From the NCBI GenBank assembly GCA_973895155.1, contig OZ316893.1:17825836-17889835 (forward strand): a DNA stretch of 64,000 bases. Reading direction: 5' to 3'. The translations under genes were made by a program, and so were the position numbers. Position 1 is the first letter of the stretch; the number at the start of each line of letters is the position of its first letter. The notes beneath the pieces were generated by a model. The model was not told the DNA's origin. It saw nothing but the letters and a program-made list of their open reading frames with translations, and did no database searches. This document shows positions 1 to 64,000 of the stretch, piece by piece. Source of the stretch: Marsupella aquatica. Its lineage: Eukaryota > Plantae > Marchantiophyta.

Positions 1-85
1 CTTCCTAACCAAATTCCCTCGCAACTTGTCAAACACTTGCGAGTTAAAAATTGTCGCAGACGCTTCGCATTATGCCGCACGGTCC

Positions 86-452
86 TGTTGAGCATAGACG
101 ACGATCGCAACGGCAAGCCCATGAACCATCCAACGCACAATAGTCGACACAAGAGATACGTGGTTCACCTCCTTGAGGCTACGTCCACGGGAACACACAA
201 GAGAGCTTTACTGAACTCTAAGCCCGTCGGCTATACCGAGTCTCCACAGTGTAAGCTCTCCCTATCTCTCAAGTGGCTCCATAACAATGAGCCTTGGTTC
301 TACCTCTCCAAGCACACATGCCTCTTATGATATAGTGTGCAACTTAGTTGTACCTAACCACATAGTTGTACCTAACCACATAGTTGTACCTAATCACGTT
401 GTTGTACCAACCACGTCATACCTAACCTAGACGTAAGAGTAAATACCCAACA
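86..452 (-). repeat. Copia 3' LTR (367 bp) with 4 copies of an 18-bp unit
   Basis: Reads TGTTGAGCATAG...TACCCAACA and is nearly identical to 5118-5556. The unit gttgtacctaaccacata occupies ~347-417. Confidence 0.97.
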
Positions 453-467
453 ATCTTCCCCTTGACT
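453..467 (-). promoter_or_regulatory. Polypurine tract of the Copia element
   Basis: Minus strand reads gagtcaaggggaagat directly before the 3' LTR. Confidence 0.85.
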
Positions 468-643
468 CTGGTCTAGGGGAGAGTAATACTGCCAATGTAT
501 ATGATCCCTCAGCGGGAAGTTCTGGACAGAAACCAAACCGGTTTCCCTCTCTAACTAGAGCAAACCAGAACTAAGCCGTAGCCTAATACATAGGAATGAG
601 GAAGAGCATATATCAGTAATTACAATGAATGTTTAAGAAAACT

Positions 644-1203
644 CTACTTGTGATGCAATTGCAAAACCTGCAATACGTCACGGTGTCTAGAGAAACTCTC
701 CAAAGGAATCACTTTGGTAAATGCGTCAGCCGGGTTGAGTTTACCATCAATCTTGACTAGCTCAAACAAATTATCAGACACAGCCTGCCTGATAAAATGG
801 TACCTGACGTCAATGTGCTTCACTCTGCTGTCCATCACCTGGTTCACAGCAAGGTGGAGCGCACTTTGACTATCACAATGGAGCTTCACATTCCCCTGTG
901 GCAATCCCATTTCAGTGATAAGTCTATCCAACCAAATCGCTTCCTTTGCTGCTTCCGCAGCTGCAACATACTCCGCTTCTGTAGTAGACTGAGCAATACA
1001 CTTCTGCAAAATAGACCTCCAACTTATGCATCCACCGCCAAGTGTGAACACGTATCCTGTTGTTGATCTCCTTCGGTCCAATCTTGTCCATAGTCAGAAT
1101 CTACATAGCCAATCAATGATCTAGCATTCTTTGCATTCGCATCAAATAAAAGACCATGATCCACGGTACCCTTCAAGTACCTGATAATCCACTTCACTGC
1201 TTC
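644..1203 (-). pseudogene. Copia RT C-terminal tail plus RNase H
   Basis: EAVKWIIRYLKGT...GYVDSDYGQDLDRRRSTTGY...STTEAEY...CDSQSA...KHIDVRYHFIR...NPADAFTK. It is out of frame with the upstream pol. Confidence 0.93.
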
Positions 1204-2927
1204 TCCTTTGAAGCACTTGCCTCATGAAATGAAGAAGGTTCTCCTTCTTCCAAAATTAACGCATCACCCTCATCATCAGCTGTAAAATCATCCTCTTGCA
1301 GTTGAGATGAATCAACCCACTGTCCATACCTTGGTGGAGCGCGTACAGTGCGACCAGATGTTCTTCTAGCCGATGACTCCGGTTGATCTGCGTGTGCTGG
1401 TACAATTTGAAGCTCAACAGCATCCACTTGCTGTTCACCAGCATCAACAAACTCCTCTGGTTCCTTTGGCACAGGAACCAGCTCCATAATTGGAGCAACT
1501 CCTTCTCTCCGGTCATGCACCTCATAACCAATCTCCCCCTCAACGAGATCCGGGATAGGAGATTTTCCTTTGTCAGTACGGGAGACCTGAGTATTCTCCC
1601 CCTCCTTCAATAATCTGGATTCATTGAAGGAAACATCCCTACTGACAACGAGCTTACAGGCAATAGGATCCCATAGCCTATAGGCTTTCACACCACTCTG
1701 GTACCCAAGAAAAACACATTTCCTGGAGGTAGGATCCAACTTGGTCCTATTCTGCTTTGGTGTGAGAGCATATGCATCACTTCCAAAAATTACCAAGCCA
1801 TGATAGTCTGCTTGCCGCTTATAGCGCATCTCAAACGGCGTTTTGAAATTGATAGCACTAGAAGGAGAAAGATTTACCAAATAAGCTGCGGTATTGACAG
1901 CTTCTGCCCAAAATTCTTGTGGTAAACCTGATTGGCTCAACATACTCCGTGACCGCTCCAACAGTGTCCGATTGAGCCTCTCAGCGACACCATTCTGCTG
2001 CGGAGTATAAACTGTGGTGAGATGGCGAGTTATCCCCTGTTCTGAACAGTACTCTTCAAATTCCATTGAAGTGTACTCCCCGCCGTTGTCTGACCTCAGA
2101 CTCTTCACCCTTGTATCCAAACACTTGATCGTGTTTCCAGTCTGATTCTCCACCTGGGCCTTCCACTTCTTAAAAATGGACAAGACATCAGACTTATGCG
2201 TCATGAAATAAATCCACACAAATCTTGAGTAATCATCAATAAATGATACATAGTACAACTTTCCAGAGTGTGAGGGAGTCGGGGATGGACCCCACACGTC
2301 ACTATGTATGTACTCAAGAACCGCTTTGGAACGATGAGTTCCAATACCAAAAGCACGATGATGCTGCTTTCCAAGAATGCAATGCTCACAAAACTCTAAT
2401 TTACAAGATTGCAAATCAGAAATGAGTCCATTCTTCCGTAAGATAGCCAAACCCTTCTCACTCATGTGGCCTAGCCGTGAATGCCACAGTTGAGTCATCT
2501 CCTCGTGAGACTTGGTTACATTGGCCTCTCCACATACAGTATTGCCCTGTAACACATACAAATTCTTTTGTCTACTCCCCTTCAAAATCACTGTCTCTCC
2601 CGACCTGACTTGAAGTTCACCATCAATAACGCTCCATTGATGACCATTTGAATCCAACACACCGAGTGAAATCAGATTCTTACGCATGCCAGGTACATAC
2701 CTGACTCCGGACACTGTGCGCACAGCGCCATCAAACATTTGAATCTTCACAGACCCAATTCCCTCAATTTGACAGGAGTGATCATTTCCCATCAGAACTG
2801 AACCGTTTGAAACAGAGTAAGAACTGAAAAACTCACGAATGTAACAAATATGAAAAGAGCAAGCACAATCAAGAATCCACACATCATCTGCTCTCCTAGA
2901 TGACGTGCACAGGGCATACCCCCGGCT
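1194..2927 (-). pseudogene. Copia pol: protease, GAG-pre-integrase and integrase, truncated before RT
   Basis: Protease-like WILDCACSFH, LWHSRLGH...CEHC, IHSDVWGP, LRSDNGGEY and QQNGVAER. The frame ends at EPSSFHEA-SKEKQ, where RT would normally begin. Confidence 0.93.
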
Positions 2928-3785
2928 TCATAAAACATACTCATCATTGAGTAAATCAGCTTCTCCATCAGTCCTAGCCACATTTGCCGATGAAGTTTCC
3001 GCTACCTTTCCCTTACAGTCTCGCTTGAAGTGTCCAACTTGGTTGCACTTCCAACATGTCACCTGCCTCCTCTGAGGGGATTTACCCTTGGACTTAGATC
3101 TGGATTTAGATCTAAACTGGGTTCTACGGTCCCCAGTTGGTCGCTGCATACTCCTCCCACGGTTAACATTGAGGGCAGCACCAAATGATGAAGGCTGTGA
3201 CGTGATGTGCATCTTCTGCTGAAGATCATCACTAAGCAGAGAACTTACCACGTCATTGTATGAAATGTTATCCCTATCACGATGCAACAACACTCGTGAT
3301 AGGGACTAGTAAGATGGAGGCAATGAACTAAGAAGCTGCAGAGCCTTCGTCTCATCATTCAAAGTCTCCCCAAGGTTTTCCAAGTCAACGACCATGTCGT
3401 TGAAAGCATCCACATGGTCTTGCAACTTCGTACCAGATTCCTTCATCCTGAAACTCATCAGTTTGTAGGAAGTGTAGAGCCGGTTCGACAACTCCTTGCG
3501 GTGATACTTGCTCTGCAATTCCGCAAACAAGGACATGCAATCCTTATGTGCACCCAACTGCTTGATGATGGGAGGCATGAGATAGAGTGTAACACACCAC
3601 ACTCCCTGCTCCTGCATGCGGTCCCATTGTTTCTCATCAACATCGTCTTCACGAGGGCTCAGCAGTTGGCCCATCCCTGACGCATAAAGCACTCCCTTCA
3701 CCTGCTTCTCCCATAGCAAGTAGTCAGAGCGCCCATCATACTTTGTCACTTCATACTTGGGTCCCCCAAGCTTGAAAGTCCCCAT
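2928..3785 (-). pseudogene. Copia gag with CCHC zinc knuckle
   Basis: KYDGRSDYLLW...LLSSLPPSY*SL...CWKCNQVGHFKRDC, with an in-frame TAG at 3306-3308 and an in-frame TGA at 2928-2930. Confidence 0.9.
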
Positions 3786-5103
3786 CTTCTTCTTTACCGT
3801 GAGCTCCAGTAGTAGTACTGCTTCCTCCACCACACGCCGCACCGGTGATGGTATTGGTGTCACGTGCTCTTCCTCCTGCTCCTCTCTCTGCCCCTGAAAC
3901 CTCCGCGGTGATCCTCATGCTTCAAGTTCCACGTCTTCGAAAAACTTCTCCGAATCACTCATATGAGAAAGTCACAAAAAATGTTATTTTTCACAACTTC
4001 TCAAAAAACTCGAAACTCAACACCGCCGCGTAGCCCACAAAGCTAGGAGTCCAATACTGAAAACCGAAATCAAAATTGAAATTTGACGGAAAAGTTATTC
4101 AAATTTCGGTCGAGGTGGGTAAAACCTTGGAAAACTCCCCCGTTTTGACCACCTCAGGGAATAACCGAAATACCAAGTACAACCCGTTGTCGGAATTGCG
4201 ATGTGATTGGTGCGCTGCATTGCCAACTTCAATGGCTACGACCTCGCCGAAAAATAACCAAAAAAGTTACCGTTCGGCGGATGAAATCTTTGTCGGACGG
4301 TCAAAAAATAGCTCTCTGGTTTTTTTGGAATATTCTATGACCCTTGTACAGGCCCTGTGGGAATTTTGGAAGAACAATCGAGGGGCTGACATGTGTCCTC
4401 GAACCCCCAAAACCCCCTACCACCCTTCGTCGTCGAAATCTGGTCGCGCGCGCAGAAAATACACACGGCAGAATGTACCCCTCGACACCAAACGCAAGAT
4501 ATCTCACTCGGGTTTTGACGAAATCAAGATCCGATTTCAGATTTGGAAACTAGACTCCGAGGCGATGAAGATCGATATAAGAAGCACCCAAAACAAGGAA
4601 AGAACGAGGGAGAAAAAAATTGGTAAAGATGACAGATTTCTCTCAATTGCCATAGCCAATTTCGAATCAGTTTTTCAAAGAGAAAAAAATGGTACCTTGT
4701 CAACAACGAATGTTGATCAATTGCACTTGGTGCCGTCACCAAGTCCAACAAGGTAATTGATTTTGCTTAGCCTTCCTCTTTGCATCAAAGAGCCAATCCC
4801 GGACTCAAAAACAATCGTCTTGCCTCAATCTCTCCGTTGAGTCAAAACACTTGACGCTTCTCCCTCCGAGTCGATTGCCAACTTTCTTCACAAAATCCAG
4901 AATGACGAAAACTTAGATCTCTCTGCACCACGAGCTCCGTTCAACGATTTCTTCACACCGTTAGAAAGCTCTTGCCCTGATCTATCCGTTGAGCCCATAA
5001 ACTCCAAGTTCCATGCGATGGAACTCTGGAAAATCCACCAACACTCAACGCTGGAAAAACCGTCATGAAATCCCGTCACGAACACACGTCACCTCCCAAG
5101 CAT

Positions 5104-5115
5104 GCTCTGATACCA
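5104..5115 (-). promoter_or_regulatory. Primer binding site (tRNA-iMet)
   Basis: Minus strand TGGTATCAGAGC lies 2 nt inside the 5' LTR. Confidence 0.95.
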
Positions 5116-5117
5116 AT

Positions 5118-5556
5118 TGTTGAGCATAGACGACGATCGCAACGGCAAGCCCATGAACCATCCAACGCACAATAGTCGACACAAGAGATACGTGGTTCAC
5201 CTCCTTGAGGCTACGTCCACGGGAACACACAAGAGAGCTTTACTGAACTCTAAGCCCGTCGGCTATACCGAGTCTTCACAGTGTAAGCTCTCCCTATCTC
5301 TCAAGTGGCTCCATAACAATGAGCCTTGGTTCTACCTCTCCAAGCACACATGCCTCTTATGATATAGTGTGCAACTTAGTTGTACCTAACCACATAGTTG
5401 TACCTAACCACATAGTTGTACCTAATCACGTAGTTGTACCTAACCACATAGTTGTACCTAATCACGTAGTTGTACCTAACCACGTAGTTGTACCAACCCA
5501 CGTTGTTGTACCAACCACGTCATACCTAACCTAGACGTAAGAGTAAATACCCAACA
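5118..5556 (-). repeat. Copia 5' LTR (439 bp) with 8 copies of the 18-bp unit
   Basis: It is 72 bp (4 x 18) longer than the other LTR. Outside the array I saw only one substitution (tctcca/tcttca). Confidence 0.97.
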
Positions 5557-6354
5557 GGTCCTTTGTTACCGACATTGGTTTTTGTGAAGCTGGAAGGTTC
5601 GCTACGTGTTTGTGATGGGAATGGGTTTGATATTTGCGATGTCATGAGGTTGGCAACTAGCGAGCCTTATAAGATCAGTCTTATGCAAAATAAATTTGGT
5701 GGGGACTTCCGATCTAAATTGGATCGGAACTTGTGAGTTGGTTTAGGCCAGAAGTTGTGAACCGTTTGACTTCGCAACTTGTGATGTTACTTGGTTCTAT
5801 AATAGCGATCCGAGTCATTTCAGTATTTCCTAGTTATCCAAGTTCCCAATGGGTTTGCACTTTCATGGGAACACGACTTTCAATCAATGTTTTGCGAGGG
5901 ATTTCTCTTGGCAGTGGACCCAATGTGGAAGGCAAATGTTTTTTATAAGATCCATGCAAGTATATAGGTTGATATACCAAAATGTTAGGGCTTGTGTGAC
6001 GGGTACCCCGTCACGGGAAGTCACACATAACTGGTTGCAAAGGCCGATACCTTGTTAATAGTCAATGTAAATAAGCCATTTTTTAATTTTTAGTTAATTC
6101 CGTCATTATAGGTTGATGATGCCCCAGGTGACTTTATATTCTTTCTCTCATAATAGTTCTAAGATTTGCGGCGACCTAAGTGGGCAAATATTTTGGGACC
6201 TTGAAACTAGCCAGGACCAGCCCCATAGGACTTACCGTTTTGCTTCAAGAGCTATTGTTGAGACCCCCATTGCAAAGTCAGGAGAGGGGGGGGTTTTTTT
6301 TTAAATAAATCCCTCCTCAGGAGGGCGAGTCCCATTAGTGGTCGTCCGAGAGAA

Positions 6355-6590
6355 AGAGGGGCTGCCTCGCGAGCCCATAGGGCTGCGTGCCCGGGCGATT
6401 AATGGGGCTCCGCGAGCTGAAGGGGCTGCCTCGCGAGCCCATAGGGCTGCGTGCCCGGGCAATTAATGAGGCTCCGCGAGCTGAAGGAGCGCAAGCGAGC
6501 GGGGGGGGGGGAGTTAAAGGGCCTCCCGCGAGCTGGGAGGATCACGCGAGCGGGGGGGAGTTGAAGGGCCTCCCGCGAGCCGGGAGGAAT
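6355..6590 (+). repeat. GC-rich tandem repeats in the LTR (two ~65-bp units, then ~47-bp units)
   Basis: ggggctgcctcgcgagcccatagggctgcgtgcccgggc occurs twice, followed by gcctcccgcgagctgggaggatcacgcgagcgggggggagttaaagg units. The 3' LTR has more copies (~16960-17280). Confidence 0.9.
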
Positions 6591-7011
6591 GGCCGCGCGC
6601 CCTGCATAGGGCCGCGCGCAGGAGGACGCAAGGGTAAGGCCCGAGAAATGGGCCGGGGCGCATGGCGAAGGCGCCAGGAGTTTTTTCGGTTCTATTTTTT
6701 TTTCCTTCCTTTTTCTTTCCCTCTTCCTTTTGCACGACCCTCTCATTGCCGAAAGCAAAAACGGGGTTCTTCTCTCTCTTGCCGGAAGCTCTCTCCAGAT
6801 TCTAATTATTTTTGAAGCTCTCTCTTTCATGGTGGATTAGTGGGGCTTGCTGGCGTCATTCTTCCAGGCATTAGTGGCGGCCGCACGGAGTAGTGACGGG
6901 AAATTGAGAGAATTTAAGTGATCGGGCTACGGGGGCTGTTTCGGGCCAGGGAATTGACATTGCCACGGGTGACGGGATTGGTGATTGAGAAATTGATTTC
7001 GGGATGCATGG

Positions 7012-8868
7012 ATGCTAGATCAACCAGAGTTTAGTGCGTCACGCATTCGGAGATACAAGGCTGCTTACCGTGACTACGTGGAGACTCGGATTACACGGGA
7101 AAGGGAAGAGAGAGAAGTTATGATGAGCACGGGATTGGCAGCGGGTTCCTCACCGGTGGGTAGGAAGATTTTTCGTCGAATTTATCCCAAGACCTCCACC
7201 AAGGTGATGGAGGATTGTCGGAACATTTTCCAAGCCACCGGGCTTACAGAATTCATGAAGGTGGAGATTACCATCCCTTCAGGGAAGAGCTGGGACATTG
7301 AGGCCGGGATGGAGTTCCGAACGGAGGGAATCTACTTTGAATGTCTCAAACGTGTAGTGCCCCATGTGGAGTTGGCTAAGCTATTGTTTCTTGAGAATCA
7401 GAAATTCTCATTCACACCTCGGAATATCAGGGGAGAACTCACGTTGAAAATGGTGGCCACTTGGGTGACCAATCCTACCTCCACCACCGCCATCCCTCTT
7501 TCTGCTGTCAAGGATGTTGAGTATAAGGGCTTCCTGGCCAAGGTGCATCAACGGGTTCTTGGCAACGTGCAATCCGGAGTGCTGAATGAGGAGCATTTCG
7601 TGGTAGCTATGGACATCAAGAACTACCCAGCCCATGTGTACGGATGGTGGTGCTACGGATTGAAGAAGCTATTGGCCGCTGAGCCCGGGAGTGTGAAACC
7701 AGGTGGGGCTGTACATTTGATGGGGTCATTTGTATTGGCCAGGGCAGAAGGGTTGATTGGTTCTCCGGGGCATGAAGACACGGGATCATCTCTCACCACG
7801 GAGATCCGGAGTATTGCCACTACCGTTTTAGGGAAGCTCACGGAGGAATCATTGTCTGCTGGTGGGGAGGATAATAGAGAAGAAGAGAACCAGGAGGATG
7901 ATTGCACATTGGAGTGGCTTGAATCACTCGTGGGAGATCCGAAACAGCCTCTGGAATACAACATTCCGGATGTTTACTTGGCAGAGCTACGGGATTTCAG
8001 AGAGGGAGTCCACGAGGGACTCAAGCTAGTCCACGCATTGAGGGAGTCTCTCAAGCACGCCACAGTCAAAGTAGAGACGTTAGAGCAGAGCATCCTGTCA
8101 CTGAAGGAGGTGATCAAGACCAAGGAGCAGACCATTCATGAGAAGGTCAGGCACATCAATGCAGCTCACGTAGAGATCACCAACTTGAAGGGAGCTTTGT
8201 CCACCAAGGCCAAGGAAGCAGAAGAAGTAGGAGCGTTGAGGCAAGCATTGGCCAAAGAGAAGCAAAATTCTGGAGAAGTGATGGAGTGGAGGAACCAGGT
8301 GGGAGCACTACGGAGTCAGGTGGCAGCCTTTGAGACACGAGCGAAGAGAAGTGAGGCCCTGAGTCTAGGGAAACGGAAGAGTCCCGGCACACCTGGCTCC
8401 ACACTTTCCCCGGATGTGATCTCCCAAGCTATCGAGATGGTGGTGAAGGAGGTTAGTGGGAAGTATGGACCCTTGTTGGATGGAGCCAAGAAGAGTCAGG
8501 AGAAGAGTAAGAGCTTGGAGAAGAAGCTCCGGGAGGTACGGAAATCGTTACGGGAGGCTCAGGTCAGTACGGGGATGCCACCCAGGTCTGTCACCCCCGG
8601 GACTCCCATGGCCACGGGGCAAGTTCTACCGTTGGAGTTGCGGTCCGGAGAAGAGGCTACCCTCTGGAAGGACACAATTGGTGAGGGGTACATCAAGGCG
8701 TGGCAGGCCTTGGCTGCTTTGAGGAAGCGCGGGAGCAGCAGCACTAAGAGTACTCCGTCGAAGAAGAAGAAAAGTACGGTGGCACTCACTCCCGTGAGTG
8801 ATGAGGAGGAGGACCACTCACGGGGCACAAGTCCGGGCACCGAGAGCGAAGAAGAAGAGGAGGATTAG
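7012..8868 (+). CDS. LTR-encoded 618-aa protein of unknown function (central coiled coil, basic NLS-like patch, acidic tail)
   Basis: Uninterrupted ATG-TAG ORF wholly inside the LTR, with heptad-rich segments (~aa 325-445 and 490-520), PSKKKK and a C-terminal ESEEEEED. Confidence 0.8.
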   Translation: MLDQPEFSASRIRRYKAAYRDYVETRITREREEREVMMSTGLAAGSSPVGRKIFRRIYPKTSTKVMEDCRNIFQATGLTEFMKVEITIPSGKSWDIEAGMEFRTEGIYFECLKRVVPHVELAKLLFLENQKFSFTPRNIRGELTLKMVATWVTNPTSTTAIPLSAVKDVEYKGFLAKVHQRVLGNVQSGVLNEEHFVVAMDIKNYPAHVYGWWCYGLKKLLAAEPGSVKPGGAVHLMGSFVLARAEGLIGSPGHEDTGSSLTTEIRSIATTVLGKLTEESLSAGGEDNREEENQEDDCTLEWLESLVGDPKQPLEYNIPDVYLAELRDFREGVHEGLKLVHALRESLKHATVKVETLEQSILSLKEVIKTKEQTIHEKVRHINAAHVEITNLKGALSTKAKEAEEVGALRQALAKEKQNSGEVMEWRNQVGALRSQVAAFETRAKRSEALSLGKRKSPGTPGSTLSPDVISQAIEMVVKEVSGKYGPLLDGAKKSQEKSKSLEKKLREVRKSLREAQVSTGMPPRSVTPGTPMATGQVLPLELRSGEEATLWKDTIGEGYIKAWQALAALRKRGSSSTKSTPSKKKKSTVALTPVSDEEEDHSRGTSPGTESEEEEED

Positions 8869-9999
8869 ATAGGCGTACGGACGTGGGTGTACGGCCTCCA
8901 GATTTCCAACATTTTAGTGGGGGGTCACTCATGGGCTTGTTGGGATGAGCTCGCGGAGCTGATTCCAACAAGAGGCGGCGCTCCTCAAACGGAGCCAGGA
9001 TGAGCAAGTTATGGCCTGGAGAACTTATGTTTTTGCGGTACGGAAACGGCCATAACTCAGGCGTCTGAAGTCCGTTGAGGGAGCGACTTAGTGATTCGGA
9101 AGCAGGAAAAGAAGAGCTATCCAGGGGTGAGCTCAGGTGTGCACTTGGAAGGGCACCTAGTTTCGGCCATTTTGGGGTGCCTCTCACTTTCAGGGTTCAC
9201 GTGTACTGTTGGGGCGCCGTCGAAGGCACCGTCGGCCCCCTTGTTTTGGGTTTAGGGTTTTAGCAGCATGTGTGTGCCGCATGCTCCTCTTCAGTTTAAG
9301 GATTTCTCTTAGTGCAAGGTTTTAGCGGCGCCGCTAGGGTAGCCGCCACCGTTGTGACCCTGTGAGGGGTGCTTTGGTGTGATTTTTCAGTATTTAGGGG
9401 GATAGCCCCGAAGTAGTTAGGGGGACTCAGTGTGAAGTTAGCAAGGAGGGATAGAGTGGAGCCTGAGGAGTTTGAAAGCGTGTTCAGAGTAGTGAGGGGG
9501 AGCCATACTCATTGTCCGGAGAGGCAGGAGTTGAGTAGACGGCAGGAGGCCGGGTTACTCATGCAATGTGTATCGTTTTTCCCAAGAGATATGGATCTGT
9601 ACATTTGACTTGATGGGCTTTTGTTGTGTGTTCCTTCTCCCTTTTTCGCTTTCCGAATTGTGTTCTCCCGTTCTATGATTTGAAGAAACTTGCTTGGTTT
9701 GAGTCGGCCTTGTGAGTAGGGGTGGTGACAGCACTCTTTGGGTGACTCCGAGTGAAGGTGTAGTGGGGTAGTCGGCAGGACTTGATCAAAAGCTGTGGGG
9801 TGAGGGTAGTCGGTAGACTTGATCAAAACCTACATTTCCGGGAGCGGAAACCAAAATACTCATCCTGGTGTGAAAAGAATCCAAATAGCGTCCCTCCACG
9901 ACCCCGTAATACGATACCAACGGTTTAAGCGAAGAAAAGTGCGGTTTGCACGTATTAACCGTTGGAGAGGCAAGTGACATAAGTGTGGTCTTTTGTTTT

Positions 10000-10017
10000 T
10001 GGCGCCGCTGCCGGGGA
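10000..10017 (+). promoter_or_regulatory. Primer binding site (tRNA-Asp type)
   Basis: TGGCGCCGCTGCCGGGGA, as in Athila-like elements, located 20 nt after the LTR-terminal CA. Confidence 0.8.
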
Positions 10018-10234
10018 ATCCTTCTTCTTGTTTGACGACACGAAGGAGGGGAGCTACGTCTATTGGGAGTTCAAACCTATCAACCACAACGCAACTTGCG
10101 ACGGTTGATACGTGAGAAGTTTGTTGGTTACTTTGTTATTGTACGTCAACCACAACGCATCGTGCGACGGTTGATGTTTACAAATATTGCTTTCTGAGAC
10201 ATTGGTGTAAGTTTGGAATGCAGGTCTCAATGGG

Positions 10235-13200
10235 ATGCCGAGAGGGAGAAGGGGAGGTAGAGGAAGTCCCCAACACACACGTACCCCAAGATCAGAGCTA
10301 GAAGGGGGGCCCTCTTGGATTGGGACCAGACGACGAGTTGCTGCCGAAGAACGCTTACGGCTTGCAGAAGAGAGGAGGTTGCCACTGGTGCTGGAAGAAC
10401 AAGTTGGTGTGCAACAGGAAGAGGCTCAACGTAATGAGGCCATATGCCCAGACGAAGAGCCAGACATAGATCACGAGCGAGAAGAAGGAGAGCCCTTTGT
10501 GTTGGTGCAGTCTGAGTTACAAAATCTGATCCCAGAGCTCACTGCATTGCCACAAATCATCTCACACCTATCATCGGTGCTGTTACCGGTGGCCCAACAA
10601 GCGCCATTACCACCTGTGTTGATACAGGCACCGGCTGCACCGATGGCAGCTGCACAACGTACCCGTGTTCAGTACGTACCCTTCAAGGGGAGACCAAAGG
10701 ATGATCCAGACGAATGGATTGAGGAGTTTGAAGGGATTGCCGAAGCTAATGGGGAGTCTGCACATAAGCTCACTATCATTCCTGGAATGATGAGAGGGGA
10801 GGCAGGTCCATGGTTCATTTCGTTGTTGGCCAACGTGAAAGCTGATTGGGCTCTGTTCAAGCAAGCCTTCTTGAAGGAGTTCAGATCCATAGGAGTGGAG
10901 GCCACCTCACTATTAAAGGTGGGCCAACTCAGGATGAAGAAGAAGGAGTCATTACGGAGGTTTTTGCAAAGGTTCCAAAAGCTGGTACGTCGGATCCAAG
11001 CCCGTACCGATGATGCTATGCGTCAAGCCTGGTTTGTGGCTGCCCTACCAAGCAAGATGGGGTTCTTTGTACGTCAAGCCAAGCCAACCACATTGGCTGA
11101 AGCTATTGCAGCAGCGGAGTCATACACCGCAGCTGATGCCACAAGCAAGCGTTGCCGAAGAAAGAAGCTGAAGCCGGTTGACAGTTCCTCCAGTGAGGAG
11201 TCGAGTGGATCTGATTCAGATAGTAGTGATGAATCTGAGGATTCTGAGAGTACTACAGAGTCAGACACTACGGAGTCAGAAGCTGAAAGACGAAGGAGGA
11301 AGAAGAAGAAGTTGTCAAAGAAAGTCAAGAAGTCCTCTCACCGTGAAGTGATACTACCCACGGTGGCCGTTACACCATTGTCTACGGCAAGACGCCTGAA
11401 GGAGCAAGAGGCCAGATATGATGAGCTGACGGAGCAAATGAAAGCGTTGAAAGTACATTTTGCCGGACTCAAACCTGAGAGGAGAAAAGTTCCGGTGGAG
11501 AGAGCCAATGTGTGGTGCACCAAGTGCATGAAGTTTGGTCATGCCCCGAAGGAGTGCCCAGCGGGAGAACCAGCCAAGGTTTTCCAAGTACGGGAGGAGG
11601 ATGTTGAGGGGGCAAGCTACTCAAATCCTTCATATGCAGCGGAAGGGCCAATAGAGTACTTCATGGAGGAGCCACCAGAGGCCAACGTGTATAGTGTACA
11701 ACCTCTCAACCCGGGACCACGGAGCATTCATGGAGTTTCAACAAACGCCGGAGCACCCGCATACTCCAACTATCCCAACGCTAACCCAGGGAATCGACCA
11801 CCGTACCCTGGAGTGAGGAAGATCCCTATTTGTTACAATTGTAGAGTGGCGGGCCACTACGCTAATGTGTGCCCAGAGCCCACCCGTCAAGGCAATGGAG
11901 ATTTTGCCCGGCTGTGTCAACTATGCAAGGGGGAGGGTCATCTTGCACCACACTGCCCAACCTTGGAGGCGTTCAAGGCTCAACCGATTGGGGCACAAGA
12001 GAAGAAGGGGCCGCCACCTCCTCTGAAAGAAGCTAGCGTCAACTTTCTCACCACGGAAGCAGTCGACACCCCTCTAATCACTAGAAGAGAAGAAACCGTA
12101 GTGAACATTCCCAAGCAAAGGATGACCACCATAACGGAGGAGGTGGTACCGCTAGTCGTTGTAGTATCTCCAGTTGTTGAGATACCGGTGGTTGTTGTTG
12201 CAACATCTACGGAAGTTGAAGTTGCTAACCCCTCACCCCCAAGTCATGAGTGGACTCATGCTGAGAATCTACCGGAGGAAGACAGCGACGAGGAGAGAAG
12301 GCATTACTCTTGTTACCGAGTCTCCACTCGATCCGGCAAAAAGAAGGGCAAGTCCGAGCTCAAGCAGAAGTACAAGGAGGTGCATCAAGCTTCCACATCG
12401 GGTACCTCACACGAACCGGAGGTGCCACCCATGGAGGATAGTGACTTTGATCGGGACAACCCCAAGTTGTTCTATCCGAAGGTGGGAGAAGAGGTACGTA
12501 AGCAGTTGGAGGAGCTAGAAGCACAAGCCATGCAAGCGGCCATTGACAAAGACATGGAGGAGGCAAAGGCCAGAAAGAAAGCGGAGGAGAGGGTTGTTCG
12601 TTGGAAACCGGGAGAAGAGGTCATCCCACCCATACCTCCTGCAACCGCGTACAACATTGCTCAAGACATTCTGGATTGCCCAGTCAGTGCCACAATTGGT
12701 CAACTATTACGGGATAGCTCCCTATACCGTCGCCAAGTCAAGGAGATTCTCATGAGGAGGAGACGTAGAAGAAGGTTACCCAAAGTTGGGGCTGACCCCA
12801 TACAAGTCAACTGGGTCACGGAGGATTTGGGTGCCCCAGAACTCACGGTGGACATCAATGGATGTGCAATACGGTTTGTACCGGTGGACGGGGGCTCGGG
12901 AGTCAACATCATGACTGAGGAGACGGCAAACCGGTTGGGGTATACAGAGTTAGAACCACCGGCACGTGCCATGAGGTTGGCTGATGGTGCACGGGTGGTG
13001 CCGTTGGGGTGTCTCACCAAGATTCCAACAATGATTGGGGGAAAATCTTTCCCCCTCAACTATTTGGTGATGCGACCCGTTCGGCCGTACGGTTTTCCCA
13101 TTTTAATTGGCAGGCCATGGTTGTATGTGGCCAAGGTCACAAGTGATTGGGGCAAACGGCAGTTTCGGTTTGGTATCCCCACTATCACTATTCCATGGTC

Positions 13201-16200
13201 AGCGGAGTCACCTCACGGGGAGACTACGACTATGGAGGAGGAATATGATTCAGAGGTCACCTCAGATGAAGACGAGGATGAAGTATACATGGTGAAACTG
13301 ATTTCTCACCTCACGGAGGAAGATGTTTTTGGCCCCGGAGTTGCTACTCAAGAGCATGCAGTAGAGGAATCAGTTAGCCAAGTGCACGCTGTTCTAGAAG
13401 AGATGGAAGACGAGCGAAGCAAAATTGTGGAGGCTGAACCTCTAGAGATTCATGATAGGGAGGCAGAGGATCACCCCGAGGAGGTGGAAATGCAAGCCCA
13501 CACGATCATGTTTGATGATGAGCAAAGAGAGCAGTTTTTGAATGACATCCTGGATGATGACTTTAGAGAGGAGCTATTGTCACATTACAAAGAATCTGAC
13601 GTTGAAGAAATAATGGCCCATGTGACAAAGGATCCACCTCCATCCCGACCAGACCAGGAGGAGAGTGATGCACCGGTGTATGGAGGGATGAGGCTCGCAC
13701 GGTTGGAAGAAACCTTTGATGAGGAGACACGCAACAAGTTGGACGTGATCAGGCCGGAGCAGTACACAAAGGTGGAAGTGGGTGAGGGCAAGACACTCAA
13801 CATTGGTAGTAAGTTGGATGCTACGGAGCAACGCACGATTCAGGAATTGTTGAAAGAGTACCAAGACGTATTTGCGTGGAGCCACCAAGATTTGAAAGGA
13901 GTGCCACCTGAGTTTGGTGAGCACAGCATTGACCTGATGTCAGGAGCACGACCTGTGAGGCAACGCCAATACCGCCTCAACCCCAAATACTCACTCATGG
14001 TGAAGGAGGAGATTGACCGTTTGTTGGATGCAGGATTCATTTATCCGGTCATGCATAGTGAGTGGGTGTCACCCATCGTAATCGTGCCCAAGAAAAAGGG
14101 GCCAGACGGGAAGGTGAAAATACGGGTGTGCCAAGATTTTCGAAAGTTGAATGATGCGACCAAGAAGGATCACTACCCGCTACCGTTCACGGATATCGTG
14201 TTGGACATGGTAGCAGGTTGGGAGATATACAGCTTCTTGGATGGCTACTCTGGGTACAACCAAATCTGGATACGGGAGGAGGACCAACTCAAGACGGCTT
14301 TCACAACAGAGTGGGGGATTTTTGCATTCCGGAGAATGCCTTTTGGGTTGTGCAATGCCCCTGGCATGTTCCAACGGCTCATGATGAATATATTTCATGA
14401 CTTTTTACGCAGGTTCTTGGAGATCTTTATTGATGACTTTGCTGTCTACGGCAAACGAGTCAAGCATCCGGAACACTTACGGTTGACTTTTCAGCGGTGC
14501 CGGGAGACTTGCCTGAAGCTGCATCCGGAGAAATGTTTCTTTGGAATTGAGGAGGGAATCCTATTGGGCCACAAAGTGTCTGCACGAGGGATTGAAGTTG
14601 ATCGTGAGAAGGTCGCCGTGTGGGTAGCAGTCTCATTTCCCAAGAATGTGAAGGAAGTGAGAGGGTTCTTGGGGTGTGTTGGCTACTACCGACGCTTCAT
14701 CAAAGACTTTGCCAAGGTAGCCATGCCACTCACTTCCATGTTGAAAAAAGGAAGTGAGTTTGAACCTACTCCTTCCCGTCAGGCTGCTTTTGATGAATTG
14801 AAGAAACGATTGCTAGAGGCCCCCGTGCTCATTACGCCCAATTGGAATAAGGAATTCCATGTTTACGTAGACGTATCAGGATTTTGCATCGGTGCCGTTT
14901 TGAGTCAGTTAGATGATGATGGAAGAGACCATCCCATCTACTTTGCCAGTAGGCAGTTGGCCCCGGCAGAGAAAAACTACTCACCCACCGATAGGGAGGC
15001 ACTTGGTATCATCTACGCTTGTAAGAAGTATCGTCATTATTTGTTGGGGTACAAGGTTGTGTTCCACACGGATCACAACAGCTTGAAATACATGGTCAAC
15101 AAGCCAGATCTGTCCGGGAGAATTGCACGTTGGGTTTTGTTGCTACAAGAGTTCAACTATGAGGTGAGAGTAAGATCGGGGAAGAGTCATAGCAATGCAG
15201 ACTTCTTCTCCCGTATTGAGGGAGCATCTGACTCCCAGGAGATTGATGATCGGTTCCCGGATGAGGAAGTGTTCAGCGTGAATACAGAGGCCACTACTTG
15301 GTATGGAGAAATTTTGGAATTTCTCCGCACGGCTAGAGTTCCCTCACGTTTGGGCCCGGAGAGAGCAGCAGTGTTTTTGCGTAAGACAGGTCCCTACTTG
15401 CTGGTGAAGGGAGTACTTCACAAGTACGGCATGGATGGCCGACTTCGTCGTTGTTTGGAGGAAGCGGAGATACGTACAGTCATGGCAGCATTACATGAGG
15501 AGGAAGCTGGTGGCCACTTTGCACGGGAGACCACCGCAAGGAAAATACTAGATGCTGGATATTGGTGGCCAACTCTCTTTCGGGATGTACACCGGTACAT
15601 CCAGCGATGTGATCCGTGCCAGCGTCAAGGCAAACCAGGGCCCTCCTCACGACACCCATTGGTGCCCATACTTCCTCTTGCACCCTTTGAGAAGTGGGGG
15701 GTGGACTTCATTGGCCCTTTCACTCCCATCACACGAAGAGGGAGGAAGCGCTACATCATTCTTGCAACGGACTATGCCACCAAGTGGGTGGAGGCCCGAG
15801 CTACTGCCAAGGATGATGCCAACACCACGGCACGTTTTTTGTATGAGCAGATTTTTACACGATTTGGTCCACCATTGGAGTTGGTAAGTGACAGGGGTAC
15901 TCACTTCCTCAATCATACGATTGAACGTTTGACGGAGAACTACTTGATCTCACATAGGAAGACCACTCCGTACCACCCTCGAGCCAACGGGCTCACTGAG
16001 AGAGCCAACGGGATCATGGGCAAGATCCTCAACAAAACGGTATCCGCTCACAAGACCGATTGGGATTTGAAGTTGTTGGCTGCCACTTACGCTTACAACC
16101 TGGCTCACAAGACTACCACGGGCCACAGCCCCTATTTCCTTGTGTTTGGACAACACTCTCTTGTGCCGGTGGAATTTGAGGTTCCAACCATTCGAATCCT

Positions 16201-16633
16201 AACACGGGAAAGGGAAGGGGCAGAAGAAAGTGTCGCTTCACGGATCCAACAGTTGGAGCAACTCACGGAGACACGAGAAGAGGCTTTGACACATACGGAG
16301 CAGGAGCAAGGCAAACGCAAGTCACATTACGATTCCCGTCTCCGTCGTGTGTCCATTGAGGAGGGAGATTTGGTGCTCCTCTACGATAGCCGCTTCATGC
16401 ATTTCCCCGGGAAGTTGCATACACGGTGGATGGGACCCTACGTAGTGGATGCCGTCTACTCCAACGGCTCGGTTCAACTCAAGACATTGGAGGGGCAACT
16501 ACTCAACACACGGATCAATCAAGAGCGCCTAAAGAAGTACTACACGGAGGAAGAGTATGGTGCTCGCGGGGGCGCTTCGCAATTAAGAGAGGAGCTATGT
16601 GACGGGTACCCCGTCACGGGAAGTCACACATAA
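10235..16633 (+). CDS. Gypsy Gag-Pol polyprotein (2132 aa)
   Basis: Gag, three CCHC knuckles (CTKCMKFGHAPKEC, CYNCRVAGHYANVC, CQLCKGEGHLAPHC), protease VDGGSGVN, RT FLDGYSGYNQI and IFIDDF, RNase H, integrase HHCC plus D-D-E (WGVDF, SDRGTHF, NGLTER) and GPY. No chromodomain. The stop codon lies inside the 3' LTR. Confidence 0.97.
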   Translation: MPRGRRGGRGSPQHTRTPRSELEGGPSWIGTRRRVAAEERLRLAEERRLPLVLEEQVGVQQEEAQRNEAICPDEEPDIDHEREEGEPFVLVQSELQNLIPELTALPQIISHLSSVLLPVAQQAPLPPVLIQAPAAPMAAAQRTRVQYVPFKGRPKDDPDEWIEEFEGIAEANGESAHKLTIIPGMMRGEAGPWFISLLANVKADWALFKQAFLKEFRSIGVEATSLLKVGQLRMKKKESLRRFLQRFQKLVRRIQARTDDAMRQAWFVAALPSKMGFFVRQAKPTTLAEAIAAAESYTAADATSKRCRRKKLKPVDSSSSEESSGSDSDSSDESEDSESTTESDTTESEAERRRRKKKKLSKKVKKSSHREVILPTVAVTPLSTARRLKEQEARYDELTEQMKALKVHFAGLKPERRKVPVERANVWCTKCMKFGHAPKECPAGEPAKVFQVREEDVEGASYSNPSYAAEGPIEYFMEEPPEANVYSVQPLNPGPRSIHGVSTNAGAPAYSNYPNANPGNRPPYPGVRKIPICYNCRVAGHYANVCPEPTRQGNGDFARLCQLCKGEGHLAPHCPTLEAFKAQPIGAQEKKGPPPPLKEASVNFLTTEAVDTPLITRREETVVNIPKQRMTTITEEVVPLVVVVSPVVEIPVVVVATSTEVEVANPSPPSHEWTHAENLPEEDSDEERRHYSCYRVSTRSGKKKGKSELKQKYKEVHQASTSGTSHEPEVPPMEDSDFDRDNPKLFYPKVGEEVRKQLEELEAQAMQAAIDKDMEEAKARKKAEERVVRWKPGEEVIPPIPPATAYNIAQDILDCPVSATIGQLLRDSSLYRRQVKEILMRRRRRRRLPKVGADPIQVNWVTEDLGAPELTVDINGCAIRFVPVDGGSGVNIMTEETANRLGYTELEPPARAMRLADGARVVPLGCLTKIPTMIGGKSFPLNYLVMRPVRPYGFPILIGRPWLYVAKVTSDWGKRQFRFGIPTITIPWSAESPHGETTTMEEEYDSEVTSDEDEDEVYMVKLISHLTEEDVFGPGVATQEHAVEESVSQVHAVLEEMEDERSKIVEAEPLEIHDREAEDHPEEVEMQAHTIMFDDEQREQFLNDILDDDFREELLSHYKESDVEEIMAHVTKDPPPSRPDQEESDAPVYGGMRLARLEETFDEETRNKLDVIRPEQYTKVEVGEGKTLNIGSKLDATEQRTIQELLKEYQDVFAWSHQDLKGVPPEFGEHSIDLMSGARPVRQRQYRLNPKYSLMVKEEIDRLLDAGFIYPVMHSEWVSPIVIVPKKKGPDGKVKIRVCQDFRKLNDATKKDHYPLPFTDIVLDMVAGWEIYSFLDGYSGYNQIWIREEDQLKTAFTTEWGIFAFRRMPFGLCNAPGMFQRLMMNIFHDFLRRFLEIFIDDFAVYGKRVKHPEHLRLTFQRCRETCLKLHPEKCFFGIEEGILLGHKVSARGIEVDREKVAVWVAVSFPKNVKEVRGFLGCVGYYRRFIKDFAKVAMPLTSMLKKGSEFEPTPSRQAAFDELKKRLLEAPVLITPNWNKEFHVYVDVSGFCIGAVLSQLDDDGRDHPIYFASRQLAPAEKNYSPTDREALGIIYACKKYRHYLLGYKVVFHTDHNSLKYMVNKPDLSGRIARWVLLLQEFNYEVRVRSGKSHSNADFFSRIEGASDSQEIDDRFPDEEVFSVNTEATTWYGEILEFLRTARVPSRLGPERAAVFLRKTGPYLLVKGVLHKYGMDGRLRRCLEEAEIRTVMAALHEEEAGGHFARETTARKILDAGYWWPTLFRDVHRYIQRCDPCQRQGKPGPSSRHPLVPILPLAPFEKWGVDFIGPFTPITRRGRKRYIILATDYATKWVEARATAKDDANTTARFLYEQIFTRFGPPLELVSDRGTHFLNHTIERLTENYLISHRKTTPYHPRANGLTERANGIMGKILNKTVSAHKTDWDLKLLAATYAYNLAHKTTTGHSPYFLVFGQHSLVPVEFEVPTIRILTREREGAEESVASRIQQLEQLTETREEALTHTEQEQGKRKSHYDSRLRRVSIEEGDLVLLYDSRFMHFPGKLHTRWMGPYVVDAVYSNGSVQLKTLEGQLLNTRINQERLKKYYTEEEYGARGGASQLREELCDGYPVTGSHT
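16585..16597 (+). promoter_or_regulatory. Polypurine tract of the Gypsy element
   Basis: aagagaggagcta lies immediately before the 3' LTR, inside pol coding sequence. Confidence 0.8.
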
Positions 16634-19600
16634 CTGGTTGCAAAGGCCGATACCTTGTTAATAGTCAATGTAAATAAGCCATTTTTTAATTTTTAGTTAA
16701 TTCCGTCATTATAGGTTGATGATGCCCCAGGTGACTTTATATTCTTTCTCTCATAATAGTTCTAAGATTTGCGGCGACCTAAGTGGGCAAATATTTTGGG
16801 ACCTTGAAACTAGCCAGGACCAGCCCCATAGGACTTACCGTTTTGCTTCAAGAGCTATTGTTGAGACCCCCATTGCAAAGTCAGGAGAGGGGGGGGTTTT
16901 TTTTTAAATAAATCCCTCCTCAGGAGGGCGAGTCCCATTAGTGGCCGTCCGAGAGAAAGAGGGGCTGCCTCGCGAGCCCATAGGGCTGCGTGCCCGGGCG
17001 ATTAATGGGGCTCCGCGAGCTGAAGGGGCTGCCTCGCGAGCCCATAGGGCTGCGTGCCCGGGCAATTAATGAGGTCCCGCGAGCTGGGAGGATCACGCGA
17101 GCGGGGGGAGTTAAAGGGCCTCCCGCGAGCTGGGAGGATCACGCGAGCGGGGGGGAGTTAAAGGGCCTCCCGCGAGCTGGGAGGATCACGCGAGCGGGGG
17201 GGAGTTAAAGGGCCTCCCGCGAGCTGGGAGGATCACGCGAGCGGGGGGGAGTTGAAGGGCCTCCCGCGAGCCGGGAGGAATGGCCGCGCGCCCTGCATAG
17301 GGCCGCGCGCAGGAGGACGCAAGGGTAAGGCCCGAGAAATGGGCCGGGGCGCATGGCGAAGGCGCCAGGAGTTTTTTCGGTTCTATTTTTTTTTCCTTCC
17401 TTTTTCTTTCCCTCTTCCTTTTGCACGACCCTCTCATTGCCGAAAGCAAAAACGGGGTTCTTCTCTCTCTTGCCGGAAGCTCTCTCCAGATTCTAATTAT
17501 TTTTGAAGCTCTCTCTTTCATGGTGGATTAGTGGGGCTTGCTGGCGTCATTCTTCCAGGCATTAGTGGCGGCCGCACGGAGTAGTGACGGGAAATTGAGA
17601 GAATTTAAGTGATCGGGCTACGGGGGCTGTTTCGGGCCAGGGAATTGACATTGCCACGGGTGACGGGATTGGTGATTGAGAAATTGATTTCGGGATGCAT
17701 GGATGCTAGATCAACCAGAGTTTAGTGCGTCACGCATTCGGAGATACAAGGCTGCTTACCGTGACTACGTGGAGACTCGGATTACACGGGAAAGGGAAGA
17801 GAGAGAAGTTATGATGAGCACGGGATTGGCAGCGGGTTCCTCACCGGTGGGTAGGAAGATTTTTCGTCGAATTTATCCCAAGACCTCCACCAAGGTGATG
17901 GAGGATTGTCGGAACATTTTCCAAGCCACCGGGCTTACAGAATTCATGAAGGTGGAGATTACCATCCCTTCAGGGAAGAGCTGGGACATTGAGGCCGGGA
18001 TGGAGTTCCGAACGGAGGGAATCTACTTTGAATGTCTCAAACGTGTAGTGCCCCATGTGGAGTTGGCTAAGCTATTGTTTCTTGAGAATCAGAAATTCTC
18101 ATTCACACCTCGGAATATCAGGGGAGAACTCACGTTGAAAATGGTGGCCACTTGGGTGACCAATCCTACCTCCACCACCGCCATCCCTCTTTCTGCTGTC
18201 AAGGATGTTGAGTATAAGGGCTTCCTGGCCAAGGTGCATCAACGGGTTCTTGGCAACGTGCAATCCGGAGTGCTGAATGAGGAGCATTTCGTGGTAGCTA
18301 TGGACATCAAGAACTACCCAGCCCATGTGTACGGATGGTGGTGCTACGGATTGAAGAAGCTATTGGCCGCTGAGCCCGGGAGTGTGAAACCAGGTGGGGC
18401 TGTACATTTGATGGGGTCATTTGTATTGGCCAGGGCAGAAGGGTTGATTGGTTCTCCGGGGCATGAAGACACGGGATCATCTCTCACCACGGAGATCCGG
18501 AGTATTGCCACTACCGTTTTAGGGAAGCTCACGGAGGAATCATTGTCTGCTGGTGGGGAGGATAATAGAGAAGAAGAGAACCAGGAGGATGATTGCACAT
18601 TGGAGTGGCTTGAATCACTCGTGGGAGATCCGAAACAGCCTCTGGAATACAACATTCCGGATGTTTACTTGGCAGAGCTACGGGATTTCAGAGAGGGAGT
18701 CCACGAGGGACTCAAGCTAGTCCACGCATTGAGGGAGTCTCTCAAGCACGCCACAGTCAAAGTAGAGACGTTAGAGCAGAGCATCCTGTCACTGAAGGAG
18801 GTGATCAAGACCAAGGAGCAGACCATTCATGAGAAGGTCAGGCACATCAATGCAGCTCACGTAGAGATCACCAACTTGAAGGGAGCTTTGTCCACCAAGG
18901 CCAAGGAAGCAGAAGAAGTAGGAGCGTTGAGGCAAGCATTGGCCAAAGAGAAGCAAAATTCTGGAGAAGTGATGGAGTGGAGGAACCAGGTGGGAGCACT
19001 ACGGAGTCAGGTGGCAGCCTTTGAGACACGAGCGAAGAGAAGTGAGGCCCTGAGTCTAGGGAAACGGAAGAGTCCCGGCACACCTGGCTCCACACTTTCC
19101 CCGGATGTGATCTCCCAAGCTATCGAGATGGTGGTGAAGGAGGTTAGTGGGAAGTATGGACCCTTGTTGGATGGAGCCAAGAAGAGTCAGGAGAAGAGTA
19201 AGAGCTTGGAGAAGAAGCTCCGGGAGGTACGGAAATCGTTACGGGAGGCTCAGGTCAGTACGGGGATGCCACCCAGGTCTGTCACCCCCGGGACTCCCAT
19301 GGCCACGGGGCAAGTTCTACCGTTGGAGTTGCGGTCCGGAGAAGAGGCTACCCTCTGGAAGGACACAATTGGTGAGGGGTACATCAAGGCGTGGCAGGCC
19401 TTGGCTGCTTTGAGGAAGCGCGGGAGCAGCAGCACTAAGAGTACTCCGTCGAAGAAGAAGAAAAGTACGGTGGCACTCACTCCCGTGAGTGATGAGGAGG
19501 AGGACCACTCACGGGGCACAAGTCCGGGCACCGAGAGCGAAGAAGAAGAGGAGGATTAGATAGGCGTACGGACGTGGGTGTACGGCCTCCAGATTTCCAA

Positions 19601-20670
19601 CATTTTAGTGGGGGGTCACTCATGGGCTTGTTGGGATGAGCTCGCGGAGCTGATTCCAACAAGAGGCGGCGCTCCTCAAACGGAGCCAGGATGAGCAAGT
19701 TATGGCCTGGAGAACTTATGTTTTTGCGGTACGGAAACGGCCATAACTCAGGCGTCTGAAGTCCGTTGAGGGAGCGACTTAGTGATTCGGAAGCAGGAAA
19801 AGAAGAGCTATCCAGGGGTGAGCTCAGGTGTGCACTTGGAAGGGCACCTAGTTTCGGCCATTTTGGGGTGCCTCTCACTTTCAGGGTTCACGTGTACTGT
19901 TGGGGCGCCGTCGAAGGCACCGTCGGCCCCCTTGTTTTGGGTTTAGGGTTTTAGCAGCATGTGTGTGCCGCATGCTCCTCTTCAGTTTAAGGATTTCTCT
20001 TAGTGCAAGGTTTTAGCGGCGCCGCTAGGGTAGCCGCCACCGTTGTGACCCTGTGAGGGGTGCTTTGGTGTGATTTTTCAGTATTTAGGGGGATAGCCCC
20101 GAAGTAGTTAGGGGGACTCAGTGTGAAGTTAGCAAGGAGGGATAGAGTGGAGCCTGAGGAGTTTGAAAGCGTGTTCAGAGTAGTGAGGGGGAGCCATACT
20201 CATTGTCCGGAGAGGCAGGAGTTGAGTAGACGGCAGGAGGCCGGGTTACTCATGCAATGTGTATCGTTTTTCCCAAGAGATATGGATCTGTACATTTGAC
20301 TTGATGGGCTTTTGTTGTGTGTTCCTTCTCCCTTTTTCGCTTTCCGAATTGTGTTCTCCCGTTCTATGATTTGAAGAAACTTGCTTGGTTTGAGTCGGCC
20401 TTGTGAGTAGGGGTGGTGACAGCACTCTTTGGGTGACTCCGAGTGAAGGTGTAGTGGGGTAGTCGGCAGGACTTGATCAAAAGCTGTGGGGTGAGGGTAG
20501 TCGGTAGACTTGATCAAAACCTACATTTCCGGGAGCGGAAACCAAAATACTCATCCTGGTGTGAAAAGAATCCAAATAGCGTCCCTCCACGACCCCGTAA
20601 TACGATACCAACGGTTTAAGCGAAGAAAAGTGCGGTTTGCACGTATTAACCGTTGGAGAGGCAAGTGACA
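16598..20670 (+). repeat. Gypsy 3' LTR (4073 bp)
   Basis: It is 88 bp longer than the 5' LTR because of the GC-rich array and is otherwise near-identical. Confidence 0.93.
17703..19559 (+). CDS. LTR-encoded 618-aa coiled-coil protein (second copy)
   Basis: Translation is identical to 7012-8868. Confidence 0.8.
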   Translation: MLDQPEFSASRIRRYKAAYRDYVETRITREREEREVMMSTGLAAGSSPVGRKIFRRIYPKTSTKVMEDCRNIFQATGLTEFMKVEITIPSGKSWDIEAGMEFRTEGIYFECLKRVVPHVELAKLLFLENQKFSFTPRNIRGELTLKMVATWVTNPTSTTAIPLSAVKDVEYKGFLAKVHQRVLGNVQSGVLNEEHFVVAMDIKNYPAHVYGWWCYGLKKLLAAEPGSVKPGGAVHLMGSFVLARAEGLIGSPGHEDTGSSLTTEIRSIATTVLGKLTEESLSAGGEDNREEENQEDDCTLEWLESLVGDPKQPLEYNIPDVYLAELRDFREGVHEGLKLVHALRESLKHATVKVETLEQSILSLKEVIKTKEQTIHEKVRHINAAHVEITNLKGALSTKAKEAEEVGALRQALAKEKQNSGEVMEWRNQVGALRSQVAAFETRAKRSEALSLGKRKSPGTPGSTLSPDVISQAIEMVVKEVSGKYGPLLDGAKKSQEKSKSLEKKLREVRKSLREAQVSTGMPPRSVTPGTPMATGQVLPLELRSGEEATLWKDTIGEGYIKAWQALAALRKRGSSSTKSTPSKKKKSTVALTPVSDEEEDHSRGTSPGTESEEEEED

Positions 20671-21744
20671 CCAACCTTAAAGAAGGGGCAAGGCTCCAAA
20701 CAAGGTGGGGGATGATGCAGGACATTATCAATGACACAAGATGGTAGGGGTCGGGGATCTAACCAGGAGGCTATGGACAATGATGAGTTTGAAGCTCAGC
20801 CAGTAACTTCACCACCCAGACATTGGGATTGGAAGGGATGGATGGATATGTATTGTGTCTAAGGAAGCTCAATTGAAATTATAATTTATTGTGTATGTGG
20901 TTCAATGCAAAGTTTTGGCTGGCTATAGTCAATAAGCCAAGAAGGAATTCAAGTTCTTTGTCCATGTGGCATTTAAAATTTGATTGGAAACCACCCATTC
21001 AATTCAAAGGGATAGTAAGCAAGCGTGCTACTCAATTCAAGTTGAGGGTGTGCAACCTGAAGAATTCCTCAGCCAGGTTGAGTCTCCAACTGATTGGGTA
21101 CATTCTGGTGGCAGAATCCAAACATACTAAAATAAGTCAATGAGGATTTAGTGCAGGAAGTTAGCATGCACTAGAAGAAACCGGGCCATTATGAGACCCT
21201 GCCTTAAGTGACTCCATTGAGACCTTCCAAAATTTGTGACTCCTAGGTTGTTGGTGTCATTTTAGTTACAAGTGCTGGACTGAGTTTTGGAGAATTCTTG
21301 GGAAGTCATTTCTATAACTATTGTGGAAGTTGCAACTATAACTAAGTTCAGCCAACAAGAAATGAAGTTTGTTAAGTCACTCCCTCTACAATAGAGCTTT
21401 AGACATGCAGGAGAACTTTAGGGTTTAACACCACAATCTAATCCCATTTGACCCCGCCCAACACTTACCATTTGGGATATATCATCATTTTCTTAGTTTA
21501 CTTGGATATTCTACTCGTGAGGTATGCCTTTAAAAGAGTAAGATAAAGGGGAACATTGGGAAGAGACCGACAGGCCACATGGGGGATTCGAACGATAGCA
21601 AGAAAGGAGGGGTGGAGCCTGATGGTCGCCAAATATTCAAACAGGGTCGCCTTGCTCGATTCGCAAATTTTCACTTAGGACATAGATTAAAGCATTAGAC
21701 TGCGAGCTTCAATCGCTATGGAAAAGTAGATTTTTGCTGCGTGG

Positions 21745-21980
21745 CCGAGGAGGTTTAATCCAGGTTAATGGTAGACTCAACCTTGGGTTGTAACACTCCC
21801 CCTTGGTTGTACCATGGAAACATGTTATGGTGCAACCAACAAGTTTACCATATATGTGGAGTGTAATTGTTGTATCTTTAAGATGTGGCCTAATGAAAAG
21901 GAGAAGACATTGGGGGGGATGTAACCTCATTAAAACCTCCCCTATTTTCTTTTGGGAGGAAAGAGTGTTACCATCCCTCA
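21745..21980. repeat. Conserved non-coding block shared with 45598-45830, probably subterminal DNA of the MULE-like module
   Basis: Both copies share taacactcccccttgg and gggggatgtaacctc.ttaaaacctccccta.tttctttt..ggaggaaagagt.ttaccatcc, in the same position relative to the ParB-MTase gene. Confidence 0.75.
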
Positions 21981-23981
21981 TATTCTATAGTATAATGGAA
22001 TGTAATTGGTTTGTGAGGTAAAGTTTAAGTAGACTATGTGGTCTTTAGGCTCTTTTGAGGTGAAGTGTAAACGTAAGTAGACTATGTAAACTAAGGTAAG
22101 TGGTGTATGGGTCCGTAAAGCTATTCGGCCAAGTTAGGTTGTTGTAAAGCTAGTCGTAGTTGATGGGGGATGGGCGTAGTCGGAAGGAGTCGATCCTCTT
22201 GCTCGTTGCCCTCCCTTGCTTTTGCTCTGGTTGACTCGCTGTCTCCGGTGCTCCGTGTCTCTGTCTGTGGAGAAGAAAGATCGGCAGTGAGGCTCGTCCT
22301 TCGTTTGTGAGGAAAAAGAGGGGAAATGTTAAGGGCTATGGATTGAGGCAGCGACGCATGGGCTGCATTATCGGAATTCAAGTTGAGGAGTAGCATTCTT
22401 GATGGTAAGATCTAGCCTATAGCCCTGTATATTCCTTTGTTGAATCATCTGTGTTTGTGCGTCTCCTTTATTGCCTTTGGTCTGTTTTAGTGAATGTAAA
22501 TATGGTGTCCTAATTTTCTGTGTTGCGATCTGTTCCAATGTGCTGCTGGGTCTGGTTTCCAACTAGCTTCGTGAGAAGCGCCAGTGCAGTCCTTTGGATG
22601 CAATCTATAGAGTATGTCTTCATAGTTCTGCTGCCGTTCATCTTTTGCCCGATTGAGTTGATTGTAAGATTGCTGTCGATTCCAAGATTAGCTTTGTAGT
22701 CCGGTTGCGTTTGCTTCTAGTTATTCCTCTGTGCACTTGGTCTTCCATGCCAAGATTGAATCTATTTTCCGACAAGCTCTGTAATCCCTTCAACAGTTGA
22801 GTGGTGTGAGGGCGTGCAAAGACAACGAGAGCTTTGGAAAGTTGTTGCGACAATGCAGAGCCGGTGACAACATTTTGTGAGTGTTGCAAGGTGGGTTTTC
22901 TTCGTTTGCTCTTCTATTCTTGGCTATCAGTCGATTATTCACCCCATCTCGTAGTGCATTTTCTTTTGTCTTTGTCTTTGGAATCCCTGTTGGGACACAG
23001 TCGTAGTAAGCGGAAGAGGTGATCAGGTCCCAGGTTTATCTTTTCCTGAGGTTTGTGTAAGAGCCGGGATCTGTATTTTGGGACAAAGTAGTGTATGGGA
23101 GCTGCAGGGCATCTTTTTAGGGTATGAGATTTTGGTCATGGTACGTAGTGGAATAAGATGGATTTGCGAACTAGGAGCTTGGATTTACAGAGCTAGGCCT
23201 TTGAAAACAGAGGTATTCTATTGTGCAAGCAAACAGGAGTTTTGCTAGCGAGGACAGCAGGCTAGCGAGGCAAGTTTGCGCGTAATCTGAGGGTAGTTAA
23301 GGCGCATTCCCAAGTAAGATTGTCAATATATACTGTGAAACAGTTAAGGAAAACGAAAATGCAGATACTTAAATATTCACAAACTCAAAAATCGAGATCT
23401 TCACTACACTGAACTGAATGAAAAGGCATCATCACTGTCAACAAAACCAGGTCAAAAAACCTTTCACAATCCATCTTTAATAAAACTTTGGTATGACAAA
23501 TATCTTCTAGAATGAGATTGCATCTGAAATTGACCATGAGTCATTGAGAATCCTCTGATTCCAAATCATCTGAGGAATTACTAGGATCGCTACTGGACTC
23601 CCTATCAGTCTCCTCAGCTGAACCGTCAACATACTATGCTACAGTCCCAGCCTCATCATCTATGAACTGAGGGCAGTAAAGGGCTTTCCGAACACCCCTC
23701 ACTGACCGCAGACCTTTCCCCTCCCAAGTCAAAACGACGGGCGCTTCATCAACCTCCTTTGCAGTCTTTTCAGCATAGCATGGAAGCGCAAATCCCTTGT
23801 CAGGGGTCACAAGAAAATGATCCTCGTTTTCTTTCCGAAGACGGCATCTCTCCTCCGAAAACCAATCCGAACGCCTATCACTGAAGAAATCACCAGAATC
23901 GGATCAATACTAAACATCCAAAAATTCTACAAACAAAAGAAAAACACCAAATAGGGAGTTCTACATCAAAGGCCAAGTGCT

Positions 23982-26900
23982 TTACTCCAGGTCGAATTCA
24001 TCCTTCTCGTCTGAAGGTCCTCCCTGATCATCTCCTGGGATGGTGAACTCATCATCAGACCCTTCATCTTTGGGATCATCGTTCTTCGGGTCTGCGGCCC
24101 CTTTCAACTTCTGGGCATGTCTATCCAACACATTTGCCAAAGTTCTTTGTGCACACAAATGAAGAATGTCTCGATCTTCAACACCCACAACAAATCTCCC
24201 AGCGTATTCCCCAGCGGCAAAAGCACTTCCATCTCCAACAGTCCAGTCAATGACAATGTCCTTTGGCAAAGTAAGGATCTCCATTACGGCTTGCATGAAC
24301 CCAACTGACAATCTATTGGAACCTGCGAAAGCCGCCCTGGGACTGGGATCAGTTTTTGGGTAGCAAACACTCAACATCGATTTATGGCGGGCATCCTCCG
24401 AGGAAGTCATTGGAACATATCCTATATGTTTTGGGACTTTTGCCGAGAATTCCACCTTGCAGAAGACATCCATAATGAGAGTAACCACCTGAATTGAAAA
24501 CGATAATACGTAAGAAATGGGCACTTTTGGTTAGCGAGCTCGCTAGCAAAAATTGCACAAAAATATGGAGGATAACTTACCTCGATGTCCATATCTGCCT
24601 GATACAAAGGAGATGAAAGCAAAACCGAATACTGCCGGACATGTTTAAATTTGTTCTTCTGTTCGACTGCAGAAAAAATTTGCCTCATATGGTTATAGTC
24701 GGAGCTGTGAAGAACTGCGACATAACCATCATCGGCAAGCATCGGACGCATGACTCCAAAGAAATAATATGGTAATTTCTCACTCCAAACATTCCACTTC
24801 GGGACCTCCCGGTCTGTGACGCTTGTTCGATGACCCGTGGGAAGGAATATGAAACCCAAGTGAGCACCAATTCCAGCATAATTTTTTCCGTTGATCATCA
24901 CGGCGTTTGGGTGTTCGCTCGATTTGCTCATTCCAGACAACCACTGATCCGCATCGCCCATCCAGGGAGGTCTTACTTTCCTCTGGCTAATTGAGTTTGC
25001 AGTTTCCGTGAGATTGCTCTTCGCCAAGAAATGCCTCTCACCGTCCTTCTTAAGACCACACATTCGTGCTACTCCTTGCGCGACGCATGCTTCCTCCTCA
25101 TCCGAGTCGGAGAGAATTTGGACATTGCGCTTCCTCTTTAAACGCTTGATTGAACCCAGGTCCACAGCAGATTTTGTTGTGACCTCAACATCAGGAGACT
25201 TGGGTTCTTCTCCATCATCCGCCCCACTCTTCAAACTGCCAGAGGCTGCAGCCTTTCTCTTCTCTGAAAAACATGTTAATGTCAGACAGGTGACTAAGAC
25301 AAAATTACTCCGAATGAGGTATGAAAAAAAGAGGAGAAAAAGACTTACTTTGCTTCCCAGACAAGACTGATCCATCTTTGGACGTGTCCTTCACCGGCAC
25401 TTTCCGAGGTCTCCTCGATCTACTCCGGTCCACAATGGCAGCTACACCAAGAACAACTTTCTCCATTGCATCACATCCGCCAGCCTCGGCTTCTGCAGGA
25501 GCTAATTTGGACTCTGTAATGTACGACTCTGGTATCAAGCCTCGATTTATCATATGAAATGCTGCCTTCTCTGCTGTGTCAAATGTCACTGCCCATTTGT
25601 CTGATTCTAAATACCATGGACAGTGAAGGACTTCCCACTCACTCATCTTCCTTGGAGCCTCCACTCCCTCACATGGGTACATCGAGTACTCTCCATATTT
25701 AACAGAGGTTGGATCCTCTTTCACTCCTGCTATCCAAGGCGAGAAGCAAAGCAGGATAGGACCACCAATATGTTTTGTCAGCAACTTCTCTATCCACAAA
25801 AAAATGATACGTATATCTCTTCGCCCTCCTCCGAAAAAGTGAGATGTCAATCTTCTCACCCGACTTTGGTGGCCAAATCTGTTTGAAAAAACGAGATTTC
25901 ACTCTCGTTTGGAAATCTTCAAAGTCCTCCTCTATGTCAAGGATCAGCGATGGCTTTGTCTTCTCAGACGAAGTAAGGATCCTTGCATCTGGAACAGTTG
26001 GGATCAACTCTGAAATAATCTCAGACATGAGCGAAGAACAAATTGACTCAACCTGCTCCCAAACAGCCCATCGGTGAAGCCAAAGTTTTGTTTCGCTGTC
26101 CGAGAATTGACCAGGGTGGAAGTACTTCTTGCGAAGCTCAGGTCTGCATTGTGCCTCGAGGAGTACACATCTGAGCTGGGGAGTCAACGATGAGACACCC
26201 GTAAATAGCCTCGCACGATCGAGACCACATGACACATTACCCCTTCCTTTATCGTCTGTTCGTTGGGCCTCCTTCCTCTCATGTTCGCAGTAGTTGTGCA
26301 TCTCAACACACTTCTGGAAAAAGTCACCAAACTCAGGATTCAGGAGAGGTCCAATCTTTGGCACCTTCACATTCCAATCTGCCAGTTGCTCCTTCATCAT
26401 GTCTTTGACTGCCATGTCTTGCGCAGCTTTTGAAAGAGGTTCTCCTTGCGCTTCTTTCAACTGAAACTTCTTCTTCAAATCTTCCGTCTGCGCTGCAATA
26501 TTAGCAGCAGACAGAATGTACGTGCAGGCATCGAGTGTCATGTTCTTCGAATACCAAGCCGGTTTCCTGATATTTGCCATCTTCTGCTGGAAAAGTTTGT
26601 AGTTGTCTACATCGATGATATCTTTGTATACAGAAAGGTCATTACTGAGAACCTTGTGGACTCTCTCTACTTCAAGGACCCAAGAATTCTCAACGTGACA
26701 TTGAGTCAACCTGAGCAAAAGAAACAGGTCAGCGAGATCGCTAACAAGAGGAAATGAAAGAATTTTATATACAATTCACAGCTTGAAGGAAAAGAAACAA
26801 ACCTATTCAGCGCATGCATTGCCGACTCAATCTGCATGAATGAGTTCTTGTCACCCTTGAAAATTCGACAAACAACTCGAGGATGATATTTGACATCATG

Positions 26901-27506
26901 GGGATTCTCGTCCGCAAGCTGCATCCATGAGTACAGACGATGATTTCCATCGAAAACACAGAACATTTTGTCTTTCAAAATTTTGAAAGCTTCGTGAGAA
27001 TCACATTCCCTCTCGAATTCTTCATTCTGAAGAATCCACATGTCATCCCACGACTCCCGAATCACATCCTCGCACATCTGGACAAGGCCATCTTCGCCGG
27101 TCATTTGGACGTAAAATCGAGGCGCATCTTCGATGTATCCCTGCGTCTGGAATTCATTCTTGAGTGTCTCGATCGTAGTCGAGTTAGTTTGTAAGGACCG
27201 AACGATCTGCATGTTTCGCATTCTGCAAAGGGGAATCCTCGGAGGAGCGAGCGGGAATCCAAATTCGTCATTTCCAAAAGGGAAAAGATGGCGATTGATG
27301 ACAACAAAATAGGGTTCTGAAGCTCCAGGTTGAAACGTAGGATTCACAACATCTACTTGGTTCACCATCTTGGGCCTCCTCGGTGTTTTCAATCCCGCAT
27401 GGAGTGCCTTCTTGTTCACTGTAGACCTGGTCTCCCTTCGGCTTGACTCGACTGACTTGAACGATCCTATTGATGACAAGCTCTCGGGTGAAGACAATGG
27501 CTCCAT
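23982..27506 (-). pseudogene. ParB/Srx-domain and amino-(N4C/N6A)-methyltransferase-fold fusion gene (copy 1, one frameshift)
   Basis: GT-AG introns at 26802-26711, 25348-25264 and 24580-24489 join the ORFs in frame. ParB-like region RIPLCRM...VRSL...GY...FCVFDGNHRLYSW. MTase motif-IV region HLGFIFLPTG...VPKWN...MLADDGYVAVLH and motif-I region DIVIDWTVGDGSAFAAGEYAGRFVVGVE. There is a 1-bp frameshift near 25750 and a possible extra 3' exon at ~23543-23880. Confidence 0.78.
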
Positions 27507-27892
27507 CAAGGGGTCCGTGAAGTGATAAGGGTATCAACAGGTCAAGGTCGAGGGCGACACGCTTTGCGAACATAAAAACACCCGAGAATCGATCTTCCAA
27601 TCAAAGACAGAATCATACCCTCGTCTGTTGCTTTCACCTGAATGTTGCGCCCAGTCGTGAAAAGAGATACAAATATTCTGTACGACTTTTCTCGCAATCA
27701 TTTTTCAGACAACGTCAGGTATACATGTACTTCCGGAAATACGAACCACCGAACTCACGACTGAAAGAAAAGTATCTAATGACAATGAGACAGGTGTCCA
27801 GTACTGTACCGTACCGTTGACATGTAGGTACCCGTTGACCAATTCCAACGGATATAAATGGTCACAATGGTCTCTTATGAGGAAATGTTTTT

Positions 27893-28005
27893 GCTAGCGA
27901 CATCGCTAGCCAAAAAATGACCACTAAATACATTAACTCCTGAAGGGTGTTTTGTAAGGATTTGAACAATTTTACTTGGTTCATTGAGCTAGCGAGATCG
28001 CTAGC
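27893..28005. promoter_or_regulatory. Two perfect GCTAGCGA-NN-TCGCTAGC palindromes in the divergent promoter region
   Basis: GCTAGCGAcaTCGCTAGC at 27893-27910 and GCTAGCGAgaTCGCTAGC at 27988-28005. Function is inferred. Confidence 0.7.
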
Positions 28006-28181
28006 TTTATCATTCCGCAAATAGAGTCATATAAGACAAAATAACGGTCAGATAACGGGAATAAGAGGCATTTATTAAATAAATACGTTGAGTCCAACAC
28101 CTACACAAGCACATTTCCTCATATGTATTTGGAGAAAGAAGAGAGCGAAGTATCTCACATTGTGGATTGCTGTAGACTGTA

Positions 28182-31100
28182 ATGTCCAAAACTTCCAGCA
28201 TGTCTTCATTGGGATCAAAGGTTGTGATCGAGAGAAAGACGACGGGTGATGTTGTTGTTCTGGATGTTCCGGAGAATACTATTATCTCTGTCAAGGAGTC
28301 TTTTCTCTCATCGAGGTTTGGGCTTTTGAATGATGATTTCATCTGGAAGTTGTTCGTTCTTTACTCTCGGGATGGATCCAGAAGTCACGAGGTGTCGGAT
28401 AATGGTTCAGGAATATTGCCAGAAAGAGCTTGGGACCTAAAGGGTGGTTCAGATGTAGAGCTAGTCTCATGTAAGGATGACATTGCACATATCAATGTTT
28501 CCGATCCAGAATCCCCTACTCGACCGTCACCTGCAGTACCAGAAATTATTGACATCTCCCCTGAGAGTGTGGGTAGGGATGTCTCTTCTGTGTCGACAAA
28601 GTCTTCTGAGAAATCCGTTTTTGAAGCAGTGAGTCAAAACGAGTTTCAATCTGAGCCAGTTCTTTATCGAGTTAGTGCATATGATGCCTTTCTCAATATT
28701 ACTGGGTCAAGCGAGTTGGCAAATTTCCGTAGGGGAAACGATTGGAAGGAGATTCAAGTGCAGACTTTGCCCACTTCATACAACGGAAACTGCGTTTTTG
28801 AGCTTCCTCCGGTGGAAGGTCAATTTCGTCGAGGATATGGTCTTCAGGACATGGATAGGGATAATGACGGCTATCCATGGACGAGACTTCTCACAACTTC
28901 AGCTAATCTCAAACCTCGCAATCACTGGTCTGTGTCAAAAGTCAGATGTGCCGGTGTACTTGAATGCCAAAATCTGGTCTGTAGAAAGTTGAAGCACACC
29001 GGTTCAAAAAATGACTCTTCCTTCCGAGGAAAGGGACAATTTACTGAGCCGTTTCATCTTGGTGAGCTTGTGGAGGAAGGAGGGTTGGTGTGCGGATTCT
29101 GTGAGGAGAGGCCTCTCTGCATCCGTGAATGTCCGGCTAAGCTTTTGTACGTCTATCCTAAGCCGTCTCTTGAGTCAAATGTTGCGAAACATATGTCTCG
29201 ATTGGCTGTTCACATGGGTTTCCATGACCACGTTGTTTGGAAGGGGAAATCTCGATTGGCAAAAAAGCAGGCGGAGGAGATAGTTTCTGGTGTTCATAAA
29301 GCGAATCCTGTGTGTACGCCAGGGCGTGTTCTTAACAAGTCTATAGGAAACCTGGTTTCTCTTTTGCATCCAGAGTCTTCTTCAGAACTATCAAAAGAAG
29401 AAGAGAGAGAGATTTGGGAATCGATGAAGGTTGTGTCCACTGTTGAGAAATTCCAGGCCATATTCCGGAGCGTGAAAATGTATAACCCAAAAAAGGGTGA
29501 GTTGGATTCTCTTCGTGAGATGCAAGCACGGAATAATTTTCCTTACGTTCAGAGGTACCTTTTCCCTGGGCAGGGGAGCAAGACCGATAGGGCTCATGTC
29601 TTCAAAATGAGTACAAATGGCCCAGGTTCTGGTGTCGATATTCTCAGGCAGATGAAGAGTGGAGGTGAGCTGGAAGGAGCATGGGTCAGTTCTGATGTAA
29701 TGCGGAGAATAAGCACTGGGTGGCTGACTTTCAGCGCCCATGTGTACGACCATAATTACAGGTCCCTTTGTATCATCTTCACTTGTGAGCTCCGTGCGGA
29801 GGACTCCTTATCTCTTGAAACCGCATGGAGATATATGATTGAAGTTGCCTCTGATCATGATGTGCATGACCCACTCATTGGAGGATTTATTGCCGATAAT
29901 GCCGAGGCTGGATGGATCGCCATTCGAAATGTTTTTTTTGGAGGTGTCCGTCACCCACAGAAGGAGCACAGTGACGCCTTTCACTTTGCTCAATCTCTTC
30001 GTCGTCACACATTGGAGGGTATTCGGGAAGATCGCCATCGAGAGCACTATAAACTGTGGGAAAGGCTGAGAACAGCACCAACATATGTTCAGGCCTACCG
30101 TGTTGCTGACGAAATCCATCGTTGGTGGAAGGAAGGAAACTGCTATGCTGGGAAATTGAAGTCTCTCCAAGGATGGTTATCTTGGTGGGTCGTGAGGTGG
30201 AGGCAGTGGGGGAACTTCATCCGCGTTGTAAGTGTCCAATTTCATTTCTCTTTGACGTCATTGTTTTTGCTAGCGACCTCGCTAGCATATCAGGTCTGAC
30301 TGGGGACTACTTTTTGCAGACGCAAACCGCAATGGAGTCAGCCTTGATGCCAAATTGTACTGGAGCGGAATCAGTCCATGCATCCATGAGATCCTGCCAA
30401 ATGAAGAAACTAGTGGGATTGATTGAAGCATGTGAGGTGGACCAGAATCGTGTTGCGGGGCAAATTGCTGCTTTTACTGCCTACAGTGAAGGTGTTCATA
30501 GAGGCCAGGGGCCGACCATTTTTGAATTAGCATATAGGAACGCCGATGCTATGGGATCCATGGATGCTTACGAAAAGGCAGCAAATCTTTTGCTTGAGTC
30601 TTCAGCTAAGTATGAATTCTATAGAACAGTTCCATTACATGGCGATCTCCGAACAACATCCACGAAGAGGAAAGGGAAAGCTTCAGCTGTAATCCACGAG
30701 AATGACTCCCACAGACATGACAAGGTGTCACGCACAACAGCTTCTCCTTCAGGACTAAAAAGGCGTAATCTCTATCCTGAATTTCGCTTCGTCAATGTTT
30801 CGGAGACTTCTACGGACCCAGAAGTAGCAAATAATACAACTTCGGCAACACCTGTTGGAGGTTGTTCTACTGGAGTTATGCATATTTCAGATGATGATGG
30901 TGATGATGCAAGTCGTAATGTCAATGATACCGTGAAGATGGGGACTCAACCTCAGTGTGATGTCGGGGATGACCATCGGGATGCCCCCCAAAGGATCCCT
31001 TCCATCCGAGAGGTTGATGTTCCTTATGGGACCTGGCATCTCAGGCGGAGCGGTAGAGGTGCTAGACCTGTTTGCAACGGGTCGGTTGACCGAAGCGTTT

Positions 31101-31894
31101 TTGGAAGAGATGAATGTAGAAATCTCATCAAGGAGACTGGATGTAAGTCCGCGCAAGGGGGAATTGTTGGAGTCGCCATTCACGGGTTGCGATTATCGTC
31201 TCCACATCGCCAGTTGTTGTACTTCTGTCCTAATAATAAGTGTCACAAGAGCCGAGGACGCAGAACTCTAGCTCAACTACCCCCCCCACCCGAGTCGCTC
31301 AAGGTTCAGCGTGGGACTTGCCTCTCCCATCCCGAGATAGAGTTTCTGCTGGGATTAGGATTCCAGATCAGTGGACTCTCCTATGTGGATGCAAATCAAG
31401 TTGGAGAGTTCCCGTCCCCCAATCGGGTCAACCTACGAATTGATGTTAACTCATTCCCCGAACAAATTGATCTAACTAATGTGGACCGTCGGTTGAAAAC
31501 TCGAAATGGTAAGGGTGCAAGACAGCGTTTCAGCAATACTCCAGAGTTGCTCAAGCGCATCATTTCCGCTACACAAGAATACATGAGAGTTGTCGGAAAT
31601 GAGAAGGTAACTACCGGAAATGGATGGGGTTGGAGATACTTGATCGCCACTCACGAGACTGATTGACAAGTTCCGCACACATATTGGGTGCAAATCTGTT
31701 GTTTCCCTTCGTGTTCTTGTGAAGACTTTTATAAGAGGCATACACGAGGGAAACCATACATGTCTTGTAAACATCTGCTGTGGGTGTATTTAAACAAGTT
31801 TTCACTCAACCTAGAGAAGGACGACCTTGTCAAACAGCCAATTCTGACTGTTGGGGAAGTGAGGAGTTTAATTCCGTTACAGATAGGGGACTAG
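28182..31894 (+). pseudogene. Mutator-like (MULE) DDE transposase with GCM-like zinc finger and C-terminal SWIM finger (copy 1, one premature stop)
   Basis: Exons 28182-30227 and 30320-31894 give ~1206 aa. Motifs: CAGVLECQNLVC...CGFC...CPA...GFHDH; D in WVSSDVM; D in FIADNAEA; SDAFH at the CxxH position; E in PNCTGAESVHAS; SWIM CSCEDF...CKHLLWV. In-frame TGA at 31664-31666. Confidence 0.85.
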
Positions 31895-32517
31895 TCGTTT
31901 ATTGGAGATGCTAATTATAGGGTGGTGGGATGGATTACTCGAGTTTGTGGTTTCACAAATATCAATTTGTTTTCACCGAGTGAATCATAATGTTAGCGAG
32001 GTCCACAATGGTAACTTTTATGGTGTTTGAGTTTTCTGTTTATGGTTAGCGATCTCTCTAGTCTTAGGAAGTCTACTGCATCCTGACAGAAACATCCTAC
32101 TTTCATACGTGTTAATCTATCGACAAGTTTCTATAGAGTTCACGGTTTGATCATTAAAATGACGCCAGTTTTTGGCTAGCGAGATCGCTAGTCTGATCAA
32201 CGGAATTTAGGACAGGATGTGACAGGATGTTTAGGGTTTAGGGAGGGAAGTTTCCCCTGAAGTTGTTATGGTAATACTCCATCGAATTGATTATCAAAGA
32301 TGAACACAGTTCTATACTAGCGATATCGCTAGTCTGGGAAAGGTCCAACAGTGACTTCAAAATAAAAGTACTATGTGCGAAATGGCATTCCAGAGAAACA
32401 CATAGAAATGAAAGGACCACCCAAACTTTACTTCTCATACATATTGAAAGTATATGAGGACATGCAGTTCGCTTGTAACTACAAAAATTTCAGTAAATCC
32501 ACAACCTGACTCTACCC

Positions 32518-32946
32518 TCAGGGGCTGGACGCCTTCCATGCATCGGAGTCAGTGTCTGACTCTGAATCGTAATCCGAAGAGGCGAGGCGTTCCTCGGTCC
32601 AGTAGTCATAGATCTCCCTGTCAATCCAATACTGATCCTCTTCTGCGAGCCTCTTCCTCTTCGATACAACCTCGCGCTGTGTGGTATCCACCTTTGGCTT
32701 CGGTGGAGACTTTGCTGCTGGAATTAACTTTGGAGGAGTAGGTGTTCTCCTCAATGATGATGACGATCCAACAGATTGACCGAGTTCGGTTGGGACACTG
32801 CTGCCTAAGGAGACCTTCATAGTCTCTGCATCGGGTTTCTGCTTCGGAGGAGAGTCATCTTCAAGCGGGCCATCTGTCGCCGGGTTGTAACGACGGATCT
32901 CAAGTCTCCATTTCCCCTGAGGAGGATTGCTTGGAACACCAGACAT
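32518..32946 (-). CDS. Small low-complexity ORF with an acidic tail, convergent with the transposase; possible third gene of the module
   Basis: 142-aa ATG ORF ending QYWIDREIYDYWTEERL...SDYDSESDTDSD, preceded by an AG acceptor-like site. No recognisable family. Confidence 0.35.
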   Translation of the reverse strand: MSGVPSNPPQGKWRLEIRRYNPATDGPLEDDSPPKQKPDAETMKVSLGSSVPTELGQSVGSSSSLRRTPTPPKLIPAAKSPPKPKVDTTQREVVSKRKRLAEEDQYWIDREIYDYWTEERLASSDYDSESDTDSDAWKASSP

Positions 32947-35430
32947 TTCTCTGCACTTACGAAACCCAAACAGTGATTAAAGAGAACAGGATTCAACAAA
33001 TGGAAACATTATTCACGGTGGAATACGATGAATATCATGCCTTGTCGGAGAGTTCTTCCCTTAAAACAGCTCAAAGAATAGACCCGTGCTTACCTGAACT
33101 AGATCTGGAGAGTGTTGAGAACTTGGAACACTGATAGCAGTTCCGAATGAAAGAGATCAAGTCGGACGCGGTGGAAGTGATCGGGAGAATGATTTGGAAG
33201 ACTGGTGGTTTTTGGGCTAGCGGATTTGTTTAAGTGGACGGTTCGACGCCTTGGATTCGAGTCTGGTTCGAACAGTAAGTGTCCCGTTCACTTGCAAGTG
33301 ACTTAATTAGTGTCCAAACGGCCTTAATCCTCCTTTCCTCGGTAGTAATGACACATTGATTCTTTTCACGCGGGAATCGCGAAGTACTTTTTTGTTATTA
33401 CTCTTCCTCGGGTGGGAATTTTCACATGTGGAAGCCTGTACGTGGAGACCGTACCTCGTATGAGTGGCTCAATGTGTTGGCATCATTAGACTAGTGATTT
33501 CGCTGGCCTGAAGATATGTCATTTTGATCTATTGCGTTCACGGGACTAGAATCGTCCATGGGTAGCCGTCTATATTTATTGATCGAACAGGGTCTCCATG
33601 CTAGCGAGGAATATTCCAGACCTTTTTTGGGCCCCAATACAAGGTGACATCTTGCCCGTGCGAGCAAAAATTCTACTATTTGCTCGCACGTTACAATTAC
33701 CCTTGAAAACATATTTTGCTTCTTCATCATTTCTTCCCCTCGTGTCACTATGCACCAAATAATCCACGGAGAAATTGTTGTATTCTATAAGGAAGTGAGG
33801 ATTGGTGACAATATTGTGATACTTTAGGACGTGTTTGTGAACATTTGCTGGTGTAGCGATCACCCGGGAATATGTGTTTTATAGTTGGAGTTTCCGATTC
33901 TCCAACTAAGTTGCTGACCCTTCCTCGGCCTGCTTCATCTTGCAAAAGATTTGCTTCTAGCTCACTAATAAGGCGGTAATCGTAGTAAGCGTGACTATCA
34001 AATAATTTCAGGGCTCTGAAGAGTCACCCGTGGTAGAGAAGAATGATCGTGAGAAAGTGTTTCAAGCAAGATCCTTTGGTTTTGCCTTGGGTGATAGCGA
34101 GCACATGTGTGTGTAGATAAATTCGGACGCTCACGGGTGAGAAACCATTGTGTTAACTATAGTATATTCACTTCATTCATGGGGAATTATACTACCACAT
34201 CGATTAGCATGTGCGGCGGTTATGTTCGTAGTCCATCAACGCAATATGATCTGCTCTGCAACGTCTGAATAACGACAAGCGCACAAGATGCCCCTTCATC
34301 CGCAGGGACTATACCGTCGCAATAGAGAGTGTTATTCGGTCTGAAGCTTCCTATCTGTCCATCACCAAATTAAGTATTCAGCTTGCTGCCGCTGTTTGCT
34401 TTTGAATTGATTAACGTGCATGTCCATTAAAGCGAGGACTTCATGCTCTACGTATAACGTCTGGAAGAGCTTTGTGAATGTGAAGTCCCATCAGGATGCG
34501 AACAAGGGATCCGGACAATATCTCTAACTTGTAGTGGATGTAGAATCCTTATATAAGTAAGCGCTTGGTTCATTGTTGTGTTCTTGTTCTAACATGCCCC
34601 TAAACTGACAATGCAACCCTTTTAGACTTGGGCTTGTTAGTGCATTTTTTTTTACTGAACCAGAGTATCATTCAAGCTCGGCCGCGCCCTAGAAGAGTTG
34701 TCGATCGTAAGAGCTGCAATGGCCTCCGATACGAGTTCGCGTTCTGAGAGTTGAGAGCATATCCACATGCATCAGACTACAATTTGACTCGGATCAAGGA
34801 CACGGGCGCAGATTGAGTCACTGTCCAGCCCCAGTACAATGGAGTCGAGGTCTTTATGTGACAAGACCTGCTCGTCCATAACAACTTTCAGTTTAGAGTA
34901 GTTAGGTCTCAAGCTCGCTGATCTTTGGCAGCTGGAGTGAAGCGATCCAGGTTGAATTGATAGTTGGTTTTGCAGTCCTCATTTATGCTAGCAGATTCTA
35001 GATCGACCGAGCCAACGATTGAAGGTATCCCATAATCGTGGCGTGGATCTTGAGTTTCATCGTTTCTCTTGGTATATTGGAAAGCCTAGGCATATCCAAC
35101 ACCTCTTTGTATTGGAAGTATCGATCTTGGCTATACTCCTTCCTCTTCGGTGAGTTGATAAATTATCTTCTCGGCTAGAATTTGCCTACAAAAGTTGTTC
35201 AATACACCCGGTCATCGTTTCTTTGCATGTTCAACAATTCGAATGACCTGGTCTGATCAAGTCTTGCTTCGGTGAACATCTTACATGCTTGACCGAGGTC
35301 ACATATATCCTTATTTTATTTCAATTGTTAATTTCCCAAAAGTTGTAAGTTTCAAGGACTTGGAGCATGACAGCTTTTGATTTAGGCTTGCTATAGTGTG
35401 TTAGTAACAATTGTCAAATGATTTGGACAG

Positions 35431-36051
35431 ATGCCTGCGTACATCGTAGCCCAAAATGCTGGAGTGGAAGGGGCAGTTATGGTGGGCAAGCTTCTGGAAC
35501 CGCAAAGCATAGAGATTGGACACGATGAGGCAAGAGGTGTAACTTTACTCTTTCTTACTACAAATGATTTCTTCGTGTTCTGTTATGATTAGAGAGATGC
35601 AGCAGCTGAAAATAATGAGCCGTCGCAGTAGTGGCATTGCTGAATAAATTAAGCAATTATAGTCGATGAATTGGTTGTGCCCCTTTCACGCGGCGTGGTT
35701 GGTGTAAAATTTAGAAGGATTCGGTCTCACTATAATTGTTTGTAATTGTAATACAAATTCTGGTGTACCTTGAGTTGTGCAGCTTGCAAAAATCTGGGAA
35801 AAGGCTCTAGTAGAAATAGGCAGAGCTCCTAGTAGAGAAGGGAAAACCTTTAGAAGAGAGCTCAACTCTGTCCTAGTTAGGTGGATTTGCTTTGTTGAGA
35901 ATGGAATTTTTGGGGAGTTATCCCTACCTTGGTTTGATGTAGATGAGTCAACTCTTCTTGATGCCTATCGTTAGATTTTTTCTCGTATTTGGTTTTTACA
36001 CCCTCACGTGTAGATGTGGATATGGCCAACGCTGGCATGATTGATCCAGTG
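35431..36051 (+). pseudogene. Captured chaperonin-60 (mitochondrial HSP60-like) exon fragments
   Basis: The AG/GT-bounded exon 35431-35536 reads MPAYIVAQNAGVEGAVMVGKLLEPQSIEIGHDEAR, and 36016-36051 reads VDMANAGMIDPV. Both match the cpn60 stretch IAxNAGVEGAVVVGKLLE...GYDA...YVDMxxAGIIDP. Confidence 0.8.
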
Positions 36052-36454
36052 ATCATCGAGTTGCCAAACAATGATTTCCCTGCATTTCCATACGGCCAGG
36101 ACAACAAAGTGTACTGGAGTGTGAATGAGTATATAGATTTTTTTATCTACCTGGACATGCCTCTCACATTTATTTTTGTATATTCTAAGACTATTGCATT
36201 CTTGAAAGATCGTCATTACTCTTAATTGAAACCAAGTTATATCACTTTTGCGCATTTTCCGTACCAAATATAGCAATAGAGAAAGGGAGATAGGAAAATA
36301 CATCTTTGGACGGAGGTAGGGTCCTAGCCCAAGAACCATGCACTTACCGGTCTGCCCTGTTGTTAGCGTTTGATTGCAGAAATGAAACAACAACAATTCA
36401 TTGCACCTCATGGAGTCGCCTGCATTTGGTGCTGGTCGATCTGATCGTGGGTTG

Positions 36455-36562
36455 TGGTGCTCACAGAGGAAGCCCAGAACACCTGAGTTCAATCATAAGA
36501 TGACAAGGACAGCACTTTGGGTGGATGTCTACTCTTCTCTAGCATGGGCGAAGGCAAGGCTC
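36455..36562 (+). pseudogene. Captured fragment of an OSB-type organellar ssDNA-binding protein (PDF motif)
   Basis: WCSQRKPRTPEFNHKMTRTALWVDVYSSLAWAKARL resembles the PDF motif W-D-R-x-K-x-P-x-x-PDFKHK-x-T-x-x-ALW...P-x-W-V-x-x-x-L. Confidence 0.55.
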
Positions 36563-36647
36563 AAATTGATTACTCAAGGTAGATTGGAATCTCGTGCATA
36601 TGGAATTGTGGGCCCCGTTATCCGGCAGATGTCTGGCGTGGCAAAAA

Positions 36648-37232
36648 TTGCTTGGGGCTTGTAGAACTTATGGTAATGTGGAGCTGGGTGAACAGGCCGC
36701 TAACGAGGTTTTCAATTTGGAACCCGGTAAGTCCTCTACATATGTGCTGCTCTCCAATATCTATGCAGCAGTTGGGAAGTGGGAGAAGGTGGCATCTGTG
36801 CACGCTATGATGCAAGAGAGAGGTGTTCGGAAGGAACCAGGATGTAGTTGGATTGAAGTTGATAACAAGATCCATGAATTTGTTGTCGGGGATACATCTC
36901 ACCCAGAAGCGGAGGCGATCTATACCTAGCTGAATAAATTGAGTGAAAAATTGAAGGCTGAAGACTACATTCCGGATACCAAGCTTGTGTTGCATGATAT
37001 TAATGAGGAGGATAAAGAGCTAGCTCTTTGCTCTCATATTGAGAAGTTGGCTATTGTTTACGGACTTATGCACCTACTTTTGGGAGAACCAATTCGTATA
37101 AGTAAGAACCTTCGGGTGTGTTCAGATTGCCAGTCAGCAACCAAGTATATCTCTAAGGTGACCGAACGCGAGATTATTGCAAGGGATGCAAATCGTTTCC
37201 ACCATTTTTAAGATGGAGAGTGTTCTTGTGGT
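36648..37232 (+). pseudogene. Captured PLS-class PPR E/E+/DYW domain fragment
   Basis: LLGACRTYGNVELGE...YVLLSNIYA...KEPGCSWIEV...HIEKLA...KNLRVCSDC...RDANRFHHF*DGECSC. Two stops, no PPR repeats upstream and no terminal DYW. Confidence 0.93.
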
Positions 37233-39064
37233 TGGAGAATGGTGAACAGTTTCCTTGTATTGTTTCACAAGGCAGACGAAGCTGTTTGTCACTCCTTTTA
37301 ACTTATTTTAATGTCTTACCATAGAGGACTAAGACCAATGGTGGACATGAGCTGGTAAGTTTCTCAGCTTTTTTAGAGCACCATGTCACTTCCCTAAAGT
37401 CGTTTATGCTGTGTGACGACGTGGTTTCACTGCCGCTCATCCATTGAAATACATGTCATAATACAGAGCGTAGAAACCTAAGAGGTGATGTCCCTTTGCT
37501 CATAAACCATTACCATGGTGCACCTGTATACTGTGTGCTTACCGAGAAAAAGAAGCAAAAACGATGGGTGCTCAATAATCTCTGCCTGTGTACGTTGGGG
37601 TTACCCCAACCCTGTTGTCTCATAAAGTCAACCGAGACATTTTATCTGACCTCTTGTTTTTTATTTCTACCTTCATGGTGTCTGACTGTTGCAAATGGAA
37701 CTTTGCTTTTTCCATTTGATTGTTATGCTCAATTTTTGTTGCTTTTCTTTTCTACTCCTCTTATACTTACCCTCCAAAGAGTGAGGACAGGTCACAACTG
37801 GCTGTGTTCTATATATGTATCTTTCTGCGTCATGTCGTAGGGACAAACTGAGCTTCTTACCTGGGAGGCTGCTACTTATGGGAAGGAATCCTTTCTATAG
37901 ACTGGCGCTTTTGACCCTGCCAGTAAGAAATAGAAAATTAAGTGATAAATGACATATTTTCAAGCTCCCTTCCTTCCATGGCTATAAGCAGCCATTAGGT
38001 GAATCCACAAGTGTCAGTTGCTAGTGTTGAAGAAACGCCAACTGACTTTGCTGTTGAGATGTTTTGACCCAAGTACGGAAAGGCACTTGAGAAAATAGTC
38101 ACTTGGAATTGTCAACGAGCATGGCTAGAACAAATCTTCAAATGCAAAACTGAAACCGCACAGGAGGAAACCTATTACGAGTAAACTGCTATCAGTTGTC
38201 TTTGACACATCATGGGCATGTTCTGGATAGTCCTCTTGGGCTAGAAAGCATTCGTAGGACTGACAAACTGGTCTACAAAGCTGTTGTAGTGTGTAACCAA
38301 GCTGTAGATATTTCTAAAGGAAAATGTGGCCCAAATGCTAATCCCTTGACTTCTAGAGGTCACAGAGATCTTATTTTGGTTGTTATGGCCAACCGCATAT
38401 TATTCCTTTTGTGATGTGAATTTTTACATTCCTATAATCTGCCTATTCAGCTTGTCTTTCTTCAGTCTTGGTGTATTTTACGATGGATGTAATTGTTTCT
38501 CCCAAAGAGTCCTTCAGATATCTTGTCTGTCTGAAATCTTTTACTTCCATGCCGACTTTGTAAACTCTTTGCCCCCCTGGGTCTTGTCGTTTCGGAATTT
38601 GGGGGCTTCCATATGCTTGAATATTCAGCTCTTAGTGCCGATGGTTTTCTCTTGACCATCAACATTCGGCCAAAGGGTGTCTTTGCAATCATAGTAGATA
38701 CGTGTACAGTCTTGAATTGGAGTCAATGCATTTTGGTGCCTGACTAAAACATTGTTGATGCAGAAAAAGAGAGGAGGTTCGCCACTTGCTACAAGAATCA
38801 CCGCAATCGCTTGATGATGAAATGAATGTTGCATTGCAAGATGGCGGGATTCCTGGGGATCCTAATATGATCCTGCACTGAGTTTGTGTGACATATATAG
38901 TTCAATGTGGCACTGAAATTGTGATTGTATTCTCATATTGGAATGTTGCAGAACCACAGAATTTTCCAAGAAATGAAAGGAGTACGCAAGAAGGGTGACC
39001 AGCACTATCTTTGGGCCTGTGCGTCGGAGTGAAAAGTTGAGCAAGAATCTAGGTCGTACCTACA

Positions 39065-42000
39065 ATGGCAGAATGTGGAGATGAGATGGATCCTGCACAG
39101 GTGGGTGCAGATACCAGACAAGAAGATGCAGATGATGAGTATTTTCCAGAGGAAATGGATGAGGATGGGGGTTATGAAGATGAATACATTGCAGAGCAGC
39201 CCCAAAAGAAACAAGTAAGTAGTTTTCCCGACAAGGTATTGAGTTAAACTCTCTTCTTTAGAGGTTTCATGACTCCCTTACACATATGTACAATGCTTAG
39301 TTTGTGACATTGTAGTTGGTGATGTGATGCAGCGTCCTATGAGTTCTGTTTTGCCTGCAAAGCCTGTGCATGCACCATACCAGCAAGGGGGGCTGACCTC
39401 TGATCAAGGTTGGCGAGGTGGTAGTAGCGGTAGATCCCAGGCTGGTGCCCAATACTATGGCAGGGGGCAGAGTAGCAATTATGCTCGTAATAGAGGTAGA
39501 GCAAGTCCAAACCACAATCTCGTGGGTACGGACATCCACCTCAACCATGGAGATGTGAGTATATCTATATGTTAGTTCTTTGTTAATTAGTAGCACTTGT
39601 GAATTTCAGATTGCATAGCAATGTTTGACATTGTTTGGGATTGAATTCATACAACATGAAATTCATTTCATCTGCCATTGCATGCAGATTCCGCCCAACC
39701 TGATTGGGCAAATGCTGGTAATGATAAGTTTCAATGTCCACCAGGACAGACATGGGTTGAACTAGGTTGGGAGGATGGTGATGGGTCCTGGAATCAACAA
39801 GACTAGGAAGGTGGTGAAGGTAATTGGCAAGGCTTTCAGAACACAGTACCTACAAATGCCGGAAGAGAGGTAAATAATGTATGAAGTAGTTTGCAATGGA
39901 AGAACTCATTTCATCTGTAGTCCATTCATGTGGGTATACTCTGTACATGTATAATGATAGCAAATTATGTGTGCAAGTTGGACAGTCAAACCGTTGACGC
40001 AAGTATTCACTAATGTCCCTATGCAGATGCAACACAAAAGGGGGACATGTATTTTGGAATGTTGACTTGTTTCCCTCAACTGATTTACTAAGTTATCAGT
40101 ACATATGTTTGCACATGCCTAGCTAGAAAGTGACAACATTTGTGCCCTGTACTAGGCTGGACAGGTGGTCCAAGGTCGCAACAATTCTAGAGTGCAGTCC
40201 CTACACAAATGTCTACTGGCAGAGCTACAGGTATATATAATCGTTCAATTTATGTTGAAGAGATGCATTGAATGGTGCCAATAGGTGTTTGTAATAAATA
40301 GTTCTGGTGTATATAGTTCTCAAGCATGAATGGCATTGTATTTGCCAAGGTGACTTCAGAACCCCAGGTAGGGTGAATCAGGGGGTGCCCATTAATATTA
40401 CACCGCCCAGTATTGCAGAGAGCAATGCACAAGGGGAGGTGAAGAAGAAAGGGACAATAAAGTTGAATGAGAGACAATGGATGGATGCTGAGTGTCCTCG
40501 CAAAAACCGATGGCATGCTGATTTGAAAGCTAAAGTATTGCGCTGGTTAGATGTGAGTGTTATTAATTTTAAAAAGTTACATCCAAAAGATTGGAAGACT
40601 GTATGTGAAAATGTTGCTATCAAATGGAATTAGTGGGCAGTGATGATAGCGTAGACATAGGTTGCCTAGAAAGTACAATAGGTAAAATCATTAAACAAGA
40701 TAGATGGAGAATGCATAAGGCTTGGAAGGATGGTGGGGAGAAGCCAAATATGCCTCCACCAGCAAGTTGTGATGATAAAGTGTGGACAAAATTACTAGCT
40801 TATTTTATGACCGATGCTACAAAAAAGAAGAGTTCATAGATGATCGAGGCCAGGTTGAGTATCAGAACCCTAATCTGACAGGAAGGATTGGCACTGCACC
40901 GATCGCAAAATGCTTGGTAAGAATCAATGGCAAGTTATGTAATTCATGCTACACTATGTTGACCTGTTGACTTTGTTTTTCATTGGAAAATGATAACGTG
41001 TGCTTTTCATGCATGTGCAGAAAGCCCAATTGGGGCAAAGCCCTTCAAAAGAAGAGTTGAGGGCTGAAATTGTGAACAACAGGGCATGTGAGGCATCTGA
41101 ATCCTCCAAGCATGTAAGTCAAATGAGTTCTAATTGGTAATTGAATGACCTGTGTTGAATTTTAGGTGTACAGATATCATTGATTGTGCATATATTGCCC
41201 AACATTCATATGGAGTGATTCACTATTGCCTTGTGTCATGTAGAGAAGTGGATCTTCACTTATGGAGATAAGTGATTGTTTAAAGGCTATGGAAACATGT
41301 CTTCCACAGATCAATGAACGTTTGAATTCATTGACTGACTTGTTCCATGTGAACTTCAAGACATTAATGGAAGCCGTTGTATCGGTGAGAGATAAAATTG
41401 ATTGCAATTCTGCAAGAGTTCCACCATCACCACTTGAGGTGGCAAAGTCTATGTACTCTTCTGGCATGCCAACGACATGTAGGTTTGAAGGTAAGGCCCT
41501 ATAACTTTGTGAGATCATATGATTATAAAATCTAGATTGTTTGACATAGTGTATGAATGTGTTATTTTTAGTAACATAGATTGTGGTTGTTGTGCCCATA
41601 GAGAATAAGATAGGTGCTGCAAAGAAGAAGTATGATCACCTGGCAAATAGTCGCTGCAATTTAGAGGCAACAAAGTTGCAGTCTGTACCTGCAACTAATT
41701 TGACAAATGAGAGTCAACCATGTTTGGTTGAGGATGAGATTGGGAAGAGATTGGATGATATCAATGTTGGGGCAAAGGAGGATATTAGCAAACGTGACAA
41801 TGATACCATTGAGCCAGATTCATGTGATGTGGAGCAAGGTTTGTGCTATGTAGATCTTGATCCCATTGCAGAGATAAATGATTTGCAGAATGTGTCATTG
41901 TCAACTACAGGTGTGCCTCTTGTTGTGATAAATCCAACCGAAGAGTTAGTTGGTATGGCACTTCCAGGTGACGAACCTGCTACTGTGACAGTCCCAACAG

Positions 42001-42419
42001 AGAAACCTGCTGAGCCTAGCTTCACTACTATGAAGAGAGGAAACATGTGCACACGAAGCAAGTCTACTGCTAGGAGCAGAGCCACGTCAAAGGTTTTATA
42101 CAAACCTCCAAGATCGGTGTTGGCAAAAAGATCTAAGGTGGAAGTGGGGAAGGCACCTAATGCTGAGGGACAAAGTGGCTTGTTAGCTGTTGATGAAAGT
42201 GGAACACGAGTAGGATTTGGCAAAGTGCAAGTTGGTTCTACAACGTTCTATGGCAAGAGGATTCCCCCAGGTTATTCAGTAGTGTTAATCATGCTACTAG
42301 TGAAACCTAAAGTTGTTCTTCCCATTCCAAACACAAATGATGATCCTCCTCAGAAGACACTTGGAGATGTTGCAGGTTCTTTGGTATTATGGCCAAGCAA
42401 GTACATAGAGGATCCATAA
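39065..42419 (+). pseudogene. CACTA TnpA/ORF2-like multi-exon gene remnant
   Basis: A series of GT-AG exons. The last exon has GKVQVG...FYGKRIPPGYSVVLI...LPIPN...TLGDVAGSLVLWP, typical of the En/Spm TnpA C-terminal domain. Stops and frameshifts are present and exon bounds are approximate. Confidence 0.65.
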
Positions 42420-42899
42420 TAATGTCATGTCATTGTTTGTTTGTAGTATAGTGTGAGTCATGCTTTGTAGATTTTAGAATTCAAGAAGCAATGCATTATC
42501 ATGTTTGATAATTGATAGTATCATGCATTTGCTTTCAATTATTTCAAACAATTATCAGTTTACAAGTTCTTGTTTTCTCTGAAGTACATTGATGACATTG
42601 TAAATTGTTCCATTGTAATTGAATTGATCCTCTTTCAGCAATATTGTGATTCTGTTTTATTCTTATGAATGTTTTATGTAGGATCTGCTTATATCATGCT
42701 TTGTTTCATGTGTATGTCATTCATGCTCTGTTTATTTCTTGTATTCCATGTGTTATACTTCTAAAGTGATATGAGCATGAGTGTTTCTATGTATTGCAAT
42801 GTGGAGTGCTCATGAACTCTCCTTATGAACTGTTACACAATTCATTATTCATGGTTACAACTTCCCTAAATCTCATCATTATTAGTTATGAACATGACT

Positions 42900-43248
42900 A
42901 TATAGAGACCCAAATGGTTTTGTTGTGTGACCCGGACCAAGGTCTCCATTGGTCTATTATGTGACACTAAAAGGTCACAAGCTAGGCCTTGTTAAGGGCA
43001 ACTAAGTAATGGACATGACTTACCCTGTGACTAATTAAAGTCACATTGCAGTCATGTATCAACAAGGCAAGACTCATAATGGAGTCACAGATCAGTCACA
43101 AATGGGTATCAAGAAAGTCACAATGTCCAGTATCAATAGTGACTTCTATTTTTTGGTCTCAACTTTTGCAACTCCAAGGGTCACAGCCTGGGTCACGTCA
43201 CGTGCAGTCACAATGAAGTCACATGAGCCAAAATGAGTCACATATTGC
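42900..43248. repeat. CACTA subterminal repeats (GTCAC/GTGAC motif)
   Basis: More than ten gtcac(a)/(t)gtgac copies in both orientations next to the right TIR, with fewer at 21205-21385. Confidence 0.8.
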
Positions 43249-45597
43249 GGTCTCAGAATAGCTCGGTTTCTTCTAGTGATGTGACACAGACAATGTGTCA
43301 CTTATCCTTGACCAATTAGTACATTAGGACGTATATAGTCATTTGGATCATATAGTGCAATTAGGAACAATATGCGTAGTGATTTAGCAATTATGATTGG
43401 GCTAGGAATAGGATAGTCAACATAAGTATTGATTAGGATGCGCACTATTATGTCCATTCATTGTACCTTGACGGCGGCGGAGTAAACATTTGTTATGGCA
43501 AATCACGCTTGGACCAAGGCAGTCACTTCAGCTAGGAGATGGCAGCTACAAGTACTCAACGATGTCACGTCTGAACTCCCTTGTGAGCATCCATAAGAAC
43601 CCCTTCGATGGCTTGTCAGCTCATTTCCTACTTTGGGCCTTGCCATTGTTTTTTCCTGCTCCACCTTCTGTTTGTGCTTACGCTCAGCTACCACTCACAG
43701 CGAGACTTGGAGTAGACATCATTTTCTTCAAGGAAAATTGAAAGATAGTATGCATTGTAGCCGAATCCGGCCAGCAAGGCACAATAGAAGGTGATAAGTG
43801 GAAGCTCTCCACGAGAGAGTGCAAACCTACCCAAAGGAGGAGCAAATGTTGCACAAAGGACAAGCTCTACCAACGGACAAAGAAGGTTAGTATGACCCTC
43901 ATCGCTCTCAGATTTTGGACACTATTTGGGGAAGTAGGAGCCAAGCTATCTAAGATGTATTGGTATTCTTGCTCCAAGAAGGTTGCTTACAAACAAAGGT
44001 ATGCTAAGTTGGTGATCAAGGTAGCACAAATCAACTGCACACTAGTAGAAATACCCCCTATTTTTTACCAAACCACTATTGACTAATGTGACAAGGTTAT
44101 GGAAGTTTAGGGTGTTATCACTACATATGTCTTAAGTATCACTTCTACAAACTATCCACTCATTTGTTGCGACTCCTTAGCAATGTTGACTTTACCTACT
44201 CTTTTCAATCACTCATTGTTCAAGGTACGTTGAAGGTTCATTGTTCATGGTTTAAGGTCGTCCATGCACCTCACCAATTGCCAAACATTCAAGCTTTTTA
44301 TGTGAGAAAGTCTCAAATAGTAGAGGTACCCCATTACAGCCCCTTATATGTCATTGGCTCCTTTACATGAGCCCCTTACATGTCACTGGCTCCCTTAATG
44401 TCACTGGCTGAGTACGTTAGTACTCTCCACCCTTGTGCGCAGGAGCGAATGTTCAAGGTCTTAGTCCGCGAAGAGGGTTTAGGGAGGGGAGGGGAGGGGA
44501 GGAGGAGCGAGTGAGGTGACTGTGCAAGGGTAGTCGATAGTCGATTGATCGAGGAGAGAACGAAGGTCCCTGCAAAAACGGTGGGATTTGGTGTGCAGTA
44601 TGTCAGGATTTCTTCCCGCTACCACTCTAGAGCCTTTAGGAAGGAGGAAGGGTTTACGACCACACTTGAAGCGCGACATCAATGATTTCCAGTCGGCTAC
44701 TAAGTGCATTTGCGAGTGCTCCCCAAAGGCATTGCGGGGGCCTTGCAGGAAGAATTTTAGGGTTGGAGCATAAGTTTGTGGTGCGGGGGTCCGTCTTCTG
44801 CCATCTGCTTTGTAAGTACTTACCTCTTTGCCTTGCGCAACATTGGAATGGAGCTTTGCATGTCTACCATCACAATGCTTGCTTGCGGTAGAAAGTGACA
44901 ATGCAAAATGCGCCCTAGACTTAGTTACTCTTTGCCTTGCGCGGGGCCTTGCGTAGCATTGGAGTTGAGGTCTATCACGCTGCACTATGGCTCTTGATCC
45001 ACCTCAATCCGCGAAGCTAAGGTGCGGTAGTCTTTGTGAATCAGCTGGGGTGCAGCGCGGCCAATCTTCCTATATTGTCTTCAGGTGCAAAGAATTTCTT
45101 ATCATCTTCTAATGCCTATACCTGTACATTTATGTTGTTTATCTATCGCTAGTAGGTTTAGTTTTTGGTAGTCATCTTCATAGCTAATTGATCAAGTGAT
45201 TGACTGTGGTCTGCTGCTTAGCAAGAGGAGCCGGTTGCTACTTTGTTGACTTCAGCAAAGCTGATTTGAGTTGCGGGCATCGTAGTCTCAAACACCTCTA
45301 CAAAGTTGATCTGCGGTGCCGGTCATCTCTGTCTCTCGGTAGGGTCTAACTGCTGCTATTGCCTTGCTTTTCTTCTCTTTGATATGCTACGATAGGGCTA
45401 AGTTCTACTGGGTTCCCTGAGCTCTACGGGGGTTTTAACAATGTTAGTAAAAAGGAGAAAGTGTTAAATACACCATAACATCAACTCTTCCTCATTTCTC
45501 CAAGATATAAAAGTACATGCCTGGTGGTACATCCAGGTGGTTGGTATAACTGCCTATGAGTTAATCACCTAAGTATTAGGGGATTAACATAGTGGTT

Positions 45598-45830
45598 AGG
45601 AGATTAATCCAAGGTTAGGAGACTAAACCCTTTGGGGTTATAACACTCCCCCTTGGGTGTGTCATTTTTAGAGGGGAAATGGTACACCCATATTAGGTCT
45701 CCTAATGGTTAATCTGGTTTATATATTACTAGATTCTGAATTTTTGATGCTAAGTTTGTGGGGGGATGTAACCTCCTTAAAACCTCCCCTACTTTCTTTT
45801 GTGGGAGGAAAGAGTATTACCATCCGGTTT
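45598..45830. repeat. Second copy of the conserved non-coding block
   Basis: Aligns with 21745-21980. Confidence 0.75.
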
Positions 45831-45979
45831 TTATTGTCTTAGCCTATGGTTCCATATTGTCTGGTTAAGTAACAATGTGACAATAGTCATCGTAAGTTGT
45901 TTTTCTAATAGTAACATGAGGTAAGTTTGTCATGTCGTGTAGTTGTAGTGCCTGAAACTTCTATCCTTCGGAACTATCC

Positions 45980-48611
45980 CATTCGAAGATGTCTTATAGA
46001 AGACATCAAGAACCAGATTGAAAACCTGGAGGGAAGACAGAACAAAGATTTAGAAAATCAACCCAAAACTCAAAGAACTTGTTCCAGAAGGTGATTGCTA
46101 ACGAGGGTCGCTATCAAAATAAAAGTGAACTTACGTTAAAGTCAATTTTCTCTTTCCATAAAGGAGCCGGAAGCAGAATTGAGTATGACTGCGCATGCTT
46201 GAAAAAACCATGAGCTTGAGCGCACTATATATGGCTGAGGTGTGATTAAAATCATCACTATGAAGAACAACAAGGAATCCATTATCAGCAAGATACTGTT
46301 TGGAGATATTGAAAAAATGTGTTGGGAGGGATTTGTCCCAAACGTTCCACTCTGGAAACGTTTTGTCAGTAATGAGGGGACAGAGTCTAGTAGGAAGATA
46401 GACAAAACCTCAATCAAAACCTGTTCCCAGAAGGGATTTTTTGTCCAAAACTATCGGAGATTCCCTAAGGCCTCTCGACAAGAGACTCTTCATCCAAATG
46501 TCACACTCTCTAACCATGACGGTTTCTTCCTTTGATTGACAATTGACTTGGCTGAGTCAAGAAAACTTGACTTGAGAAAAATGTCTATTATCCTCTGCAA
46601 TAAACTCTATTCCTTTCCTCTCCAAACCAGAGTTTAATCTTGAATCGAATTCGGCCTCCTCATCCAAGTCAACAAAATTACGTTTCTTCTTTGTTTTCTT
46701 GGAGCTCCCCAAATCTGCCACCTTCTTTGACTTTCTTTTCTTACTAGTTTCCTCAAGAGATGCGTCCTCATCAGCATCTAGATTGGCTTCCTCTCCCGGT
46801 TGATTGTGTGAACTCAACAAGCACCTCTTTTCTGAAAAAGCACCGGGAGGTCAGAATGTAAACTTCAAGAATACATGATTCAAATATAACTTATTGATAG
46901 CGAGGTTTGCTAGCAATACTTACTTGTTCTGAGAGACTGTTGAGAAGCAAAAACCTTTTGAGACTCTGCCTTTTCAAGAACCCCAACTTTCACTCTTGAC
47001 TTTTGAGTGCAGTCGACACTCTCACCTTGCCTCAAACATACTTCCTCCATCAAGGCACAAGCCCTTTCTTCCTTCTCCACTGGACCAAATTTGATCTCAG
47101 ATAGAATATACAAGTTGGGCTCCTCACCCTTCACAATCTTGGTGTACGTCGATCTTTCCGTTTGGTCAAAAGCAGTTGACCACTAATCAATATCGAGGTA
47201 CCAGGGACAATTAAAAACTTCCCAAGCAATAAGGTCTCTTTTGGGGTGAGAAGCATCCACAGGATACATTGAAAAGTAAAGATATGTAACATTTTAGTCT
47301 GCATCTAGCCCAACGCTTGCCCACCCAGTAAAACAAAGGGGGTAACACCAAAAATATGAATCACTACTAATTTCTCAATCCACAAAGAAACGATAAACAT
47401 ATCGCTTTGCCCTTTGACAAATTACATCAACATCAATTTGTCACCCGACTTGGTTATCCAAATTGCTTGAAAAAACTTAGATCTCACACAAAATGCATAA
47501 TCCTTGAAATCATCAAGGATATGCTCCTTTCAAAGATTCAAGATCTTTTTAAGGTGTTGACTCTAAACAATCCTGAGGAGCACTTAATCCAATCTCATCC
47601 AAATAGGCTATCAGCAAATGGTTAGAAATGGATTCAACCAATGACCACATGGACCATGTGTGGCACCACTGCTTGGTCTCATTCTCGGAGAATCCCGCTG
47701 GATGAAACCATTGCTTCCTCAATTCTGGCTTACACTATGCCTCAATCAATTGACATCGAAGAAGTGGATCTAGAGTTGAGACAATAGTGTACATTAAAGC
47801 CCGATCCAATCCACATCCCAATGTTTGACGTCCTTCTCTCTTCTCCCTTTTGCAATACTCATACAACTTTGAGCATTTGGCAAGAAAACTTATGTATTCT
47901 GGATTCAAAACAGCTGCTAGTTTATTGCTGCGGATTGACCATTCTTTTAGCTGCGAGGCAAACATCCTGTTTCCCCTTCAAAATGCGACAAATCACTCAA
48001 GGATGATACTTTTTGTCATTGGGGAACTGCTTAGCAACTATCATCCATAAATATAGACGATGGTTCCCATCAGAAACCGAAAACATCTTGTCCTTAAGGC
48101 ACGCAAATTCTGGATTTTTGTCACATTCTGCTAAACCCAAACATCGTCCCAAGTTGCTAGAATATCTTCAGTGACCACAATCTCAGCGCCTTCTGCATCA
48201 CAAATGGGAACATAAAACTTTGCCAACTTGTCAACGTACCCATTCGTCTTGAACTTGGAGACTAGATTATCGATAGCTCCTGATTGCACCTGGAGCGACG
48301 TCACCAAGTCCATGTTCATAAGTCGACAAAGGGGAATCCTAGGAGGATCTTGCATGTCACCTCTTTCGTTCAAACCCAAACAAAAGAGAGTGACAAGCAA
48401 GCACCTTGGAGAATGCGTCTGGAATTTTGCTGCCTCCCATCAGCACACCATGTGTGTCTTGAGACATGACTGGTGTTCTCAGAGTTTTTAGACCTGTGAA
48501 AAGAATTTGTCTCTCTGCTGTCGATCGAGTCACTCATCTGCTTGAGTTTGTAGTCTATATAGAGGAGGCGGAAAAAGAAGTTTGGGAGTGCAGTGAAGAA
48601 GAATGATCCAT
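45980..48611 (-). pseudogene. ParB-MTase-fold fusion gene, degenerate copy 2
   Basis: PPRIPLCRLMNMDLV...KFKTNGYV...KDKMFSVSDGNHRLY, YFWCYPLCF...SMYP and GFVYLPT...FPEWNVW...YLADNGFLVVLHS. Many stops and deletions; the motif-I exon was not found. Confidence 0.8.
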
Positions 48612-49432
48612 TGGTTCACCAATGGGCTTGATACGGAGTGACCGTCGTTGGGTACGGATGACACCCCACGTACAAAGACACCGTACCAACATCCGCTCCT
48701 CTACTAACCAAGACACGTGAAGTCCAATGGAACGTTTGTAAACAGGATATAATACCGTCATTTGTTTCTAAACGGGATATAATACTATCATCTATAGCGA
48801 TAGCAACTGGAATTTGAGATGTGTCATACGATAATAGGAACAATATATACATTAATTAGTGGTACCAACGGATTCATTAACAACAATGTTGAGATAATTC
48901 CAGATGGTTTAACATAACCTAACCTAAATGCATGAAAGTTTAACATCAAATAAGGAAACTTTTAGAACACTTAAGGTGAACAGAAAACAATTAAAGTTAC
49001 CATTTAACGGTAACTTTTGGTAGCAACCCTCAATATCAAAATTATTCCATTTTAAAATCAATGAAACTAAACCCAAAACATTGCAAAATTTGTCAATAAA
49101 CCTCTAGAATTGGATATTGGAAACTATAATTTTTGATAGCAAAGGTCGCTATCAAAACTCGTTACCACTTTTTTGGAATTTAGAGTAGATTTTAGTGATA
49201 TTAGGTTCAATACAAATATTTTTAAGCATAGTTAATGATAGCGATGATCGCTAGCAAAAGTTATCGTTCTTTATTACCGTTGTATATCTGTTGGCAGATA
49301 CTATCCGTTACTGACCTTGTAAAAAGACTATAGGGGAATCCGATGGCTATGTACATTTGGTCGGTCGGTCTTTGGGTTGATTGGTCGGTCTTAGGGTTAT
49401 TTGGTCGGCCGTCTCTAAAGGTCCGTTAGTTC

Positions 49433-49487
49433 ATTGGTCATGTCGTACTTTGGTCATGTCGTACTTTGGTCATGTCGTACTTTGGTC
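49433..49487 (+). repeat. 16-bp tandem repeat
   Basis: ttggtcatgtcgtact three times within a tggtc-rich tract. Confidence 0.85.
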
Positions 49488-50461
49488 AGTCAGTTCTTTG
49501 GTTGGTCATCCCTGGAGGGTAGGTCCATATATTGAAGAGTTAATTTTGTTAGGTGTCTATTCCAGACACTTGCTGATTCACACTGTCTCGGATTTTGACA
49601 TTCCTTATTGTTGTCACTCTCATCTTTGGTCATGGACGGTTTGCAGAACATGAAGCCCAATAATGGTAAACTTCCCATTGAAGAGGAAGAGGAGACCACG
49701 GAGCAGGAGTCTGAGACGTATGTTTCTATCACTTTGGACATCCAAAATAGGAATAGCCTCCACCAAGTGAGGGAATGAGTCCAGGGGAGTGGAACATTCC
49801 ATGGCTCAGGGATGAGCCCACTCTTCCATTCGAAGATCGATTCTTCTTCCATGTTCCTTCCGATCCAGCCACAGTTTGGCCGCGTCGTCTAGAACTTTGA
49901 AAGCACAAGGTGTTGGGATCTCTTGATTTTCAGGACTCTAAATTTGCAAGCGAGAGCAGCCAAAGGCCTGTCTACAGAGCTCCAAGTAGAGCATTTAGGC
50001 ATAGGAGGGACCATGGTTTCACACAAGACATATACCGTCGAGGAGCTGGTGTCCCGGATGAAGAAATGTCTTCTTCTTTGAATAAGTTTTGTCCAGATCC
50101 CGACCAGAAGGAGTGAGATTCATATAAGGATCGATACCTGCAGATTCTATGTCTTTAGTCGGGCATAAATTAGGTTAAGATACTAAGACAATTTTGGTAG
50201 CAATCTTCGCTAACATCTAGTGTATGTTTTTTCACGGAATATATAAAGAGTTTTATGCTTGTCTTCGTGTATAAATTGGACATCCTAATGGATACAAAAC
50301 AAACGACAAAACATTTAATGCCACAATTATTACCGTTTCAAAATCCGAGAGTTGTTCGAGCTTTCAACGGACTACAATGAACAATTTAGGAATGAGAAAC
50401 ACCCCTTTCATTCTATGACATTGGCCAAGATTTCCATTTGGACTCTATCTACGTTTTAGAA

Positions 50462-53400
50462 ATGGCATCCCAAATCAAAATTGTGCGGGAGTCTACTGGA
50501 GATGTGATCTTTCTTCCTGTTTTTTCATTGAGTGGAGAGCAAATAGTGAGTGAAACTTATCTCGGTCAACGACTTGGCTGGGAGGGGTCATTTATCCAAG
50601 ATGTACTTGGGAGGAGGGAGGATTCCATTGTGAGTCCTGCCCGTATTGAGCCTTCGAGTCTCCATAGCATCCAACATTGGAACTTGAAAATTGGATATGT
50701 GTACTCTATGGTTACTAAAAATGATCCATCCCCCGAGAGAGTAGAAGCAGACATTGATGTTTGTGAAATCAAAATAGAGTCTCCAGATAAAGTTTCCCCT
50801 ATATATCGAGTGAGTGCTTGTGACATGATATTGAGGGTTAAAGGCTCGAGCAAGATATCTTGCTTTGTCCGTAAGTTCTTGGAGTCGGGCGAGGATGTCA
50901 AACATGTTCAATGTCTTCCCAAGGATTACAATGGGGACTCGATATTTGAGCTTCCTCCAGTAGATTCATCCACTAAAAGAGGATATGAGTTAAGATACAT
51001 GGATTGAGAGAATGAATGCTTTCATTGGACCTGAATTATTCTAACTTCTGCAAATGTTTTTCCAAAAGATTTGTATCAGTTCGTAAAGGTTTGATGCTCT
51101 GGGTCAATTGAATGTCAGAATGGGAAGTGTGCATTCTTAGATAAGGGCAAAGGAAGGAATCAAGTGTCCTAGGCGGGAAGGGCAAAAGGAGACGCATGCA
51201 CAAGACTGGGGAAGCAGTTTCTCCCGGAGGAATAGTATGTTTTCATTGTGACAAACCACCTGTATGTGTGGAGACGTGTCCCGCACTAATGTTTTACATG
51301 TACCCACATTCGTCGATGGATAAAGAAAATGTGAGATTCATGTCAAGGCTTGCAATGCATGTCGGATACCATGTCCACCCACCGAATAGTATTGTTTCGA
51401 GGGAGGCCATGATTGCTGTAGAGTCGGTCATCCGAGACCATCATTTAGTGAACCCCTGGCCACATCAGCTCAACTAAAAATTGATGCAACGGAGTCATTG
51501 ATGGCACACTTGGCCTCGGAGAGTGCCGCTGGGATTTCTGCCTAGGACATTCAGGATATTTGGGGCTCATTGAGTGCTCTTGTGTCCAAAGAGAAGTTCC
51601 GAGCCATCTTGCGGAATGTGAAAATGGAGAATCCCTTGAAAAGTGAGTTTGACTCAATTTGGGACATGCAAAGGAACATTCATTTTCCTTACATCCACAG
51701 ATTTCTATTCCCTGGTCAAGGCTCAATTACAACTCGAGCTCATGTTTTCAAGATGAGCGTAAAAGGTCCGGGTTTTGGATTGGATATTCTTCAAAAAATG
51801 AAAAAAGGGGGTTCTCTTGAAGGATCATGGGTTAGTTTTGATGTTATGCACCGGATTACTACTGGCTGGCTCACATTTAGTGCGCACGTTTATGATCATA
51901 ACATCCGTGCCCTTTGTGTTGAGCATAGACGACAATCGCAACGGCAAGCCCATGGACCATTCAATGCACAAGAATCGACACACAGAGATACGTGGTTCAC
52001 CTCCACATGAGGCTACGTCCATGGGAACACACACAAGCTTTATTGCACTCTAGGCCGACCGACCATACCAAGCATCCACAACGCAAGCTCTCTGTATCTC
52101 TCAACTAGCTCCGTAACAATGAGCCTGAGTTCCCCCTCTCCAAGCAAACACCGCTTGGTTATAGAGTGTGCACAGCATGACTAACCTAACCAAGTCTGCG
52201 ACTAAGGTTAGCCTTAACTCATAGTACAATTGTAACTCTAGACCTAAGAGTAAATCCTAACACTCTACACAATATTTACTTGTGAGTTGAAGTCTGAATG
52301 TTGTGAATCATTGTCTACCGCTCGGAGGTTGATGGTAAGTGTCGCATCCAAAAATGGTTTGCACGACATTACCATCCATGGTTTCATGGCATACAATGCC
52401 ACCGTTGGGTGGAATGCGGTTTGGAATGTATTCTGGCAAGGTCTGTCTAATCCAAAAAAAGAGAGGTCTGATGCTTTTCATTTTTTCCGATCACTCTGGA
52501 GGCATACCTGTGAAGGTATTTTGGAGAAAAATCATGATGAGCATTATGCTTTGTGGGACTGTTTGAGGAACGCCTCCACGTACGTCAAAGCTTACAGAAT
52601 TTCTTCAAAGATCAAGAAGTGGTGGCAGTCTGGAAACTATATTCGAGGGAAACTTTGCTATCTACAAGGATGGATTTCCTAGTGGGTCGTTTGATGGAGA
52701 CAGTGGGGGAACTATATCCGGCTGGTATGGTCTTAATCACAAATCTATATTTTATGGCCTGCTCATCAAAATACTGCAAGCGATCTTTGCTAACATTGGT
52801 TGAATCCATTACTTACGTTGATTTATACTGATGTGTTTTGTTTCAGTCGGCTGACGCCCTGGAGTCTGCAAGAATGCCAAATTGCACTAGTTTGGAAGCT
52901 GTCCATGCGAGCTTCCCAACCCAAAAACAAAGTGACTCTAGTGGAGGCTTGCAAAGTTGACTCCAATCGTGCTGCCTTCCAAGTTGCCTGCTACATCGGA
53001 TTTGAGTCTGGTGTGAGTAGAGGTACATGACCAACAATTTTTGAGCTTGCATTTTGCCATGCAAATATGGTTGGTTTTGCTTCCGCTCATGAGAAAGCAA
53101 CCAATTATTTGATGGAAGCTAACGGGAAGTTTGATCTTCTACGGACCGGGCCATTAAATGGTGATTTGCAAACAAAATCTACAAAGAGGAAGGGAATTGC
53201 AAGTGATAAAATCTTTGATCAGGACTCTCATTGACATGACACGGTTCTTCTTACTTCCCCAGCTAGGATTGCATCAAGGAGACAACATCTAAACTCTACT
53301 GAGTTTAGTCCTAATTATACGAGAGGGCCGCCAACATCAATGAATCGGCCCGAGGGAGCTTCGATACCAGATGTTGTAAATTTATCTGAGAGTGAATTGT

Positions 53401-54413
53401 TTGAGGTCCTTTGGACTCTTCCCAGACGTGTTGCTACTTGTTCAACTCCTGTTCCGTCCCCCACACCTGTAGTCCCACAGCCCAATTCCGATTCAAGTGC
53501 TACATTGACATGCCATGAGGTGCGAGTTCCCCAGGGGAGTTGGTATATAGGTAGAATGTCCTCCAAAGGGGTCGGCCCAAAGTGCTATGGGTTTCTTGGT
53601 AGGTCTGCAACTCGAGAGGAATGTCGGAATTCTGTGAAAAAAGTATCGTTACCTGACCCAAGGGGACATGTGGCTATTGTTGTTTTTGCTGCACATAGGA
53701 TTTTTGGCTCAAACGTACCTCAAGTTACTTGGTTTTGTCCAAATAATGTTTGTTCTGGAGGAAAGCCACGATGTCTCATTGTTTCCTTACCACCAATTCC
53801 TGATGTTTTGCCTGTTATGCTATGGACCAATCTTGCTAGTGAGGAAATTACCTTCCTCATTGATAAAGGCCTTTCCTTGGATTTAGGCATTAAAACTCAT
53901 CCCTCTGGAAGAGAACATATGCCAAATGTCTCCCCACCATTGAGTGCCCCTTCACCTCTAGATTTACAAATTAATGTCAGTACATATTGTGAGATGGTAA
54001 ACATGAATGACCCGTTGCATCAATTTTCAAGTCAAAATGGGAAGTCAATCCGCATGAGGGTCACTCTTTTGTTAGAGCATTTTAAATGCATCAAATCATC
54101 AGAGGAAGAGCAACTGCGAGTGTTGACGGAGAACATTATCAAGTTTGGAAATGGTTGGGGAAAAAAAAAAATTGTTGCAACACACAAGACAGATGGAAGG
54201 ATACCAAAAAGATATTGGGTTCAAGTCTGTTGTTTTCCATCATGCTCCTGTGATGATTTCTTCAATCAACACACAAGAGGTCTTTCATATGTTCCGTGCA
54301 AACATTTATATTGGGTTTTTTGTTATTTCTTCAATGTTAGTGTTCGAGAAGAAATTTATGTCAGCCAACCTGCCCTTAGCTTGTCCGAGGTGAGGTATAT
54401 TTTGAAGATGTAG
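50462..54413 (+). pseudogene. GCM-MULE-SWIM transposase, degenerate copy 2
   Basis: Colinear with copy 1: FELPPV, CFHC...CPA...GYHVHPP, RAHVFKMS, WVSFDVM, RSDAFHF, intron ~52725-52846 and YWVQVCCFPSCSC...CKHLYW. Interrupted by a solo LTR. Confidence 0.88.
51917..52262 (-). mobile_element. Solo LTR related to the Copia element at 86-5556
   Basis: Reads TGTTGAGCATAGACGACAATCGC...TAAATCCTAACA. The flanks CTTTG and CTCTA are a decayed CTCTG TSD, and removing the LTR restores ALCTIFTCELK. Confidence 0.92.
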
Positions 54414-54961
54414 GGAAATGTTGTATTTCATGAAAATGTGATTTTCATGCCTTGCCAAGAATTATATTCGGCTTATTATGAAAGTTTTTTTGACTTCCTT
54501 GAATCTATTTTATTGTCCATGTATGGTTAGAGGCTTTACACCATGCCAGGAAACATGAGATTTTTTTACTGATACGAGCAAAACCTTTCCTCATATCAGG
54601 AAAGTTTTACTGTTATCAGCAATGTTTTTACTCACATCAGGAAAAACATTCAAGGAATTGTCATCCTCCATACTGTTGTGAGCAACACCAATAAAAAAAC
54701 ATTCAAAATTGTCATAAAAGTGGAGTGCCAAGTCTCTCCAACCACTTAAAAGAGTGTTCAAAACCAATTTTTATAAAAAAATGGGGCATTGCCCTAACCT
54801 CAAAAGGCAAATTTTGAGCAAAATATGTAAACAATACTAGCGCCAAGCGCTAGCAATGATCCAACCCTATTTTACAAAACCAAACATTGTCTAATACACT
54901 CATTCTCAATAAGCTTCTGTATATGATAATGCCGTTGGAAACCGACAAAGTACTGACCAAT

Positions 54962-56905
54962 TTAACGTAAACTACATAATAGACACCTCTTTAAATAGTA
55001 CCCTAAACTTTGTCGTTCCAACAAGAGACGTATTTCTCCAACGGTGAGTATAGGCTGACTCGACAACGTTGATTCTTGAAGGTCCAGTTTGAAAACATTC
55101 TTATAAATCCAATACAGATGTTTGCAAGGCAAGAAGGGTTTGCGGTGGGCATGACGACGATAGAAATCTTTGCAAGAATAGCACAGGAAACAACAAATCT
55201 GAACCCAATAGGCAATGACAGAGTGGTGACCAATGTGTGTTTGGATGCAAAATTGTTTGCCCCATCCATTTCCTATCGCAACATCCCTGGAACAGATCAT
55301 TTTCATTTCTTCTTTCTCAGCTGCCTCAATCTTCTTATAGTGTGATTTAGTTAGATGCACTCTCTGTAGGCACGTCCTCCCGTTTTGAGATAAACAACAA
55401 ATTGTTGACTGAAGTAGATTGATCCTTTCCGGGAAAACATTGACATTGATTCAAAGATCTAGTCCACTTGGTGCATTTCTTACACGATCACCTTCACCTC
55501 CGATTGATATTCTGTTGTCCTTCAGAAACTCTACCTCCGCAGTAGAAAGATTTGTAGTCAATGCAACGGGCAAGTGATCACAAGGAGGTGGAACATTCAC
55601 CACACCTTTTCGAGGATGACTTTTGTAACAAACATTATTCGGACAGAACCAGATCAGTTCTGGATGTGGTTCCCCTCTGAAAATTCACGCTGCTCAAACT
55701 GTGATACCAACGACTTCGTTTGACGTCCGGTAGCCTACTTTCTTCAATCGATTTCTACATTCGTCACGATCTCCATGTCCACCAAGGGATCCATTGCACA
55801 CTGGGCCAGCACCATGCTTCAAAGTTCTCCTAATATGCCATGCTCCAGAAGGAACATTGGACTCCAACACTGACGGGGTTACTTCATCAATAACATCTAT
55901 TGGGGGCGTGACTGGAGTTGCAGATGACCTCGTCTCCATCGAAGGAGGAGGTGTTCGCTCTTCAAGACTAGCTGAAACATCGCTCTCTGAAATATTGATG
56001 ACTACACTCTCTTGGGGACCTGGTTCAGAAGGAATCGCAGAGAATTCCGTTCTATTGAAATTTCTTTGCTTCAAACCTTGGGTGTTTGGGGTCGTAATGA
56101 GGATAGTGTCATGCCTGTGGGAGTCCTGCGTAGTAGCATGTCCCTTCCTCTTTACTGACCGGGTATGTACATCCCCGTTCAAAGGGGAATTCCTTTCCAA
56201 ATCAGCCGCATTGGAAAGGAAAAGGTTTGAAGCTTCTTCAAACAACCGCGGGGAACCCGCTAGATCTGCAGAGCGGAAAGCCAGCTCAAACACAGTTGGA
56301 CCATTCCCTCTGTTCAATCCCTCTTGTAAGCCGTATAGGCTGCAATTTGAGTGATCGCTCTGTTCTGGTTGGTTTCACACCCTTCAAAGACTCCAACCTT
56401 CTTCTTCGTTTGCCAGGCAATCATCAACGCGTGAGACGACTCGGATCCACCACAATTTGGAATCATTGCCGCTTCCTCTGCACTCTTGCTCTATAGAATT
56501 CACCCGACAAGGTTAGATTTAGGAGTTGAATAGCACCAGGCGCTAGCCAATGAACACATAGAAATAATAGCAGATGTAATCACTTTGAACCTGTATGAGT
56601 AGCTCCAGGCGCTAGCCAATGAACACATAGAAACAATAGCATATGTAATCACTTTGAACATGTATGAGTAGCGCCAGGCGCTGACCAACGATTGTTTAGA
56701 ATACTTACCAATGGAATAAAGTTTCCCCATTGGCGCCATCGGACAACCCACCATGAAATCCAACCTTGCAATATTTGTAATTTACCAGGATAACAATTCC
56801 CTGCCCTCCACCAAGAATCAATTTCTCTAGAAATACGATATGCCTTGATAAATGACTTTGCATTCCGCAACCTATCCCATAGGGCACGATGTTCACTCTG
56901 CTTTC
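54962..56905 (-). pseudogene. C-terminal half of a third MULE-SWIM transposase
   Basis: EHRALWDRLRNA...QGWISWWVVRWRQWGNFI, intron, PNCGGSES, GPTVFELAFR and YWVQICC...CKHLYW. It lies tail-to-tail with copy 2. Confidence 0.88.
56531..56690. repeat. 69-bp tandem repeat in the transposase intron, each unit carrying a TAGCGC-CAG-GCGCTA-like palindrome
   Basis: Units start at 56531, 56600 and 56669. Confidence 0.85.
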
Positions 56906-58949
56906 AAAATGGAATTTTGGGCTCCGCCCGCTCCCTTCCTTTTGTCACTTCCGCTGTTGAGTCCCCACCGAAAGAAGTAACTTCTTCAACGATGGTGTTG
57001 ATCTCTACTAGAGTAGATCCGCTCGGCTTCGGCTTCCCTTGTAGCCTTAGCATTTTCAACCTCATTTTTTTAGTAGTCGGTTGACACCTTAGCTAGCTCA
57101 GAACAATTGACTCCAAACTCGCTTTATTTATTGTGACAGTAGGTACCCCTGATCAAATTGACTGCAACGCCTCCTGATTCGTCTGCGTAGCTGCCTGGTC
57201 TGCTGAGTGAGTCTTTGTAAGCGGAGCGACCATTTCATCAACCAGCACTGCCGACTCCGGCCACTGTGCCACAGCGCTTGATGAAAATCCACCATCATGA
57301 CGTTGGGATCCTTTGATAGAACAAGTTCCTCCACTTGAACCTGTGATTCAGTTTCTTTATCCATGATAATCGATTCCAAAAAGGCGGCCTCAATTGCAAA
57401 GCAGCTGTCAGCCGGGACTTCCTGGCATTCTGAATCGCCTTCCTCTATGATAGGTTCCATCCGACTTTTCCTTGCTAACATTAGTGGAATTGAAATGGTC
57501 TCTTCCTCAATTTCCGGAATGATTGGTTGTATGGAATCTGCGTCTCCCATCCAAAGTCCGCTGGGTGGTGTGTCAGGTCCAAACACACTCGCTTCTGATA
57601 CCCCTGATAAACATTCCAGCCAACGCACATCATCAGCAGATTCTAACCCAGTATCATAGCTGTCTGCTTCACGAATCAACCTGGCTGCTTCATCCTCTAC
57701 CTCCCATGACATGGTAATAGGTGGAGTTCCGAATGTAAACTGTTTTGTACCCTAGTTTTCCACAACTTTTGCAAGGTACAACCAGGGTCGTCCTATCAGC
57801 ACCCGAAATGAGGTAGGGTTCACCGGCTTCATCACAATGTAATTGATGCTGAATGCGATACCACCAATCTCCGTGCGTATTCCTTTAAGGATGCTAGTGG
57901 GAACTACCTGATAGCCATTCGCCATATTCAGCACCCTCCCTGTTAATTCTGGTTTGAATCCCCAAGCCGCCGCTGTTGAATCAATCAGTATGCATACCCC
58001 AGACCCTCCATTGATTGGTACATGCATAACCTTTTCTTTATTGATGATGACTGGTAAGCAAGGGGCTCCCCTATCCTCCTGAATCATCATGACATCCGTA
58101 CGAGTGGCTACTCGAGGAAGCCTCGGCTTCCCAGCAATGGCTTTTTTCAACTACTTCCGAAAATACGGGCTATTTTTTAATAATTGACCCACAGTAGCCG
58201 TAACGCGTGATTCCAACACATCCTTTGCCAAGTTGTATGGCACCAGCTGTTTCTCTGTGTCATCCTCCACTAGTAATTTAATTGCTCTAAGAGGATTCTC
58301 CTGAGTTGGTAATGATTCTGGTTCCCTTGGTTCTAGAGGTGTGCTTGGTGAAGTCAGTGGTGACACACTTCTGTCCTCCACTGCTTTCCTTGAAGCGGAA
58401 ACAATTTCCTCCTGCATTTGCTTGCCAGCTCTCTTAATATCCTTCTGGAGTGCAACCTCATTCTCGTCCTTCTCCAGCTCTACCAACTGGTCCTTCACAC
58501 TAGCCGTGACTGCCGGAAAAAATAAATTGGGATGCGTTCGATCAAAATCACTATCCTGGGAAGGACTGGGATCACCAGGTACGACTTGCGGGTCCTCATT
58601 GACAGGGGCCTTGCCGTTAGAACCCAAAGATGTGGAATCAGACGCATCTTCCTTCCACGGCTTCTGGTTCTTGATAATTCCCTCCCACCTTTACTTCCTT
58701 CTGGTGGATCTAGTGGACACAAGGTAACACTCGGCATCAACCTCTTCTTCAGAATAAGTGGACAGGGCGTCTGCTTCATCGTTAGAAGGTGCAAATTCTC
58801 CTCGTGCTTCTTCACGCCATCCTAAGTCAATATGATTCACCTGGGCTCCTCCCGGCATAGTTCCTGCTGGTAATACCTTTGGAGCGGCTTTGACAGGTAT
58901 AGCAGCCATCCCAGCTAACCAAATAGGGCATTGGGTAAGTATATGCCCT
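56906..58949 (-). pseudogene. Truncated Gypsy gag C-terminus and protease remnant (same lineage as 10235-16633)
   Basis: GHILTQCP, DSDFDRTHPNLFFP, YNLAKDVLE...TVGQLLKNSPYFR and VPINGGSGV...LIGRPWLY. Contains stops and is joined to transposase copy 3, probably by a deletion. Confidence 0.85.
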
Positions 58950-61334
58950 TGTCATGTCGTCGGCTTCGGCCTCAACTCAGACTTCAGCTTAGACGGGCAC
59001 ATCCCTCGTAAATCTGAGGGTTCGGGCAGGAAGGGAAGCACGTAATGCACCTTATTCTCATAAACTAGCGCTAAGTGCGCATACTACTAAATACGAACAC
59101 CTCCTAGGTATGGTTTGTGTTCCGCCGCCGGAACGTACCTTAGTCGATAGCAGGATCGACCCCGGCTTAAGGGCTTCTAAGCCTTCGTGCTGTCCGCCTT
59201 CGATCCGGATTCGATGATATAGGTCCTCAACCCGTGCTTGCAACCACTTACCCGCAGGCTACACCCTGTGCACGTCTCGGGTAGTGCGTTCGGCCTGGCG
59301 CTGCCACCCATATACGAGAAACCCACACACATACACGCGCACATGCATACAATCTCGATTTACACGAAGGAAAATGATGGGAAAGGATTTTACTACAAAG
59401 GGAACATATGCGTACACTTAGTTGACCCGACAGCCCCGGAATGAACAGGTTCAAGGCCGAGGGTGCACACTACAACGGAGCCCGGCTCCGCACTTGCCCG
59501 GCGAGCTTAGTCCTACCCCCCCACCCTTGGTACTCTTTCATTCCCAGAGGTCGGGACTCCCCGCACATACCGCGGACGTCCAACTCTGAAACTAAAAACC
59601 CCCCTGCCTCTACCAAGGGGTGCACTAAATACTAAGGGCCGAGGGACGGGGTGTCCTCTCGCCGAAGATTCGCTGACTAAGGTCCTAACTAAGCTGACAG
59701 TCAGGCCGGAAACGGCTGTGTCTTATTAGAAGATCCTAATCTATGCAGGCTAGACAGCATGGCAGCGATGCTGTACCTAAGGTAGGTGCCTGTCCCAAGA
59801 GCCTGACTAAGCTAGTCCTAATCCTAATCTATTCCTACTCCGCCGCTAATGCCTGGCACGCTTGCCAGAGTCGCCTCAATGGGAGCGGCCATCCCACTGC
59901 CTTCAAAGCCTATCATTGTCCGCCTTGAGGAGCTGGACCTGGTCCAGCAGAGATTCGTTCTCTCGCCTCGCCGCGTCCATCTCCTCTGCTGCCTCCTGAC
60001 ATGCCTCCTCCAGCTGCTGGGCGTCGCTCGTCAGTTTACCCGCCAGCTGGTCCTGCTTCTCGGCCTCGGTTTGGAGCCGCACCACCTCGGCCTGCAGCGT
60101 GGCTATCTCCGCCGTGTCCCGCTGGGCCCGTTCCTTGGCCTCCTCCAGGTCTTTCTGCCAGGTGACAGTTTGATTCTTCAAACTGTCAATCTGGTTCCGG
60201 AGTCGTGTAATCTCGGCCTTGTTCCCAACTTTGGCCTGTTCGGCTAGGGCGGTAAGAGCGTGCGCCTTTGCTAACAACTCATCGGCGGTTGCAACCTTGG
60301 GTCGTAGTTGCCGAAGCTTAGCCTCTTGAGCCGCAACTTTGTTCTTTAGGTACACGGACTCCACCCGGTACCGCTCTATCCTCTGAAGGGCCTCTGACTG
60401 GGCCCGACCTGCCGAGTTCCCCTGAAGCTCTGTAGGTGCTGGTAGAAGTTCTCCAAAGCGAGTGCAGACGACCTTGTCGAACGGGTAGTGCTGGACTCGC
60501 TGTTGATGATAGCCCGAACCTGAGCAGGGATGTGGTCGAAGTGATGTCGTTGCAAGTCGATCGTACCCGGGATATTGAAGACCTCGTCTGGAAGCCGAAG
60601 CAATGCTTCCCAGAACCCGATATATTTGTCTCCGTTGAAGAAGTACCCAGATACTTCTCCTGGTCGGTAAAGCTTGCTCTGAGACGGGTAGTCAAAGTTA
60701 AGGATGTAGTGGTGTCATCCTGCTAGGCAGATGGCTCTCTCGTACTCGCATTCGATTTTGTATGGGTGCGGGTTGGCGTGTTTCAATGAGTCGGCCAAGT
60801 GCCTTCCGGTAGATAGGAACTACGTCCAGAATCGAATGGCCGAGCTGGAGAGGATCGTGTGCGACATTCAGAGGAGATAGTAGTGGCAACTTAGAGCGAA
60901 CGAGAGAGCTAGGGTCGAAGCTGGCGCGTGGACTGATGGACTGGTGCACTACAAAGGGTTGGCTCCCCTTTTATACCTTGAGGGCTTGTCGATCCTCCGA
61001 CGTCTCCTCGACGCCCATAGGCTGAACCGCTCATGCTTGTGGTGTACCGGCCACTCCGCCGGTCTGAGTCAGCGCGTGTCAGTGGCCGCTTCCTTAAGTT
61101 CGTTATACGGACCCGAGGGAGGGGCCCCTCCACGCTCGTAACCCGGGTGTGCGAATAGCGACCCGCCGCCAGTCCGAACCTGAATTCCCCCTTATTGCCT
61201 AATGATGTCCTACCCATAATGATTACCTAAATACTGTCGTTATGCTAATAATAGCGGCCTAAGACACTCCTAACGCGTGTGCTGAGCGCAGTTAGACCGA
61301 ATCACTCATTAACCGCCGTACCGGCGGCGTCACA
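58950..61334 (-). repeat. Putative 3' LTR (~2.4 kb)
   Basis: Starts TGTGAC after the PPT and ends ...CATGACA where the host gag frame resumes. The partner LTR is outside the window. Confidence 0.7.
59903..60867 (-). pseudogene. LTR-internal coiled-coil ORF of the second Gypsy (degraded)
   Basis: ATG at 60867, ~100 nt after TATAAAA (60975-60969). The reconstructed frame has two probable C>T stops and one frameshift (~60420). The C-terminal 150 aa are strongly heptad (KNKVAAQEAKLRQL...LLDQVQLLKADNDRL). Confidence 0.65.
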
Positions 61335-64000
61335 TAGCTCCCTGCTTAATTGTGAAGCATCCTCGCGAACATCATTCTCGGCGTCGTCATCTTGATGGTG
61401 GTACTTTTTTACATGATCGTAGCTGATTCGCGTGGGGAGTAAATCGCCGGCATACATCGCAAGCTCCAAAGATCCATTACGGTAGATCTGATTGACAAGG
61501 ATGGGCCCTAACCACCGGGTATGAAGCTTCCCTGGAAACTGCATGTACCTACTATCGTACAGAAGGACTAGATCGCCTACCACGACGTCGACCCTTCGTA
61601 GTCCTTTGTCGTGCTGCTTCTTTGAAATTGTCTGTTTCTTCACGGCATGTCGAGCTGCTAGTAGCCGTGCTTCTTCTAGGGCTTCAATCTGATAAGCTCG
61701 GTCTGACGAACTTTCAGGTTCGGGTTAGCGATCCCGAATGCTGACTCATGGAGTGTGTACTTCAAACTCGACGGGCACCAACAAATGTTGGCCGAACACG
61801 AGAAAGTACGGGCTGTGACTCATAGTAGTTTTGTAAGCGAGATTATACGAGTACACCGCTGAGTACAACTTATCATCCCAATCCGTTTTGTGCGCCGCTA
61901 CCGTCTTGTTGAGGATTTTCCCAATGATACCATTGGCTCTCTCTGTCATCCCGTTGGCCTTAGGATGATACGGGGTAGTCTTGCGGTGCTTGACTAGGTA
62001 ACGCTCCGTAAGCTGGGCTACGGTGTCATTGAGGAAGTGGGTTCCACGGTCGCTTACCAATTCTAAGGGCGGGCCGAATCGGGTGAAAATCTGTTCGTAT
62101 AAGAATCTAGCACTGGTTGCAGCGTTGTCCTTTACCGTAGCCCGCGCTTCGACCCACTTGGTGGAGTAATCAATAGCTAGTAGGATGTACCTGCATCTTT
62201 GCCTTCGGGTAACGGGAGTAAACGGCCCGATATAATCAATTCCCTATTTTTTGAATGGTGCCAATGGAAGCACAAATGTGAGCGGGTGATGATGAGCCCG
62301 TCTCGGGGCCCCAGCCCGCTGACACAGGTCATAGCCCTTAATGAAGCGTTGTACATCCCGATGCAACGTCGGCCACCAATACCCCGAGTCCAGAATCTTT
62401 CGGGCTGTCGTGACCGCCGCGAAATGGCCTCCAGCTTCTTCTTCATGCAAGGCCCGCATCACGATAAGCGTCTCCTTATACTCCAAGCAGCGTCGTAACT
62501 TCCCATTAACTCCTTCCTTATGTAGGTGACCCTGTACCATGATGTAAGGCCCGGCTTTCCGTAGAAACACAACGGCGGCTTCCTGATTGATGCCGTTAGG
62601 GATGCGGCCCGTCAAGAGGAAGGTGATAATTGAGCCGTACCACGTTGGCGTCCCCGCCCCTACGTGGAACAACTCCTCATCCGGAAAAATATCATCAATT
62701 GGCTGATCGACTGGTACGCCGTCCAGCCTTGAAAAGAAGTCGGCATTGAGGTGTGCCTTTCCGGGCCGAACCCGAACTTCGTAGTTAAATTCCTGGAGAA
62801 GTAGCACCCACCGGGCTATCCGTCCTGTCACGTCCGCTTTGTTGACCATGTACTTCAGGCTATCATGATCCGTGTGGAATATGACCTTGTAGCCTAGCAG
62901 ATAGTGTCGGAACTTTTTACACGAGTAGATTATTCCCAGAGCTTCTCGATCAGTGGGGGAATAATTCTTTTCGGCTGTGAATAATTGACGGCTAGCGAAG
63001 TAGATGGGGTGGTCGCGTCCGTTCTCATCAAGCTGACTGAGCACGGATCCAATACAGAACCCTGACACATCGACATACACGTGGAACTCCTTATTCCAGT
63101 TCGGAGTGACCATGATAGGTGCGGTTGTGAGTCTTTTACGGAGTTCTTCGAAAGCAATCCGTCTCCTGGGTGTCTCCTCGATTACCGCGTCCTTTTTCAT
63201 CATCTCAGTCAAGGGCAACGCTATTTTAGCAAAGTCTTTAATAAACCGACGGTAATACCCTACACAGCCCAAGAAGGATCGTACCGCTTTTTGATCTACG
63301 GGAAACACCACCGCCATCCAGGCCGCGACCTTCTCTTGGTCCACCTCGATACCCTGTTTGGACACACGATGCCCGAGTAATACTCCCTCCTCTACCCCGA
63401 AAAAACATTTAGCGGGATGTAGTTTGAGGTTAACCTCTCGGCATCGTTGCAACATTCGTCTTAGGTGTTCGGGGTGCATGGCAACGGTTCCGAAGATGGC
63501 AAAGTCATCGATAAATATCTCCAGAAATTCCCGTAGGAAATCGTGGAAGATATTCATCATAAGGCGTTGAAACATGGCCGGGGCATTACACAGACCGAAA
63601 GGCATCCTCCGAAATGCGAAAGTCCCCCACTCCGTAGTGAAAGTTGTTTTGAGCTGATCCGCGAGGCGAATCCAGATTTGGTTATAACCTGAATACCCGT
63701 CAAGAAATGTATAGATTTCATTTTGGGCTACCATATCTAGAACCATATCCGTGAATGGTAATGGGTAATGGTCTTTTCGGGTTGCGTCGTTCAGCTTACG
63801 GTAGTCCTGACAAATACGAATCTTAGGTTTTCCATCCGTACCTCCCTTCTTAGGTACAATGACAATGGGAGAGACCCAGTCGTTGGCCATTACCGGGTAG
63901 ATGATATCGGCGGCGAGGAGACGATCAATTTCCTCCTTCACTAAGATGGAGTACCTCGGGTTCATGCGACGTTGTCGCTGCCGTACCGCATGGGCTCCTA
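61302..64000 (-). pseudogene. Gypsy pol (RT, RNase H, integrase) with nonsense mutations
   Basis: FLDGYSGYNQI, IFIDDF, YVDVSG, HEEEAGGH, SDRGTHF and KLHTRWLGP. Stops at ~62244 and ~61746. Confidence 0.93.

What the first reader, a model, noticed from the sequence alone, without database searches (positions are those of the whole stretch)
7012..8868. A 618-aa intact protein gene located entirely inside a 4-kb LTR
Seen: the ORF is inside both LTRs, in sense orientation and identical in both. Known: extra ORFs of plant Athila/Tat/Ogre elements lie in the internal region, whereas LTR-resident genes are known mainly from retroviruses (MMTV sag in U3). Inferred: the element carries two doses and every solo LTR would retain an expressible gene. 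The coiled coil, NLS-like patch and acidic tail suggest a nuclear scaffold, transactivator or anti-silencing factor. I see no transmembrane segment, so it is not env-like.
Basis: partly seen in the sequence, partly recalled or inferred. Interest (0 to 1): 0.78.

Follow-up and report, generated by a model that had tools for sequence, protein, structure and literature searches.

The report
Accessory gene inside plant retrotransposon LTRs
A very young gypsy-type jumping gene carries, inside both of its 4-kb end repeats, an intact 618-residue extra gene whose variants are mostly silent; the gene in the same slot of related elements is predicted to fold like the plant anti-silencing protein VANC21, so this one likely helps the element keep its own DNA switched on.

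Summary
Confirmed. The 618-aa ORF lies wholly inside true LTRs (5995-9979, 16598-20670) of an intact Athila-like Ty3/gypsy element and is identical in both. There is a tRNA-Asp-type PBS, a purine tract and one gag-pol ORF, but no target-site duplication. Sequence variants indicate purifying selection (25 silent, 6 replacement among 31 shown). Named homologues come from the liverwort Calypogeia fissa.

The layout is not unique. Five related metagenome elements also have a long sense ORF behind the LTR-start motif, and one relative appears to hold that ORF family in the internal region between two purine tracts. The gene has therefore probably crossed the LTR boundary.

A confident model of the relatives' N-terminal domain best matches VANC21 bound to DNA (Z 7.3, 201 residues; moderate). 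The window protein links to it only indirectly: same slot, collinear predicted helices, weak ATHILA/Transposase_32 lead. Profile comparison failed.

Best reading: an Athila/PMD/VANC-fold nuclear accessory protein, likely acting on CG-rich repeats in its own LTR (about 50%). Expression, U3 versus R position and solo LTRs are untested. The scan noted LTR-resident ORFs before in other genomes (fungal gypsy elements among them).

The parts
5995..9979 (+). 5' LTR, 3985 bp, TGT...ACA
6357..6590 (+). CG-rich tandem repeats upstream of the ORF (64-bp unit x2, then about two 47-bp units); 7 sites of the word CGCGAG (either strand) cluster here; candidate binding or enhancer sites (inferred)
7012..8868 (+). 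Extra ORF, copy 1, 618 aa (P0001)
7168..7755 (+). Conserved N-terminal globular domain (about residues 53-248); likely Athila ORF1/Transposase_32/PMD/VANC-type helical fold (inferred)
   Evidence: via relatives
7939..8571 (+). Long predicted coiled coil (about residues 310-520)
8737..8865 (+). Basic patch (NLS-like) followed by acidic tail
10000..10017 (+). Primer-binding site, tRNA-Asp type (17 of 18 letters as the FIDEL/Athila PBS), 20 nt behind the LTR end
10235..16633 (+). Single gag-pol ORF, 2132 aa: gag, CCHC knuckles, protease, RT, RNase H, integrase; no chromodomain or second RNase H hit; its last 12 codons run into the 3' LTR
16564..16597 (+). Conserved motif plus polypurine tract abutting the 3' LTR
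16598..20670 (+). 3' LTR, 4073 bp
16960..17279 (+). Tandem repeats of the 3' LTR (64 bp x2; 47 bp x4.4), more units than in the 5' LTR
17703..19559 (+). Extra ORF, copy 2, identical to copy 1
58950..61334 (-). Probable 3' LTR of a second, related gypsy element (70% pol identity) with the same boundary motif, a TATA box and a different, broken coiled-coil ORF (about 60867-59903); only one LTR is in the window and its far end is inferred

Best explanation
This is a recently inserted, intact Athila-like gypsy retrotransposon whose extra gene sits inside both LTRs and shows mostly silent variation, and whose protein is likely a VANC/PMD/Athila-fold, coiled-coil DNA-binding factor that would bind the CG-rich tandem repeats of its own LTR and keep the element unsilenced. 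Shown: LTR anatomy, two identical gene copies, silent-biased variation, and the same layout in related elements. Inferred, step by step: (1) The LTR starts where the polypurine tract ends. The lineage seems to have two layouts, gene before or gene after the tract in use, so a change of tract would move the gene between the internal region and the LTR; reverse transcription then copies it into both LTRs. (2) The gene has its own promoter upstream and a U-rich end region downstream, so it would be a self-contained unit, most likely in U3 (about 60%) or in a very long R (about 35%). Every LTR, solo LTRs included, could then supply it in trans. (3) The N-terminal domain would read a short family-specific word, the coiled coil would oligomerise it, and the basic patch and acidic tail would take it to the nucleus and act on chromatin, as VANC does for VANDAL transposons.
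For: Anatomy. Selection: of the 31 variant sites shown inside the ORF (40 rows shown, 153 hidden), 25 are silent and 6 replacement; 25 of 31 fall on third positions; pN/pS 0.07-0.10, P<1e-8. The 2 listed indels inside the ORF are 3-nt and the 2 outside are 1-nt. Homologues at 22-59% identity cover the protein's length (13 hits); the 4 named ones are Calypogeia fissa proteins. Layout in relatives: the boundary motif follows pol directly in 6 of 19 loci (L001, L002, L003, L006, L008, L014), and a sense ORF of one family starts 454-660 nt behind it in five of them. In L001 and L003 that start is the inverted repeat of the LTR end before the PBS (9/9 and 12/13 letters). In L004 the same ORF family lies between a first purine tract and this motif. 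Fold: the model of the relatives' domain is confident (pLDDT 83.9, pTM 0.83). Its best match among 48,161 chains is VANC21 with target DNA, 9lnk_A, Z 7.3, 201 aligned, rmsd 4.1, 14% identity; the next is Z 4.5 over 60 residues. Ten helices of the window protein's model recur in the same order at offsets of 32-40 residues; a structure-aided alignment beat 60 of 60 segment shuffles. The language-model neighbours of residues 40-255 are ATHILA (0.84, Pfam on 17% of members) and Transposase_32 (0.83, 56%) clusters, and of the whole protein PMD and Transposase_28 clusters (0.77-0.78). PMC13547354 (sections 10, 11) reports VANC structurally homologous to MAIN, and VANC and the Athila domain forming coiled-coil pentamers in silico. 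VANC targets form copy-number-variable tandem repeats (PMC5735166, section 9). Here CGCGAG sites cluster in repeats whose copy number differs between the two LTRs (9 counts against 0.54 expected upstream of the ORF; 2 sites in 36 kb elsewhere), and related families are enriched for other CG words.
Against: The window protein has no significant sequence link to the relatives' ORF family: hhalign probability 0.1%, E 0.78; trimmed profiles scored below their shuffles (53 of 60 shuffles as high); sequence-only alignment 58 of 60 as high. No Pfam hit to ATHILA, Transposase_32, PMD or the VANC domains at E up to 10. Its own model is poor (pLDDT 47), and VANC21 is not among its 50 listed matches. Z 7.3 is within the range that the tool says helical models can reach by common arrangement. 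Atlas scores under 0.9 are leads only. The helix-order test uses a low-confidence model and one home-made setting. Tandem repeats in LTRs are common and inflate word counts by themselves; in L001/L003/L006 the enriched word runs through coding DNA too, and the second window element shows no strong CG word. No target-site duplication, so this copy may be a recombinant or a mis-joined assembly. One contig skips 385 nt of the ORF, so damaged copies exist. L004 is a collapsed circular contig with one LTR, so its internal position is inferred from motifs, and the tree does not give the direction of the shift. No canonical TATA box precedes the window ORF.
Confidence: 0.5

Rival explanations
1. Same gene, same Athila/PMD-type fold, but another nuclear job: a decoy or partner of the host MAIN/MAIL1-type silencing complex, or a tether that steers integration or holds the element at particular chromatin, without sequence-specific demethylation.
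For: A shared fold shows no function (tool note). The fold is shared with host MAIN, which promotes silencing (PMC13547354 section 10). PMD, Transposase_28 and Athila ORF1 proteins are common extra ORFs with no known function (PMC6317226 passages). The N-domain is only mildly basic (26 K/R, 19 D/E).
Against: Family-specific CG-containing words and copy-number-variable repeats in the LTR resemble VANC target arrays, and selection for an LTR position suits a factor acting in trans on the element's own DNA (inference).
Confidence: 0.27
2. The window protein is unrelated to the relatives' ORF family. It is an independently acquired gene that acts on RNA or particles (export of unspliced RNA, particle scaffold, silencing suppressor).
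For: No significant profile match between the two families. A third, again dissimilar coiled-coil ORF occupies the slot in the second window element. Plant extra ORFs fall into 314 groups and were probably acquired many times (PMC6317226 passage).
Against: Collinear predicted helices and a structure-aided alignment above all 60 shuffles; the same domain-coil-acidic-tail build in L002 and L006; Atlas neighbours are transposon extra-ORF families in both searches.
Confidence: 0.17
3. The repeats are a segmental duplication or an assembly artefact, or the ORF is a one-off captured host gene or nested insertion that was passively copied.
For: No target-site duplication; the ORF-bearing parts of the two repeats are identical over 3475 bp, as collapsed or mis-joined repeats would be.
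Against: The repeats start exactly behind a conserved polypurine motif and end before a PBS. They differ in repeat number and one base. 308 contigs of one run lie on the ORF region, 206 of them under 95% alike, with silent-biased changes. Related elements have the same layout.
Confidence: 0.04

Closest known systems
Athila-lineage Ty3/gypsy elements with a 3' extra ORF (Athila ORF1 PF03078 / Transposase_32 PF20167, the so-called env-like region)
   Same: tRNA-Asp PBS, single gag-pol ORF, no chromodomain or archaeal RNase H hit, long LTRs, a sense extra ORF 3' of pol; Atlas neighbours of the N-domain belong to these families.
   Different: The extra ORF lies inside both LTRs, not in the internal region where PMC7264820 and PMC6317226 place extra ORFs; no Pfam hit; no transmembrane segment; no TSD at this copy; placement in the Athila clade not tested.
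VANC anti-silencing proteins of VANDAL (Mutator-like) transposons, e.g. VANC21 (PDB 9lnk)
   Same: Best fold match of the relatives' domain; helical domain plus coiled coil; short words in copy-number-variable tandem repeats of non-coding element DNA (PMC5735166).
   Different: VANC is encoded by DNA transposons of eudicots; no sequence or Pfam match; the fold match is for relatives, not for the window protein's own poor model; no binding or demethylation shown.
PMD ORFs of Ogre and Transposase_28 (TRP28) ORFs of Retand/Grande
   Same: Extra ORFs of non-chromovirus elements, predicted nuclear and DNA-binding, often with coiled coils; weak Atlas neighbours.
   Different: Those are internal and mostly antisense, in Tat elements with an extra RNase H; this one is sense, LTR-resident, in an element without one.
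MMTV sag (ORF in U3 of a retroviral LTR; recalled, not read here)
   Same: A whole gene inside the LTR, present twice per element.
   Different: Animal retrovirus, short membrane protein; no sequence or functional relation.

Membership tests
LTR retrotransposon, Ty3/gypsy | Two direct terminal repeats TG...CA with PBS behind the first and PPT before the second | tested here: met
LTR retrotransposon, Ty3/gypsy | gag-PR-RT-RH-IN order | tested here: met
LTR retrotransposon, Ty3/gypsy | 4-6-bp target-site duplication at a clean insertion | tested here: not met
   flanks GCTTG and CCAAC differ; points to a recombinant or mis-joined copy, not to a different class
Athila (non-chromovirus, OTA) | PBS for tRNA-Asp (72% of Athila in PMC6317226 supplementary table) | tested here: met
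   17 of 18 letters as the FIDEL PBS; the same PBS in L001, L003, L004
Athila (non-chromovirus, OTA) | No chromodomain and no additional archaeal RNase H | tested here: met
   Pfam finds one RNase H stretch and no chromodomain in P0002 at E up to 0.1
Athila (non-chromovirus, OTA) | RT-RH-INT groups inside the Athila clade | not testable with these tools
   no reference Athila, Phygy or Selgy sequences were on hand; one search holds only window and metagenome rows. Filed as Athila-like only
Athila (non-chromovirus, OTA) | Extra ORF, where present, in the internal region between pol and the 3' LTR | tested here: not met
   pol runs into the 3' LTR; the ORF is inside the LTR
Tat (TatI-III, Ogre, Retand) | Additional archaeal RNase H domain | tested here: not met
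Phygy / Selgy | PBS for tRNA-Trp (Phygy) or tRNA-Ala (Selgy); no extra ORF; short elements | tested here: not met
   Asp-type PBS, 14.7-kb element with extra ORF
Athila ORF1 / Transposase_32 / PMD domain families | Pfam match above the curated cut-off | tested here: not met
   no hit at E up to 10 for the window domain, its homologues or the relatives' domain
Athila ORF1 / Transposase_32 / PMD domain families | Shared fold or remote homology | tested here: inconclusive
   Atlas 0.83-0.84, 0.77-0.78; no predicted-structure library of cellular proteins was on hand
VANC anti-silencing proteins | VANC sequence domains (DUF1985, DUF287) in a Mutator-like element | tested here: not met
   the host element is a retrotransposon
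VANC anti-silencing proteins | VANC21-like fold | tested here: inconclusive
   relatives' domain Z 7.3, 201 aligned, rmsd 4.1; window model too poor to test
VANC anti-silencing proteins | Sequence-specific binding to element repeats and loss of DNA methylation | not testable with these tools
   only candidate repeats seen
env-like ORFs | Transmembrane segment | tested here: not met
   maximum 19-residue hydropathy 1.09

The most novel reading that the evidence does not exclude
A lineage of early-land-plant Athila-like retrotransposons has moved a VANC-type, sequence-specific anti-silencing gene into its LTR, next to the gene's own target repeats. Each LTR, solo LTRs included, is then an autonomous promoter-gene-target module that keeps the family unmethylated in trans. 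It would also mean that the long-puzzling 'env-like' Athila extra proteins, PMD and VANC are one superfamily of transposon chromatin regulators far older than eudicots.
Probability: 0.3. Interest if true: 0.88.

Novelty: new variant of a known kind. Interest (0 to 1): 0.66.

Why it matters
Plant LTRs are treated as non-coding, and the surveys read here place extra ORFs in the internal region. A selected 1.9-kb gene inside the LTR changes what a solo LTR is: a possible live gene left behind after recombination. The function of extra ORFs in plant gypsy elements is a long-standing open question. The fold match of this lineage's ORF to VANC21 turns it into a concrete test (does a retrotransposon encode a sequence-specific anti-silencing factor?), with candidate target repeats a few hundred bases from the gene. 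The two layouts in close relatives also offer a natural case of how an LTR boundary moves over a gene.

Tried and rejected
No whole genome is held for the window, so solo LTRs and full-length copies could not be counted. Word-index protein searches found nothing; one search covered only 30-37-residue proteins because the gappy alignment had few match columns. The ORF protein itself found no relatives in metagenome contigs, and the integrase none in viral contigs. Fold searches with the poor window model gave nothing meaningful (BFVD, PDB Foldseek, VIA); the relatives' model found nothing in BFVD. PDB sequence searches gave only coiled-coil or chance hits. Profile comparison of the two ORF families was negative. 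No RNA holder was listed, which says nothing on expression; read coverage was seen only for 6860-9230, so conservation of the LTR's upstream part across runs is open. Depth values are not copy numbers and were not used as such. The bacterial promoter scan is not relevant to a plant element. Env-like role rejected (no membrane segment). Segmental duplication rejected (PBS, PPT, internal gag-pol). U5 position considered unlikely, because the U-rich end-like region lies behind the ORF. Tree rows L010 and L011 were mostly unfilled and are no reliable root; L012-L019 were left out of the tree. Wright and Voytas 2002 was not held, so the recalled report of two polypurine tracts around the Athila extra ORF is unchecked. 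Steinbauerova 2011 was not read. No complex prediction was run.

Full report
1. Observation. The ORF at 7012-8868 (+) encodes 618 aa and recurs letter for letter at 17703-19559. It lies inside direct repeats of 3985 bp (5995-9979) and 4073 bp (16598-20670) that begin TGT and end ACA. Outside one tandem-repeat patch the repeats differ at 1 site in about 3950 bp, so the copy is very young; no rate is at hand for a date. In 300 shuffles of the LTR the longest open frame reached 319 codons at most.

2. The repeats are LTRs. An 18-nt primer-binding site lies 20 nt behind the first repeat (10000-10017) and matches the tRNA-Asp PBS printed for the Athila-group element FIDEL in 17 of 18 letters. Between the repeats lies one 2132-aa ORF with gag, CCHC knuckles, protease, RT, RNase H and integrase in gypsy order, with no chromodomain or second RNase H hit. 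A purine tract abuts the second repeat, and pol reads 12 codons into it. By the lineage table of PMC6317226 (supplement MOESM5) this fits Athila (Asp PBS 72%, no extra domain) and not Phygy (Trp), Selgy (Ala) or Tat (extra RNase H). I had no reference sequences for a tree, so I call it Athila-like only. Against a clean insertion: there is no target-site duplication, so this copy may be a recombinant or mis-joined.

3. The gene is under selection. Contigs of 4 runs were laid on 6860-9230. In run X1, 308 contigs fit: 70 at 99% or more, 32 at 95-99%, 115 at 90-95% and 91 under 90%. The table showed 40 variant rows and hid 153; 31 shown rows lie in the ORF. Taken one at a time, 25 are silent and 6 change the residue; 25 of 31 are third positions; expected silent share 0.23-0.29; pN/pS 0.07-0.10; P<1e-8. 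The variants are unphased and are the best-supported rows only. Both listed indels in the ORF are 3 nt, and both outside are 1 nt. One contig skips 385 nt, so damaged copies also exist. A scan of 1.84 billion proteins gave 13 homologues covering the N-domain, coil and tail at 22-59% identity. Of 9 looked up, the 4 with names are Calypogeia fissa proteins, which suggests a liverwort or related host (inference).

4. The layout is shared, and variable. An integrase search of metagenomes gave 19 loci. A motif ending in purines and TGT, the same that precedes the window's 3' LTR, follows pol directly in L001, L002, L003, L006, L008 and L014 and in both gypsy elements of the window. In L001 and L003, which also hold the end of the 5' LTR and the PBS, that start is the inverted repeat of the LTR end (9/9 and 12/13 letters). 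A sense ORF of one family starts 454-660 nt behind the motif in L001 (cut by the contig end), L002 (774 aa), L003 (start only), L006 (630 aa) and L008 (broken); no second motif follows it in L002 or L006, which run 0.9-1.1 kb past the stop. No locus holds two whole LTRs, so double dosage is shown only for the window element. In L004, a collapsed circular contig, the same family (25-37% identity, E down to 1e-37) lies between a first purine tract and this motif, followed by about 1 kb of non-coding DNA and the PBS. L009 has the ORF but ends too early to place it, and L005 ends before it. The integrase tree separates L004/L005/L009 from the rest with moderate support (87/86) and gives no direction. 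The simplest reading is that the gene can lie before or after the purine tract in use. Since that tract sets the LTR's first base (established mechanism of plus-strand priming), a change of tract moves the gene into or out of the LTR. The second window element has a third, broken and dissimilar coiled-coil ORF in the same slot behind a TATA box.

5. U3 or R. TATA-like boxes followed by pyrimidine-rich DNA lie 224-231 nt before the ATG in L003 and L008. The window element has a pyrimidine-rich tract upstream of the ATG but no canonical TATA. U-rich stretches lie behind the ORF. L003 and L004 have a further TATA box 152 and 99 nt before the LTR end. This suits a self-contained gene in U3, with the genomic promoter near the LTR end (about 60%). 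A very long R holding the gene is not excluded (about 35%). No RNA data were available.

6. What the protein is. Pfam, PDB sequence and word searches name nothing but generic coiled coils. There is no membrane segment. The build is: globular domain (about 53-248), acidic linker, coiled coil, basic patch, acidic tail. Language-model neighbours are transposon extra-ORF families in both searches: PMD and Transposase_28 for the whole protein (0.77-0.78), ATHILA and Transposase_32 for residues 40-255 (0.83-0.84); these are leads only. The relatives' domain folds confidently (pLDDT 83.9), and its best match among 48,161 solved chains is VANC21 with its target DNA (Z 7.3, 201 residues, rmsd 4.1; next Z 4.5 over 60). 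The tool warns that Z under 8 can be common arrangement, but this hit covers the whole domain and fits PMC13547354, which reports VANC as a structural homologue of MAIN and models VANC and the Athila domain as coiled-coil pentamers. The weak link is between the window protein and the relatives. Profile comparison is negative (sequence-only test in 115), and the window model is poor (pLDDT 47) and does not list VANC21. In favour: ten helices recur in order at a near-constant offset, and an alignment that uses them beats 60 of 60 segment shuffles (66.7 against a maximum of 65.9). I put a common fold at about 75%.

7. How it likely works. VANC proteins bind short motifs that accumulate in fast-changing tandem repeats of their own element and remove methylation (PMC5735166, abstract and section 9). 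Here 7 CGCGAG sites cluster 372-580 nt into the LTR, in 64- and 47-bp repeats whose number differs between the two LTRs; 36 kb of other window DNA holds 2. Related families are enriched for other CG words: TCCGGA in L001, L003 and L006, related CCGG words in L002, AGCGCT in L004. Repeats inflate such counts by themselves, and the second window element shows no such word, so this is suggestive only. The model: each LTR transcribes the gene, the protein oligomerises through its coil, enters the nucleus, binds the LTR repeats and keeps the family's promoters active, in trans. Anatomy and selection are shown; transcription, binding and anti-silencing are inferred.

8. Known and new. Extra ORFs are common in plant gypsy elements, but the review PMC7264820 (parts 1-2 of 3 read, all main text) and the survey PMC6317226 (passages, two supplements) describe them in the internal region only. 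Ten searches listed no title or abstract opening on a plant LTR-resident gene or a VANC-like retrotransposon protein; only some of the listed papers were opened. PMC12844716 (passages) calls such proteins in Athila an open question. Also read as passages: PMC1142308, PMC2844528, PMC11728184, PMC11963269, PMC12859917 and bioRxiv 10.64898/2026.09.17.752431 (nothing on this). Subscription papers, Steinbauerova 2011, Wright and Voytas 2002, the large supplements of PMC6317226 and the supplements of PMC13547354 were not seen and may bear on novelty. MMTV sag is recalled. Earlier notes of this scan describe LTR-resident ORFs in other genomes, fungal gypsy elements among them; none matched this sequence.

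9. Verdict. A real, selected gene inside the LTRs of an Athila-like element, in a layout shared by related elements: a new variant of a known kind. Confidence in the anatomy and selection is about 0.93, and in the VANC-like mechanism about 0.5. Interest 0.66.

Noticed in passing
window 58950-64000 (-): Second gypsy element, 70% pol identity to the first, with the same LTR-start motif and a different, broken coiled-coil ORF in its probable 2.4-kb LTR; it sits next to a gag/protease-like fragment of a third element (58750-57575).
   Followed up: partly
window 86-5556 (-): A copia element (gag, integrase Pfam hits) with LTRs of about 450 bp that contain an 18-bp tandem repeat, 3.9 copies in one and 8.1 in the other; it ends about 440 bp before the gypsy element.
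   Followed up: no
window 23982-31666, with related pieces at 47964-48388, 50462-54413 and 54962-56903: A repeated, divergently arranged cassette. The + strand has a large ORF pair that looks like a Mutator-type transposase with a SWIM-like Cys/His end (recalled motifs, no Pfam hit). The - strand has a multi-exon gene with a ParB-like DGNHR motif (recalled) and a weak N6/N4 DNA-methylase hit (E 0.09-0.11). Possibly a DNA transposon family carrying a methyltransferase.
   Followed up: partly
L001, L002, L003, L006 (whole loci): TCCGGA and related CCGG words are strongly over-represented throughout these elements, coding regions included (41 against 3.6 expected in L001 gag-pol; 23 against 1.1 in the L003 LTR end).
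   Followed up: partly
window 9980-9999: The PBS is 20 nt from the LTR end, against 5 nt reported for Diaspora and Calypso and about 5-11 nt in L001, L003 and L004; how the LTR end is trimmed is unexplained.
   Followed up: no
window 10219-10225: A plant-type splice-acceptor-like site lies just before the gag start; a 20-nt word is repeated twice in the leader behind the PBS.
   Followed up: no
window 36570-36929 (+): Fragment resembling the E/E+ end of a PLS-class pentatricopeptide-repeat protein (recalled pattern), consistent with a land-plant host.
   Followed up: no

What the first reader, a model, noticed from the sequence alone, without database searches (positions are those of the whole stretch)
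23244..33610. parS-like 18-bp palindrome repeated through the introns and intergenic DNA of the module
Seen: GCTAGCGA-NN-TCGCTAGC, or close variants, at 24530, 26728, 27893, 27988, 30269, 32045, 32175 and 32316, with half-sites at 23244, 23261, 31993 and 33600. Every full site is non-coding: three are in introns, two in the divergent promoter and three downstream of the transposase. I noticed none in the retrotransposons. The arms are conserved while the 2-nt centre varies (gc, ga, ca, cc, tc, ta), as expected for a dimeric protein's binding site. Known: ParB loads on clustered 16-bp palindromic parS sites and spreads along DNA. Inferred: these are loading sites for the element's ParB-MTase protein, or for the transposase GCM finger, letting it coat its own element.
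Basis: partly seen in the sequence, partly recalled or inferred. Interest (0 to 1): 0.9.

Follow-up and report, generated by a model that had tools for sequence, protein, structure and literature searches.

The report
Plant transposon with family-specific ParB palindromes
A land-plant jumping gene carries nine copies of one 18-letter palindrome in its introns and spacers, and its relatives carry their own versions in the same intron; these are likely docking sites for a protein the element encodes, predicted to fold like the bacterial DNA clamp ParB, an idea raised for algal transposons but untested.

Summary
GCTAGCGA-NN-TCGCTAGC occurs 6 times with up to 2 mismatches (0 in 100 shuffles) and 9 times with up to 3, all in non-coding DNA of a 73%-coding element (A). 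A is a slightly decayed Mutator/IS256-type transposon of a land plant: a GCM-DDE-SWIM transposase gene set divergently from a ~1,200-codon ParB-like/methyltransferase-like gene. Two diverged relatives in the window (B, C) and two metagenome relatives carry their own palindromes in the same transposase intron. B and C use a 3-nt spacer, A and L001 a 2-nt spacer, and L006 an unrelated word. A distant clade has none. A liverwort homologue of the accessory protein is predicted to match ParB/KorB/Noc over both the nucleotide-binding and DNA-binding domains (Z 8.3-9.5, rmsd 5.6-9.9). In A and B the methyltransferase lacks its catalytic aspartate. Best reading: family-specific binding sites for the element's ParB-fold protein; binding, spreading and function are untested. 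The design is already proposed for red- and brown-algal transposons. New here: land plants, a Mutator-type host, dispersed intronic sites, and co-existing families with different spacers, which gives a built-in specificity test.

The parts
24530..24547 (.). Palindrome, 8-2-8, 1 mismatch, in intron 3 of the ParB-MTase gene; B has a site in the homologous intron (46097)
26728..26745 (.). Palindrome, 3 mismatches, in intron 1 of the ParB-MTase gene; overlaps a branch-point-like CTGAC on the sense strand
27893..27910 (.). Perfect palindrome in the divergent promoter region
27988..28005 (.). Perfect palindrome in the divergent promoter region
30269..30286 (.). Perfect palindrome in the transposase intron; B, C, L001 and L006 carry palindromes in the same intron
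32045..32062 (.). Palindrome, 3 mismatches, downstream of the transposase
32175..32192 (.). Palindrome, 1 mismatch, downstream of the transposase
32316..32333 (.). Palindrome with the same outer change in both arms
33490..33507 (.).
23244..23268 (+). Two exact half-sites (23244, 23261) beyond the 3' end of the ParB-MTase gene
31992..31999 (+). Half-site, 1 mismatch
33600..33607 (+). Exact half-site
23520..27503 (-). Element A accessory gene, about 1,200 codons: ParB-like domain (exon 27503-26803), helical ParB-DBD-like region (26710-25349, one frameshift), beta-class amino-methyltransferase-like domain (25263-24581, 24488-23986) lacking the motif IV aspartate; last exon boundaries uncertain
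28182..31894 (+). Element A transposase gene: GCM-like zinc domain, IS256/Mutator-like DDE core with DxxH, SWIM-like finger; intron 30228-30319; one in-frame stop at 31664-31666
32518..32976 (-). Small convergent ORF (152 aa, low complexity), no Pfam match, no counterpart in B or C; membership of the element uncertain
45960..48626 (-). Element B: decayed ParB-MTase gene (30-60% identity to A by segment), intron 1 region deleted, 3' end lost next to an LTR-like remnant
50462..54413 (+). Element B: decayed transposase gene (33-58% identity to A by segment) with a copia-type solo LTR at 51917-52261
46097..52794 (.). Element B palindromes, all 8-3-8: 46097 (intron 3), 46896 (intron 2), 49135, 49237, 50196 and weak 49019 (divergent promoter), 52776 (transposase intron)
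54965..56903 (-). Element C: 3' part of a third transposase gene (36-62% identity to A)
54836..56685 (.). Element C palindromes, GCGC type, 8-3-8: 54836 (downstream) and 56529, 56598, 56667 in 69-bp tandem units of the transposase intron

Best explanation
The palindromes are non-coding, family-specific sequence words of a Mutator-type plant transposon, and they likely are the binding sites of the element's own accessory protein, which is predicted to have the ParB/KorB clamp fold and would bind them as a dimer and then spread over the element to mark its own family's DNA. Shown: the sites are real, non-coding and confined to this element family; word and spacer are fixed within a family and differ between families; the accessory gene and transposase gene are linked head to head in two copies. 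Predicted: the ParB nucleotide-binding fold followed by a ParB-type helical DNA-binding region. Inferred: dimeric binding at the sites, nucleotide-dependent (CTP or another NTP) loading and sliding, and a regulatory outcome. The most likely outcome is keeping the element's divergent promoter and body open against host methylation, as VANC does for VANDAL; KorB-like self-repression is the alternative. In A and B the methyltransferase-like domain has lost the catalytic aspartate, so it would act as a binding or shielding module rather than write a mark.
For: (1) 9 of 9 sites in A are non-coding (p about 8e-6) and all have spacer 2; 6 of 6 in B and 3 of 3 in C have spacer 3. (2) Non-circular test: a half-site matrix trained on A only, spacer free from 0 to 6, finds 9 hits in 33701-64000, all within B or C, 8 of 9 with spacer 3, against a mean of 1.36 and a maximum of 5 in 200 simulations. 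(3) Sites are kept in homologous introns of copies whose proteins are 30-60% identical. (4) Of 8 elements whose transposase intron could be read, 5 carry palindromes there: A, B, C, L001 (three GCTAGCGC-N2 sites) and L006 (six ATCTCGGC-N7 sites); L002, L003 and L007 have none. The three states match three supported transposase clades (100/100, 100/96, 99/96). (5) The ParB exon has 221 relatives at E up to 0.001 among 1.84 billion proteins. Named ones come from Riccia sorocarpa and Adiantum, with full-length ParB + helical + MTase fusions of about 1,200 aa. (6) The model of a Riccia homologue (pLDDT 85.6) aligns to KorB over 196 of 201 residues (Z 8.3, rmsd 7.1, top of 48,161 chains) and to ParB and Noc over 179-203 residues (Z 8.5-9.5, rmsd 5.6-9.9). 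Sulfiredoxin and SerK match the first domain only (Z up to 6.4). The VR and DGNHR motifs are 85-99% conserved and intact in A. (7) In red algae ParB-like PAG3 genes sit beside inverted-repeat arrays on Plavaka elements, and an Ectocarpus Sola1 element has a divergent ParB-MTase gene (passages). The ParB gene, not a transposase type, is the common factor.
Against: No binding data. The fold was predicted for a Riccia homologue (36% identical over the ParB domain, about 31% over the helical region), not for the window protein. Foldseek E-values were 0.1 or worse, Z 8-9.5 is near what unrelated helical models reach, and rmsd is high. A profile search of PDB sequences found no ParB. L001 and L006 are too short to show a linked ParB gene, and it is unknown whether the clade without palindromes lacks that gene, so co-occurrence of gene and sites rests on 2 copies (A, B). 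With a strict test (1 mismatch in 8 pairs) the B and C transposase introns score 0 because their sites are decayed. A repeated palindrome family of 8 also exists in the tandem repeats of the Ty3 LTRs, with no ParB gene. A itself has a frameshift and a stop, so it cannot make either intact protein. No sign of methylation protection could be tested; the CpG ratio in A (0.75) lies within the range of the other regions (0.48-0.89).
Confidence: 0.65

Rival explanations
1. The sites are bound by the transposase through its GCM/NAC-like zinc domain, as internal activator or assembly sites.
For: The transposase model matches the GCM domain (Z 6.1, 137 aligned, rmsd 4.6) and a NAC domain (Z 4.5). NAC dimers bind spaced palindromes (recalled). 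The Arabidopsis AtMu1 transposase activates cognate copies sequence-specifically (abstract of 10.64898/2026.08.24.746577). Palindrome type follows the transposase tree, which fits either binder.
Against: 5 of 7 metagenome loci (L002-L005, L007) encode the distant form of this transposase and show no repeated palindrome family in 1.1-3.9 kb each, including the intron in three of them and 1.2 kb downstream in L003. The sites are internal, not terminal. GCM binds a non-palindromic octamer as a monomer (recalled).
Confidence: 0.15
2. The words act in RNA, as intronic hairpins or branch-point elements.
For: A 7-bp stem with a 4-nt loop is possible. Variant arms give branch-point-like CTAAC or CTGAC on the sense strand in A introns 1 and 3 and in the B transposase intron. 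One L001 site is the centre of a perfect 60-bp inverted repeat.
Against: 6 of 9 sites in A are outside introns. Of the 9 imperfect intronic sites, only 2 stay fully paired on the transcribed strand. Lone half-sites recur. No Rfam family matches 23000-57000. A fixed 2- or 3-nt centre per family suits a protein dimer on DNA.
Confidence: 0.07
3. The sites are neutral by-products (tiny insertions, tandem duplication or template switching) or sites of a host transcription factor.
For: In C and L006 the sites lie in tandem units. Template switching can extend palindromes, as in the L001 hairpin. Tandem repeats of the Ty3 LTR also hold a repeated palindrome.
Against: In A the flanks are unrelated beyond a 4-5 nt T run (best pair 11 of 20, equal to background), and 4 of 9 sites show only short AT-rich chance repeats in their flanks, none placed like a target-site duplication. 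The sites persist in homologous introns across diverged families. A host factor would not be expected to change spacer or word between families in one genome.
Confidence: 0.13

Closest known systems
Sola1-1_Ec32 of Ectocarpus (PMC12477816; passages read)
   Same: Accessory gene on the strand opposite the transposase, encoding a ~1,100-aa ParB-like plus N4C/N6A methyltransferase protein, proposed to bind and modify its own element.
   Different: Brown alga and Sola transposase. The word 'palindrom' does not occur in that paper's main text. Here the host is a land plant, the transposase is Mutator/IS256-like, and the methyltransferase motif IV aspartate is lost in A and B.
PAG3 of red-algal Plavaka (EnSpm) elements (Petroll et al., 10.1101/2025.02.11.637652; passages read; supplements not seen)
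   Same: Transposon-borne ParB-like gene (their best hit 7BNR is also among mine) with neighbouring inverted repeats proposed as its binding sites; PAG homologues are also reported in Chondrus Mutator elements.
   Different: PAG3 is fused to a 2OG oxygenase and the methylase is a separate gene (PAG2). Its repeats form tandem arrays beside the gene; in A the sites are single and dispersed through introns, promoter and 3' spacer.
VANC/VANDAL anti-silencing system of Arabidopsis (PMC5735166; passages read)
   Same: Mutator-type plant transposon; family-specific short motif concentrated in introns and intergenic DNA; motif and protein diverge together; motifs multiply in tandem repeats, as in C and L006.
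   Different: The VANC21 motif is a 9-mer arrayed in one orientation, not a spaced palindrome. No VANC-like protein was found here. Loss of methylation is shown for VANC and untested here.
ParB-parS, Noc-NBS and KorB-OB (PMC12704722 and 10.1101/2024.02.16.579611, passages read)
   Same: Predicted ParB fold followed by a helical DNA-binding region; palindromic non-coding sites spread over the element. The OB site quoted in the KorB paper shares TAGCG and a T-rich flank with the half-site here (5 bp, possibly chance).
   Different: Eukaryotic chromatin, no ParA partner, a methyltransferase-like C-terminus in place of the dimerisation domain, an 18-19 bp site with a family-specific spacer. Nucleotide use and sliding are untested.

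Membership tests
ParB-parS (ParABS) system | ParB/Srx nucleotide-binding fold with conserved Box I and Box II motifs | tested here: met
   Fold matches to ParB, KorB and Noc for a Riccia homologue; VR and DGNHR motifs conserved and present in A; weak DGQHR, DndB and ParB profile hits
ParB-parS (ParABS) system | HTH DNA-binding domain following the nucleotide-binding domain | tested here: inconclusive
   Structural alignment runs through the DNA-binding domain of ParB/KorB (model 4-368), but rmsd is 5.6-9.9 and the region has long insertions; no sequence-level match
ParB-parS (ParABS) system | Clustered palindromic site | tested here: met
   9 sites in 10.5 kb; 18 bp, not the 16-bp parS word
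ParB-parS (ParABS) system | ParA ATPase partner and DNA segregation role | tested here: not met
   The element's reading frames are the transposase, the ParB-MTase gene and one short low-complexity ORF; none matches an ATPase family
ParB-parS (ParABS) system | Site-specific binding, CTP-dependent clamp closure and sliding | not testable with these tools
   Needs purified protein
Mutator/IS256-type (MULE) DNA transposon | DDE transposase with D/CxxH motif, WRKY-GCM1-type N-terminal zinc domain and SWIM finger | tested here: met
   Best fold match ISCth4 (Z 8.2, 177 aligned, rmsd 8.7; Foldseek E 1.2e-3), GCM Z 6.1; motifs located; no Pfam hit
Mutator/IS256-type (MULE) DNA transposon | Termini and 8-11 bp target-site duplication | tested here: inconclusive
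   No terminal inverted repeat or clear duplication found between 21900-23600 and 31900-43300; no other genomic copies available
Algal ParB-accessory transposons (PAG3; Sola1-1_Ec32) | ParB-like accessory gene fused to a DNA-modifying domain on a DNA transposon | tested here: met
   ParB-like plus N6_N4_Mtase-like fusion in A, B and Riccia full-length homologues
Algal ParB-accessory transposons (PAG3; Sola1-1_Ec32) | Element-specific inverted repeats next to the accessory gene | tested here: met
Active amino-methyltransferase (beta class, N6_N4_Mtase) | Catalytic motif IV (D/N/S-P-P-Y/F) and SAM-binding motif I | tested here: not met
   Motif IV reads FLPT in A and YLPT in B, against DLPT, DMPS, DVPF or DFPI in 6 of 6 Riccia and Adiantum homologues aligned; motif I is recognisable
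VANC/VANDAL anti-silencing system | Family-specific motif enriched in non-coding parts of the element | tested here: met
VANC/VANDAL anti-silencing system | VANC-family protein | tested here: inconclusive
   No Pfam family matched any of the element's reading frames; the accessory protein is ParB-like; no direct comparison with VANC was run
VANC/VANDAL anti-silencing system | Protein-induced loss of DNA methylation over the element | not testable with these tools
   No methylome or expression data

The most novel reading that the evidence does not exclude
Early-diverging land plants host a family of Mutator-type transposons that captured a prokaryotic ParB clamp fused to a methyltransferase. 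Each subfamily has evolved a private palindrome (word and spacer), loads the clamp from sites planted in its introns and promoter, and lets it slide over chromatin to shield the whole element from host methylation, using a catalytically dead methyltransferase domain as the shield. This would be a nucleotide-switched sliding clamp acting on eukaryotic chromatin and a second, independent origin of VANC-like anti-silencing in plants.
Probability: 0.25. Interest if true: 0.9.

Novelty: new variant of a known kind. Interest (0 to 1): 0.62.

Why it matters
[quoted passage not shown] ParB-like accessory genes in algal transposons were proposed to do the same but not tested. This case extends the design to land plants and supplies candidate sites at base resolution. 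It also offers a natural specificity experiment: three families in one 35-kb stretch with different words and spacers. If the protein is a sliding clamp, it would show how one small site set can govern a whole 10-kb element in chromatin. It could also yield orthogonal, sequence-programmed tools for spreading epigenetic effectors in plants.

Tried and rejected
No whole genome is held for this window, so motif density inside and outside the family, copy number and element ends could not be measured; expression and splicing were not checked against reads. Pfam found nothing for any reading frame of A, B or C except one sub-threshold proline-rich hit. A word-based search for longer relatives of the ParB exon found none, although the full HMMER search later did. 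A search for transposase relatives of 1372-3915 residues found none. Viral contigs hold no relative. A prokaryote-genome scan could not be run with alignment A2. A profile search of PDB sequences with A2 gave no ParB hit. The homodimer prediction for residues 1-460 of the Riccia homologue returned no answer (score 0.00, alignment not used, own fold uncertain) and is not used either way. No Rfam match. Rejected: sites as subterminal repeats of the surrounding CACTA element, because its repeats are a different word near 43 kb and the palindromes also occur in B, C, L001 and L006 outside it. Rejected: a link to the Marchantia 4mC enzyme DN4MT1, whose paper describes a TSPPY enzyme and does not mention ParB (passages). 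Rejected: tiny mobile insertions. Terminal repeats or a target duplication for A were sought and not found. Place and sequence look-ups of earlier scan findings returned nothing, as did three narrower word searches.
Full report
Observation. The 18-bp word GCTAGCGA-NN-TCGCTAGC is present as described. Six matches have up to 2 mismatches, against none in 100 dinucleotide shuffles. Exact half-sites lie at 23244, 23261 and 33600, and a 1-mismatch half-site at 31992. With exons placed from splice signals and homology, 0 of 9 sites fall in coding DNA, which makes up about 73% of 23201-33700 (p about 8e-6). The inner AGCGA of the half-site is nearly invariant over 18 arms, the outer three bases vary, and a 4-5 nt T-rich flank precedes it. 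One weak matrix hit lies in coding DNA at 25777.

Setting. The window is land-plant DNA: a PPR E/E+ fragment, a Ty3 and a copia retrotransposon. No genome is held, and the species was not determined. Element A has two genes set head to head. The plus-strand gene (28182-31894, one intron, one in-frame stop) is a transposase. Its model (pLDDT 77.9) best matches the IS256-family ISCth4 transposase (Z 8.2, 177 aligned, rmsd 8.7) and, in its N-terminal half, the GCM domain (Z 6.1). It has DDE, DxxH and SWIM-like motifs. That layout is the Mutator type (PMC1702500, search listing and start of abstract only). The minus-strand gene (27503 to about 23520, four introns, one frameshift, about 1,200 codons) is the accessory gene. 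A sits inside a 22-kb CACTA element (21169-43278, terminal CACTAGAAGAAACCG, ATG duplication). The ends of A were not found.

The accessory protein. Its first exon has 221 relatives at E up to 0.001 among 1.84 billion representatives. Of 10 looked up, 6 are Riccia sorocarpa proteins, 2 Adiantum nelumboides, 1 Adiantum capillus-veneris or unnamed metagenome entries for the rest (5 clusters Riccia, 3 Adiantum, 2 without organism). P0044 and P0168 are full-length fusions that match the window's exons in order. I folded a 500-residue stretch of a Riccia homologue with 100 sequences (pLDDT 85.6, pTM 0.69). The top eight Foldseek rows were ParB or Noc, though with E of 0.1 or worse. Against 48,161 chains the top match was KorB (Z 8.3, 196 of 201 residues, rmsd 7.1), then PadC (Z 7.5). 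A second look gave ParB and Noc at Z 8.5-9.5 over 179-203 residues, which spans both their nucleotide-binding and DNA-binding domains. These scores are moderate, and the DNA-binding match is the weaker part. The VR and DGNHR motifs are 85-99% conserved and intact in A. The language-model search linked this exon to DUF3723 and ParB_N clusters. The C-terminal exons resemble N6_N4_Mtase. Motif IV reads FLPT in A and YLPT in B, against an aspartate-bearing motif in 6 of 6 Riccia and Adiantum homologues aligned, so this lineage is probably inactive as a methylase.

Family-specific palindromes. Two more relatives lie in the window: B (45.9-54.4 kb, same layout, decayed) and C (3' part of a transposase, 55-57 kb). 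A degenerate scan finds 9 sites in A, all with spacer 2; 6 in B and 3 in C, all with spacer 3; 0 in 21 kb of retrotransposon; and 2 stray 1-nt-spacer matches elsewhere. That motif was drawn partly from these sites, so I also trained a matrix on A alone and left the spacer free. It gave 9 hits outside A, all in B or C, 8 with spacer 3, against 1.36 expected (maximum 5 in 200 simulations). B keeps sites in the introns homologous to those holding A's 24530 and 30269, in the divergent promoter, and in intron 2, where A has none. C uses GCTAGCGC arms, three times within 69-bp tandem units of the transposase intron.

Relatives elsewhere. A metagenome scan gave 7 loci from 327 candidate stretches. 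L001 has three GCTAGCGC-N2-GCGCTAGC sites in the same intron, one at the centre of a perfect 60-bp inverted repeat. L006 has six copies of an unrelated palindrome, ATCTCGGC-N7-GCCGAGAT, there. L002, L003 and L007 have none in that intron; L004 and L005 do not reach it. A motif-free search for repeated palindrome families recovers A (7), B (4), C (4), L001 (3) and L006 (6), and at most 1 in the other five loci. It also finds a family of 8 in the Ty3 LTR tandem repeats. A tree of 17 transposase core segments separates a clade with the CTAGCG word, the L006 clade and the clade without palindromes (C and L006 fill under half of the columns). In 1 of 11 protein tails that read through into the intron, the residues are exactly what the C-type palindrome would encode, against 0 such matches in 5,750 residues of coding body (P0005). 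That is indirect. None of the metagenome contigs is long enough to show a ParB gene.

Mechanism. A symmetric word with a free centre, a fixed spacer per family and placement only where coding does not constrain it is what a dimeric DNA-binding protein encoded by the element would leave. RNA structure fits poorly: 6 of 9 sites in A are outside introns, and only 2 of 9 imperfect intronic sites stay paired on the sense strand. Copying of small units does not explain A, whose flanks are unrelated. Between the two proteins, the ParB-fold one is favoured: its structural relatives are palindrome-binding dimeric clamps, and relatives with the same kind of transposase lack the sites. I put binding by this protein at 0.65, by the transposase at 0.15. 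Loading, sliding and an anti-silencing outcome are inferred from ParB/KorB and VANC and are not shown; together they stand at about 0.25.

Known systems. Petroll et al. describe ParB-like PAG3 genes beside tandem inverted repeats in red-algal Plavaka elements and propose self-binding (passages; supplements not seen, and they may list further hosts). The Ectocarpus paper describes a divergent ParB-MTase gene in Sola1-1_Ec32 and calls such proteins a possible new class (passages). VANC21 binds a family-specific motif in introns and intergenic DNA of VANDAL21 (passages). A 2025 survey of the ParB fold reports ParB-N6N4-MTase fusions enriched in phages and names sulfiredoxin as the common eukaryotic form; 'plant' does not occur in its main text (passages). 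Iyer et al. mention ParB-type HTH-MTase fusions in chlorophytes and chytrids (passages). Four paper searches listed no report of this design in land plants; the library lacks most subscription papers. Earlier AI findings of this scan report the same pairing in fungi, animals and protists (51 findings in at least 15 genomes, 8 shown). They are unchecked leads and served to point me to the two algal papers.

Verdict. The feature is real and most likely a set of binding sites for the element's own ParB-fold protein. It works like parS or OB in layout and like the VANC motifs in distribution, but it is not a ParABS system. It is a new variant of a recently proposed, untested kind: land plant, Mutator-type host, dispersed intronic sites, a probably dead methylase, and neighbouring families with different spacers. 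Interest 0.62.

Noticed in passing
window 21169-43278: A 22-kb CACTA element with terminal CACTAGAAGAAACCG, an ATG target duplication, GTCAC subterminal repeats and a TnpA-like gene at about 38-42.4 kb encloses element A, an LTR remnant and a PPR fragment.
   Followed up: partly
window 36570-37230: PPR gene fragment with E, E+ and a DYW-like tail containing stops, inside the CACTA element.
   Followed up: no
window 21913-21976 and 45760-45825: Related polypurine tract plus TG-starting LTR-like sequence lies beside the 3' side of the ParB-MTase gene in both A and B; in B it cuts off the gene's end. Coincidence or targeted insertion is unresolved.
   Followed up: no
window 5995-20670: Young Ty3 element with LTRs of about 4 kb (99.9% identical over 3,481 bp), each holding a 623-codon ORF and 47- and 64-bp GC-rich tandem repeats that contain their own repeated palindrome.
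   Followed up: no
window 51917-52261: Solo LTR related to the copia element at 86-5560 interrupts the transposase of element B.
   Followed up: partly
L001:1172-1231: Perfect 60-bp inverted repeat centred on one palindrome site, suggesting template switching as a way to symmetrise or extend sites.
   Followed up: no
L003:2900-3400 (minus strand) and 3830-3880: The clade without palindromes has a different convergent ORF behind the transposase and short CTCCGCT direct repeats near the contig end, possibly subterminal repeats.
   Followed up: no
window 24530, 26728, 52776: Variant arms create branch-point-like CTAAC or CTGAC on the sense strand of the introns, so some sites may double as branch points.
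   Followed up: partly
P0138 (Adiantum capillus-veneris): A fern relative of the ParB-like domain is fused to an NIF/FCP1-type phosphatase domain instead of a methyltransferase; this may be a gene-model join.
   Followed up: no

Follow-up and report, generated by a model that had tools for sequence, protein, structure and literature searches.

A probably inactive beta-class methyltransferase fold in the helper protein of a liverwort transposon and its candidate palindromic binding sites

Transposon helpers that combine a ParB-like part with a methylase have already been reported in algae. The Ectocarpus element Sola1-1_Ec32 is described as carrying, on the opposite strand, an accessory gene for a 1104-aa ParB-like and N4C/N6A methyltransferase protein, and similar ParB-like/methylase proteins are cited in the same text for green and red algae (PMC12477816). 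According to two algal papers of 2025, transposon helpers with a ParB part are proposed to bind to the elements that encode them and to mark these chemically. Mutator-like elements are described with an 8-11-bp target duplication, terminal inverted repeats being optional, and the main text of the survey in question mentions neither ParB nor methyltransferase (PMC6446971).

The helper gene and its transposon

The window, that is the whole 64-kb stretch of DNA that was analysed, contains copia- and gypsy-type retroelements as well as spliced genes and is thus eukaryotic. An earlier note on this DNA had pointed to a methyltransferase-like domain in two copies, carrying GFIFLPTG in one and GFVYLPTR in the other where a catalytic motif was expected, and both motifs were found again on the minus strand (Table 1). 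This motif belongs to a larger unit, the helper gene of an approximately 11-kb, high-copy eukaryotic DNA transposon. In the contigs of four public runs the region between 22.8 and 34.1 kb was covered by a pile-up with many variants, some of the contigs spanning internal deletions (joints 23067-33807 and 23200-33703, each seen in two of the four runs), as is expected for a high-copy transposon family. A 300 x 300-bp search at the ends of copy 1 revealed neither a terminal inverted repeat nor a target duplication, and gave one 8-bp match only. As a separate candidate for an element end, a 66-bp repeat (21913, 45760) was rejected, since contigs link it to many other flanks and its inverted partner is absent.

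The helper gene lies on the minus strand and has four exons with GT-AG introns, which were predicted from splice signals and from the spliced Calypogeia and Riccia homologues and imply a protein of approximately 1084 aa. The 92-bp GT-AG intron at 24489-24580 separates motif IV in exon 3 from motif I in exon 4. A transposase-like gene is transcribed divergently from the helper, and from its motif pattern we take it to be Mutator-like. Its candidate motifs are D, D, H and N-x-x-x-x-E together with the CxC...CxH end (Table 1), and its copy 1 version has an in-frame stop at 31664. In Pfam searches this gene had no MULE match, and SWIM appeared only with E 0.48. The helper and the divergent transposase-like gene were paired in both of the two copies that retain both sides; the gene pair of copy 2, at 46.0-54.4 kb, is a second, decayed instance of the copy 1 arrangement. 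None of the 39 pattern matches from a first scan of metagenomes was a relative. A transposase with 67% identity is encoded on L019, an independent contig from a metagenome.

Table 1. Positions in the window of the transposon copies, their genes and the palindromic sites
Feature	Position	Strand	Remarks
Transposon copy 1	22800..34100		approximate extent, ~11 kb; contig depth drops near both limits; internal-deletion joints
Helper exon 4	23982..24488	-	altered motif X, motif I (VIDWTVGDGS), motif II glutamate, acidic tail
Palindrome TAGCGA-N2-TCGCTA	24532..24545		helper intron 3
Helper exon 3	24581..25263	-	acidic/basic linker and methylase motif IV-VIII half
Degenerate motif IV, GFIFLPTG	24833..24856	-	within exon 3
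Helper exon 2	25349..26710	-	middle region, no known family; 26% identity over 309 aa to Riccia P0050
Palindrome, 1 mismatch	26730..26743		helper intron 1
Helper exon 1	26803..27506	-	N-terminal domain with DGNHR motif, candidate ParB-like; 35% identity over 86 aa to Riccia P0051
Two palindromes (27895, 27990)	27895..28003		between the divergent genes
Transposase-like gene	28182..31889	+	exons 28182-30227 and 30320-31889; candidate D, D, E residues; SWIM-like CxC...CxH end
Palindrome	30271..30284		transposase intron (30228-30319)
Three palindromes (32047, 32177, 32318)	32047..32331		downstream of transposase
Copy 2 helper gene, decayed	46000..48650	-	GFVYLPTR at 46409-46386; N3-spacer palindromes in introns 2 and 3 (46898, 46099)
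Copy 2 intergenic palindromes TAGCGA-N3-TCGCTA (49137, 49239, 50198)	49137..50212		
Copy 2 transposase-like gene, decayed	50460..54410	+	2-mismatch N3 palindrome at 52778, homologous intron
Copy 3, partial transposase-like gene	54838..56903	-	TAGCGC-N3-GCGCTA sites; transposase fragment itself 55.0-56.9 kb
Copy 3 palindromes TAGCGC-N3-GCGCTA	54838; 56531, 56600, 56669		the last three in a 69-bp tandem repeat, homologous transposase intron

Both helper genes of the window are broken. In copy 1 the frame is shifted by one extra base near 25748-25760, in exon 2 and upstream of the methylase domain. Contigs without a base at 25748 were present in all four public runs, and other copies lack the copy 1 insertion. 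The helper of copy 2 has 13 stops in six aligned pieces, one of them immediately preceding the motif, together with frame breaks, and its match to exon 4 ends after about 25 codons. The methylase-like domain appears to have been kept by selection, as suggested by three observations. When copy 1 was compared with copy 2 the third codon positions were the least conserved (0.45/0.60/0.34). Among close copies in the four public runs no variant was listed within 24828-24859, i.e. around motif IV, and the five variants nearest to it were synonymous; seven of the 15 listed variants were non-synonymous, all just upstream of the motif. Finally, the three-part architecture is also present in Riccia, where two long proteins contain the N-terminal, middle and methylase-like parts. 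The CpG ratio, which does not separate age from protection, was 0.74 in copy 1 and 0.44-0.89 elsewhere.

The assignment of exon 1 as ParB-like is only a lead. Its DGNHR motif recalls ParB/Srx domains, its Atlas clusters at 0.93-0.95 carried ParB_N on 11% and DUF3723 on 31% of their members, and the comparison with the ParB-like PHROG 1033 gave E 0.092. Exon 1 had no match in Pfam or in a search of phages. When a four-row exon 1 alignment was compared by hhalign with nine phage ParB domains, the probability was 0.16%, or 0.22% after removal of an insertion, the best of 30 shuffles giving 5%. The structural model of exon 1 had a pLDDT of 36 and was unusable for a fold search. In the case of exon 2, Pfam and PHROG searches gave no family and the Atlas no usable match, and a helix-turn-helix was not identified.

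The methylase-like domain

By profile and by predicted structure the domain that ends the helper protein is a beta-class DNA amino-methyltransferase fold. A 36-row family profile was aligned end to end with seven phage DpnA-like beta-class methylases at a probability of 94% (local) or 97% (global), FIxLPTG being placed over IIADIPYN and GSNRLS over HPTQKP; in the control the maximum of 12 column shuffles was 0.26%. The motif IV half alone gave 10% with unchanged register. In this colinear profile alignment the motif order is permuted, motif IV standing ahead of X, I and II, as in the beta-class. PF01555 was matched by four of eight homologues (best E 2.7e-5, best score 24.7 bits; exon 4 alone 13.1 bits), and the curated Pfam cut-off of 26.7 bits was reached by none of the eight. 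A search of PDB sequences with the family profile gave no matches.

For the Calypogeia homologue P0008 the first half was modelled with confidence, the C-terminal half poorly (pLDDT mostly under 60). All of the nine Foldseek matches with E<=0.001 were chains of CcrM, MboIIA, M1.HpyAVI or M.BceJIV; they were geometrically loose (rmsd 13-23 A, TM 0.24-0.30), and the high rmsd was put down to the poor half of the model. With VIA-align the confident half was superposed on the strand-4-onward half of class I methylases, the values being Z 9.2 and rmsd 3.1 over 82 aligned residues for Trm14, Z 6.8 over 124 residues for MboIIA and Z 6.4 over 131 for CcrM. The best rows were tRNA methylases, and only the first half was covered. 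A homodimer prediction of the methylase domain returned a score of 0.00 with the alignment unused, which is evidence neither for nor against a dimer.

An exhaustive protein search with exon 3 retrieved 45 proteins, and 44 of these were aligned with the exon of the window into 45 rows, 40 of which cover motif IV. P0039, a repetitive chance match, was left out of all alignments. No match to exon 2 or to exon 3 was obtained in word-indexed searches of proteins. At the first position of motif IV the 40 rows had A (11), F (10), Y (10), S (4), C (3), R (1) and T (1), while L was found at the second position in 33, P at the third in 38, and T (30) or N (5) at the fourth in 35. The family pattern is thus x-L-P-T/N, with D or N in the first place and an aromatic residue in the fourth place in none of the 40 rows, and residues W69, N70, W72, G92 and H104 were conserved in most alignment rows. 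The pattern extends to approximately 25% identity and to two liverwort genera: of 20 homologues looked up, five were named Calypogeia fissa and one Riccia sorocarpa, and an algal name was absent among the 22 homologues whose source was checked. Since Calypogeia and Riccia belong to different liverwort classes, the motif must be old. No [DNS]PP[YF] was found in any frame of the helper gene, and a wider catalytic-motif pattern had a single match among 51 homologues, positioned outside the domain. The pseudo-enzyme reading proposed in the earlier note is therefore supported by the alignment of motif IV, which is non-canonical throughout the family, and pattern searches of the gene and of the homologue domains located no intact DPPY-type motif elsewhere. 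That note had also argued from the sharing of the motif by two diverged copies against a recent decay; the two copies, both of them broken, are weak proof alone, and it is the family-wide occurrence of the motif that speaks against decay.

Motifs X and I are altered as well, as judged from the six to seven rows that cover them. Where HPTxKP is expected these rows have G-x-x-R-[LMV], and in place of G-S-G they have G-[DE]-G; the motif X histidine has become glycine or serine and the lysine a hydrophobic residue, and the serine expected at the SAM carboxylate is aspartate or glutamate in six of seven rows. The motif II glutamate and both motif I glycines were retained in six of the seven rows, the first glycine being lost in Riccia P0051. 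Motif I of copy 1 (VIDWTVGDGS...GRFVVGVE, 24254-24177), which had been regarded as retained, is so only in part, G-S-G-S/T now reading G-D/E-G-x. In the rotifer N4CMT the first and fourth residues of motif IV are described as holding the target base and its amine, the motif X histidine as binding the ribose, and the motif I serine and threonine as binding the SAM carboxylate (PMC10406627); the change from SPPY to APPA is reported to abolish N4CMT activity (PMC8885841). Since these contact residues of motifs IV, X and I are replaced, we consider with good confidence that canonical catalysis is very unlikely, and SAM binding by the domain seems doubtful. The suggestion that the domain is a DNA or SAM binder thus loses on the SAM side, owing to the replaced carboxylate serine and motif X histidine, and gains on the DNA side from the palindromes described below.

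Palindromic sites and their candidate binder

A recurring site was first exposed by an inverted-repeat scan. Among 223 perfect 6-bp inverted repeats TAGCGA-N2-TCGCTA was the top class, and this unbiased count gave six copies as compared with a null maximum of 1-3 in 60 runs. When up to one mismatch was allowed, eight matches were obtained in the 64-kb window, all of them in copy 1, with 0.04 expected and none of 100 shuffles reaching eight. Each of the eight full sites is internal, over 1.7 kb from either estimated end of copy 1, and five of them are outside introns; intron 2 of copy 1 contains no palindrome. The half-sites in copy 1 were non-coding in 21 of 21 cases, though 61% of the copy is coding. 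The arms are conserved and the spacer bases vary, the spacer length being constant within a subfamily.

In copy 2 the sites have an N3 spacer and occur in helper introns 2 and 3, in the intergenic region and in the transposase intron. In L019 the same transposase intron contains three sites of the form TAGCGC-N2-GCGCTA, of which one is mismatched. Copies 1-3 and L019 thus represent four subfamilies, and between them each arm base (A or C) is found with each spacer (2 or 3). At the peptide level, read-through matches to the palindrome were seen in five of 51 homologues and were left uncounted; three in P0019 are compatible with TAACGA-N2-TCGTTA.

A two-fold site with a fixed spacer points to a dimeric protein as the binder, and since the site variants are specific to subfamilies the binder is probably encoded by the element itself. 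Binding at the terminal parts has been reported for the AtMu1 transposase and for TnpA (bioRxiv 10.64898/2026.08.24.746577). The internal, non-coding position of the present sites and their tandem amplification fit the targets of VANC better than such terminal binding, and the helper is therefore favoured over the transposase. Our main reading, to which we assign a probability of roughly one half, is that the helper protein ends in a catalytically dead beta-class fold and is a candidate dimeric, VANC-like binder of the palindromes of its own element, which it may keep active in its copies. The ancestor would have been a prokaryote-type fusion of ParB and methylase. The N-terminal and middle regions would read the palindrome as ParB reads parS, while the dead methylase fold would have been retained as a DNA-gripping or scaffolding module and not as a writer. 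Loading at many internal sites could then shield the element from host silencing or activate it, as VANC does for VANDAL, and a change in an arm or spacer would let each subfamily regulate itself only.

A bolder form of this reading can be put forward only tentatively. It supposes a parS-like self-recognition derived from a bacterial ParB-methylase fusion, in which a clamp would load at the subfamily palindromes in nearly every intron and spacer and spread from there, the dead fold shielding the element against silencing. Were it true, silencing would be countered by a system separate from both VANC and TnpA, its specificity being set by a two-by-two code (arm A or C, spacer 2 or 3).

The palindromes could instead be bound by the transposase, which is just as available for this as the helper. 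The methylase fold would then still be dead, and the helper would have a role that does not involve the palindromes, such as that of a chromatin adaptor or a partner of the transposase. This explanation is rather unlikely in our view, but it has a precedent in the AtMu1 transposase, which is described as binding and activating cognate elements alone, with no accessory factor (bioRxiv 10.64898/2026.08.24.746577). In L019 and in copy 3 the sites stand beside transposase sequence only, the helper gene not being in view, and the ParB assignment of the helper was not confirmed by the profile test. Against it, the peaks of the AtMu1 transposase are reported at terminal repeats in the same preprint, whereas the eight full sites of copy 1 are internal, in introns and intergenic sequence, as are VANC sites.

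The strong conservation near the old active site, together with the motif II glutamate in six of seven rows, could also be read as the mark of a repurposed, active enzyme. A new active site would then be made up of the conserved residues in L-P-T-G, W-N-x-W-D and G-[DE]-G; its substrate would be DNA, RNA or protein, and the transferred group would come from SAM or from a cofactor related to it. G-[DE]-G recalls the aminopropyltransferases, which use decarboxylated SAM; a literature search on this likeness found nothing. We regard such an enzyme as improbable, since both residues for the target base are gone in all 40 rows, the first position of motif IV (A, F, Y, S, C, R or T) is more variable than a catalytic residue would be, and the first glycine of motif I is lost in Riccia P0051.

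Less probable again is that the palindromes are RNA hairpins or footprints of a small mobile repeat, unrelated to the helper protein. Six of eight tested sites did fold as RNA hairpins at -10 to -14 kcal/mol, and many sites are intronic. On the other hand, the five copy 1 sites outside introns, the conserved arms with variable spacer bases, the spacer length fixed per subfamily and the lack of any full N2 site outside copy 1 in the 64 kb all argue against such an origin. Ordinary pseudogene decay of an active methylase, which would agree with the broken state of both window copies, is contradicted by the occurrence of L-P-T/N in 40 rows, down to approximately 25% identity and in two liverwort genera, and can practically be set aside.

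Relation to known systems

The architecture has been kept across two liverwort genera while the methyl-writing site has been lost, which suggests that binding, and not marking, is the conserved job. Since exact candidate sites are available in four natural variants, the specificity is directly testable in a tractable plant lineage. If the reading of the helper as a binder of its own palindromes is true, it would reveal a new transposon route around silencing and would offer a compact, site-targeted chromatin tool.

Compared by description, the closest system is Sola1-1_Ec32, with which the liverwort helper shares the opposite-strand accessory gene, the size of about 1100 aa (1104 vs approximately 1084), an N-terminal part, ParB-like there and a candidate ParB-like domain here, joined to an amino-methylase and a proposed action on its own element (PMC12477816). 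The Ectocarpus domain, however, is predicted to be a writer of 4mC or 6mA, an inactive site is not named, and the main text of that paper has no instance of 'palindrom' (PMC12477816). In the liverwort family, by contrast, motif IV is lost family-wide, the transposase is Mutator-looking and the relatives are in liverworts. The PAG2/PAG3 genes of the Bostrychia Plavaka element are similar in that a ParB-like accessory protein is described which is proposed to bind inverted repeats and has homologues on Chondrus Mutator elements, but there the ParB part is joined to a 2OG oxygenase, and the methylase belongs to another gene, in which it is fused to SET (bioRxiv 10.1101/2025.02.11.637652). The Plavaka repeats are tandem arrays adjoining PAG3 (bioRxiv 10.1101/2025.02.11.637652), whereas here single sites are spread through introns.

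VANC of the VANDAL elements also represents an accessory gene of a Mutator-like element, with short, family-specific, tandem-amplified motifs in non-coding positions (introns, intergenic and terminal), but these motifs are 8-9 bp long and non-palindromic, and binding and hypomethylation have been shown for VANC while they are inferred here (PMC5735166). The beta-class enzymes (CcrM, M.MboIIA, M1.HpyAVI/DpnA, rotifer N4CMT and Marchantia DN4MT1) share the fold and the motif order IV-VIII, X, I, II with the liverwort family, which has other residues in place of D/S-P-P-Y, HPxxKP and G-S-G-S/T. Marchantia DN4MT1 is described as a host gene that has kept TSPPY (Marchantia 4mC preprint). The phage ParB-methylase fusion AcaML1 gp24 combines ParB_N with a methylase. 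Dead amino-methylase folds have a precedent in DIRS1 retrotransposons and METTL14, one of them transposon-borne, although the methylase clades, element classes and architectures are other ones (PMC4738411). In the searches of freely readable main texts, neither an example from a land plant nor a family in which the site is dead throughout was found, and the same holds for subfamily-specific palindromes in introns. Thus, while the combination of ParB and methylase in a transposon helper is known from algae, the probably dead enzyme, the land plant and the co-varying sites are what is new in the liverwort element.

Retroelements in the window

The long blocks bracketing the gag-pol ORF of the first gypsy-type element are 97-98% alike, and each of them contains a 618-aa coiled-coil-like ORF. 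The direct repeats of this element are unusually long and gene-bearing. The second gypsy-type element, which is 67% alike to the first, has a CpG ratio of 0.89, the highest among those measured; the truncated copy 3 of the transposon adjoins it. In copy 2, the decayed relative of copy 1, the transposase is interrupted by a 256-bp piece related to the copia-type element.

Features in and around the transposon copies
Feature	Position	Strand	Remarks
Copia-type element, LTR-like repeats	86-452, 5118-5556
Gypsy-type element	5995-20670
Long blocks of this element	5995-9979, 16598-20670
Gag-pol ORF	10235-16633		2132 aa; inside gypsy-type element
66-bp repeat	21913-21976, 45760-45825		92% alike
Extra reading frame, copy 1	23545-23900	-	118 codons, one stop
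Part of helper exon 1 with DUF3723 link, copy 1	26805-27290	-
Extra reading frame, copy 1	32521-32946	-	142 aa, open
Copia-related piece, copy 2	51917-52172
Second gypsy-type element	57100-64000	-	decayed

Small repeat and extra reading frames

The 66-bp repeat lies just past the 3' side of the helper gene in both copy 1 and copy 2. In the contigs it is found next to a wide range of flanking sequences, and depth over it is high, so it appears to be a small, independent repeat present in many copies. The two extra frames of copy 1, for which neither a Pfam family nor a second copy within the 64-kb window was detected, are possible additional accessory genes.

Helper protein homologues

In the intron-retaining prediction of P0019, a helper-protein homologue, NDVVSN occurs three times, and these repeats would be compatible with a candidate fifth palindrome variant, TAACGA-N2-TCGTTA. 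In Atlas, the protein cluster resource, helper exon 1 was linked to fungal DUF3723 clusters (DUF3723 on 31% of the members, score 0.95), a hint that DUF3723 and the exon 1 domain are of one type.

Follow-up and report, generated by a model that had tools for sequence, protein, structure and literature searches.

The window, by which we mean the whole 64-kb stretch of DNA analysed, contains three diverged Mutator-like elements (MULEs), here called copies 1, 2 and 3, each subfamily being represented by one element in the window. Copy 1 is complete, with imperfect terminal inverted repeats (TIRs) of ~45 bp and a 9-bp target-site duplication, in keeping with the 8–11 bp that define MULEs (PMC6446971). 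Its empty-site joint (23200 to 33703, with 9 shared letters) was recovered in two of four runs (X1 and X5), from one contig each. The ends of copies 2 and 3 were not found. In copies 1 and 2, the transposase is paired with a divergent accessory gene made up of ParB-fold, helical and N6/N4-methyltransferase-like parts; the remaining gene content of copy 1 is a 142-aa low-complexity ORF that has no family match. In copy 3, the 5' part of the transposase has been replaced by a Ty3/gypsy remnant. Intron borders were inferred from GT–AG signals and by comparison with homologues in spliced form rather than from RNA.

23201..23209: 9-bp target-site duplication flanking copy 1 on the left, TTGAAAACA, from the empty-site joint and identical 9-mers
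23210..33702, no strand assigned: copy 1, complete MULE of 10.5 kb with short TIRs
23983..27506, minus strand: accessory gene of copy 1, four inferred exons, frameshift near 25748; ParB/Srx-fold domain 26803–27506, helical region 25350–26711, N6/N4-methyltransferase-like domain 23983–25262
28182..31885, plus strand: transposase of copy 1, with GCM-like zinc domain, DDE domain and C-terminal SWIM-like motif; intron 30228–30320; premature stop 31664
33703..33711: 9-bp target-site duplication flanking copy 1 on the right, identical to the left 9-mer
45950..48626, minus strand: accessory gene of copy 2, decayed, located by tblastn; deletion has removed intron 1 together with some of exon 2
50462..54413, plus strand: transposase of copy 2, decayed, with stops, frameshifts and an insertion at 51917–52259
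54962..56903, minus strand: transposase of copy 3, 3' part only

The last exon of the copy 2 accessory gene is cut and its left end is approximate. The frameshift base near 25748 in the copy 1 accessory gene is missing in other copies.

The transposase is an IS256/Mutator-type DDE enzyme with a C/DxxH motif. Its best Foldseek match is the ISCth4 transposase (E 6.6e-4), which we take to be an IS256/Mutator member, and the acidic triad and DxxH are visible in the alignments. A Pfam search returned no match to a DDE family, and the alignment had no match in viral contigs. All three copies carry a CxC..CxH pattern (Pfam SWIM, a weak E 0.46), and a GCM domain is matched by 1odh (E 8.7e-3, probability 0.99).

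For the accessory protein, structural comparison of the ParB domain gave 13 matches at Z≥2, all 13 of which are, going by their names, presumably ParB/Srx-fold proteins; the best (Z 6.9, rmsd 2.8, 94 aligned) lies below the caution level of 8 for the comparison tool, and the best Foldseek match has E 0.11. The motif DGNHR is invariant (48/48), and we assign the domain to the ParB/Srx nucleotide-binding fold with a GxxR box. Sequence searches of the middle region (Pfam, PDB, Atlas) found no helix-turn-helix or other DNA-binding domain, and the complete copy 1 has no ParA ATPase gene. Full ParB–helical–methyltransferase fusions are annotated in Riccia sorocarpa; these homologues match the SAM-binding motif I region of PF01555 just below the curated cut-off (E 9.4e-6 to 5.2e-5), and the window exon matches PF01555 (E 0.096) and DpnA (E 0.13) weakly. 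N6/N4 amino-methyltransferases have the catalytic motif (D/N/S)PP(Y/F). The motif is degenerate here: copies 1 and 2 read FLPT and YLPT, respectively, and the homologues DLPT or DMPS. The domain of the window copies has likely lost catalysis. The ParB alignment found no match in prokaryote genomes or phage records, no phage homologue of the accessory protein was found in phage records or viral contigs, and PHROGs gave weak matches only. One viral-contig match of the ParB alignment (L052), which falls outside any annotated frame, was dismissed as chance.

Palindromes of fixed geometry are dispersed over all three elements. Type 1 (copy 1) is TAGCGA-N2-TCGCTA, with eight sites at ≤1 mismatch, six of them perfect and two with one mismatch (cores at 24532, 26730, 27895, 27990, 30271, 32047, 32177 and 32318). 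Type 2 (copy 2) is TAGCGA-N3-TCGCTA, n=6, comprising one perfect site (49239), four with one mismatch and one, at 52778, carrying two; of the six mismatches, five are C>T or G>A changes, and four of those five fall at the CpG. Type 3 (copy 3) is TAGCGC-N3-GCGCTA, n=4, with one perfect site (54838) and three with one mismatch. Common to all is TAGCG...CGCTA, and types 2 and 3, with identical 3-nt spacing, are told apart by a single base in each half-site.

24530..24547: type-1 palindrome (2-nt spacer), accessory intron 3, copy 1
26728..26745: type-1 palindrome, accessory intron 1, copy 1
27893..28005: two type-1 palindromes, divergent region of copy 1
30269..30286: type-1 palindrome, transposase intron, copy 1
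32045..32333: three type-1 palindromes (32045, 32175, 32316), 3' of the copy 1 transposase
46097..46115: type-2 palindrome (3-nt spacer), accessory intron 3, copy 2
46896..46914: type-2 palindrome, accessory intron 2, copy 2
49135..50214: three type-2 palindromes (49135, 49237, 50196), divergent region of copy 2
52776..52794: type-2 palindrome, transposase intron, copy 2
54836..54854: type-3 palindrome, downstream of the transposase in copy 3
56527..56691: three type-3 palindromes (56531, 56600, 56669), transposase intron, copy 3, within a 69-bp tandem repeat

The initial annotation had listed ten sites in copies 2 and 3, all of which are present, and had assigned one geometry to each copy, with a 2-nt spacer in copy 1. 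These assignments hold. No copy contains another copy's geometry at ≤1 mismatch, and at two mismatches N3 sites are absent from copy 1 and N2 sites from copy 2. The four sites attributed to copy 3 all match type 3, but those at 56531, 56600 and 56669 sit in a single intron, one per unit of a 69-bp tandem repeat, and copy 3 therefore contributes two independent sites. At ≤1 mismatch, copies 1, 2 and 3 hold 8, 5 and 4 sites against shuffle means of 0.01, 0.01 and 0.00 (200 dinucleotide shuffles each, maximum one site). Copy 1 has an extra candidate at 33492, two mismatches from type 1. A further palindrome, TAGCGG-CG-CCGCTA at 9323 and 20014, is two mismatches from type 1 and is found in both LTRs of a gypsy element; it was left uncounted.

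All sites of the three copies lie outside coding exons. In copy 1, all eight fall in the 35% of the element that is non-coding, for which simple arithmetic gives a chance of 0.346^8, or ~2e-4. Six of the seven introns that survive in the three copies carry a site, as would suit RNA hairpins acting on splicing or stability. Against hairpins, 8/14 sites of copies 1 and 2 are located outside genes, either between them or past their ends, the fixed features include sequence and spacer as well as pairing, and Rfam has no match within 21000–58000; we consider this reading very improbable.

The flanks of the sites are unrelated within a copy, as had been claimed, with a mean ungapped identity of 0.31 in copy 1 (28 pairs) and 0.33 in copy 2 (15 pairs). 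Orthologous introns show no alignment beyond the site in four of five pairs tested (z 0.5–1.2; fifth pair z 3.1), and the offset of the site within the intron varies from copy to copy. The claim that orthologous introns keep a site stands for the transposase intron (3/3 copies) and accessory intron 3 (2/2), but not for accessory intron 2 (1/2). One might regard the palindromes as relics left by local duplication, passed down within the subfamily and currently read by nothing: tandem arrays with sites occur in the copy 3 intron and at distant loci, every subfamily in the window is a single element, and labels shared among kin are no proof of co-evolution. Yet cores are kept while flanks are unrelated, both within copies and between same-clade loci, and six of the eight copy 1 cores are perfect with both CpGs retained, so that we rate relics as unlikely. 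We are equally sceptical of a host transcription or chromatin factor, with different factors serving each subfamily. The sites do cluster in the divergent promoter and introns, where AACGG is also enriched (5 in 675 nt and 5 in 701 nt, ~7 versus 1.7 per kb window-wide), but three geometries occur inside 35 kb of one genome, and none of them is found in the window outside the elements at ≤1 mismatch.

Among 51 distant loci, the motif count covers the 18 with ≥500 nt upstream. CTCGG-N2-CCGAG (motif A) is present in 6/6 loci of one transposase clade (support 100/100) and GGTGCC..GGCAC (motif B) in 2/2 loci of its sister clade. Motif A flanks are unrelated in 35/36 locus pairs (z<3), the exception being a near-identical pair, and in the remaining 43 loci (157,085 nt) motif A is seen a single time. 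Neither motif is found in 9/18 loci, one motif-A site lies out of clade (L029), and L012, which is closest to P0013, a protein of the motif-B clade, carries the intron palindrome TCGG-N2-CCGA instead. Tandem arrays carry sites in distant loci as well. A ParB remnant was found in 1/51 loci (L046), which has no comparable palindrome array, and none of the 51 combines an intact ParB gene with a motif array. In the close branch, we used intron read-through tails, for which ≤1 mismatch is seen in 4/188 other peptide ends. P0002, 72% identical to the copy 2 transposase and grouping with it (89/80), has a tail one mismatch from type 2 (equalled in 3/200 shuffles); the tail of P0003 fits type 3 without mismatch (1/200). 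P0003 is 55% identical to copy 3 over 65 aa, versus 62–66% for others, and a clade of the two was neither supported nor rejected (AU p=0.188). Three of the five close-branch tails that reach the site have no match. Accessory-protein ends decoded to nothing above chance, with one possible intron-1 case (P0157).

Motif type follows lineage in these comparisons: P0002 and the 6/6 and 2/2 clades agree with it, but P0003 is not nearest to copy 3. Non-coding placement, fixed geometry and unrelated flanks, together with distant palindromes that follow transposase clades, support the view that the sites are under selection and the motifs subfamily-specific. The initial annotation had gone further, to co-evolution with a cognate protein: the sites do look selected and the motif follows lineage, but co-evolution with one named protein does not follow from this, as both genes travel together and kin share labels by descent.

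We regard the accessory protein as the likeliest reader, with an about even chance of being right. The accessory protein VANC21 binds introns and intergenic DNA (PMC5735166), whereas the AtMu1 transposase binds at TIRs (bioRxiv 10.64898/2026.08.24.746577), which we count in favour of an accessory reader. Somewhat unlikely, though the nearest contender, is that the GCM-like zinc domain of the transposase reads the palindromes as auxiliary or autoregulatory sites akin to its terminal motif. The copy 1 terminal motif GCGAGCAAAA resembles an internal half-site plus flank GCTAGCAAAA (9/10 identical) and the left TIR finishes in a half-site, with half-sites at 23244, 23261 and 33600 near the ends; this favours the transposase, as do the GCM-domain match, the tracking of motif type with the transposase tree, and the activation of cognate copies by MULE transposases described in the accessible part of bioRxiv 10.64898/2026.08.24.746577. 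However, AtMu1 in that account peaks at TIRs rather than introns, and branches that are 30% identical still share a recognisable terminal motif, whereas their internal palindromes are entirely different. Terminal-type motifs are shared between clades: the copy 1 right end has a GAGCA..TGCTC pair in common with L014, and L014 a CACGG..ATAGG motif in common with L006 and L013.

Returning to the accessory protein, we propose, judging it an evenly balanced proposition, that the subfamily-specific palindromes are bound by the element's own ParB-fold/methyltransferase-like protein as a dimer, and that this protein would thereby mark cognate copies or shelter them from silencing by the host. New sites would arise by local tandem duplication, as seen in the copy 3 intron and the distant arrays, after which flanks would drift while the site is retained; a shift in the dimer geometry or base preference of the reader could then select, throughout the element, for a different spacer or half-site. 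The accessory protein, as candidate reader, may load at several sites and spread over or bridge the 10-kb element in a nucleotide-dependent manner, its methyltransferase-like domain in the window copies acting as a binder or mimic rather than an enzyme, and the outcome would be anti-silencing or self-regulation. Bolder, and in our view rather improbable, is that bryophyte MULEs run a full parS/ParB-type system, in which a nucleotide-gated clamp loads at subfamily palindromes and spreads over the 10-kb element while a methyltransferase-derived module marks or shields it, creating transposon 'incompatibility groups' in one plant nucleus.

Few systems (VANC, TnpA and AtMu1) have proven self-recognition encoded by a transposon, and a ParB-fold protein would offer a known load-and-slide mechanism for an effect spread over a whole element. 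The family provides natural orthogonal site sets, three of them in the window, to which relatives add at least three. If the proposal is true, each subfamily would regulate or shield its own copies only, and the protein–site pairs would be orthogonal and native to plant chromatin. Cross-binding of these sets makes it possible to test directly the idea of ParB plus inverted repeats put forward for red-algal Plavaka elements, and to do so in a plant lineage that has Marchantia as a tractable model.

Our literature search, which took in few subscription papers and excluded RepBase, turned up neither these palindromes nor a bryophyte MULE carrying a ParB–methyltransferase gene. The following comparisons draw on the accessible portions of the papers. 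The Arabidopsis VANDAL/VANC MULEs also have an accessory gene and family-specific motifs, multiplied through tandem repeats, in introns, intergenic and terminal non-coding DNA (PMC5735166); their motifs are 8–9-nt non-palindromic words, whereas those in the window are 14–19-bp palindromes with a fixed spacer, and the accessory domain content differs, being here a ParB-fold/methyltransferase-like fusion. For the Spm TnpA and AtMu1 transposase regulators, family-specific motifs co-diversify with transposon lineages (bioRxiv 10.64898/2026.08.24.746577), but these readers derive from transposases and bind at the termini. Bacterial ParB/parS, Noc/NBS and KorB share the ParB/Srx fold with GxxR box and palindromic sites, and nucleotide preference is described as not predictable from ParB sequence (PMC12704722); phage ParB–N6N4-methyltransferase fusions exist (PMC7383237). 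The window protein differs in lacking a helix-turn-helix match, a ParA partner and an intact catalytic motif, and in being encoded by a spliced gene in a nuclear transposon. MpDN4MT1 N4-cytosine methyltransferases of Marchantia are host genes with an intact TSPPY motif, and the available text does not mention ParB (bioRxiv 10.1101/2021.02.12.428880); the likeness is one of type, both being prokaryotic amino-methyltransferase-type proteins in liverworts. The Plavaka elements of the red alga Bostrychia, with the accessory genes PAG2/PAG3, have a ParB-like accessory protein and nearby inverted-repeat arrays, for which self-binding and self-modification are proposed, and an N6-methylase-like gene on the same element, with homologues on Chondrus Mutator elements (bioRxiv 10.1101/2025.02.11.637652). 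There, as described, the transposase is EnSpm/Plavaka, one gene joins ParB with a 2OG oxygenase and another the methylase with SET, and the accessible text does not describe family-specific repeat sequences, whereas the window elements are land-plant MULEs with a single ParB–methyltransferase fusion and dispersed intronic sites. The self-recognition logic matches that of VANC/TnpA and of the red-algal Plavaka ParB with its inverted repeats, and what we describe is a variant of it, not new in kind.

We first verified the palindromes of the three diverged Mutator-like elements (MULEs) in the window. All ten palindrome coordinates in the initial annotation were correct on a sequence check, and the palindromes are a real feature of the window. 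At ≤1 mismatch, copy 1 (23210-33702) carries eight TAGCGA-N2-TCGCTA sites, copy 2 five TAGCGA-N3-TCGCTA sites (a sixth has two mismatches) and copy 3 four TAGCGC-N3-GCGCTA sites, against means of 0.01, 0.01 and 0.00 for copies 1, 2 and 3 in 200 dinucleotide shuffles per copy. The claim of one geometry per element was borne out, as at ≤1 mismatch each was found within its own copy and nowhere else in the window; flanks are unrelated, with an identity of 0.31 in copy 1 (28 pairs) and 0.33 in copy 2 (15 pairs). All eight copy-1 sites fall within the non-coding 35% of the element, and three of the four copy-3 sites are units of a single 69-bp repeat. Only one of the six copy-2 sites is perfect, and C>T or G>A changes make up 5/6 of their mismatches, as expected from the decay of a dead copy. 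The proposal that orthologous introns keep a site stands for the transposase intron (3/3 copies) and accessory intron 3 (2/2) but not for accessory intron 2 (1/2); the site offset within orthologous introns varies between copies. That the palindromes act as RNA hairpins is very improbable.

The window is plant DNA rich in transposons, among them copia and gypsy retroelements; a PPR-DYW fragment is also present. In two of four public sequencing runs, contigs aligned to 22500-36500 include an empty-site joint (23200->33703, nine shared letters), and in the window copy 1 has identical 9-mer flanks at both ends and imperfect terminal repeats of about 45 bp. Summed depth in run X2, which is not a copy number, is 20,932-122,477 across 23434-31839 versus 328-548 at 34175-35108, as would fit a repeated family. 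A single frameshift and a single premature stop interrupt copy 1, copy 2 has decayed heavily, and copy 3 comprises the 3' transposase part only. Further features are:

5995-20670: young gypsy element whose 2140-aa polyprotein is intact and whose 3.7-kb LTRs share 98% identity; each LTR has a 623-aa ORF that matches no known family, along with a TAGCGG-CG-CCGCTA palindrome (at 9323/20014)
32228-32241: TTTAGGG telomere-like repeats in the copy-1 3' region; a deletion joint in run X2 (28432->32670) has telomere-like letters between its two sides
32518-32946, minus strand: third copy-1 ORF, 142 aa, of low complexity, with no Pfam match and no counterpart in copies 2 or 3
36570-37211, plus strand: PPR E/E+/DYW fragment interrupted by an in-frame stop (Pfam E 4e-23, 1.6e-31), within a stretch of raised contig depth, possibly a captured, amplified piece of a host gene
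37900-43280, plus strand: intron-rich gene remnant with no Pfam match, ending close to a TAGTG terminus where GTCAC repeats are numerous, a pattern that we take to be that of a CACTA/EnSpm derivative
54558-54640: 41-bp tandem repeat with two degenerate terminal-type motifs, lying where copies 2 and 3 converge; it may be the end of either

The modelled structure of the plus-strand gene product is that of a Mutator-type transposase: by structure comparison, its best match is ISCth4 (E 6.6e-4), and it also matches a GCM domain (E 8.7e-3). It is predicted to start with a confidently modelled beta-rich domain (28182-28470), whose weak Foldseek rows include ubiquitin-like and DIX domains (E 0.04-0.09). 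The divergent accessory gene starts with a ParB/Srx fold, as in 13/13 structural matches at Z≥2, the best Z of 6.9 being a middling value, and DGNHR is invariant (48/48 sequences). The helical region that follows matches no known family in Pfam, PDB and Atlas searches, and the last part of the gene encodes an N6/N4-methyltransferase-like domain. For both genes, the named homologues are from the liverworts Calypogeia fissa and Riccia sorocarpa, which makes a liverwort or a related bryophyte the likely source of the window. The three-part fusion is confirmed by Riccia proteins of 1191 and 1207 aa. Homologues have DLPT/DMPS as the catalytic motif, whose aspartate is lost in copies 1 and 2. Public annotation holds numerous copies of the R. 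sorocarpa accessory protein (P0176, P0178, P0179), some automatically named 'trimethylguanosine synthase', probably through mislabelling of the methyltransferase-like domain. The divergent regions (27507-28181 and 48630-49330) each hold five AACGG/CCGTT motifs, about 7 per kb versus 1.7 per kb window-wide; the motif resembles the plant G2/M MSA element, a hint that expression may occur in dividing cells.

To follow the motifs beyond the window, we examined 16 tails in which unspliced homologue calls run on into the transposase intron. The tail of P0002, a homologue 72% identical to the copy-2 transposase and grouped with it at 89/80 (unstarred), fits the copy-2 palindrome with one mismatch (3/200 shuffles as good). 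That of P0003 fits the copy-3 palindrome exactly (1/200 shuffles as good); over the 65 aa available for comparison, P0003 is not the nearest relative of copy 3, and a joint clade is neither supported nor rejected (AU p 0.188). As three of the five close-branch tails of at least 17 aa gave no match, and 4/188 other peptide ends matched at ≤1 mismatch, the tails lend modest support to motif following lineage.

The distant branch comprises 51 metagenome loci (about 30% identity). Their 177,868 nt contain none of the window-type palindromes; the loci carry different ones, often within 84-253 bp tandem units. Twenty loci had at least 500 nt upstream of the transposase, or 18 after removal of the near-duplicates L043 and L050. 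Among these, a 100/100 clade has CTCGG-N2-CCGAG in all six of its loci, as does one further locus elsewhere (L029), and its sister clade has GGTGCC..GGCAC in both of its loci; nine loci carry neither. The labels need three changes on the tree. Because they derive from the same data and are common to kin, and because arrays could be missed on short contigs, the site-protein co-evolution proposed initially reduces to clade-specific motifs. The stronger point is that CTCGG-N2-CCGAG flanks are unrelated in 35/36 locus pairs, so that the core is retained while its surroundings turn over. GTTTCGG-TC-CCGAAAC, downstream in L014, and GTCGG-AT-CCGAC, inside the orthologous intron of L012 (the sole instance among the 12 distant introns examined), have a TCGG-N2-CCGA core in common and differ in outer bases, mirroring the graded window variants. 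L012 is nearest to P0013, a protein of the GGTGCC..GGCAC clade, which speaks against a strict one-clade-one-motif rule.

As for the reader of the internal palindromes, we give the accessory protein about an even chance. Its fold family has canonical palindrome readers (accessible part of PMC12704722). Terminal-type motifs are shared between clades whose internal palindromes differ, and a CACGG..ATAGG 3' subterminal motif is present in three distant-branch clades (L006 3798-3835, L013 2788, L014 3356). Moreover, in the portions available, AtMu1 transposase is reported to bind TIRs (bioRxiv 10.64898/2026.08.24.746577) and VANC21 introns and intergenic DNA (PMC5735166), a division that also favours the accessory protein. 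Reading by the GCM-like domain of the transposase is a less probable alternative, to which several observations point: the copy-1 TIR motif matches a half-site plus flank at 9/10, half-sites lie close to both copy-1 ends, sequence searches (Pfam, PDB, Atlas) detected no DNA-binding domain in the accessory protein, and a ParB remnant in only 1/51 distant loci leaves the link between array and accessory gene tentative there. Binding by host factors is improbable, and so, to the same degree, is the view of the palindromes as neutral relics. Separately, L046 holds a decayed ParB gene (E 3.5e-7) and, 6 kb away in divergent orientation, a decayed transposase (about 3200-3600 and 9800-11300), indicating that the gene pair is old.

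The element family is a MULE and belongs to neither parABS nor Plavaka. Red-algal Plavaka elements, in the part of the source consulted, combine inverted-repeat arrays with a ParB-like accessory gene, for which self-binding was proposed, and have a separate N6-methylase gene (bioRxiv 10.1101/2025.02.11.637652). The accessible text of a eukaryotic adenine-methylase survey describes ParB-type HTH fusions in chlorophytes and chytrids and does not mention the window family, and our literature searches found no description of a bryophyte family of ParB-methyltransferase-like MULEs. According to the sections available, co-diversification of family-specific motifs and transposon regulators is established for VANC (PMC5735166) and likewise for Spm TnpA (bioRxiv 10.64898/2026.08.24.746577). 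Motif-regulator co-diversification is thus already known, and the bryophyte MULE family, previously undescribed in the literature searched, is a variant that, by analogy, would most likely work like VANC/PAG3.
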